DNA from: Euglena gracilis
Taxonomy: Eukaryota
Direction of reading: 5' to 3'
Length of the DNA stretch: 64,000 nt
Assembly (NCBI GenBank): GCA_039621445.1
Contig: CP154954.1
Span: 1,674,001 to 1,738,000 of the forward strand
The position numbers and the translations under genes are program-made. Below are positions 1 through 64,000 of the stretch, piece by piece; the first letter of the stretch is position 1, and every line of letters starts with the position of its first letter. Below the pieces are notes generated by a model that worked only from the letters and a program-made list of their open reading frames with translations, ran no database searches and was not told where the DNA came from.

Positions 1-612
1 ATCAATTGAACTAAAAACTCAACTAAAATAATTAGTAAATTAAAATTAAAAAATTTTCAAAAAAGAGTTTTTACAATTTTAAATAATAAAAATGCAACTT
101 ATATAAACAAAAAGTTTGTTTTAAAAATAAACCATATTTTACATTTTCGGTAAAAAATATAAAAAAACGAATCGCACAAAAATATTTACTACATAATAAA
201 TTAAAAAATAAAATTCATGAAAAATGCCAGTCAGGACAATTAATTTTTACCTAGTACCTTAGATTTTAGTTAATTTCCCTTAATTAAAAACAATTTTTTT
301 ATCATCTTTTTTAAAATCGTAATTTAACATAATTATGTTACCCAAAGCGGATAAATCTAAACTTCAAATCACAATAAAAAAACAAAAGAATAAAATATGC
401 CAAAAATTAATTAAACAAAAAATTTAATTATTTAAACTTAAAACCTTTTTCACCAAAAAATTAATAGTAAAAATTACTGTTCAAAAAAACAAGTTTATAA
501 ATTTTTTATCAATGTTTTTATACCAATAAAAAATATAAATTAACTTAAATGACTTAAGTTAAAAATTATTTTTTAATCCTAAACCTAGCGATTATTGGAA
601 TCCATGCCACAC
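1..612 (-). other. psbC intron 2, 5' part (large group II intron, continues beyond window)
   Basis: GTGTGG 5' splice motif on - strand at 612 directly after an 11-nt psbC exon; a further GTGCGATTCG 5' motif at 177 suggests an internal intron. Confidence 0.75.
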
Positions 613-10646
<10,034 letters not shown>

Positions 10647-10784
10647 AAATAATATTTTGTAATATAAAATAAGTAATCTCTAATATTAACTAAAGAGCTA
10701 ATTTTAGGTATTAAGATCCCCTATTTATATACTAAAAAAGGGAACACAAGCAAAAAATATTGCATAACAATCTATCAATTTACT

Positions 10785-12164
10785 ATGAATAAAAAAACTA
10801 ACGAAAGGCCTGTATTTCCTTTTACTTCTATTGTTGGACAAGAAGAGATGTGTGGCTAAACACATTGCACATTCAAATAAAAAACTTAATAAAATAATAT
10901 TATAAATTTAAAAAATAAAATTTATTATTATTAAAAATAATTACTACCCTCTAAACTACAATTAATAAATAAAAAATAAAACAAATTGGCAAATAAAATA
11001 CTGAATTTTCAACACAACTAAAAAAATTTTGTAAATTATTAAAATTTATTGTAGCTAATTGGAAGCAGTTTGGAAAACTATAGAAAATCCAAAAGAACAT
11101 AAAATAACAATTTATAAATAAAAAACAAAGCTAAAAGGATAAACCACGTATAGTTTGAAAACAAATAAAATTTAGTTTTATGAAATTATCATTAATCTTA
11201 AATGTAATAGATCCAAAAATAGGAGGTGTTATGATAATGGGTGATAGAGGAACAGGAAAGTCAACAATAGTTAGAGCGCTTGTTGACTTACTACCACCTA
11301 TTGATGTAATAGAAAACGACCCATATAATTCTGATCCATATGATACAGAATTAATGTCAGATGACGTTCTAGAAAAAATAAAAAAAAACGAAAAAGTATC
11401 GATAATTCAAGTTAAAACACCTATGGTTGATTTACCATTAGGTGCAACTGAAGATCGTGTTTGTGGAACAATAGATATAGAAAAAGCAATATCCGAAGGA
11501 AAAAAAGCATTCGAACCTGGTCTACTAGCACAAGCAAATAGAGGAATATTGTACGTTGATGAAGTTAACTTATTAGATGACCATTTAGTTGACGTTTTAT
11601 TAGATTCCGCTGCTTCAGGATGGAACACGGTAGAAAGAGAAGGAGTTTCGATTTGCCATCCTGCAAGATTTATACTAGTAGGATCAGGAAATCCTGAAGA
11701 AGGAGAACTTAGACCACAATTACTAGATAGATTCGGAATGCATGCACAAATTAAAACACTAAAGGAACCAGCGCTTCGTGTAAAAATAGTACAACAACGA
11801 GAACTATTTGAAAAAAGCCCTAAAGAGTTCAAAGAAAAATATAAGGAAGAACAAAATAAACTAATGGAAAAAATTATAAATGCAAGAAAAAAATTAAAAA
11901 ACATAATAATAAAAATACGAACTTTTAGAAAAAATATCACAAATCTGTTCTGAACTAAATGTTGATGGACTAAGAGGAGATATGGTAACAAGTCGTGCAG
12001 CAAAAGCATTAGTAGCATTTGAAGATCGCACAGAAGTAACACCTAAAGACATTTTCACTGTAATTACGCTTTGTTTACGACATCGATTACGTAAAGACCC
12101 TTTAGAATCAATAGATTCGGGATATAAAGTGCAAGAAACCTTTAAAAAAGTGTTCAATTACTAA
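10785..12164 (+). CDS. chlI: Mg-chelatase subunit I; exons 10785-10849 and 11182-12164; one extra A at 11911-11915 (probable sequencing frameshift)
   Basis: [27 protein letters not shown] Walker A, ILYVDEVN Walker B; C-terminal DGLRGD...[11 protein letters not shown] in shifted frame. Confidence 0.96.
10850..11181 (+). other. chlI intron (group II)
   Basis: GTGTGG...TTTTAT boundaries splitting an ATG codon. Confidence 0.85.
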
Positions 12165-12245
12165 AAAATAGCTAAAACAAGAAAACTAATTTACATTTTC
12201 TGAGAAGTATTTCAGAAAATACATTAAAAATGTTAAAAATATTCT

Positions 12246-12324
12246 TCCTTCGTGGTGAAATGGTAAACACGTGTGATTCAAAATCACATGCATAAGCTTG
12301 CCGGTTCGAGTCCGGTCGAAGGTA
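12246..12324 (+). tRNA. trnL: tRNA-Leu(CAA)
   Basis: Anticodon arm TGTGA-TTCAAAA-TCACA, long variable arm, GGTTCGAGTCC T-arm. Confidence 0.92.
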
Positions 12325-13873
12325 AAACTCTCGAAATAAAAAACGTTAATAAAAAAGTTGCAATATATATCTAGATTAAAATCAACGTCTTTTATTTTGA
12401 AAAATGTTAAATTTATAACAAAATTTGAATAATGGAAAGTACCCAAAACGTGATGTCGTAGATTGAAATCTTACAAAACAATAGTTGATATTGATTTTTT
12501 GTTTTTTACATAATTATGTAAAAATTTTATTATTAGTTAAAATAATAATATAGACTTTGAAAAATTATGAAACTAAAAAGAAAAAGTAAAATGTGAACTA
12601 GATTTACTTCTTAAAGACAAACTTATAGGTTTAAGCAAAAAACATTAGAAAAGCTAATTTTGAATTTTAAATTACTATTTATGGATAAAAGGAAATTAAA
12701 TTAATTCAAAATTTTGATTTTTAAAATGAATCTAATTTCAAATCATAAATTCTCTTGCAAAGTAATAATTTTAATGACTTGGATTACTTTTGAAACGAAC
12801 ATGATTCACATTGTTTTCAAAATTTTTATTGTTTACTATATTGATGAGTATTGATGAGTTAACAAGATAAAACTATCTGGGTGTATAAAAAATATCATAG
12901 AATAATAATTGAATAAAAATAAAATATTCTAAAACATATAATTTTCTGGAATTTACAAACTTTATTACAAAAAAGTGTACAACAGAATTATATATATACA
13001 AAAATTTATTTTTAAAAATATATAAATTATAACACTTTTAAAATTTTAATAGCTTCTTGAAAAATTTTAGTGACAGTAAAAAATAATAAAAACGCGTTTA
13101 ATACATAATAACTACTATAAAGTATTTATATAGATTATTTTAAATCTTAAATAATCTATTATTATTACCTATTTTTGAAATAATATTAGTATAAATATAC
13201 ATATTTAGTAATAAACTATTATCACAAATAGTGTAATCATTGTCATTTTCGTAAAATTTTAATTTCCAGCAACAAGCAAAATTTTGTTTAACAAAGCTTT
13301 TTGCCGATTAAACTAATACAAATAATTTACCCACATTTTTGATATAAAGAAGTATTACAAGAAGTACAGATGAATAAATCAAAAGTAGTTACAAAATATT
13401 ATTAATATTTAATACCTTACAATTAATTTTTAGTATTGTATTTATTCATAAAAAATGAGATCGAACTTTTAGAGTACAATCATTTAGTCTACCATAATTA
13501 TATATTAAGTAACTTGAATATGACGTTTCAGAAGAATAATAGCATAAGTGATTACAGGAATAATAATAATAAGTAAGATAATCTATCATCACGAATAATA
13601 ATCTAACATTGAATAAGAACAAGAATAATAGAAATTGAGAAAAACTCTATATATATATCTAGACATTTCTGTTTGTTTCTAAGTAAAATCCTACGAAACA
13701 TACAATTTTATATTACATTAAATATGTAACTCATGTAAAAATATTGTTAGCTCTAAACATCTTCTATTTTTTCATTATATCATTTTTCTGAAAAACCTAT
13801 CTCTGATAATGAACTGTAATAATTAACTAACACTTATAAACTTTGTTTATCTTGAAATCTTAAACCTTAAAAT

Positions 13874-14172
13874 ATTATCTTGGAAAGTAAACATCTTTTA
13901 TCTGGCAGAAATAACCAACCAGTTCTTCCATCCGGACTTGACGTATGGATGGATTATGGATGGATACAACCTGATTGAGCAATAGAATCGAATCTAAGCA
14001 TTTCCTCGGCAATGGGTTCACTTCCTTTTTACCCTTTAAGAAATTACGTATGCATTAGCCACACACATAGCTAAATAGAAAGCAGTTTGTGTGGTTCTTT
14101 GGATTACAATAAACGTTACGGAATTTAACCATAAAGTACTTAATAATTAATAAATCAGGGTTAATAATCAAT
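13874..14172 (-). pseudogene. Decayed inverted paralogue of the C-terminal part of ORF381
   Basis: - strand translates to LSTLWLNSVTFIVIQRTTQTAFYLAMCVANAYVIS*, matching ORF381 LSTLWLTPRTFIVMKRIVQTGFYLSMCVANAYAIAE. Confidence 0.85.
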
Positions 14173-14181
14173 AAAAAACCA

Positions 14182-14284
14182 TAAGGCGTAGGTCTCCAAA
14201 ACCTGATGTAGTAGGTTCGAATCCTACAAAGCGCGCTTTTAGTGTACACATTATAGTAAATGTGCCCCTTGCTTGGTCACCAAG
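14182..14284 (+). repeat. Orphan copy of the rRNA-operon leader (pseudo-trnW 3' part plus downstream leader)
   Basis: Matches 19810-19912 and 31650-31752. Confidence 0.92.
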
Positions 14285-14320
14285 GGGACTGATGTAGAAA
14301 ATATTCAGTAAAGACCATTT

Positions 14321-15205
14321 AAGTACATTGGTATATATAGTATATATAATATATATAAGTACATTAATATATATAAGTACATTGGTATATATAGTATATA
14401 TAATATATATAAGTACATTAATATATATAAGTACATTGGTATATATAGTATATATAATATATATAAGTACATTAATATATATAAGTACATTGGTATATAT
14501 AGTATATATAATATATATAAGTACATTAATATATAAGTACATACATTAATATATATAAGTACATTGGTATATATAGTATATATAATATATATAAGTACAT
14601 TAATATATATAAGTACATTGGTATATATAGTATATATAATATATAAGTACATTAATATATATAAGTACATTGGTAGATATAGTATATCTAATATATATAA
14701 TTATATTAATATATATAAGTACATTGGTATATATAGTATATATAATATATATAAGTACATTAATATATATAAGTACATTGGTATATATAGTATATATAAT
14801 ATATATAAGTACATTAATATATATAAGTACATGGTATATATAGTATATATAATATATATAAGTACATTAATATATATAAGTACATTGGTATATATAGTAT
14901 ATATAATATATATAAGTACATTAATATATATAAGTACATTGGTATATATAGTATATATAATATATATAAGTACATTAATATATATAAGTACATTGGTATA
15001 TATAGTATATATAATATATATAAGTACATTAATATATATAAGTACATTGGTATATATAGTATATATAATATATATAAGTACATTAATATATATAAGTACA
15101 TTGGTATATATAGTATATATAATATATATAAGTACATTAATATATATAAGTATATTGGTATATATATTATATATTATATATAAGTACATTAAATATATAA
15201 GTACA
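14321..15205. repeat. VNTR of ~16 copies of a 54-bp unit; putative replication-origin region
   Basis: Unit AAGTACATTGGTATATAT-AGTATATATAATATATAT-AAGTACATTAATATATAT; A-rich to T-rich switch of the + strand across it; origin assignment from established E. gracilis knowledge. Confidence 0.95.
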
Positions 15206-15375
15206 GGGTTTTTTTTGTTGCTTCGGGAAAATTTATTTAATTATTTAATTTATGATTAATTTTAGTTATTGATTATTTTATTTTTTTTATTTTTTTTTTT
15301 TTTTTTTTTATTTGATTAAGAATTATTATTTTTTTTTTTTTTATAGCAAAAAAAACGATTTCTTATATTCATTTT

Positions 15376-16521
15376 ATGATTTTTACGATGTATTTCTTTA
15401 GAAATTTTGTTTTTTTACACTCTTTTATGAACTATATAATTAAAGTAAAATCTATTTTAATTAATCGATATTCGTTGGCTACCTGCAATGCAATTTTATT
15501 GTATTTTTTTCAAACAAATTATTATAAAATTTATTTGTTAGTTAATACTAGTTTATCTTTTTACAATTTAATTTTTTTCCTTAGGAATTTTCTAAGGATA
15601 GTAAAAAAAAAAAACGATCCAAAAGTTTTTCTTTTGGCTTTATTGATAATTTCGAAAAATTATATCCAATATGCGCTTTACTGTAATTTTTTGTTTCAAG
15701 TTGGTAACAGAACATTAAAAGTAATCAAGTCCGTTGAAATTTCTAAAAATGAAATTTTGAAAAACGACCCTTCGTTGAAGGCTTTGGAGTTTTGGAAAAA
15801 AATTAAAATATTTTATAGTAAGAATTTTATTTCCAAAATTGCCGTAATTATGGTAATTAGTTTTTCTGGTTATTGCGCATTTAATTTTGCATTTAAATTT
15901 TTTGGTGTACTTAAAGAATCTTCAAAAATCTTGGCTTCTTTTTTCTCTTTTAATCATGATCAAAAAAATGATAATTCTGAAGACAATCGTTCCGAAGATG
16001 ATTTAAAGTCAAGTCAAGACCCAGTAAATATTCCTTCTATCGAACAAAGTTTCAAAGTTGAAGATTTTTCAATTTTCAATCCTGATTTTTGGTCAACTGA
16101 TTTTGATAAAATTTTATTGGAAGAGGGTTATGACCTAGAGGGTTCATTAAGCACTTTATGGTTAACTCCAAGAACATTTATTGTGATGAAAAGGATCGTG
16201 CAAACTGGTTTCTATTTAAGTATGTGTGTAGCTAATGCATATGCAATTGCTGAAACCGTAAAAAGAGGTCAGCCGGTTAGCAATGATATGTTACAATTTA
16301 ATCCGACTTTGCAAACAGGATTTGTCTACCCATACGGGCAGTCAATGTCAGCACCCGGTCAAATACCTGGGGGGAATTTGGGCCGAACGTTTGTTCCTGA
16401 AGAAAAAATGTTTACTTCACAAGATCTAGCAGTTTCATCCAACTGTAATGTGGGGGATGGATTTGTTGAGGTTATAGAAATCCCATTTAATTATTATAAG
16501 GATGCATTACCCCCCGAGTAA
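15376..16521 (+). CDS. Orphan ORF381, hydrophobic N-half, acidic linker, conserved C-terminal block
   Basis: 381-aa open frame; protein-level conservation with the paralogue at 13874-14172. Confidence 0.7.
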   Translation: MIFTMYFFRNFVFLHSFMNYIIKVKSILINRYSLATCNAILLYFFQTNYYKIYLLVNTSLSFYNLIFFLRNFLRIVKKKNDPKVFLLALLIISKNYIQYALYCNFLFQVGNRTLKVIKSVEISKNEILKNDPSLKALEFWKKIKIFYSKNFISKIAVIMVISFSGYCAFNFAFKFFGVLKESSKILASFFSFNHDQKNDNSEDNRSEDDLKSSQDPVNIPSIEQSFKVEDFSIFNPDFWSTDFDKILLEEGYDLEGSLSTLWLTPRTFIVMKRIVQTGFYLSMCVANAYAIAETVKRGQPVSNDMLQFNPTLQTGFVYPYGQSMSAPGQIPGGNLGRTFVPEEKMFTSQDLAVSSNCNVGDGFVEVIEIPFNYYKDALPPE

Positions 16522-16850
16522 TATTCCTTTCTATTTTCGATTTCAAAGAAAAATATCAATATATTAAATTTTTTATGTATTAAATAACTTGATACATAAT
16601 TATTAGTAGTCACTACGTTTTTTATACGTAATATTATTTCTTTAACACATGGTTTTTTATATAAAAATAGGTCAATTTTTTTTATTATTTTTTTTAGAAA
16701 AAAAAAAATGCTTTGTAGACTATGTGGTAACTACATTTCAGTATCGTAATTAGTACGACAGCTCGAATTTGGGTTTTGCAATTTTTTTTTTCATTTTTTT
16801 TTTTTTTTTGCAAATAGGGGGGGTTGTTCTAAAATTCGGTGATTTTATTT

Positions 16851-16989
16851 ATGGGAGATTTTTATGCATTCAATAGTGCCGGGTAAAAATTGGCATGTTT
16901 TTATTAAGACAGGATTCGGTAGTTTTGAGGATTTTAACTTATTATTCATCAAAAAAAGCAATTTCTTACATTTTATTTATGATTTTTAG
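16851..16989 (+). pseudogene. Truncated duplicate of the ORF351 N-terminus
   Basis: 16864-16989 encodes MHSIVPGKNWHVFIKTGFGSFEDFNLLFIKK..., near-identical to ORF351 aa 6-36. Confidence 0.85.
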
Positions 16990-17423
16990 GATGTATTTAT
17001 TCAGAAAATTTATTTTTTTCTTTAAGCAAAACTGTGTTATTTTTTTTGCTTATATATTTTTCCTTGATTCCAGAGTTCTTGCAATTTACTTCGGGATTTT
17101 TTAAAATTTAACCTACAACGAAATTGTAGTTAAGATATATTTTAATGATCTATTTTTTTATATTTTTTAAAAAGTTGTTATTTGTTATTATTTTTTTTTT
17201 CAATTAAGATTTTTATATTTTTCACACTCATTTTTTTTAAAAAAAATTATTATTATAAAAAAAAAATCCTTAATTGGTAACGTTGTGATTATGTTACTTC
17301 ATCGTAGTGGGTCGCAAGTTCGAATTGAAGGTTTGCAAATTTTTTTTTTCATTTTTTTTTTTTTTTTGCATAATGGAGATATGGAAGTTTGAGGTTTTCA
17401 AAAAATGATTTATTTTTTTATTT

Positions 17424-18479
17424 ATGGGAGATTTTATTATGTATTCAATGGTTCCAGGAAAAAACTGGCATGTTTTTATTAAAACAGGGTTCGGTAGTTT
17501 TGAGGATTTTAACTTATTATTCATCAAAAAGTGGAAAGAGTTAATTAATTATAACTCTATTTCTTTTATTATTTATGGTTTTGATTTGTCTGAAAATAAT
17601 TTAAACAACTTTTGTGAAGTGACTATAGAGGTCTATATAGAATTTAATAAAAATTACCGAAGGCATGGTCTTAAAAAATTATTTTCTTTTGAAAAAAATT
17701 CTGTTATTGTAGAAAAGGGATCGAGTAGTAAAACTTCACTTGATAATTTTTTTTCTAAAACAGGGAATAAAAACATTGAAGTTTGTTGGTCAGGTGTTCC
17801 AAGGTTTGAAAATGGTTTAAAAAATTCTTTAAGTTTTGATTTTGTTATTAAAAATAATTTATTAAGTCGTGCGCGAAAAGATCATTGTTTTCCTTCGTTT
17901 TTTTCTAAATTGATTTCCAATTCCTCAGAAAATTATTTAAAAGTGAAAGAAAAAATAACAGAAGAGAAAAAGGAATTAGAAATAAATGATTCTAATAATT
18001 TTTTACACGATCATTTTAATGTTTTGAAAGCTAATGATCAATTTTTAAACATCATTGAAAAATATATAATAGAGTACAAAAATTTGTTTTTTTTAACGAG
18101 TAAAAACGATGCAATAAAACTTCGTTCTATGTTGTTGAAGTATATATCTGAAGTCGCAGTATTAGAAAATAGTATCTCAAATTCTAATATTTCTAATATT
18201 TTTTTATTTAAGCAAGCTTCTAAGTTTTATAAACATAATTCTTTAAAAAACGATAATTATAAAAACTGGGATTTTAACTGGATTTTTGTGGAAATGCTTC
18301 TTATTTTTTTTCTAGAAAAAGCAAAAAATAAAAAAATTGATAAATTTGAATTATATACTTTAGTGAACAAAGAAATTTATGGTGAAGAACAGTTAGATAT
18401 AATGGTTAAAAACTTTAGAAAAAGAGCTTGTGAAAATGTCGATTTACGGCAGATTCGGTCTTCATTGCCTTGTTTTTGA
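17424..18479 (+). CDS. ORF351; N-terminal ~130 aa resemble a circovirus-type HUH Rep endonuclease domain without catalytic residues
   Basis: Intact 351-aa frame; by-eye collinear similarity (KNWHVF, FIIYGFD, IEVYIEFNKNYRRHGLKKLF, VEKGSSSKTSLDNFFSKTG, GVPR). Confidence 0.55.
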   Translation: MGDFIMYSMVPGKNWHVFIKTGFGSFEDFNLLFIKKWKELINYNSISFIIYGFDLSENNLNNFCEVTIEVYIEFNKNYRRHGLKKLFSFEKNSVIVEKGSSSKTSLDNFFSKTGNKNIEVCWSGVPRFENGLKNSLSFDFVIKNNLLSRARKDHCFPSFFSKLISNSSENYLKVKEKITEEKKELEINDSNNFLHDHFNVLKANDQFLNIIEKYIIEYKNLFFLTSKNDAIKLRSMLLKYISEVAVLENSISNSNISNIFLFKQASKFYKHNSLKNDNYKNWDFNWIFVEMLLIFFLEKAKNKKIDKFELYTLVNKEIYGEEQLDIMVKNFRKRACENVDLRQIRSSLPCF

Positions 18480-18819
18480 TTTTTATATAGGGAGAAAAGT
18501 ATGACAAAAAAAGAAGAAAAAAATTTAAATAATACAAAAATCAATTTAACAGTAAAAAAAATTTATAAAAAATATTGTTCTTATAAAGCACAATATGATG
18601 AAAAAAACCTGGACCAAAAATTTAGTTGAAAGCTTTTTTTTTTTATCATTGAAAATGGGCATATTTTAAACGTAGTAGAAGTAGAATATTTTTCTTAAAG
18701 CGTGTCAAAAAAATCGATTAATTAAAATATAGTGTCATGGAAAATGTGATTATTCTATCACTTATTTAAATATGCTTTTTTATCAATGTCAATTTGTAGA
18801 ATAATTGGCGTTTTTTTTG

Positions 18820-19749
18820 ATGGAGTATAGTGAGTTTGCCTACTTTTTACCTTATTAAATTAATAAATTTAAAATTGACTTATTAAAAACTTATAGGGAG
18901 TAAATATTAAGGAAGTACCTTATCAGGATTTTGATAAGTATTCTCACTATTGAGGTTAAATATGGATTAGTTGATTATGCGTTAGTACGAGAATTTCATA
19001 GAACAGGTGGACCCTCATGTGCATTCGTATTTTATTAAAGAAGTCGATACTAAATTGGCAAATTTTTTCGATATATCTATTGATTCTAAAATTTATAGGC
19101 CAGAGTTAACAATGAGAAAGATTTGCTCGACTATTTAATAAAACAAATATTTAACTTTGTGGATGCTTCAGAAAATTTCATGGCTTCGGAATCAATTCTT
19201 AAAAAATATGGTAAATATTTTCAATATCTTCCTTTGGAAGAAAGGATGATTGAATTAGTGAAAAAAGGGGACATAGAAAATGCTATGTTACTGTTTGAAA
19301 AAGAAAAACCTTCAGAATTTGTATATAAGGGCGACGCTATTGAACGTCAATTAAGAAACATATATTTAAGTACGAGATTAGGTGTGAAATAAAAAATTAA
19401 TTTTAATGAATACATAATACCCAAAGACTTAAGGTGGATGTTGGATATTTATGAATCCCATCTAAATATGGGTAAAAATAAGGTATTTTTAATTTTAGGC
19501 AGTGAACATAGATATTTAATCGATTTTTTCGAATCTTATTTGCAATTTAAAGGCTTTTATCCTTTAGTAGTTAAGAAATCCAAGGATTTACTGAAATTAA
19601 ACAATACTTATCATTATGATGCGATAATTTTTGTCAACTCAAATATCCTTGAATATCAAAATGTAAATGAGATAAAAAACATGTTCAACTCTTTAGAAAC
19701 GACGTTAACTGCTTATTATGGAATAAATAAATGTAGGGTCGTGGATTAA
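18820..19749 (+). pseudogene. Decayed geminivirus/pCRESS-type rolling-circle Rep gene
   Basis: YFLPY (motif I), REFHRTGG/PHVHSY (HUH motif II across a +1 shift), NFFDI (GRS-like), DYLIK (motif III), helical central domain, degenerate Walker A/B; 3 in-frame stops and 2 compensating frameshifts. Confidence 0.72.
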
Positions 19750-19944
19750 AGCCTTTCGTTCAACTTGCATGTGTTAAGCATAGCTAAATATTGCTTTTCG
19801 TTAAAATTGTAAGGCGTAGGTCTCCAAAACCTGATGTAGTAGGTTCGAATCCTACAAAGCGCGCTTTTAGTGTACACATTATAGTAAATGTGCCCCTTGC
19901 TTGGTCACCAAGAGGGTGAAAGGATTTGACCAACTTTGATGTTT
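19733..19944 (+). promoter_or_regulatory. Variant leader of the first rRNA operon (pseudo-trnI 3' remnant, antisense 16S insert, pseudo-trnW 19811-19863)
   Basis: Alignment to the leaders at 25628-25863 and 31552-31784. Confidence 0.8.
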
Positions 19945-20693
19945 TGGAAATGACGAGTTTGATCCTTGCTCAGGGTGAACGCTGGCGGTATGCTTAACAC
20001 ATGCAAGTTGAACGAAATTACTAGCAATAGTAATTTAGTGGCGGACGGGTGAGTAATATGTAAGAATCTGCGCTTGGGTGAGGAATAACAGATGGAAACG
20101 TTTGCTAATGCCTCATAATTTACTAGATCTATGTGAGTAGCTAGTTAAAGAGAATTTCGCCTAGGCATGAGCTTGCATCTGATTAGCTTGTTGGTGAGGT
20201 AAAGGCTTACCAAGGCGACGATCAGTAGCTGATTTGAGAGGATGATCAGCCACACTGGGATTGAGAACGGAACAGACTTTTACGGAAGGCAGCAGTGAGG
20301 AATTTTCCGCAATGGGCGCAAGCCTGACGGAGCAATACCGCGTGAAGGAAGAAGGCCTTTGGGTTGTAAACTTCTTTTCTCAAAGAAGAAGAAATGACGG
20401 TATTTGAGGAATAAGCATCGGCTAATTCCGTGCCAGCAGCCGCGGTAATACGGGAGATGCGAGCGTTATCCGGAATTATTGGGCGTAAAGAGTTTGTAGG
20501 CGGTCAAGTGTGTTTAATGTTAAAAGTCAAAGCTTAACTTTGGAAGGGCATTAAAAACTGCTAGACTTGAGTATGGTAGGGGTGAAGGGAATTTCCAGTG
20601 TAGCGGTGAAATGCGTAGAGATTGGAAAGAACACCAATGGCGAAGGCACTTTTCTAGGCCAATACTGACGCTGAGAAACGAAACGAAAGCTGA

Positions 20694-20725
<32 letters not shown>

Positions 20726-20818
20726 TTGGCCGTAAACTATGGATACTAAGTGGTGCTGAAAGTGCACTGCTGTAGTTAACACGTTAAGTATCCCGCCTGG
20801 GGAGTACGCTTGCACAAG

Positions 20819-20899
<81 letters not shown>

Positions 20900-20967
20900 A
20901 GGATTTGACAGGATCTAGGAGGAAGTTTGAAAGAACGCAGTACCTTCGGGTATCTAGACACAGGTGG

Positions 20968-21019
<52 letters not shown>

Positions 21020-21279
21020 CCTTTTTTTTAATTAACGCTTGTCATTTAGAAATACTGCTGGTTATTACCAGAGGAAGGTGAGGACGACGTCAAGTCATCA
21101 TGCCCCTTATATCCTGGGCTACACACGTGCTACAATGGTTAAGACAATAAGTTGCAATTTTGTGAAAATGAGCTAATCTTAAAACTTAGCCTAAGTTCGG
21201 ATTGTAGGCTGAAACTCGCCTACATGAAGCCGGAATCGCTAGTAATCGCCGGTCAGCTATACGGCGGTGAATACGTTCT

Positions 21280-21316
<37 letters not shown>

Positions 21317-21436
21317 TGGCTGTGCCCGAAGTTATTATCTTGCCTGAAAAGAGGGAAATACCTAAGGCCTGGCTGGTGACTGGGGTGAAGTCGTAACAAG
21401 GTAGCCGTACTGGAAGGTGTGGCTGGAACAACTCCC
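19945..21436 (+). rRNA. rrs: 16S rRNA, variant copy with 9-nt deletion and 5-nt duplication
   Basis: GAGTTTGATC, GTGCCAGCAGCCGCGGTAA, GTACACACCGCCCGTC, AAGTCGTAACAAGG. Confidence 0.97.
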
Positions 21437-21522
21437 TTTAGTTTTTTAACTAAAAAAATGTATAGATTGAAAACAATGAAAAATAAAAAAAATAAGTAGG
21501 GAAACCTCTTATTTTTCCAAGA

Positions 21523-21596
21523 GGGCTATTAGCTCAGTTGGTTAGAGCATACCCTTGATAAGGGTAAGGTCGCTAGTTCAAGTCTAGCATGGCCCT
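21523..21596 (+). tRNA. trnI: tRNA-Ile(GAU)
   Basis: Cloverleaf, anticodon GAT, in the 16S-23S spacer. Confidence 0.96.
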
Positions 21597-21605
21597 CTTG
21601 GTTTT

Positions 21606-21678
21606 GGGGGTATAGCTCAGTTGGTAGAGCGCTGCCTTTGCAAGGCAGATGTCAGCGGTTCGAGTCCGCTTATCTCCA
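21606..21678 (+). tRNA. trnA: tRNA-Ala(UGC)
   Basis: Cloverleaf, anticodon TGC. Confidence 0.96.
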
Positions 21679-21694
21679 AAAAGGTTTTGATGTA

Positions 21695-23616
21695 GGTTCA
21701 AATGAACAAGGGCTTATGCGGGATTGCTTGGCATTTAGAGTCGAAGAAGGGCGTAGAAATTAACGATATGCTTTAGGGAGCTAAAGACGAGCTTTAATCT
21801 AAAGATTCCCGAATGGGGCAACCTATTACTTTAACATTACAATGAAATGGTATACAAATAATGTAGAGAACTTGGTGAACTGAAACATCTTAGTAGCCGA
21901 AGGAAAAGAAAGCAAAAGCGATTTTCTTATTAGTGGCGAGCTAACGGAAATCAGCCTAAACCTTTATGGGTGTTGTGGGTATATTATAATTACTGAAAAA
22001 GATAGAGAATTTGTTGAAAACAAAATCAAAGAGGGTTTTAAATCCCGTATTTGTTTTTAAAAAGTAATTTTTGATTTTCCCGAGTAGCATAGAGCACGTG
22101 GAATTCTGTGTGAATCAGCGAGGACCATCTCGTAAGGCTAAATACTCCTAAATGACCGATAGTGTACGAGTACCGTGAGGGAAAGCTGAAATAGAACACT
22201 GAGAAGTGAGTGAAATAGAATATGAAAGCATAAGTTTACAAGCAGTAGGAGATCTATTTAAAGATTGACTGTGTGCCTGTTGAAGAATGAGCCGGCGACT
22301 TATAGGTGATGGCAAGGTTAAGGTTTTTCCGGAGCCATAGTGAAATCGAGCTTAAATAAAGCGAAAAACTTTCTTCTTGAAAGTTTATGTCATTGCTTAT
22401 AGACCCGAACCCAGGTGATCTAATCATGGTCAGGTTGAAGTTTTGGTAAAACAGAATGGAGGACCGAACCCACCAATGTTGAAAAATTGGGGGATGAACT
22501 GTGATTAGGGGAGAAATTCCAATCGAACTTGGAGCTAGCTGGATCTCTTCGAAATGCGTTGAGGCGCAGCGTTTAATTATGGTAAACATTAGGGGTAAAG
22601 CACTGTTTCGATGCGGGCTATGAAAATGGTACCAAGTTGTGGCAAACTCTGAATACTAAGTTATATTTCAATTAATCAGTGAGACAGTGGGGGATAAGCT
22701 TCATTGTCAAGAGGGAAACAGCCCAGATCACTACTTAAGGCCCCTAAATAATTACTAAGTGGTAAAGGATGTACTATTACATAGACAACCAGGAGGTTGG
22801 CTTAGAAGCAGCCATTCCTTTAAAAAGTGCGTAATAGCTTACTGGTCAAGTGATAGTGCGCCGAAAATGAACGGGACTAAGTAATTTGCCGAAGGTGTGA
22901 GAGAAATCGGTAGAAGAGCGTTCTGTGTTGAAGAGAAGGAATAGTGAAAATAGTTCTGGATTAAACAGAAGTGAGAATGTCGGCTTAAGTAACGAAAACA
23001 TTGGTGAAAATCCTATGCTCCGAAAACCTAAGGTTTCCTTAGCCAGGTTCGTCCTCTAAGGGTTAGTCAGGTCCTAAAATAAGGTTTAACAACGTAAATT
23101 GATGGATGACAGGTTAATATTCCTGTACCGAATGCTCACTTGTAAGGAGTGACGAAAAAGGCTAGATCGGCCACGTGATGGTTTGTGGTTTAAGGGTTCA
23201 AGAGGTATCAAATATTAAAAAAAATATTTTGTCTTAAGGCCTGAATAGTATAAATACTACGGTATTGAAAGTGATTGATGTCATGTTTCCAAGAAAAACT
23301 TTTGTTTATGTATAGTGAGCTCGCCTGTACCGTAAACTGACACAGGTAGGTTAGTAGAATATACTAAGGAGCGCGAGATAACTCTTTCTAAGGAACTCGG
23401 CAAAATGACTTCGTAACTTCGGAAGAAGAAGTACCTCTAATGAGGTGGCAGAAAAGAGGTCCAAGCGACTGCTTACCAAAAGCACAGGTCTCCGCGAAGT
23501 TGAAAAACCATGTATGGGGGCCGAGGCCTGCTCAGTGCAGGAAGGTTAAAGAAATTGGTTAGCGTAAGCAAAGCTAGTGACTGAAGCCCCTGTGAACAGC
23601 GGCAATAACTATAATT

Positions 23617-23669
<53 letters not shown>

Positions 23670-24157
23670 TTAACGATTTGGACACTGTCTCAGAAAGAGA
23701 CTCGGTGAAATAGAATTGACTGTGAAGATGCGGTCTACTTGCACTTGGACAGAAAGACCCTATGAAGCTTTACTGTATCCTGAAATTGGTTTCGGGCTTT
23801 TTTTGCGCAGAATAGGTGGGAGGCTATGATCTTGTCTTTTGGGATACGGGGAGCCGAAAAATGAGATACCACTCTGAGAAAGCTAGAAATCTAATCTTAA
23901 TCTTATGTACAATCATGATAATTGACAGTTTCAGGCGGGCAGTTTTACTGGGGCGGTAGCCTCCTAAAAAGTAACGGAGGCGTACAAAGGTTTTCTCAGG
24001 CTAGACGGAAATTAGTTGTGGAGTGTAAAGGCATAAGAAAGCTTGACTGTGAGACTTATAAGTCAAACAGAGACTAAAGTCGGTCTTAGTGACCCGACGG
24101 TGCTGTATGGAAAGGCCGTCGTAAACAGATAAAAGTTACTCTAGGGATAACAGGCTG

Positions 24158-24217
<60 letters not shown>

Positions 24218-24234
24218 ACCTGGGGCGGTAGTAC

Positions 24235-24269
<35 letters not shown>

Positions 24270-24585
24270 TACGTGAGCTGGGTTCAGAACGTCGAGAGAC
24301 AGTTCGGTCCATATCCGGTGTGAGCGTTAGAGTATTGAAAGGCGCTTTCCTTAGTACGAGAGGACCGGGAAGGACGCACCACTGATGTACCAGTTTTTGT
24401 GCCAACAGAATACGCTGGGTAGTCAAGTGCGGAGTGGATAACTGCTGAAAGCATATAAGTAGGAAGCCCACCTTAAGATAAGTACTCTTCATAGGTCACG
24501 GTAAGACGAACCGTTTGATAGGTATTAGGTGTACAATTGGTAACAATTTTAGCCGAGATATACTAACCGACCGAAAATTTTTTCC
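21695..24585 (+). rRNA. rrl: 23S rRNA (ends approximate)
   Basis: GAACTGAAACATCTTAGTA, CCTAAGGTAGCGAAATTCC, sarcin-ricin AGTACGAGAGGACC. Confidence 0.97.
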
Positions 24586-24660
24586 TATATGAAAACAAAA
24601 CATTTATTTTTACTTGTCACTTTTTTAAGATTTAAAAGTTTCTTGAATGAACTTTTATTT

Positions 24661-24776
24661 TAGGGTGCTCTTGTCTTTATGGATCCACTTAAAACATTTC
24701 GAACTTGCAAGTTAAACATAAAGGGTAAATAGATACTTGAAAGGTTACTTTCCGGGAAAAGATTTTAGTGCCCTTA
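24661..24776 (+). rRNA. rrf: 5S rRNA
   Basis: ~116 nt with complementary ends (AGGGTGC/GTGCCCT) downstream of 23S. Confidence 0.88.
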
Positions 24777-25461
24777 TGGGAAGTTTAATTTATTTAATTG
24801 TCTCTTAGTGAGTTTATTTATTAATATTAACTCGATTTTCGAGTAATTTTTATGACTGCCGTTACGTTAGTGTTTTATTGCATGGATAAATGTATTGTGG
24901 TATAATTAAACCAAGGAATTTGTCAAACCACGTTTCCTTTAAGTTTGAATTTTTTTTGGCCAAAACATGATGCTTCCGAAAAAATAAGACAATCTGTTTA
25001 TAGAAATCAGTGAATTTCGTAATATTTTTCTTTTAAAATTTTAAACGATATGAATAATATCCTCGAGTGTTTGGAAAATGACTATGTTTCTTCGCTAATA
25101 TAAAAGATTAATCACAAAATTCAACAAGATAGGTTGAATCATAGTGAGAATATTAGGTAATCTTCTGATAAGAGTTTTATTTTGTTGTACATTATAGTTA
25201 TTGCTACTTTGTATTTGGTTCTTTGTGTTATGTGTGTGCTTTTTAGTTGTAAATTTTTTGCTAGTAAGAAGCGTGTCGTTCATTGTCGATTTGGACGAAT
25301 ATTTATAAAATGCTACAAGAGACCAAAATGTCTTTATACTTCTTATATTGCTGCTGAGTACCCTATATTTTGTGATATTGAAAAATATTAAGGTAAGGTT
25401 CCTAGACTTTCATACGTAAATGCTCATGCGCACAGTTTAGGTGTTATGCTTTTATCCCTGA

Positions 25462-25488
25462 TCTTGTGAATTCTTTTCATTCACAAGA
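25462..25488. other. 10-bp stem-loop in the inter-operon spacer (repeated at ~31386-31412)
   Basis: TCTTGTGAAT-7nt-ATTCACAAGA. Confidence 0.55.
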
Positions 25489-25627
25489 AATAACTTAGCT
25501 TAATTCCTAGTGTAAATTTTTCCGTACTTTAACGTGTGGCTGGGACAATTTTTTTATTTTTAATTAAAATACCGTATAAATTTTAAAAAATAAAAAAATC
25601 AAAAGGAAAATTTTTTATTTTTCAAAG

Positions 25628-25702
25628 ATCACTATTATCTTTTATTATTATAGAATACCTTTGATAAGGGTAGGGTCGTGGATTGAATCCTTGTATTAGC
25701 CA
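25628..25702 (+). pseudogene. pseudo-trnI in rRNA leader
   Basis: ATACCTTTGATAAGGGTAGGGTCG resembles the trnI anticodon arm; other arms decayed. Confidence 0.75.
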
Positions 25703-25726
25703 AATATTTCTTTTCTTTAAAATCCT

Positions 25727-25782
25727 AAGGCGTAGGTCTCCAAAACCTGATGTAGTAGTAGGTTCGAATCCTACAAAGCGCG
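25727..25782 (+). pseudogene. pseudo-trnW (3' two-thirds) in rRNA leader
   Basis: Matches trnW 62765-62813 apart from a 3-nt duplication and one substitution. Confidence 0.85.
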
Positions 25783-25863
25783 CTTTTAGTGGGCACATTA
25801 TAGTAAATGTGCCCCTTGCTTGGTCACCAAGAGGGTGAGAGGATTTGACCAACTTTGATGTTT

Positions 25864-26608
25864 TGGAAATGACGAGTTTGATCCTTGCTCAGGGTGAACG
25901 CTGGCGGTATGCTTAACACATGCAAGTTGAACGAAATTACTAGCAATAGTAATTTAGTGGCGGACGGGTGAGTAATATGTAAGAATCTGCGCTTGGGTGA
26001 GGAATAACAGATGGAAACGTTTGCTAATGCCTCATAATTTACTAGATCTATGTGAGTAGCTAGTTAAAGAGAATTTCGCCTAGGCATGAGCTTGCATCTG
26101 ATTAGCTTGTTGGTGAGGTAAAGGCTTACCAAGGCGACGATCAGTAGCTGATTTGAGAGGATGATCAGCCACACTGGGATTGAGAACGGAACAGACTTCT
26201 ACGGAAGGCAGCAGTGAGGAATTTTTCCGCAATGGGCGCAAGCCTGACGGAGCAATACCGCGTGAAGGAAGACGGCCTTTGGGTTGTAAACTTCTTTTCT
26301 CAAAGAAGAAGAAATGACGGTATTTGAGGAATAAGCATCGGCTAATTCCGTGCCAGCAGCCGCGGTAATACGGGAGATGCGAGCGTTATCCGGAATTATT
26401 GGGCGTAAAGAGTTTGTAGGCGGTCAAGTGTGTTTAATGTTAAAAGTCAAAGCTTAACTTTGGAAGGGCATTAAAAACTGCTAGACTTGAGTATGGTAGG
26501 GGTGAAGGGAATTTCCAGTGTAGCGGTGAAATGCGTAGAGATTGGAAAGAACACCAATGGCGAAGGCACTTTTCTAGGCCAATACTGACGCTGAGAAACG
26601 AAAGCTGA

Positions 26609-26640
<32 letters not shown>

Positions 26641-26733
26641 TTGGCCGTAAACTATGGATACTAAGTGGTGCTGAAAGTGCACTGCTGTAGTTAACACGTT
26701 AAGTATCCCGCCTGGGGAGTACGCTTGCACAAG

Positions 26734-26814
<81 letters not shown>

Positions 26815-26882
26815 AGGATTTGACAGGATCTAGGAGGAAGTTTGAAAGAACGCAGTACCTTCGGGTATCTAGACACAGGTGG

Positions 26883-26947
<65 letters not shown>

Positions 26948-27203
26948 TTTTTTAATTAACGCTTGTCATTTAGAAATACTGCTGGTTATTACCGGAGGAA
27001 GGTGAGGACGACGTCAAGTCATCATGCCCCTTATATCCTGGGCTACACACGTGCTACAATGGTTAAGACAATAAGTTGCAATTTTGTGAAAATGAGCTAA
27101 TCTTAAAACTTAGCCTAAGTTCGGATTGTAGGCTGAAACTCGCCTACATGAAGCCGGAATCGCTAGTAATCGCCGGTCAGCTATACGGCGGTGAATACGT
27201 TCT

Positions 27204-27241
<38 letters not shown>

Positions 27242-27360
27242 GGCTGTGCCCGAAGTTATTATCTTGCCTGAAAAGAGGGAAATACCTAAGGCCTGGCTGG
27301 TGACTGGGGTGAAGTCGTAACAAGGTAGCCGTACTGGAAGGTGTGGCTGGAACAACTCCC
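25864..27360 (+). rRNA. rrs: 16S rRNA
   Basis: Universal 16S motifs; intact CGCAACGAGCGCAACCC. Confidence 0.97.
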
Positions 27361-27446
27361 TTTAGTTTTTTAACTAAAAAAATGTATAGATTGGAAACAA
27401 TGAAAAATAAAAAAAATAAGTAGGGAAACCTCTTATTTTTCCAAGA

Positions 27447-27520
27447 GGGCTATTAGCTCAGTTGGTTAGAGCATACCCTTGATAAGGGTAAGGTCGCTAG
27501 TTCAAGTCTAGCATGGCCCT
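27447..27520 (+). tRNA. trnI: tRNA-Ile(GAU)
   Basis: Same as first copy. Confidence 0.96.
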
Positions 27521-27529
27521 CTTGGTTTT

Positions 27530-27602
27530 GGGGGTATAGCTCAGTTGGTAGAGCGCTGCCTTTGCAAGGCAGATGTCAGCGGTTCGAGTCCGCTTATCTC
27601 CA
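27530..27602 (+). tRNA. trnA: tRNA-Ala(UGC)
   Basis: Same as first copy. Confidence 0.96.
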
Positions 27603-27618
27603 AAAAGGTTTTGATGTA

Positions 27619-29540
27619 GGTTCAAATGAACAAGGGCTTATGCGGGATTGCTTGGCATTTAGAGTCGAAGAAGGGCGTAGAAATTAACGATATGCTTTAG
27701 GGAGCTAAAGACGAGCTTTAATCTAAAGATTCCCGAATGGGGCAACCTATTACTTTAACATTACAATGAAATGGTATACAAATAATGTAGAGAACTTGGT
27801 GAACTGAAACATCTTAGTAGCCGAAGGAAAAGAAAGCAAAAGCGATTTTCTTATTAGTGGCGAGCTAACGGAAATCAGCCTAAACCTTTATGGGTGTTGT
27901 GGGTATATTATAATTACTGAAAAAGATAGAGAATTTGTTGAAAACAAAATCAAAGAGGGTTTTAAATCCCGTATTTGTTTTTAAAAAGTAATTTTTGATT
28001 TTCCCGAGTAGCATAGAGCACGTGGAATTCTGTGTGAATCAGCGAGGACCATCTCGTAAGGCTAAATACTCCTAAATGACCGATAGTGTACGAGTACCGT
28101 GAGGGAAAGCTGAAATAGAACACTGAGAAGTGAGTGAAATAGAATATGAAAGCATAAGTTTACAAGCAGTAGGAGATCTATTTAAAGATTGACTGTGTGC
28201 CTGTTGAAGAATGAGCCGGCGACTTATAGGTGATGGCAAGGTTAAGGTTTTTCCGGAGCCATAGTGAAATCGAGCTTAAATAAAGCGAAAAACTTTCTTC
28301 TTGAAAGTTTATGTCATTGCTTATAGACCCGAACCCAGGTGATCTAATCATGGTCAGGTTGAAGTTTTGGTAAAACAGAATGGAGGACCGAACCCACCAA
28401 TGTTGAAAAATTGGGGGATGAACTGTGATTAGGGGAGAAATTCCAATCGAACTTGGAGCTAGCTGGATCTCTTCGAAATGCGTTGAGGCGCAGCGTTTAA
28501 TTATGGTAAACATTAGGGGTAAAGCACTGTTTCGATGCGGGCTATGAAAATGGTACCAAGTTGTGGCAAACTCTGAATACTAAGTTATATTTCAATTAAT
28601 CAGTGAGACAGTGGGGGATAAGCTTCATTGTCAAGAGGGAAGCAGCCCAGATCACTACTTAAGGCCCCTAAATAATTACTAAGTGGTAAAGGATGTACTA
28701 TTACATAGACAACCAGGAGGTTGGCTTAGAAGCAGCCATTCCTTTAAAAAGTGCGTAATAGCTTACTGGTCAAGTGATAGTGCGCCGAAAATGAACGGGA
28801 CTAAGTAATTTGCCGAAGGTGTGAGAGAAATCGGTAGAAGAGCGTTCTGTGTTGAAGAGAAGGAATAGTGAAAATAGTTCTGGATTAAACAGAAGTGAGA
28901 ATGTCGGCTTAAGTAACGAAAACATTGGTGAAAATCCTATGCTCCGAAAACCTAAGGTTTCCTTAGCCAGGTTCGTCCTCTAAGGGTTAGTCAGGTCCTA
29001 AAATAAGGTTTAACAACGTAAATTGATGGATGACAGGTTAATATTCCTGTACCGAATGCTCACTTGTAAGGAGTGACGAAAAAGGCTAGATCGGCCACGT
29101 GATGGTTTGTGGTTTAAGGGTTCAAGAGGTATCAAATATTAAAAAAAATATTTTGTCTTAAGGCCTGAATAGTATAAATACTACGGTATTGAAAGTGATT
29201 GATGTCATGTTTCCAAGAAAAACTTTTGTTTATGTATAGTGAGCTCGCCTGTACCGTAAACTGACACAGGTAGGTTAGTAGAATATACTAAGGAGCGCGA
29301 GATAACTCTTTCTAAGGAACTCGGCAAAATGACTTCGTAACTTCGGAAGAAGAAGTACCTCTAATGAGGTGGCAGAAAAGAGGTCCAAGCGACTGCTTAC
29401 CAAAAGCACAGGTCTCCGCGAAGTTGAAAAACGATGTATGGGGGCCGAGGCCTGCTCAGTGCAGGAAGGTTAAAGAAATTGGTTAGCGTAAGCAAAGCTA
29501 GTGACTGAAGCCCCTGTGAACAGCGGCAATAACTATAATT

Positions 29541-29593
<53 letters not shown>

Positions 29594-30081
29594 TTAACGA
29601 TTTGGACACTGTCTCAGAAAGAGACTCGGTGAAATAGAATTGACTGTGAAGATGCGGTCTACTTGCACTTGGACAGAAAGACCCTATGAAGCTTTACTGT
29701 ATCCTGAAATTGGTTTCGGGCTTTTTTTGCGCAGAATAGGTGGGAGGCTATGATCTTGTCTTTTGGGATACGGGGAGCCGAAAAATGAGATACCACTCTG
29801 AGAAAGCTAGAAATCTAATCTTAATCTTATGTACAATCATGATAATTGACAGTTTCAGGTGGGCAGTTTTACTGGGGCGGTAGCCTCCTAAAAAGTAACG
29901 GAGGCGTACAAAGGTTTTCTCAGGCTAGACGGAAATTAGTTGTGGAGTGTAAAGGCATAAGAAAGCTTGACTGTGAGACTTATAAGTCAAACAGAGACTA
30001 AAGTCGGTCTTAGTGACCCGACGGTGCTGTATGGAAAGGCCGTCGTAAACAGATAAAAGTTACTCTAGGGATAACAGGCTG

Positions 30082-30141
<60 letters not shown>

Positions 30142-30158
30142 ACCTGGGGCGGTAGTAC

Positions 30159-30193
<35 letters not shown>

Positions 30194-30508
30194 TACGTGA
30201 GCTGGGTTCAGAACGTCGAGAGACAGTTCGGTCCATATCCGGTGTGAGCGTTAGAGTATTGAAAGGCGCTTTCCTTAGTACGAGAGGACCGGGAAGGACG
30301 CACCACTGATGTACCAGTTTTTGTGCCAACAGAATACGCTGGGTAGTCAAGTGCGGAGTGGATAACTGCTGAAAGCATATAAGTAGGAAGCCCACCTTAA
30401 GATAAGTACTCTTCATAGGTCACGGTAAGACGAACCGTTTGATAGGTATTAGGTGTACAATTGGTAACAATTTTAGCCGAGATATACTAACCGACCGAAA
30501 ATTTTTTC
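27619..30508 (+). rRNA. rrl: 23S rRNA (ends approximate)
   Basis: Repeat of first copy. Confidence 0.97.
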
Positions 30509-30584
30509 CTATATGAAAACAAAACATTTATTTTTACTTGTCACTTTTTTAAGATTTAAAAGTTTCTTGAATGAACTTTTATTT

Positions 30585-30700
30585 TAGGGTGCTCTTGTCT
30601 TTATGGATCCACTTAAAACATTTCGAACTTGCAAGTTAAACATAAAGGGTAAATAGATACTTGAAAGGTTACTTTCCGGGAAAAGATTTTAGTGCCCTTA
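30585..30700 (+). rRNA. rrf: 5S rRNA
   Basis: Same as first copy. Confidence 0.88.
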
Positions 30701-31551
30701 TGGGAAGTTTAATTTATTTAATTGTCTCTTAGTGAGTTTATTTATTAATATTAACTCGATTTTCGAGTAATTTTTATGACTGCCGTTACGTTAGTGTTTT
30801 ATTGCATGGATAAATGTATTGTGGTATAATTAAACCAAGGAATTTGTCAAACCACGTTTCCTTTAAGTTTGAATTTTTTTTGGCCAAAACATGATGCTTC
30901 GGAAAAAATAAGACAATCTGTTTATAGAAATCAGTGAATTTCGTAATATTTTTCTTTTAAAATTTTAAACGATATGAATAATATCCTCGAGTGTTTGGAA
31001 AATGACTATGTTTCTTCGCTAATATAAAAGATTAATCACAAAATTCAACAAGATAGGTTGAATCATAGTGAGAATATTAGGTAATCTTCTGATAAGAGTT
31101 TTATTTTGTTGTACATTATAGTTATTGCTACTTTGTATTTGGTTCTTTGTGTTATGTGTGTGCTTTTTAGTTGTAAATCTTTTGCTAGTAAGAAGCGTGT
31201 CGTTCATTGTCGATTTGGACGAATATTTATAAAATGCTACAAGAGACCAAAATGTCTTTATACTTCTTATATTGCTGCTGAGTACCCTATATTTTGTGAT
31301 ATTGAAAAATATTAAGGTAAGGTTCCTAGACTTTCATACGTAAATGCTCATGCGCACAGTTTAGGTGTTATGCTTTTACCCCTGATCTTGTGAATTCTTT
31401 TCATTCACAAGAAATAACTTAGCTTAATTCCTAGTGTAAATTTTTCCGTACTTTAACGTGTGGCTGGGACAATTTTTTTATTTTTAATTAAAATACCGTA
31501 TAAATTTTAAAAAATAAAAAAATCAAAAGGAAAATTTTTTATTTTTCAAAG

Positions 31552-31626
31552 ATCACTATTATCTTTTATTATTATAGAATACCTTTGATAAGGGTAGGGT
31601 CGTGGATTGAATCCTTGTATTAGCCA
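31552..31626 (+). pseudogene. pseudo-trnI in rRNA leader
   Basis: Repeat of 25628-25702. Confidence 0.75.
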
Positions 31627-31650
31627 AATATTTCTTTTCTTTAAAATCCT

Positions 31651-31703
31651 AAGGCGTAGGTCTCCAAAACCTGATGTAGTAGGTTCGAATCCTACAAAGC
31701 GCG
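31651..31703 (+). pseudogene. pseudo-trnW in rRNA leader
   Basis: Matches the 3' part of trnW. Confidence 0.85.
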
Positions 31704-31784
31704 CTTTTAGTGTACACATTATAGTAAATGTGCCCCTTGCTTGGTCACCAAGAGGGTGAGAGGATTTGACCAACTTTGATGTTT

Positions 31785-32529
31785 TGGAAATGACGAGTTT
31801 GATCCTTGCTCAGGGTGAACGCTGGCGGTATGCTTAACACATGCAAGTTGAACGAAATTACTAGCAATAGTAATTTAGTGGCGGACGGGTGAGTAATATG
31901 TAAGAATCTGCGCTTGGGCGAGGAATAACAGATGGAAACGTTTGCTAATGCCTCATAATTTACTAGATCTATGTGAGTAGCTAGTTAAAGAGAATTTCGC
32001 CTAGGCATGAGCTTGCATCTGATTAGCTTGTTGGTGAGGTAAAGGCTTACCAAGGCGACGATCAGTAGCTGATTTGAGAGGATGATCAGCCACACTGGGA
32101 TTGAGAACGGAACAGACTTCTACGGAAGGCAGCAGTGAGGAATTTTCCGCAATGGGCGCAAGCCTGACGGAGCAATACCGCGTGAAGGAAGACGGCCTTT
32201 GGGTTGTAAACTTCTTTTCTCAAAGAAGAAGAAATGACGGTATTTGAGGAATAAGCATCGGCTAATTCCGTGCCAGCAGCCGCGGTAATACGGGAGATGC
32301 GAGCGTTATCCGGAATTATTGGGCGTAAAGAGTTTGTAGGCGGTCAAGTGTGTTTAATGTTAAAAGTCAAAGCTTAACTTTGGAAGGGCATTAAAAACTG
32401 CTAGACTTGAGTATGGTAGGGGTGAAGGGAATTTCCAGTGTAGCGGTGAAAATGCGTAGAGATTGGAAAGAACACCAATGGCGAAGGCACTTTTCTAGGC
32501 CAATACTGACGCTGAGAAACGAAAGCTGA

Positions 32530-32561
<32 letters not shown>

Positions 32562-32654
32562 TTGGCCGTAAACTATGGATACTAAGTGGTGCTGAAAGTG
32601 CACTGCTGTAGTTAACACGTTAAGTATCCCGCCTGGGGAGTACGCTTGCACAAG

Positions 32655-32735
<81 letters not shown>

Positions 32736-32803
32736 AGGATTTGACAGGATCTAGGAGGAAGTTTGAAAGAACGCAGTACCTTCGGGTATCTAGACACAGG
32801 TGG

Positions 32804-32868
<65 letters not shown>

Positions 32869-33124
32869 TTTTTTAATTAACGCTTGTCATTTAGAAATAC
32901 TGCTGGTTATTACCGGAGGAAGGTGAGGACGACGTCAAGTCATCATGCCCCTTATATCCTGGGCTACACACGTGCTACAATGGTTAAGACAATAAGTTGC
33001 AATTTTGTGAAAATGAGCTAATCTTAAAACTTAGCCTAAGTTCGGATTGTAGGCTGAAACTCGCCTACATGAAGCCGGAATCGCTAGTAATCGCCGGTCA
33101 GCTATACGGCGGTGAATACGTTCT

Positions 33125-33162
<38 letters not shown>

Positions 33163-33281
33163 GGCTGTGCCCGAAGTTATTATCTTGCCTGAAAAGAGGG
33201 AAATACCTAAGGCCTGGCTGGTGACTGGGGTGAAGTCGTAACAAGGTAGCCGTACTGGAAGGTGTGGCTGGAACAACTCCC
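31785..33281 (+). rRNA. rrs: 16S rRNA
   Basis: Universal 16S motifs. Confidence 0.97.
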
Positions 33282-33367
33282 TTTAGTTTTTTAACTAAAA
33301 AAATGTATAGATTGGAAACAATGAAAAATAAAAAAAATAAGTAGGGAAACCTCTTATTTTTCCAAGA

Positions 33368-33441
33368 GGGCTATTAGCTCAGTTGGTTAGAGCATACCCT
33401 TGATAAGGGTAAGGTCGCTAGTTCAAGTCTAGCATGGCCCT
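33368..33441 (+). tRNA. trnI: tRNA-Ile(GAU)
   Basis: Cloverleaf, GAT. Confidence 0.96.
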
Positions 33442-33450
33442 CTTGGTTTT

Positions 33451-33523
33451 GGGGGTATAGCTCAGTTGGTAGAGCGCTGCCTTTGCAAGGCAGATGTCAG
33501 CGGTTCGAGTCCGCTTATCTCCA
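33451..33523 (+). tRNA. trnA: tRNA-Ala(UGC)
   Basis: Cloverleaf, TGC. Confidence 0.96.
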
Positions 33524-33539
33524 AAAAGGTTTTGATGTA

Positions 33540-35461
33540 GGTTCAAATGAACAAGGGCTTATGCGGGATTGCTTGGCATTTAGAGTCGAAGAAGGGCGTA
33601 GAAATTAACGATATGCTTTAGGGAGCTAAAGACGAGCTTTAATCTAAAGATTCCCGAATGGGGCAACCTATTACTTTAACATTACAATGAAATGGTATAC
33701 AAATAATGTAGAGAACTTGGTGAACTGAAACATCTTAGTAGCCGAAGGAAAAGAAAGCAAAAGCGATTTTCTTATTAGTGGCGAGCTAACGGAAATCAGC
33801 CTAAACCTTTATGGGTGTTGTGGGTATATTATAATTACTGAAAAAGATAGAGAATTTGTTGAAAACAAAATCAAAGAGGGTTTTAAATCCCGTATTTGTT
33901 TTTAAAAAGTAATTTTTGATTTTCCCGAGTAGCATAGAGCACGTGGAATTCTGTGTGAATCAGCGAGGACCATCTCGTAAGGCTAAATACTCCTAAATGA
34001 CCGATAGTGTACGAGTACCGTGAGGGAAAGCTGAAATAGAACACTGAGAAGTGAGTGAAATAGAATATGAAAGCATAAGTTTACAAGCAGTAGGAGATCT
34101 ATTTAAAGATTGACTGTGTGCCTGTTGAAGAATGAGCCGGCGACTTATAGGTGATGGCAAGGTTAAGGTTTTTCCGGAGCCATAGTGAAATCGAGCTTAA
34201 ATAAAGCGAAAAACTTTCTTCTTGAAAGTTTATGTCATTGCTTATAGACCCGAACCCAGGTGATCTAATCATGGTCAGGTTGAAGTTTTGGTAAAACAGA
34301 ATGGAGGACCGAACCCACCAATGTTGAAAAATTGGGGGATGAACTGTGATTAGGGGAGAAATTCCAATCGAACTTGGAGCTAGCTGGATCTCTTCGAAAT
34401 GCGTTGAGGCGCAGCGTTTAATTATGGTAAACATTAGGGGTAAAGCACTGTTTCGATGCGGGCTATGAAAATGGTACCAAGTTGTGGCAAACTCTGAATA
34501 CTAAGTTATATTTCAATTAATCAGTGAGACAGTGGGGGATAAGCTTCATTGTCAAGAGGGAAACAGCCCAGATCACTACTTAAGGCCCCTAAATAATTAC
34601 TAAGTGGTAAAGGATGTACTATTACATAGACAACCAGGAGGTTGGCTTAGAAGCAGCCATTCCTTTAAAAAGTGCGTAATAGCTTACTGGTCAAGTGATA
34701 GTGCGCCGAAAATGAACGGGACTAAGTAATTTGCCGAAGGTGTGAGAGAAATCGGTAGAAGAGCGTTCTGTGTTGAAGAGAAGGAATAGTGAAAATAGTT
34801 CTGGATTAAACAGAAGTGAGAATGTCGGCTTAAGTAACGAAAACATTGGTGAAAATCCTATGCTCCGAAAACCTAAGGTTTCCTTAGCCAGGTTCGTCCT
34901 CTAAGGGTTAGTCAGGTCCTAAAATAAGGTTTAACAACGTAAATTGATGGATGACAGGTTAATATTCCTGTACCGAATGCTCACTTGTAAGGAGTGACGA
35001 AAAAGGCTAGATCGGCCACGTGATGGTTTGTGGTTTAAGGGTTCAAGAGGTATCAAATATTAAAAAAAATATTTTGTCTTAAGGCCTGAATAGTATAAAT
35101 ACTACGGTATTGAAAGTGATTGATGTCATGTTTCCAAGAAAAACTTTTGTTTATGTATAGTGAGCTCGCCTGTACCGTAAACTGACACAGGTAGGTTAGT
35201 AGAATATACTAAGGAGCGCGAGATAACTCTTTCTAAGGAACTCGGCAAAATGACTTCGTAACTTCGGAAGAAGAAGTACCTCTAATGAGGTGGCAGAAAA
35301 GAGGTCCAAGCGACTGCTTACCAAAAGCACAGGTCTCCGCGAAGTTGAAAAACGATGTATGGGGGCCGAGGCCTGCTCAGTGCAGGAAGGTTAAAGAAAT
35401 TGGTTAGCGTAAGCAAAGCTAGTGACTGAAGCCCCTGTGAACAGCGGCAATAACTATAATT

Positions 35462-35514
<53 letters not shown>

Positions 35515-36002
35515 TTAACGATTTGGACACTGTCTCAGAAAGAGACTCGGTGAAATAGAATTGACTGTGAAGATGCGGTCTACTTGCACTTGGACAGAAA
35601 GACCCTATGAAGCTTTACTGTATCCTGAAATTGGTTTCGGGCTTTTTTTGCGCAGAATAGGTGGGAGGCTATGATCTTGTCTTTTGGGATACGGGGAGCC
35701 GAAAAATGAGATACCACTCTGAGAAAGCTAGAAATCTAATCTTAATCTTATGTACAATCATGATAATTGACAGTTTCAGGTGGGCAGTTTTACTGGGGCG
35801 GTAGCCTCCTAAAAAGTAACGGAGGCGTACAAAGGTTTTCTCAGGCTAGACGGAAATTAGTTGTGGAGTGTAAAGGCATAAGAAAGCTTGACTGTGAGAC
35901 TTATAAGTCAAACAGAGACTAAAGTCGGTCTTAGTGACCCGACGGTGCTGTATGGAAAGGCCGTCGTAAACAGATAAAAGTTACTCTAGGGATAACAGGC
36001 TG

Positions 36003-36062
<60 letters not shown>

Positions 36063-36079
36063 ACCTGGGGCGGTAGTAC

Positions 36080-36114
<35 letters not shown>

Positions 36115-36430
36115 TACGTGAGCTGGGTTCAGAACGTCGAGAGACAGTTCGGTCCATATCCGGTGTGAGCGTTAGAGTATTGAAAGGCGCTTTCCTTAGT
36201 ACGAGAGGACCGGGAAGGACGCACCACTGATGTACCAGTTTTTGTGCCAACAGAATACGCTGGGTAGTCAAGTGCGGAGTGGATAACTGCTGAAAGCATA
36301 TAAGTAGGAAGCCCACCTTAAGATAAGTACTCTTCATAGGTCACGGTAAGACGAACCGTTTGATAGGTATTAGGTGTACAATTGGTAACAATTTTAGCCG
36401 AGATATACTAACCGACCGAAAATTTTTTCC
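33540..36430 (+). rRNA. rrl: 23S rRNA (ends approximate)
   Basis: Repeat of other copies. Confidence 0.97.
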
Positions 36431-36505
36431 TATATGAAAACAAAACATTTATTTTTACTTGTCACTTTTTTAAGATTTAAAAGTTTCTTGAATGAACTTT
36501 TATTT

Positions 36506-36621
36506 TAGGGTGCTCTTGTCTTTATGGATCCACTTAAAACATTTCGAACTTGCAAGTTAAACATAAAGGGTAAATGGATACTTGGAAGGTTGCTTTCTGG
36601 GAAAAGCTTTTAGTGCCCTTA
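36506..36621 (+). rRNA. rrf: 5S rRNA, variant (5 substitutions)
   Basis: Alignment to the other two 5S copies. Confidence 0.88.
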
Positions 36622-37885
36622 TCGCGAGTTTATTTATTAATATTGAGTATGTTTTTGATTGATTTTTATGAATTTTGTCGATTTCTTTGTTAAAGTAGTT
36701 AAAATCTTTAAAGTTTTGATAAAAAATTTTTCTCTCAACAAGTTAAATAATAAAAAAACATCATGTTTGAACTTTTTGTAAAGAAATTTTTAAGACAATC
36801 TTTGAATAAAGAAAAAGTGACTCTTAAAAATTTGAACTCTAATACTTTTTTGGTTATGATTTTTTGTCAATTTAATAATTATTTATACTATTGCTTAAAA
36901 TTTTTTCTAATATTGAGCTAGTTTAAACTTTGTTATTTTACTATAATACCATAAATTTGCCAAACTTTCCTATTACAAGAATTGAAGATTGTTATTTTTT
37001 CAAGTTAGGACAAAAATTGTACGTCAATTTTGTTAAAAATACTTTAATTTTTTATGGTTTATTTTCTCTATTGTATGTGTAACACTTGACCTATTTATAT
37101 TAGTAAAAATGGTTCTAATTTTATCAAATTTCCATCTAATCAACTAAATATAGAATTAGAGCATCGTTTTCGTTATAAATTTCAATATAATATTTAATGA
37201 AAAAATTTTTTTAATAAAAGCCAAATTTTTATTAAATGGTAAGAACAAGTAATTTTTTTACAAAAAATATAAATTATTAAATTTTTAGAAAACTCCTATG
37301 ATATGAAAAAAACAAGACAATAATTTTTTAGTATCAAATTTAATAAAGAGGCAAATTTTTCAATTTTTAAAGTTTTGAGTTAATAAAAACAATTTGTTCA
37401 TATAATACCATTTTAATTTTTTCAACTTTTTTGAAAAACTAATAGTTTTATGTAGTGTAATATCAAAATTTATGTTATAAAAAACTATTATTTAACAAGA
37501 GTTCGTTTATTTTTTTCGAAAATTTATTTATTTAACTCAGCATCTAATTTGTCTTTAATAATGGAGAGTAATGAAACTAAAAGAGAAGTAAGCATTAACA
37601 GGTTGGTTGCAAACTTCCGTAAGAAAGCCTTTGAAAATAAAGGATTAAAAAAGCTCGTTCTTGGTTAATTAATTTTGGCCATGAAAATAATGCGAAAAAT
37701 AGTACTTCTGCAAAATTGTATAAACATCGAAGTAATTGTTTTAAAACATTATTTTTTTAAGGGAACTTTTTGTTTTATTAAATATTAAGGTTAGTTAATT
37801 TATATGCATTTAAAATTAATTTTAAAAAATCCATTATACTATTAATGTCAAATCAAAGAAACAGACTGTTTGAACTTTGTGAGAA

Positions 37886-40800
37886 ATGGTAAATGGTTGT
37901 AGAGTACGCTCTAATTTATTAGATTTGTGAATTAATTCTTAACTTTGGTTTTATTTATTACAAATAAATAAATAATTTTTTTTGGTATGTTTATGTTAGA
38001 TAAAAATTTTACTGATGATACAACGAAATAGTTTTCGCTCCTTTTTAAAAAAGGGTTTGGTAGAAGAGTTAAGAAAAATAAAAGATATAGCTCATGAAGG
38101 CTTTAGGATAAGCTTTCAAACAGATAATGTGAAATATAAAAAGCCTAAAATATCTGCTGAATTTGCATTGAAAAACGGGGAAACATACAGTTTATCTGTT
38201 CATATACCTGTTGAAGTTACCTATAATAATATGTTCCTTGTTAGGAGAGATTTTTATTATTTTTCCTATTAATTTTATAATCCAATTTTCATTATAATAA
38301 TAAATTTTTTTTTAGAAAAAAAGAATTTATTATCTTATTAAATAAATATATATTATTTGCAAAAATTCCTTTAATGACTGAAAAAGGTACGTTTATTTTT
38401 AACGGTAATAAAAGAATTATGGATGTGGTTTATATTATTACTTTTAATTTTTTATTAATTATATTTATAAGTTAATTTTTTTTTAATTTTTAGGTTTGAG
38501 TTTTTTTAATTCATTTTTAACCAAATTATTCGTAGTCCTGGCGTTTATTTTGAAAAAAATCGTTATAATGATTCCATATTTGCGACGTTAATACCAACTT
38601 TTGGTAGTTGGTTAACTTTTAAAATTGATGTGCGTTTTTAAATGTTATTTAGTAATTTGGATTTTTAAATTATATTTTTACATTAAATTAAATTCTTTTT
38701 TAAAATTGAAAATTTTTTATATTTGGGTCAAGACGAGGGAATTTTCGTTAAAGTAGACAAAATAAAGACAGCTATACCTTTAATAAATTTTTTGAAATGC
38801 TTAGGCCTATCCCGAAAAAAATTTTTTTTGTATCTTAACGATCCTATTTTTATAGAAACGTTACAAGAAAGTGAGTCTTATGGTATTAGATTGGAATTTT
38901 TCGAATTTTATAAAATATTTTTTCCAAACGAAGTTAATGTTCGTTTTTTGAGATTTTTATATGTTTGATTTTATTATTTTATATTATTTTTTTAGTTAAT
39001 AAGATATTAATATTTTTTTTATTTTTTCAGATGTTTTTTTATCTGAAAGGAAATGCCCGAAAATTTTTACGTTCAAAGTTTATGGATCTTGAGTTTATTC
39101 GTGTATTTTTTGTAATTTACAAAAGTTAAATTTTTTATAGATTATTTTAAAATTTTTTGATTTATTATTTTATGCCAGCATTATTAGCCGAGATTAAACA
39201 CGTAAATATGATTTGGGTGAAGTAGGTCGCTTTAGGGTTAATACTAAAATTTATAGATCCGAATTTTTTCAAAGTAATAGAACTTTGCAACCCGAAGATG
39301 TTTTGGGTATAGCTCATTATTTGATTGAGTTAAAGAAAGGTTGGGAAATAATGAAGAATAATAGTATCTTTATTTGTTTGTTTATTTAAATTTATTAAAA
39401 TTTTTATTTATTATAAAAATTTTTTAGCAATATTTTATTAATGATACCTTTTGATGAGATCGATGATTTAAAAAACAAATTAGTACGTAGTATAGGTGAA
39501 CTTCTTCAAAGTCAATTCCGAATTATTTTAAATGAATTAGAATCTAGTTTAAAAGAAAAATTGATATTTCTTTATAAAAATCCTTCTGAAAAAACTTTTA
39601 GATTATCTAGATTTTTTAATTCTTACTTTATAACTAATCGTATTCGAAAGTTTTTTTCTGTTAATCCACTTTCTCAATTGTTAGATGATACAAATTCTTT
39701 GTCTGAGCTTACACATAAAAGGAAGTTAAGTCCCTTTGGTCCTAATGGTCTTAATAAAGAAAGAACAAAGTTAGATGTAAGAGAAATAAATACTAGTCAA
39801 TATGGAAGGGTTTGTCCTATTGAGACAAGTGAGGGAAAAAATGCTGGTTTGATTTTATCTTTAGCAAAAGATGTAAGAGTTGATAAGTATGGATTTTTAG
39901 AAAGCCCTTTTTATAAGGTTTTGAGAGGAAAGATAGAAACCAATAAAGGAATTTATTTTATTTCTTCTGCGCAGGAAAAATATTTTACAGTAGCTCCGTT
40001 TGATGTCTTTAGAAGTTCTCAAAGTAATCTTTTAGATAAAAATAAGCTTCTAGGTGTTAAAAGAAGTAAAATTTTTTCATATTCTTTCTCAAAAAATATT
40101 GATTTTATAAGTATTTCAACAGATCAATTTACTTCATTAGGTACAGGCTTAGTTCCTTTTTTGGAGCATAACGATGCTAATAGGGTTCTTATGGGTTCAA
40201 ACATGCAACGACAATCTCTTATTTTATTGGAAAAGGAAGTTCCTTTTATAAAAACTGGACGCGAGGCTTTAATTAATCGAGAAAGTGATGCCACGGTTTT
40301 AGCAAAAAGTAGTGGAAAAGTAATTTATTCTAGTTTAAAAAAAATAGTTATTCAAGAGGAAGAATATTGTGCTAATATTAAATTTTTTAATAAAAATTAT
40401 TCTTTTTTTAATTTATTGGGGTGCTTAAATGAAATATCTCAAAAAAATTTTAAACTTATTAAAAAAGTTAACCAAAAAATTTATTTTTTAGAGTCTCCTA
40501 AGAAATCGAATCACGGTGTTTATATTCAGAAAATTCCTATTGTTCATGAAGGTGAGTGGGTTAGAAAAGGACAAATTATAGCTGATGGTATGAGTACATT
40601 AAGAGGTGGCATTTGTTTAGGAAAAAATGTTTTGGTCGCGTACCTTGGATGGGAAGGTTATAATTTTGAAGATGCCGTAATTATTAGTGAAAGGCTTGTT
40701 TTTGAAGATATTTTTACTTCTATACATATGAAAAAATTTAAAACTTTTATTGTAAATGATGAAAAAAAAGGTGTGCGAATTTAAATTTAGTTAATTTTGA

Positions 40801-42133
40801 AAATTTAATTCTTAATTTTATTTTTCGTAAATTTTGGTATAAATATTATTTAGAGATATTTAATTATAACTTTTATTTGTTTTTAAAATTATTAATTTTT
40901 TTATAACTTTTTCAAAAATTTATATTTAGCTTTTTTTCATATTTCATTATTAATGAAAAATTAAATTCAATTAAAATTTTTTGATTTAAATGAAAAATGT
41001 TTATTTTATTTAATAAAGCTAAATCTATTATTAGTTTAGATGTTTAGTTTGAAAACGAATATTAATTTGTTAAGTTTTAAGAAAATATTAGTATGTTTAT
41101 TCCTAATGCAAGTTTAAAAACTATTAAAAACTTGAAAAATAATGGTATTATTAAAATAGGTTCAGAGATTAAAGCACAGGATGTTTTAATTGGAAGAATT
41201 AAAGTTAAGTTAAAAAATACGCCAAAAAATAAAATGTTAATAGCATTTTTTGGCAATAAGGTACGAAAAGACGTTTCTTTACGTTCTCCTCGCTCTTTGG
41301 TAGGTATTGTTACAAGTGTTGAGATTTTATGTAAAAAGTCGAATTGTTCTGTTCTTATTCATGTTGCCGAAAAACGCAGAATACAAATAGGTGATAAAAT
41401 TGCAGGACGGCATGGTAATAAAGGTATAATTTCGAAAATTGTTCCGTCTATAGATATGCCTTTTCTTCCTGATGGTACACCTGTTGATATGATTTTAAAT
41501 CCTCTAGGCATACCATCTAGAATGAATGTTGGTCAAGTCTTTGAAAGTTTGTTAAACTTGTCTTCTTTATTTTTGAAAGAAAGGTATAAAATTCAACCTT
41601 TTGATGAAGTCCAAACAAGTATGAATTCAAAATCTTTTGTGTATAAAAAATTAAATGAAGCGCGTAAAAGAACTAAAAAAGATTGGCTTTTTAATCCAAA
41701 TTATCCAGGAAAAGCCTTTTTATATGATGGTAGAAATTGTAGGCCTTTTGATCACCCTGTAGCTTTTGGTTATGCGTATATTTTAAAATTAATACATATG
41801 GTTAAAGACAAAATTCATGCGAGAGTTACCGGCCCTTATTCTTCAGTAACTCAACAACCTTTACGTGGAAAATCGAAAAATGGTGGACAAAGGTTTGGGG
41901 AAATGGAGGTTTGGGCTATAGAAGGATTTGGTGCTGCATATTTGTTGCAGGAGTTATTAACTATTAAATCTGATGATGTATTAAATAGATCAGAAGCGTT
42001 ATTTAGTTTAATAAATGGTACTTATTTTTCTAAGCCAAATATTCCCGAAGCTTTCAAGTTATTTATTTTAGAAATGCAATCTTTATGTATTGATATTAAA
42101 ATTTTTACAAATAATTATAAAAAATTCGATTAG
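37886..42133 (+). CDS. rpoB: RNA polymerase beta; 9 exons, 7 short (~95-110 nt) group III introns at about 37925, 38246, 38422, 38629, 38947, 39089, 39341 and a group II intron ~40773-41080
   Basis: IQRNSF, IPLMTEKGTFIFNG, QIIRSPG, CPIETSEGKNAGLI, GSNMQRQ, GDKIAGRHGNKG, GGQRFGEMEVWA. Confidence 0.96.
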
Positions 42134-42217
42134 TTAAATTTTTGAGTTATTTTTTTTTTTATGAAGTTTTTATGGTCAATTAAGACCTGATACTTATTTT
42201 TATTTATTTTTGTATTT

Positions 42218-45679
<3,462 letters not shown>

Positions 45680-45770
45680 ATACTTTAATTTTTTGTATGA
45701 GCTAAGTAGTTTTAAAGTTTATTATTTTATTGATTTATTTCAATAAGTTTGTTAAATTATTATTTTAATT

Positions 45771-49349
<3,579 letters not shown>

Positions 49350-49608
49350 AGCAAAAATTTACTATAATTTGAGTACTGTAGCCAGTGGGTAGAGCGTCTG
49401 CCTTACAGCAGAATGTCAGCGGTTCGAATCCGTTTGCCCTCAAAGGTATTTACTTAATGAGTAACTGGGGGTATAGCCTCATTTTGGTAGAGCGTCCGCC
49501 TTAAAAGCAGAATGTCGCGTTCGTTGGATTCGAACACGCGACATGGACTTTTATTTACTTTTATCCTTATAGCTAAAAATTAACTTTCTATAAAGACAAA
49601 AAGTTAAA

Positions 49609-49681
49609 AGCGGGTAACGTGATTCGAACACGCGACATTGGACTTGGAAGGACCACGCTCTACCAACTGAGCTATACCCGC
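49609..49681 (-). tRNA. trnG: tRNA-Gly(UCC), inverted copy
   Basis: Reverse complement of 62920-62992. Confidence 0.9.
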
Positions 49682-49687
49682 ATAAAT

Positions 49688-49760
49688 TACCCCCAGGGGA
49701 ATTCGAATCCCCGTTGCCTCCGTGAAAGGGAGATGTCCTAGGCCTCTAGACGATGGGGGC
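49688..49760 (-). tRNA. trnE: tRNA-Glu(UUC), inverted copy
   Basis: Reverse complement of 62841-62913. Confidence 0.9.
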
Positions 49761-49787
49761 AAATTTAAGATAAAGAAAAAAAATAAA

Positions 49788-49860
49788 CGCGCTCTGTAGG
49801 ATTCGAACCTACTACATCAGGTTTTGGAGACCTACGTTCTACCAATTGAACTAAAAGCGC
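49788..49860 (-). tRNA. trnW: tRNA-Trp(CCA), inverted copy
   Basis: Reverse complement of 62741-62813. Confidence 0.9.
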
Positions 49861-49864
49861 AGTT

Positions 49865-49936
49865 TGGCTCAGACAAGATTTGAACCTGTGACCAAGGGCT
49901 TATGAATCCCCTGCTCTACCTCTGAGCTACTGAGCC
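49865..49936 (-). tRNA. trnM: tRNA-Met(CAU), inverted copy
   Basis: Reverse complement of 62665-62736. Confidence 0.88.
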
Positions 49937-49951
49937 TAAAAATTAATAGAT

Positions 49952-50024
49952 GGTGAATGACGGGGATCGAACCCGCGAATGAAGGAGTCACAGTCCTTTG
50001 CCTTACCACTTGGCTACACCCACC
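49952..50024 (-). tRNA. trnH: tRNA-His(GUG), inverted copy
   Basis: Cloverleaf, GTG anticodon. Confidence 0.9.
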
Positions 50025-50088
50025 TATAAAAAATATAATAAAAATTTATTATAACTCGAAAACTGTCTGATTAAATATAAAAATATTT

Positions 50089-50170
50089 TGAGTCGTGCTG
50101 GATTCGAACCAGCGAAAGATGAACTAGCGGATTTACAATCCGCCCCCATTAACCACTCGGGCAACAACTC
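50089..50170 (-). tRNA. trnY: tRNA-Tyr(GUA), inverted copy
   Basis: Reverse complement of 62429-62510. Confidence 0.9.
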
Positions 50171-50246
50171 GCAATTAGATGTTAAACAACAAAAACAATT
50201 AACATAGAAAAAGTTATTTAAGATCAAAAAAAATATAGATAAAACT

Positions 50247-50864
50247 ATGTCAAGATATAGAGGACCACGATTGCGAATAGTTCGTAGAATAGGAAAACTT
50301 CCAAGTCTTACAAATAAAACATCAAAGAAAAGAAAATCCCCAGGGCAACCAGCAACATCCTTTAAAAGGAAAAAAAAAATATCAAAATATAACATAAGAT
50401 TAAAAGAAAAACAAAAACTGCGATTTAACTACGGAATAACCGAAAGACAACTTCTAAATTATGTAAAAAAATCTAGGAAAAAAAAAGGATCATCCGGAAG
50501 ATTTTTGCTAACTTTTTTGGAAATGAGATTAGATAATATTGTACATCGAATAGGTTTTGCACCTACAATAATGGCTGCAAAACAACTAATAAATCATGGT
50601 CACATTTGTGTAGATGACAAAGTTATCAATATACCTAGTTTTATTTGCCAACCAAAAAGTATTATAAAACCTAAAAAAAGTACTGTATCAGAAAATGTCA
50701 TACAAAAAAACATAGAATCTAAAGAATTACTATTAATACCACCACATTTATCTCTTAACAAAAAAAACTTAGAAGCAAAAATTATTGGTTTAATCAATAG
50801 AAAAGCGATATCGTTAATAGTTAATGAACTTTTAGTAATCGAATTCTATTCACGCAAGGTCTAA
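50247..50864 (+). CDS. rps4: 30S ribosomal protein S4 (inverted copy)
   Basis: MSRYRGPRLRIVRR, LKEKQKLRFNYG, LEMRLDNIV. Confidence 0.93.
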   Translation: MSRYRGPRLRIVRRIGKLPSLTNKTSKKRKSPGQPATSFKRKKKISKYNIRLKEKQKLRFNYGITERQLLNYVKKSRKKKGSSGRFLLTFLEMRLDNIVHRIGFAPTIMAAKQLINHGHICVDDKVINIPSFICQPKSIIKPKKSTVSENVIQKNIESKELLLIPPHLSLNKKNLEAKIIGLINRKAISLIVNELLVIEFYSRKV

Positions 50865-50987
50865 TTATAAATTAATTTATAGGGAAAATTGTGAATAATA
50901 TAAAAAATGAAATAAATATTAAAAACTCAAGGAAATCATGCTTTTTGCAAATTTTGTTCTTAAAAAGAAATATTTATTTATAAAAAA

Positions 50988-51584
50988 ATGATAAAACAAA
51001 AAAAAAAAATAATCAAAATAACAAAAAAAAAATTTCCAAAAGGAATTGTCCATATTATGGGATTAAACTTACATGCAATCAAAAATTAATAGTATATAAT
51101 GTAATATAAAGTTATTATAATTTTTATCTTTAAAAAAAAGCATTTAAAAATCAATATCTTAAAAAAACAACTTATAATAATGAAGCGATTTAATATTAAA
51201 AAAATTATACAAAAAATCATCACAATAAAACTAAAAAAAATTTTCCTTTATATTAAATAATAGAAAATACATCTAATTAAATTCTTAGTTTCGGTAAGTG
51301 ATCCAAAAGGAAATGTAATCGCTTGGTCATCTTCAGGAGCATGCGGTTTTAAAAGCTCGAAAAAGGCTACACCGTTAGCTACAAAGACAACTACTGCAAT
51401 TGCCGTTAAGAAAGCTATAGAACAAGGACTTCAAAAAGTTGAGATAAACATTAGTGGACCTGGAACCGGACGAGAAACAGCTTTAAAATGCGTACAAAGT
51501 TTAGGTCTACGCATAAGTTGCATAAGAGATGTCACTCCCTTACCACATAATGGATGTCGACCTAGCAAGAGACGTAGAATATAA
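50988..51584 (+). CDS. rps11: 30S ribosomal protein S11, two group III introns (inverted copy)
   Basis: KGIVHI|..|DPKGNVIAWSSSGACGFK...DVTPLPHNGCRP. Confidence 0.9.
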
Positions 51585-51655
51585 AATAACAAAATTTATT
51601 TAACACGTTTTAAAATAAATAAAAAACAATATTAACATTTATTAATATTGATAAA

Positions 51656-51739
51656 GCAGGCATGGCGGAATTTGGTAGACGCGCAGGATTTAGGTTCCTG
51701 TGTCTTTATGATGTGAGAGTTCGAGTCTCTCTGCCTGTA
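51656..51739 (+). tRNA. trnL: tRNA-Leu(UAG), inverted copy
   Basis: Cloverleaf, TAG anticodon, long variable arm. Confidence 0.9.
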
Positions 51740-51784
51740 TTAAAAATTAAATGATCATAAAAAATAACGAAATTACTAATCAAT

Positions 51785-51858
51785 CGGGCAAGAAGGGATT
51801 CGAACCCCTGACTCCGTAGTTCGTAGCCACGTGCTCTAGTCCACTGAGCTACAAGCCC
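51785..51858 (-). tRNA. trnR: tRNA-Arg(ACG), inverted copy
   Basis: Reverse complement of 60742-60815. Confidence 0.9.
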
Positions 51859-51861
51859 TTA

Positions 51862-51933
51862 CTCCTTAAGTAGGATTCGAACCTACGACCGATCGGTTAA
51901 CAGCCGATTGCTCTACCACTGAGCTATTAAGGA
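51862..51933 (-). tRNA. trnN: tRNA-Asn(GUU), inverted copy
   Basis: Reverse complement of 60667-60738. Confidence 0.9.
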
Positions 51934-51949
51934 TAAAGTAAATAACCTT

Positions 51950-52022
51950 TGAGGGCAAACGGATTCGAACCGCTGACATTCTGCTTGTAAGGCAGACGCT
52001 CTACCAACTGAGCTATACCCCC
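51950..52022 (-). tRNA. trnV: tRNA-Val(UAC), inverted copy
   Basis: Reverse complement of 60578-60650. Confidence 0.9.
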
Positions 52023-52052
52023 AGTTACTCAAATTATAGTAAATTTTGCTAA

Positions 52053-55000
52053 TTAATTTTTAAAACCAGTACCTGCGGGAATAATATTTCCTAAAACTAA
52101 ATTTTCTTTTAACCCAGATAACCAATCAGCTCTTCCTTGTAAAGCAGCTTTTGTTAAAACTCTAGTAGTTTCTTGAAAACTCGCTTGAGCTATAAAACTT
52201 TGACTAGATAGAGAAAAACGAGTCAATCCCATAATTATAGGCTCATAAACAATACTATTTACTAGTCTTTTATTTAATACCTCTACTAAATTAAGATCTA
52301 AAAAATCCCCTACCATAAAGCTAGAATCACCTGGATTAGTAACAATCACTTTTGACGTTATTTGTTTAACAATAAGTTCAATATGTTTATCCGCTATTTT
52401 GACACCCTGAGATTTATAAACAGTCTGAACACCATCTATTAAATATTTTTGTATTACCTCAAAACTTTTTCGCGCAGCTACAAGATTCTCATAATCATCT
52501 AAAAAAGTAAAAAAAGACTCCGTCAATATATCATGAGGGTTATTTATTATTTCTTTTAACGAAGAAGTCATTCGAGCTTCTAACAATTTTTCTACTTTAG
52601 GCAATCCTTGAACTATATCATAAGTTTTTTCTCGGACAAAATTAACGCGATATAATAATTGGTTCTTTCTTATAAAAGGTTTATCTTCTATTCTCATCAA
52701 TGTATCATCATTAGTCGAAAAAGGCATTACTTTTCGAAAAATCGAAAACTCTTTTCTTTCTTGTATTATTTGAGAAGAATGAAGAAGCTTAAAATTACTA
52801 ATTATTTGACCCGTTTTAAGAAAACATCCAATTTTAAAATTACCAAAAATACGCTTTTGTTTTTTAAGATTTCGAAGCATTATAACCTTATCTTGATCAA
52901 GTATACATGTAATAATATGTGAACTTCTTTTTTTTTTTTTTTTTTATTTATCAACTAAACTATTAACGTTCCTAATGTTAATAAATAATTTACCAAATTT
53001 ACGAGGAAAAAGTTCTTTCTTCCTGTTAACAAATAATTCTTTTTTATGAACATTTGTAGTAGGACAAATTAATTTATTTTTAAAAGAAAATTTCTTTGTC
53101 AAATGAAAAAATAAAGAAGTAAAACTCATAATAATAGAACTTATTATCCAAAATATTTTTCCAAATTGCTTCGAATTAATTTGAGGGAAAAAGATTTGAC
53201 CAGAAATTTTTGCCTTAACATCTCGAATTTCCTCAATACCAAAAACGTCATTTTTCAAGTTAGAATTTACAGATTCTCCTATTATTTGCTTATCAAATAT
53301 TTTTCTTCCTGGCTTAACATATAAAAGCGTACTAGAAGGTAAAAACATAATAGATTTACTAACGTCATTTTCGTAAATCACAATTTTTTTTTCTTGCAAA
53401 GTTAAAAAAGCTTTTTCCTTAAATTTATTATAAACTCTTCTTAACCCTGTAGTTAAAGTTGACCTATAAAAATCACTTTTACGAAGTCATACTTGATATA
53501 TTATATCATACGACTACTCAATTATAATTGTGATTAATTTAATGGCTAATACTTCATATTTATTTTATAATTGCGATCTATAAATTTAAATACTAATAAT
53601 AAACATCCCCTAACCCCAAACTAATTTTAATCGTTCCTTCTATTTTAAAACATCGTTTTTTAGAACATGTTTTATCAAATAAAGTTTAAAATTATAAATT
53701 TTATTAGAAAAACCATTTATTCTCACTCTATTTACTAAAAAAATACGTAACAAAATATAAACAACATTTTGTTTATCTATTCTGCAAAATTGATTTCAAT
53801 TATAAAAAAATAAACTTACAATATAAATCAATTTAAAAAACTTTAAGTTACTATCTATAACAAGTAATAAATATAAAAATTGTAATACAATAACAAAGAC
53901 AATTAGTCTAAAATAGAAAGTTTAATTCTGCCATTAAATATTGTAAAATTAAAAACGATACACACTTCAAATCGTACCATATTTTTCCATTTAAAGGAGA
54001 TGTTATAACTTCTTTTGCCTTTGCAGAAAAAACACCACCCGTATGAAAAGTTCGCATTGTTAATTGCGTACCAGGCTCACCTATTGATTGAGCAGCTAAA
54101 ATTCCTACACATTCACCAAGTTCTACCATTTTGCCACAGGCTAAATTCCAACCATAGCATATTTGGCATATGCCTTCCATTAATACACAATTAAAAGGTG
54201 TACGAATATAAACCTCGGGAAAATTAATAATTTTTTTAAACGTATAGACTGAAAGTTAATATTTAATAAAAATATTTCTCATTCGAAACCGAGCATGAAA
54301 ATTCTTTTTCACTCGGCTACCTAAAAATCATAAACTTTTTATGATATTTAAGAAATATATCAGCATATGCCGGTGATTACACCTACTACTTTTCATAGAG
54401 TATTTTAAACGTTTTTATAACATCGTTCAGACCTTTTGCTTCATATTCCATCCTTATAAATAAAAATTCAATTCGTTTATACCATAACTACTATACATAA
54501 AAGGTATGTTTTAAAATGGCTCCTAATATAACTCCCCCTTAATTTTCAATAACAAAGTGTAATAAAATATTATAAAAAAAGTTGAAGCTTTTTAGTTTCT
54601 TAATTTTCTGTAAACCATATAAAATTACTATTTCAAATACTTTTAATACTTTGAAATTTTAATCCTGTTTTTTTATTCTAATAAAAAGGAAATTATGTTT
54701 AATAACAATGATCTGTATATTATTAGAATTTCGCTAATTTTAAAGTATAATAATCTTAGATAAAAATTAATATAAAAGAATTTGCCACATTCCTTAAATT
54801 TTAAAATTTTTGTAGCTCGAACCACACATTACAAATATCTTGACCAGCACTAACTAAAATATCACCTGTTTTGGCATTAACAATAGTTTTTGCTAATACT
54901 CTACCAATTAATTTTTCCTTCAAAAACTTTAGTTCTTCTTTATCTTGGTTTTGTAGTAATACGCACGTATTATATTTTGTAAAACAATCCGACCTTTTTA

Positions 55001-55639
55001 CAATTAAGTTTTGTGCTGTATAAATCATTCGTCTAGTTAAATACCCAGCATTAGCTGTTTTTAAAGCAGTATCAATTAAGCCTTTTCTAGCACCGTAACA
55101 AGAAACAAAATATTCAGTAATATTTAAACCTTCTTTAAAATTAGTTTTTATTGGAAAAGGAATTACATTACCCTGAGAATCGGACATTAGTCCTCGCATA
55201 CCTATCAATTGTTTCACCTGTGTAATACTACCCCTTGCACCTGACAAAGTCATAGAATACAAAGGATTCAAAAAGTCGGATTGTCTCAAATTATTAATAG
55301 ATTCTTTCTTCAAATTTTCATTAACGACATTCCAAATATCCCTTTCTTCATCCAAAACATTAATGAAATTTATCATACCATTTTTATATCGATTTCTCGT
55401 TTTAAATAAAATTTTTTCAGAACTTTTAACCAAATTTGCTTTTGAAGAAGGAATTTTAAGATCTCCAAGTCCTAATGATAATCCAGTGGTTGTTGCATAG
55501 GTAAAACCAAAATTTTTCATTTTATCCAATAACTCTTTGTTCGGATACTACCATAATTTGACAAAAACCAGCTAATTAAATTTCTAATTTCATTTTTATC
55601 AAAAACTCTATTAAAACATACTATATTTCCGAAATTCAT
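52053..55639 (-). CDS. rpoC2: RNA polymerase beta'' copy 2 (inverted; homopolymer errors at ~55536 and ~52930)
   Basis: Reverse complement of 56961-60547. Confidence 0.85.
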
Positions 55640-56960
55640 AATTAAAATAATAATTTAACAAACTTATTGAAATAAATCAATAAAATAATAAACTTTAAAA
55701 CTACTTAGCTCATACAAAAATTAAAGTATTTATAGAAATTCTTTAATCATATCATCAAAAAAAATTCTCCCTATAGTGGTGCGAATATTATTGTTTTTAA
55801 AATAAACCATATTTTTGAAATAAAAGAAAATTTTCAAAATCTACAACTCTAAAATCAATTATAAAATTTATTAAAAAAAAAAAATACTAAAATTTTAACT
55901 TAAAAAGTAATGTAAAAAATTTATTTAATAAACTACAAAAAAGTAAAAATTTTCCAATATTTTAATTACAATATTTCAAACAAAAAAAACTAACTTTTTT
56001 ACCATCCTTTTTTTTTTAATTCTTATTTTACTATTCTTTAAAATATTAGGAAATTTTTGACAAATTAACCAAACAAATGTTTGAATCAATATTTCACCTT
56101 TAAGATATAAATTCATAAAAAAAAAATAATATTATTTAAATAATAAAATAAATATTATTACTAGTATTTTATAGAAAAAAACCTAACAAGTTAGTTAAAT
56201 AAATCAAGTATGTTAATGAGGCTGAAACTTGACAACAACCCCGCCACGAAACATGGTCTGACTAGGCAAAATACTCGGTAAAACCATTAGCAGGTGTGGT
56301 AAAAAAACGCAATTATAATAGAAATTAAACATCTTCGCGCTCCAGGCAAGCGATTTAATGACAACTGGGTATTTGAGGGATCCCATATTCTGGTTCCATC
56401 AAAATCAAGATTCTTTGTAAAAGGGAAACACGAGGAGGTGAAGGCATGTAAATAAAATAGCTTATGGCTCAAACGGAAGGGGGGGTAGGTTGAAACAGAT
56501 GCTTATTCCTAACTATGAGGTGGGGCCGAATATTAAAAGGGTTAATTTGTCCAAAACCTACTTTAAGGGGCGCATAAGAATTAAAGGTCCCCGTACTAAA
56601 AACTTTTTTTTTGGGGGGGTTGCCCTCTCTGTCCTTTCACCCTCTGGAAAATTATTTCCTTTTTTGTATTTCAGTTAAATAAGATTTTTTACCTTACTTT
56701 TTAAGTTAAATTTAGTCTTTTTTTTTTACATACTTGTATAATTGCTTTTCGCGTTAGATTTGTGGAAATTTTCTTTATTTTCAAAATATGGTTTGTTAAA
56801 ACAATAATCTTCGCACCACTATGAGACGAATTTTTGCCTTTTGATGATATGATTAAAGAATTTCTATAAATACTTTACTTTTTTGTATGAGCTAAGTAGT
56901 TTTAAAGTTTATTATTTTATTGATTTATTTCAATAAGTTTGTTAAATTATTATTTTAATT

Positions 56961-59900
56961 ATGAATTTCGGAAATATAGTATGTTTTAATAGATTTTTTG
57001 ATAAAAATGAAATTAGAAATTTAATTAGCTGGTTTTTGTCAAATTATGGTAGTATCCGAACAAAAGAGTTATTGGATAAAATGAAAAATTTTGGTTTTAC
57101 CTATGCAACAACCACTGGATTATCATTAGGACTTGGAGATCTTAAAATTCCTTCTTCAAAAGCAAATTTGGTTAAAAGTTCTGAAAAAATTTTATTTAAA
57201 ACGAGAAATCGATATAAAAATGGTATGATAAATTTCATTAATGTTTTGGATGAAGAAAGGGATATTTGGAATGTCGTTAATGAAAATTTGAAGAAAAAAT
57301 CTATTAATAATTTGAGACAATCCGACTTTTTGAATCCTTTGTATTCTATGACTTTGTCAGGTGCAAGGGGTAGTATTACACAGGTGAAACAATTGATAGG
57401 TATGCGAGGACTAATGTCCGATTCTCAGGGTAATGTAATTCCTTTTCCAATAAAAACTAATTTTAAAGAAGGTTTAAATATTACTGAATATTTTGTTTCT
57501 TGTTACGGTGCTAGAAAAGGCTTAATTGATACTGCTTTAAAAACAGCTAATGCTGGGTATTTAACTAGACGAATGATTTATACAGCACAAAACTTAATTG
57601 TAAAAAGGTCGGATTGTTTTACAAAATATAATACGTGCGTATTACTACAAAACCAAGATAAAGAAGAACTAAAGTTTTTGAAGGAAAAATTAATTGGTAG
57701 AGTATTAGCAAAAACTATTGTTAATGCCAAAACAGGTGATATTTTAGTTAGTGCTGGTCAAGATATTTGTAATGTGTGGTTCGAGCTACAAAAATTTTAA
57801 AATTTAAGGAATGTGGCAAATTCTTTTATATTAATTTTTATCTAAGATTATTATACTTTAAAATTAGCGAAATTCTAATAATATACAGATCATTGTTATT
57901 AAACATAATTTCCTTTTTATTAGAATAAAAAAACAGGATTAAAATTTCAAAGTATTAAAAGTATTTGAAATAGTAATTTTATATGGTTTACAGAAAATTA
58001 AGAAACTAAAAAGCTTCAACTTTTTTTATAATATTTTATTACACTTTGTTATTGAAAATTAAGGGGGAGTTATATTAGGAGCCATTTTAAAACATACCTT
58101 TTATGTATAGTAGTTATGGTATAAACGAATTGAATTTTTATTTATAAGGATGGAATATGAAGCAAAAGGTCTGAACGATGTTATAAAAACGTTTAAAATA
58201 CTCTATGAAAAGTAGTAGGTGTAATCACCGGCATATGCTGATATATTTCTTAAATATCATAAAAAGTTTATGATTTTTAGGTAGCCGAGTGAAAAAGAAT
58301 TTTCATGCTCGGTTTCGAATGAGAAATATTTTTATTAAATATTAACTTTCAGTCTATACGTTTAAAAAAATTATTAATTTTCCCGAGGTTTATATTCGTA
58401 CACCTTTTAATTGTGTATTAATGGAAGGCATATGCCAAATATGCTATGGTTGGAATTTAGCCTGTGGCAAAATGGTAGAACTTGGTGAATGTGTAGGAAT
58501 TTTAGCTGCTCAATCAATAGGTGAGCCTGGTACGCAATTAACAATGCGAACTTTTCATACGGGTGGTGTTTTTTCTGCAAAGGCAAAAGAAGTTATAACA
58601 TCTCCTTTAAATGGAAAAATATGGTACGATTTGAAGTGTGTATCGTTTTTAATTTTACAATATTTAATGGCAGAATTAAACTTTCTATTTTAGACTAATT
58701 GTCTTTGTTATTGTATTACAATTTTTATATTTATTACTTGTTATAGATAGTAACTTAAAGTTTTTTAAATTGATTTATATTGTAAGTTTATTTTTTTATA
58801 ATTGAAATCAATTTTGCAGAATAGATAAACAAAATGTTGTTTATATTTGTTACGTATTTTTTTAGTAAATAGAGTGAGAATAAATGGTTTTTCTAATAAA
58901 ATTTATAATTTTAAACTTTATTTGATAAAACATGTTCTAAAAAACGATGTTTTAAAATAGAAGGAACGATTAAAATTAGTTTGGGGTTAGGGGATGTTTA
59001 TTATTAGTATTTAAATTTATAGATCGCAATTATAAAATAAATATGAAGTATTAGCCATTAAATTAATCACAATTATAATTGAGTAGTCGTATGATATAAT
59101 ATATCAAGTATGACTTCGTAAAAGTGATTTTTATAGGTCAACTTTAACTACAGGGTTAAGAAGAGTTTATAATAAATTTAAGGAAAAAGCTTTTTTAACT
59201 TTGCAAGAAAAAAAAATTGTGATTTACGAAAATGACGTTAGTAAATCTATTATGTTTTTACCTTCTAGTACGCTTTTATATGTTAAGCCAGGAAGAAAAA
59301 TATTTGATAAGCAAATAATAGGAGAATCTGTAAATTCTAACTTGAAAAATGACGTTTTTGGTATTGAGGAAATTCGAGATGTTAAGGCAAAAATTTCTGG
59401 TCAAATCTTTTTCCCTCAAATTAATTCGAAGCAATTTGGAAAAATATTTTGGATAATAAGTTCTATTATTATGAGTTTTACTTCTTTATTTTTTCATTTG
59501 ACAAAGAAATTTTCTTTTAAAAATAAATTAATTTGTCCTACTACAAATGTTCATAAAAAAGAATTATTTGTTAACAGGAAGAAAGAACTTTTTCCTCGTA
59601 AATTTGGTAAATTATTTATTAACATTAGGAACGTTAATAGTTTAGTTGATAAATCGAAAGTTTTAAAAAAAAGAAGTTCACATATTATTACATGTATACT
59701 TGATCAAGATAAGGTTATAATGCTTCGAAATCTTAAAAAACAAAAGCGTATTTTTGGTAATTTTAAAATTGGATGTTTTCTTAAAACGGGTCAAATAATT
59801 AGTAATTTTAAGCTTCTTCATTCTTCTCAAATAATACAAGAAAGAAAAGAGTTTTCGATTTTTCGAAAAGTAATGCCTTTTTCGACTAATGATGATACAT

Positions 59901-60547
59901 TGATGAGAATAGAAGATAAACCTTTTATAAGAAAGAACCAATTATTATATCGCGTTAATTTTGTCCGAGAAAAAACTTATGATATAGTTCAAGGATTGCC
60001 TAAAGTAGAAAAATTGTTAGAAGCTCGAATGACTTCTTCGTTAAAAGAAATAATAAATAACCCTCATGATATATTGACGGAGTCTTTTTTTACTTTTTTA
60101 GATGATTATGAGAATCTTGTAGCTGCGCGAAAAAGTTTTGAGGTAATACAAAAATATTTAATAGATGGTGTTCAGACTGTTTATAAATCTCAGGGTGTCA
60201 AAATAGCGGATAAACATATTGAACTTATTGTTAAACAAATAACGTCAAAAGTGATTGTTACTAATCCAGGTGATTCTAGCTTTATGGTAGGGGATTTTTT
60301 AGATCTTAATTTAGTAGAGGTATTAAATAAAAGACTAGTAAATAGTATTGTTTATGAGCCTATAATTATGGGATTGACTCGTTTTTCTCTATCTAGTCAA
60401 AGTTTTATAGCTCAAGCGAGTTTTCAAGAAACTACTAGAGTTTTAACAAAAGCTGCTTTACAAGGAAGAGCTGATTGGTTATCTGGGTTAAAAGAAAATT
60501 TAGTTTTAGGAAATATTATTCCCGCAGGTACTGGTTTTAAAAATTAA
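56961..60547 (+). CDS. rpoC2: RNA polymerase beta'' copy 3 (cleanest); exons ~56961-57773, 58355-58635, 59149-60547
   Basis: Continuous frames; group II introns start GTGTGG (57774) and GTGTGT (58636) with domain V motifs; ends [17 protein letters not shown]. Confidence 0.96.
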
Positions 60548-60577
60548 TTAGCAAAATTTACTATAATTTGAGTAACT

Positions 60578-60650
60578 GGGGGTATAGCTCAGTTGGTAGA
60601 GCGTCTGCCTTACAAGCAGAATGTCAGCGGTTCGAATCCGTTTGCCCTCA
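60578..60650 (+). tRNA. trnV: tRNA-Val(UAC)
   Basis: Cloverleaf, TAC. Confidence 0.95.
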
Positions 60651-60666
60651 AAGGTTATTTACTTTA

Positions 60667-60738
60667 TCCTTAATAGCTCAGTGGTAGAGCAATCGGCTGT
60701 TAACCGATCGGTCGTAGGTTCGAATCCTACTTAAGGAG
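60667..60738 (+). tRNA. trnN: tRNA-Asn(GUU)
   Basis: Cloverleaf, GTT. Confidence 0.95.
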
Positions 60739-60741
60739 TAA

Positions 60742-60815
60742 GGGCTTGTAGCTCAGTGGACTAGAGCACGTGGCTACGAACTACGGAGTCAGGGGTTCGA
60801 ATCCCTTCTTGCCCG
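60742..60815 (+). tRNA. trnR: tRNA-Arg(ACG)
   Basis: Cloverleaf, ACG. Confidence 0.93.
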
Positions 60816-60860
60816 ATTGATTAGTAATTTCGTTATTTTTTATGATCATTTAATTTTTAA

Positions 60861-60944
60861 TACAGGCAGAGAGACTCGAACTCTCACATCATAAAGACAC
60901 AGGAACCTAAATCCTGCGCGTCTACCAAATTCCGCCATGCCTGC
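60861..60944 (-). tRNA. trnL: tRNA-Leu(UAG)
   Basis: Cloverleaf on - strand, TAG. Confidence 0.93.
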
Positions 60945-61015
60945 TTTATCAATATTAATAAATGTTAATATTGTTTTTTATTTATTTTAAAACGTGTTAA
61001 ATAAATTTTGTTATT

Positions 61016-61611
61016 TTATATTCTACGTCTCTTGCTAGGTCGACATCCATTATGTGGTAAGGGAGTGACATCTCTTATGCAACTTATGCGTAGACCTAAA
61101 CTTTGTACGCATTTTAAAGCTGTTTCTCGTCCGGTTCCAGGTCCACTAATGTTTATCTCAACTTTTTGAAGTCCTTGTTCTATAGCTTTCTTAACGGCAA
61201 TTGCAGTAGTTGTCTTTGTAGCTAACGGTGTAGCCTTTTTCGAGCTTTTAAAACCGCATGCTCCTGAAGATGACCAAGCGATTACATTTCCTTTTGGATC
61301 ACTTACCGAAACTAAGAATTTAATTAGATGTATTTTCTATTATTTAATATAAAGGAAAATTTTTTTTAGTTTTATTGTGATGATTTTTTGTATAATTTTT
61401 TTAATATTAAATCGCTTCATTATTATAAGTTGTTTTTTAAGATATTGATTTTTAAATGCTTTTTTTTAAAGATAAAAATTATAATAACTTTATATTACAT
61501 TATATACTATTAATTTTTGATTGCATGTAAGTTTAATCCCATAATATGGACAATTCCTTTTGGAAATTTTTTTTTTGTTATTTTGATTATTTTTTTTTTT
61601 TGTTTTATCAT
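61016..61611 (-). CDS. rps11: 30S ribosomal protein S11, two group III introns
   Basis: WSSSGACGFK, GPGTGRE, PLPHNGCRP motifs. Confidence 0.92.
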
Positions 61612-61734
61612 TTTTTTATAAATAAATATTTCTTTTTAAGAACAAAATTTGCAAAAAGCATGATTTCCTTGAGTTTTTAATATTTATTTCATTTTTTATA
61701 TTATTCACAATTTTCCCTATAAATTAATTTATAA

Positions 61735-62352
61735 TTAGACCTTGCGTGAATAGAATTCGATTACTAAAAGTTCATTAACTATTAACGATATCGCTTTTCT
61801 ATTGATTAAACCAATAATTTTTGCTTCTAAGTTTTTTTTGTTAAGAGATAAATGTGGTGGTATTAATAGTAATTCTTTAGATTCTATGTTTTTTTGTATG
61901 ACATTTTCTGATACAGTACTTTTTTTAGGTTTTATAATACTTTTTGGTTGGCAAATAAAACTAGGTATATTGATAACTTTGTCATCTACACAAATGTGAC
62001 CATGATTTATTAGTTGTTTTGCAGCCATTATTGTAGGTGCAAAACCTATTCGATGTACAATATTATCTAATCTCATTTCCAAAAAAGTTAGCAAAAATCT
62101 TCCGGATGATCCTTTTTTTTTCCTAGATTTTTTTACATAATTTAGAAGTTGTCTTTCGGTTATTCCGTAGTTAAATCGCAGTTTTTGTTTTTCTTTTAAT
62201 CTTATGTTATATTTTGATATTTTTTTTTTCCTTTTAAAGGATGTTGCTGGTTGCCCTGGGGATTTTCTTTTCTTTGATGTTTTATTTGTAAGACTTGGAA
62301 GTTTTCCTATTCTACGAACTATTCGCAATCGTGGTCCTCTATATCTTGACAT
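61735..62352 (-). CDS. rps4: 30S ribosomal protein S4
   Basis: 205-aa ORF with S4 motifs. Confidence 0.96.
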   Translation of the reverse strand: MSRYRGPRLRIVRRIGKLPSLTNKTSKKRKSPGQPATSFKRKKKISKYNIRLKEKQKLRFNYGITERQLLNYVKKSRKKKGSSGRFLLTFLEMRLDNIVHRIGFAPTIMAAKQLINHGHICVDDKVINIPSFICQPKSIIKPKKSTVSENVIQKNIESKELLLIPPHLSLNKKNLEAKIIGLINRKAISLIVNELLVIEFYSRKV

Positions 62353-62428
62353 AGTTTTATCTATATTTTTTTTGATCTTAAATAACTTTTTCTATGTTAA
62401 TTGTTTTTGTTGTTTAACATCTAATTGC

Positions 62429-62510
62429 GAGTTGTTGCCCGAGTGGTTAATGGGGGCGGATTGTAAATCCGCTAGTTCATCTTTCGCTGGTTCGAATCCA
62501 GCACGACTCA
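62429..62510 (+). tRNA. trnY: tRNA-Tyr(GUA)
   Basis: Cloverleaf, GTA, long variable arm. Confidence 0.94.
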
Positions 62511-62574
62511 AAATATTTTTATATTTAATCAGACAGTTTTCGAGTTATAATAAATTTTTATTATATTTTTTATA

Positions 62575-62649
62575 GGTGGGTGTGTAGCCAAGTGGTAAGG
62601 CAAAGGACTGTGACTCCTTCATTCGCGGGTTCGATCCCCGTCATTCACC
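62575..62649 (+). tRNA. trnH: tRNA-His(GUG) (extra GT versus the inverted copy, probable error)
   Basis: Cloverleaf, GTG. Confidence 0.9.
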
Positions 62650-62664
62650 ATCTATTAATTTTTA

Positions 62665-62736
62665 GGCTCAGTAGCTCAGAGGTAGAGCAGGGGATTCATA
62701 AGCCCTTGGTCACAGGTTCAAATCTTGTCTGAGCCA
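62665..62736 (+). tRNA. trnM: tRNA-Met(CAU), elongator type
   Basis: Cloverleaf, CAT, paired 1:72. Confidence 0.9.
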
Positions 62737-62740
62737 AACT

Positions 62741-62813
62741 GCGCTTTTAGTTCAATTGGTAGAACGTAGGTCTCCAAAACCTGATGTAGTAGGTTCGAAT
62801 CCTACAGAGCGCG
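62741..62813 (+). tRNA. trnW: tRNA-Trp(CCA)
   Basis: Cloverleaf, CCA. Confidence 0.94.
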
Positions 62814-62840
62814 TTTATTTTTTTTCTTTATCTTAAATTT

Positions 62841-62913
62841 GCCCCCATCGTCTAGAGGCCTAGGACATCTCCCTTTCACGGAGGCAACGGGGATTCGAAT
62901 TCCCCTGGGGGTA
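62841..62913 (+). tRNA. trnE: tRNA-Glu(UUC)
   Basis: Cloverleaf, TTC. Confidence 0.95.
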
Positions 62914-62919
62914 ATTTAT

Positions 62920-62992
62920 GCGGGTATAGCTCAGTTGGTAGAGCGTGGTCCTTCCAAGTCCAATGTCGCGTGTTCGAATCACGTTACCCGCT
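62920..62992 (+). tRNA. trnG: tRNA-Gly(UCC)
   Basis: Cloverleaf, TCC. Confidence 0.95.
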
Positions 62993-63052
62993 TTTAACTT
63001 TTTGTCTTTATAGAAAGTTAATTTTTAATTTTTATGATATTTTTAATATACT

Positions 63053-64000
63053 ATGGGATGTGCGATTCGTAAAATTTGGATCTTATTTTTAAAAAAATTT
63101 TTTGTCCATGTAAATTAAATTTTTACTCTTAATTTTCCGATATTTTAGTAGTTTAGTTTTTATTATCGAAAGAATTTTTTTATCTTTAAATTTTCTTATG
63201 TTTATAAAGAAAAATAATTTGGAACTTTAGTAGGAAATGTTTATACGATCATTTTGTAGTTTTTGTTATTTGTTTCCATGTTTTATTAAAAAATAATTTA
63301 TTTATTCCTCTAATTTATTTTTGTTATTAATAAATGAATGATCATTTCATTAAAAGAATAATAAAGCGGATAAAAAAAACGAAAAATATATATTAAATTT
63401 TATAAGGATGATTTTTTAATCAGAATTATATCTAAGTTATTTTAAGTATTTTTTGCGTTTTCTAATCTTTTAAGATTATATAATTGAGTAGCCGTATGTT
63501 ATTGAATTAACAAGTACGGTTTCGGATAAAAAACTTTTTAATTATTAAAGTTGATTTTACCTGCCTTGGTATCGTGTTGTGATTTTTAGTTTTTTACTTA
63601 TAAATGATATTTATAGTTTTAAAAATTTCCTTATAGTTTATTTTTTGATTTTTTAATAAAATTTTTAAAAATATTTGTTTTACATACTGTTGTTCTTAAT
63701 GATCCAGGTCGTTTGATTTCTGTTCATTTAATGCATACTGCATTAGTTTCAGGATGGGCTGGATCTATGGCCTTATATGAACTTGCTATTTTTGATCCTT
63801 CTGATGTTGCGCTAAATCCTATGTGGCGCCAAGGAATGTTTGTTCTTCCTTTTATGACACGTTTAGGGGTAACAAAATCTTGGGGTGCTTGGAGTGTTAC
63901 AGGGGAATCTTTTTCGGATCCAGGAATTTGGAGTTACGAAGGTGTAGCGGTAGCACATATAATTTTATCGGGTCTTTTATTTTTAGCTGCTATTTGGCAT
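63053..64000 (+). CDS. psbB: Photosystem II CP47, 5' part; micro-exons ~63053-63059 and ~63562-63577, group II intron ~63060-63561, group III intron ~63578-63681
   Basis: [41 protein letters not shown]...[10 protein letters not shown]. Confidence 0.96.

What the first reader, a model, noticed from the sequence alone, without database searches (positions are those of the whole stretch)
18820..19749. Geminivirus-type Rep pseudogene truncated by the rRNA leader
Reconstruction (+1 shift at ~19012, back at ~19105-19120; stops at 18856, 18901, 19390): YFLPY...YALVREFHRTGG/PHVHSYFIKEVDTKLANFFDISIDSKIYRPE/..EKDLLDYLIK...MIELVKKGDIENAMLLFEKEKPSEFVYKGDAIERQLRNIY...FNEYIIPKDLRW...KVFLILGSEHRY...DAIIFVN. 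The order matches gemini Rep: FLTY, RELH--G-PHLH, RFFD (GRS), YxxK, oligomerisation helices, Walker A and B (both degenerate here). ORFs 19123-19392 and 19438-19749 are in one frame. The relic ends where leader sequence (GTAGGGTCGTGGATT, pseudo-trnI) begins at 19733, suggesting an integration or recombination junction.
Basis: partly seen in the sequence, partly recalled or inferred. Interest (0 to 1): 0.88.

Follow-up and report, generated by a model that had tools for sequence, protein, structure and literature searches.

The report
Dead Rep gene in Euglena plastid
Just upstream of the first ribosomal RNA operon of the Euglena gracilis chloroplast genome lies the broken, cut-off remnant of a replication gene of the kind used by geminivirus-like small circular DNA viruses and plasmids, and it shows that a long-unexplained chloroplast gene (ORF281) has the same foreign origin.

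Summary
Window 18940-19732 (+) is a decayed gene in four colinear pieces, broken by a +1 shift near 19012, a second shift at 19097-19104 and a TAA at 19390. It ends where the rRNA leader begins (19733).

- **Nearest relative:** its 3' two thirds are 79% identical (148 of 188 residues) to E. gracilis plastid ORF281 (P31919), or ORF333 in var. bacillaris, an orphan gene elsewhere in the same plastome.
- **Family:** an exhaustive HMMER search found 66 relatives. Of the 42 long ones scanned, 41 carry the Pfam Gemini_AL1 catalytic domain above cut-off, plus P-loop matches.
- **Profile match:** a profile of 50 relatives aligns the relic, read through with X at each break, as one domain (139.6 bits). 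The HUH motif and the catalytic Tyr motif are kept. Walker A and B are degenerate.
- **Not confirmed:** motif I. Pfam does not hit the relic itself.
- **Breaks are real:** short-read contigs from two independent runs carry them unchanged.

Most likely a Rep gene from a small circular replicon entered the plastome, lost its ATPase motifs and was duplicated. This copy then decayed and lost its 3' end in a rearrangement. Eight full-text searches found no earlier report.

The parts
18805..18939 (+). Homology is not detectable.
   Evidence: Left unaligned by hmmalign. Scores -2.7 bits, and 635 of 2000 shuffles do as well or better. 'KFKIDLLKTY' (18865-18894) fits the expected spacing to the next motif better than YFLPY; this is inference only.
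18940..19011 (+). Relic piece 1 (frame of 18904): the stretch before the HUH motif, '...VKYGLVDYALVREFHRTGG'.
   Evidence: Aligns to profile positions 50-71. Close match to relative P0029, 'DYALVREFHEDGSPHLH'.
19009..19015 (+). First frame break (+1).
   Evidence: Frame change between pieces 18904-19038 and 18986-19138. Identical in contigs of runs X10 and X14.
19013..19096 (+). Relic piece 2 (frame +1 relative to piece 1): HUH motif 'HVH' at 19016-19024 and 'NFFDI' at 19061-19075.
   Evidence: Aligns to profile positions 67-106, E 0.018 among 3324 segments. Pieces 1 and 2 together score 24.7 bits against a maximum of 5.5 in 2000 shuffles. Matches the N-terminus of P0003.
19097..19104 (+). Second frame break (back to the first frame). 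About 10 nt fewer than the continuous reading of paralogue P0003 implies.
   Evidence: P0003 reads through here in one frame. Identical in contigs of X10 and X14.
19105..19389 (+). Relic piece 3: catalytic-Tyr motif 'YLIK' at 19132-19143 and the central helical (oligomerisation-type) region.
   Evidence: 81.2 bits, E 1.2e-23, profile positions 108-196. 79% identical to ORF281 from 19180 on.
19390..19392 (+). In-frame TAA, where ORF281/ORF333 have Ala.
   Evidence: Same stop implied by the independent metagenome ORFs P0005 and P0004 and present in contigs of X10 and X14.
19393..19732 (+). Relic piece 4: helicase-domain remnant with a degenerate Walker A equivalent ('GSEHRYLI', 19498-19521) and Walker B equivalent ('AIIFVN', 19621-19638). 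Homology to ORF281 fades after about 19710.
   Evidence: 25 bits, E 1.4e-6, profile positions 203-281. tblastn alignment to P0001.
19733..19946 (+). 5'-truncated leader of rRNA operon 1. It begins inside the pseudo-trnI part, holds an operon-1-only 29-nt inverted copy of a 16S 5' piece (19754-19782) and the pseudo-tRNA (19791-19863).
   Evidence: Alignment A7 with the leaders of operons 2 and 3. blastn of operon 2 against the window. Rfam tRNA match of 37.4 bits.

Best explanation
Window 18940-19732 is a non-functional, 3'-truncated pseudogene. It derives from a geminivirus-type replication initiator (Rep): an HUH nuclease domain followed by a superfamily-3 helicase domain.

Proposed history:
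1. A Rep gene from a small circular replicon (a CRESS-type virus or a plasmid) became integrated into the plastid genome of an ancestor of Euglena gracilis. Inferred.
2. The gene lost its ATPase motifs. Shown: both copies lack the Walker A Gly-Lys-Ser/Thr.
3. It was duplicated within the plastome. Two copies are shown; the duplication itself is inferred. One copy lies between rbcL and atpE and is still an open frame (ORF281 in strain Z, ORF333 in var. bacillaris). The other lies upstream of rRNA operon 1.
4. The upstream copy acquired a nonsense codon and two frame breaks, and lost recognisable sequence at its 5' end. Shown.
5. A rearrangement removed about 100 codons from its 3' end and joined it to a leader that is itself cut inside its pseudo-trnI part. 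Shown.

The relic probably does nothing today. It is a molecular fossil of a rolling-circle replicon that once had access to the plastid compartment.
For: - **Paralogue:** the only close hit among 189 candidates is E. gracilis ORF281 (P0001, E 5.3e-90). tblastn gives 148 of 188 identities, 169 of 188 positives and one in-frame stop. The longer bacillaris form P0003 reads through the second break in one frame.
- **Same genome:** the neighbouring ORF 15376-16518 is 100% identical to an E. gracilis plastid protein (P0069). ORF281 is named by its source as lying in the rbcL-atpE intergenic region. The window holds no second copy.
- **Rep family:** 66 relatives at E <= 1e-3, 18 of them at E <= 1e-10. 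Of the 42 long relatives scanned, out of 63 non-Euglena hits, 41 have PF00799 above its 24-bit cut-off (28.9 to 80.1 bits), followed by P-loop matches.
- **Solved structures:** the family profile hits solved Rep nuclease domains 6q1m, 6we0 and 1l2m at E 1e-27 to 4e-24.
- **Relic against the profile:** the four pieces are the best 4 of 3324 six-frame segments and are colinear. Read through with X at the breaks, they form one domain of 139.6 bits over profile positions 50-277. The N-terminal part scores 24.7 bits against at most 5.5 in 2000 shuffles.
- **Shared degeneracy:** the profile has 'GkpGtGKt' where the window has 'GSEHRY' and P0003 has 'GGELRY'. P0003 also lacks the motif C Asn and the Arg pair.
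- **Fold:** the AlphaFold2 model of P0003 (pLDDT 88.3) best matches papillomavirus E1 helicase (E 5.4e-6). AAV2 Rep40 comes lower in the list, after RuvB and DnaC (E 1.8e-4).
- **Breaks are real:** contigs of runs X10 and X14, from two studies, cover 18805-19760 with no difference at the three breaks. 20 runs of 13 studies hold the stretch.
- **Junction:**
Against: - Pfam gives no Gemini_AL1 or Gemini_AL1_M hit for the relic pieces, even at E <= 10, nor for P0001 or P0003. phmmer of P0003 against solved structures finds nothing. Family assignment therefore rests on intermediate sequences.
- Motif I is not detectable.
- No origin-like stem-loop or enrichment of the nonanucleotide was found near the relic: 29 matches to ANTATTAC in the window against 24.6 expected, and none between 16635 and 22773.
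- No DNA of the rbcL-atpE copy could be obtained, so duplication versus two separate integrations, and the mode of selection, were not tested.
- The nearest relatives are unnamed sequences. For the 18 looked up, the longest contig is 1.1 to 2.9 kb, so the donor could be a virus or a plasmid.
- The window's assembly has oddities.
Confidence: 0.9

Rival explanations
1. The two Euglena copies come from two separate integrations of related replicons, not from one integration followed by duplication inside the plastome.
For: The copies lie in unrelated contexts: the rbcL-atpE spacer by the source's name and upstream of rrn operon 1. They differ by 21% at the protein level. No flanking homology could be examined.
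Against: Both copies share the same derived loss of the Walker A Gly-Lys-Ser/Thr, in nearly the same words ('LILGSEHRYLIDFF' and 'LILGGELRYLIDFF'), and a weakened Walker B. A free replicon with a dead helicase is unlikely. The two are far closer to each other (79%) than to any other of the 66 hits (at most 37%).
Confidence: 0.1
2. The relic, or part of it, is still used. For example, the 103-codon ORF 19438-19749 or the 19183-19392 ORF could be expressed, or the transcript could serve the rRNA operon leader.
For: Long open stretches (97 and 118 codons) persist in DNA of 26-29% G+C. By my own estimate from that composition, stops should occur about every 12 codons in random sequence. Substitutions against ORF281 are conservative: 169 of 188 positives. 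The sequence is identical across contigs of two studies.
Against: There are two frame breaks and three in-frame stops. The helicase motifs are lost and about 100 C-terminal codons are missing. By my own rough estimate, one stop in 216 codons is about what neutral decay would give at this divergence. A 5-nt insertion variant at 19725 changes the C-terminus of the 103-codon ORF.
Confidence: 0.05
3. Artefact. The breaks, or the placement next to the rRNA operon, come from assembly or long-read errors, or from a nuclear copy of plastid DNA.
For: The window has a palindromic duplication of the rpoC2/tRNA region at 98-99% identity, and rRNA operon copies that are only 99.2-99.7% alike. This is what an uncorrected long-read assembly can look like.
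Against: Logan contigs of runs X10 and X14 reproduce 18805-19760, including all three breaks and the junction at 19733, with differences only at 19725 and 19726. Independent metagenome ORFs P0005 and P0004 end and start at the same stop and read into the leader. 20 runs of 13 studies hold the stretch.
Confidence: 0.03
4. Chance resemblance of AT-rich plastid spacer to Rep motifs.
For: No direct Pfam hit. Motif I is not supported.
Against: 139.6 bits, E 2e-41, for the read-through against a profile of Gemini_AL1-bearing proteins. 0 of 2000 shuffles reach the N-terminal score. HMMER E-values go down to 7e-25 against a library of 1.8 billion proteins.
Confidence: 0.01

Closest known systems
Geminivirus-type Rep (Pfam PF00799 Gemini_AL1 nuclease domain plus SF3 helicase; solved nuclease domains 6q1m, 6we0, 1l2m)
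   Same: Same order of elements: HUH motif, FFD-containing stretch, YxxK motif, helical central region, Walker A and Walker B positions. The family profile matches the solved domains at E 1e-27 to 4e-24.
   Different: The relic is broken, lacks detectable motif I, has no Gly-Lys-Ser/Thr in Walker A and no Asp-Asp in Walker B, and lacks the last ~100 residues. Pfam does not recognise it directly. PF08283 (the central domain) scores below cut-off in the 4 of 42 relatives that show it at all. That 6q1m and 1l2m are wheat dwarf virus and TYLCV Rep is recalled; the tool gives only 'Replication-associated protein' and 'Rep protein'.
E. gracilis plastid ORF281 (P31919, NP_041939.1, EugrCp051) and ORF333 of var. 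bacillaris (AKL82394.1)
   Same: 79-80% identical over the shared part. Same degenerate Walker A. Same genome.
   Different: ORF281/ORF333 is an open frame that runs on to the C-terminal end of the Rep profile (positions 81-366, 150.7 bits). As annotated it starts after the HUH motif. The window copy keeps the HUH stretch but is broken and cut at profile position ~281. Its sources call ORF281 uncharacterised or hypothetical.
Red-algal plasmid replicases and their copies in organelle genomes (Lee et al. 2016, PMC4814812; passages read)
   Same: Geminivirus-related replicase genes of small plasmids. The paper states that virus-derived plasmid genes are found in nuclear and organellar genomes, naming Phytophthora sojae mitochondrial orf98.
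   Different: A different lineage (rhodophytes and stramenopiles). Euglena does not occur in the main text. No free plasmid is known here. Its Supplementary Fig. S9 and its tables could not be seen.
Phytoplasma plasmid Rep proteins (for example NC_015473.1, NC_007717.1)
   Same: Full-length relatives of the family: P0012 matches 7 plasmid records, all phytoplasma, over 67-83% of its length.
   Different: Only 24.9-26.6% identical, E 7e-8 to 1e-5. These are bacterial plasmids with intact genes.
Endogenous geminivirus-like elements in plant nuclear genomes (PMC7758297, PMC5014472; search listing and abstracts only)
   Same: Integrated, often decayed Rep-derived sequences.
   Different: Nuclear, in angiosperms. 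Here the host replicon is a secondary green plastid genome.

Membership tests
Geminivirus-type HUH Rep (PF00799 + SF3 helicase) | Direct match to Pfam PF00799 above the gathering score | tested here: not met
   No Gemini_AL1 hit at E <= 10 for the four relic pieces or the 216-residue read-through, nor for P0001 or P0003. The feature is met by 41 of 42 homologues scanned.
Geminivirus-type HUH Rep (PF00799 + SF3 helicase) | Motif I (FLTYP-type) | tested here: not met
   18805-18903 is left unaligned. It scores -2.7 bits, and 635 of 2000 shuffles do as well or better.
Geminivirus-type HUH Rep (PF00799 + SF3 helicase) | Motif II (His-hydrophobic-His) | tested here: met
   'PHVHSYF' (19013-19033) aligns to 'khlHvyi' of the profile.
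Geminivirus-type HUH Rep (PF00799 + SF3 helicase) | Stretch between motifs II and III (GRS-type, with FFD/FLD) | tested here: inconclusive
   'DTKLANFFDI' aligns to 'diknpnfLdl', but the following 'fhGnYq' part is missing at the second break. The definition of the GRS is recalled, not tested.
Geminivirus-type HUH Rep (PF00799 + SF3 helicase) | Motif III (catalytic Tyr, YxxK) | tested here: met
   'LLDYLIKQ' aligns to 'vieYilKd'. Tyr and Lys are invariant in alignment A4.
Geminivirus-type HUH Rep (PF00799 + SF3 helicase) | Walker A GxxxxGK[ST] | tested here: not met
   'LILGSEHRYLIDFF' stands opposite 'vliGkpGtGKtqll'. The same loss is seen in P0003.
Geminivirus-type HUH Rep (PF00799 + SF3 helicase) | Walker B (hydrophobic run + DD), motif C Asn, Arg finger | tested here: not met
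   'AIIFVN' stands opposite 'aIifDD'. Everything beyond profile position 281 is absent from the window. In P0003, 'IMSSK' stands opposite 'iisNk' and 'IEMEG' opposite 'ikRRv'.
Geminivirus-type HUH Rep (PF00799 + SF3 helicase) | Intact open reading frame | tested here: not met
   Two frame breaks, in-frame stops and a 3' truncation.
Geminivirus-type HUH Rep (PF00799 + SF3 helicase) | Cognate origin (stem-loop with nonanucleotide) next to the gene | tested here: not met
   ANTATTAC occurs 29 times against 24.6 expected, with none between 16635 and 22773. No convincing hairpin in 16400-19200.
Homologue (descendant) of the Rep family, regardless of function | Significant, colinear sequence homology to Gemini_AL1-bearing proteins over both domains | tested here: met

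The most novel reading that the evidence does not exclude
A gemini-like rolling-circle replicon once lived inside the Euglena plastid and integrated beside the plastome's replication-origin region. The relic lies 3.7 kb from the 18-nt x 49 tandem array at 14320-15205. From recall, that array corresponds to the 'region of variable size' next to the mapped origin. The still-open paralogue ORF281/ORF333 would then be an exapted, catalytically dead Rep, kept as a DNA-binding or oligomerising factor of plastid DNA maintenance. The origin region itself may be of foreign descent.
Probability: 0.08. Interest if true: 0.85.

Novelty: new member of a known kind. Interest (0 to 1): 0.6.

Why it matters
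- **Rarity:** foreign DNA in plastid genomes is rare. Lee et al. 2016 say so in their abstract.
- **Access to the plastid:** a Rep gene of the geminivirus type inside the plastome of a secondary green plastid implies that a small circular replicon once got behind three membranes into the Euglena plastid.
- **An old orphan explained:** it gives an origin to ORF281/ORF333, a chloroplast ORF of a model alga that its sources list as uncharacterised or hypothetical. It also reveals a second, unannotated copy.
- **Plastome history:** the relic marks an old rearrangement at the 5' edge of the rRNA operon array.
- **Limits:** as a dead gene it has little functional weight. Its value is evolutionary, and as a lead to look for plastid-resident ssDNA replicons in euglenids.

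Tried and rejected
- **Direct family scans:** Pfam on the relic pieces and on P0001 and P0003 gave no Rep family. The only matches were sub-threshold: 4HB_MCP_1 (E 0.04), DUF7698 (18 bits, below its 27-bit cut-off) and Flu_B_NS1. DUF7698 was not listed for any of the 42 homologues at E <= 0.01, so I dropped it. phmmer of P0003 against PDB sequences gave nothing.
- **Neighbouring ORFs as part of one element:**
  - ORF 17424-18476 has no homologue (2474 candidates, none at E <= 0.01). It shows no similarity to the relic or to the Rep profile (hhalign probability 0.2%).
  - ORF 15376-16518 is the known E. gracilis ORF350 and is not Rep-like (probability 0.1%).
- **Origin hairpin or nonanucleotide:** at chance level.
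- **DNA of related loci:** two scans of metagenome contigs and three of viral contigs found nothing.
- **Own genome and earlier findings:** no whole genome is held for this window. Earlier findings were not open.
- **ESM Atlas for P0003:** feature scores of at most 0.78 and TM of at most 0.42 to AAA+/DnaA-like models. These are leads only.
- **RNA:** no RNA holder listed. The contigs of X5 and X6 listed do not cover the relic body; this proves nothing.
- **Literature:** eight full-text searches and term look-ups in two papers gave no report linking a Euglena plastid ORF to Rep. Hallick et al. 1993 could not be read. Subscription journals and supplements were not searchable.

Full report
**Context**

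The window is Euglena-type plastid DNA.
- It has three tandem rRNA operons, with 16S at 19947, 25866 and 31787, each followed by trnI, trnA, 23S and 5S.
- rpoB with introns lies downstream, chlI upstream, and rps4 elsewhere.
- ORF 15376-16518 is 100% identical over 87% of its length to 'Uncharacterized 40.9 kDa protein in 16S rRNA 3'region', Euglena gracilis (P0069). The organism is therefore E. gracilis or a very close strain.

**The observation**

The stop-to-stop pieces are:
- 18904-19038, 19099-19392 and 19393-19749, which share one frame;
- 18986-19138, which lies one base ahead.

The first break therefore lies within 19009-19015.

**What it is related to**

A word-based search with the 216-residue read-through (TAA read as X) gave one hit among 189 candidates. 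This was E. gracilis plastid ORF281 (P0001; P31919, NP_041939.1, 'EugrCp051'; E 5.3e-90). tblastn of P0001 on the window gives 148 of 188 identities and 169 of 188 positives at 19180-19743. The TAA stands where ORF281 has Ala, and there is no other significant hit in the window.

The same 90% cluster holds a 333-residue version from E. gracilis var. bacillaris (P0003, AKL82394.1). It extends 52 residues further N-terminally and reads in one frame across the region where the window changes frame. This confirms the second break. It also shows that the window has about 10 nt fewer there.

The exhaustive HMMER search against 1.84 billion representatives gave 66 proteins at E <= 1e-3, 18 of them at E <= 1e-10.
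- Three are the Euglena sequences: P0001, and P0004 and P0005 from a 1379-bp metagenome contig that carries this same relic.
- Of the other 63, I scanned the 42 longer ones against Pfam. 41 have PF00799 (Geminivirus Rep catalytic domain) above its 24-bit cut-off, at 28.9 to 80.1 bits, at their N-terminus. Most also show sub-threshold P-loop matches about 200 residues further on.
- The one without a Pfam hit (P0016) lacks the N-terminal part.
- PF08283 appears below cut-off in 4 of the 42. The 21 shorter or lower-ranking hits were not scanned.

A profile of 40 family members matches solved Rep nuclease domains (6q1m, 6we0, 6we1, 1l2m, 7vg8, 7kik) at E 1e-27 to 8.5e-23. P0012, a typical full-length member, matches 7 plasmid records, all from phytoplasmas, at 24.9-26.6% identity.

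For the 18 non-Euglena relatives looked up, the longest contig is 1.1 to 2.9 kb, and the sources give no informative names. This fits small replicons but does not tell virus from plasmid.

**The relic against the family**

I built an HMM from the 50 relatives of at least 300 residues and searched all 3324 six-frame segments of the window. The best four are the four relic pieces, in colinear order:

| Piece | Profile positions | E-value |
|---|---|---|
| 18904-19035 | 51-71 | 0.22 |
| 18986-19135 | 67-106 | 0.018 |
| 19099-19389 | 108-196 | 1.2e-23 |
| 19393-19746 | 203-281 | 1.4e-6 |

Read through with X at each stop and break, they form a single domain of 139.6 bits over profile positions 50-277 of 381. 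The N-terminal 65 residues alone score 24.7 bits, against at most 5.5 in 2000 shuffles.

Motif by motif:
- The HUH motif (HVH, 19016-19024), the FFD stretch (19061-19075) and the Tyr motif (YLIK, 19132-19143) align to the conserved profile columns.
- The Walker A position reads 'GSEHRY' and the Walker B position 'AIIFVN'.
- Upstream of 18940 nothing aligns. 18805-18903 scores -2.7 bits, no better than 635 of 2000 shuffles. 'KFKIDLLKTY' (18865-18894) fits the spacing in the relatives better, but that is only my reading.

**The open paralogue**

P0003 aligns to profile positions 81-366 (150.7 bits), that is from just after the HUH motif to the C-terminal end. It also lacks the Walker A Gly-Lys-Ser/Thr ('GGELRY'), the motif C Asn and the Arg pair.

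An AlphaFold2 model made with the family alignment has pLDDT 88.3. Its best solved matches are papillomavirus E1 helicase (E 5.4e-6). AAV2 Rep40 also matches (E 1.8e-4), ranked among RuvB and other AAA+ proteins. TM-scores are modest, 0.3-0.4. The model leans on the alignment, so this is corroboration, not independent proof.

Both copies share the Walker A loss, so that loss probably preceded their separation.

**Are the breaks real?**

The window shows signs of an imperfect assembly, so this mattered.
- 20 runs from 13 studies hold the stretch.
- Four runs were laid. Contigs of X10 cover 18805-19760, including 18947-19384 with 0 differences. Contigs of X14 cover 18622-19052 and 19023-19582 with 0 differences.
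- Both runs therefore cover all three breaks unchanged. They differ from the window only by a TCTTT insertion behind 19725 and A>G at 19726.
- That variant roughly explains the different C-terminus of P0004. P0005 ends at the same stop.
- The listed contigs of X5 and X6 do not cover the relic body, which proves nothing.

**The junction**

The leaders of operons 2 and 3 align with operon 1 from 19733 onward. Upstream of that point the sequences are unrelated.
- In operons 2 and 3 the 150 nt before this point resemble the 16S 3' end and trnI (71%).
- Operon 1 alone has a 29-nt perfect inverted copy of a 16S 5' piece at 19754-19782.
- Both partners of the junction are truncated: the relic lacks about 100 C-terminal codons, and the leader lacks its 5' part. 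This points to a rearrangement, not a clean insertion.

**Mechanism and rivals**

The best reading is a dead descendant of an integrated Rep gene, as set out under the best explanation.
- Duplication within the plastome is favoured over two integrations by the shared degenerate Walker A, and by 79% mutual identity against at most 37% to anything else.
- Residual function cannot be excluded. By my own rough estimate (not a tool result), one stop in 216 codons is about what neutral decay at this divergence would give.
- No origin-like hairpin or nonanucleotide is nearby.
- The neighbouring ORFs are not Rep-like and have no relatives that would tie them to a mobile element.

**Comparison with what is known, and novelty**

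The closest published parallel is the geminivirus-related replicase of red-algal plasmids, with relatives in organelle and nuclear genomes (PMC4814812, passages read). Euglena is not mentioned in that paper's main text, and its supplementary tree could not be seen. Endogenous geminivirus-like elements in plant nuclei are known (listing and abstracts only).

Eight full-text searches found no report that a Euglena plastid ORF is Rep-derived. Subscription journals were not searchable, and Hallick et al. 1993 was not held.

I therefore rate this as a new member of a known kind: an organelle-integrated Rep relic. The added value is that it explains the orphan ORF281/ORF333.

From recall, not from a call: the replication origin of E. 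gracilis plastid DNA was mapped near the region of variable size upstream of the rRNA genes. That region would be the tandem array at 14320-15205. The nearness of a Rep relic is suggestive but untested.

Noticed in passing
window 45302-63027: Palindrome-like duplication of the rpoC2/tRNA/rps4 region. 45302-49458 recurs inverted at 56107-51933 (98.7%) and direct at 56645-60664 (97.9%). 49574-55956 recurs inverted at 63027-56645 (99.2%). This is unusual for this plastome. It could be a fold-back assembly artefact or a real rearranged molecule.
   Followed up: partly
window 19781-36645: The three rRNA operon copies are only 99.2-99.7% alike, with small indels. The first 16S is 5 nt shorter and scores lower in Rfam (1375 against about 1424 bits). 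From recall, an extra 16S gene has been described for strain Z; none is seen in the window.
   Followed up: partly
window 14175-15205: An isolated copy of the leader's pseudo-tRNA part (14175-14287, 93% to 25719-25834) is followed directly by a tandem array of 49 copies of an 18-nt unit (14320-15205, 13-15% G+C). The several long overlapping ORFs listed at 14168-15259 lie largely within this array and its flank.
   Followed up: partly
window 19754-19782: A 29-nt perfect inverted copy of a 16S 5' piece (matching 25908-25936) lies in the leader of operon 1 only. In the precursor RNA it could pair with the 5' region of the 16S that follows. It is present in contigs of X10 and X14.
   Followed up: partly
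window 17424-18479: A 351-codon open frame in about 24% G+C DNA with no homologue among 2474 candidates and no Pfam family. It lies directly upstream of the relic on the same strand. It is not Rep-like.
   Followed up: partly
window 15376-16521: The open frame is 381 codons, while the database protein (ORF350, P0069) has 350 residues. The window's frame starts 31 codons earlier.
   Followed up: no
window 19725-19726: A strain variant in runs X10 and X14 and in metagenome ORF P0004: TCTTT inserted behind 19725 and A>G at 19726. It changes the reading of the last codons before the leader.
   Followed up: partly
window 1783-3537 (-): A group II intron domain match (43.5 bits) lies next to a 547-codon ORF (1894-3537) and a 317-codon ORF (3775-4728), neither with a Pfam family at E <= 0.001.
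   Followed up: no
proteins P0006, P0007, P0008 (nearest non-Euglena relatives): In these proteins the Gemini_AL1 domain is preceded by a Lys/Arg-rich extension of 53 to 185 residues. Their contigs are 1.8-2.7 kb, so the Rep gene fills most of each contig.
   Followed up: no
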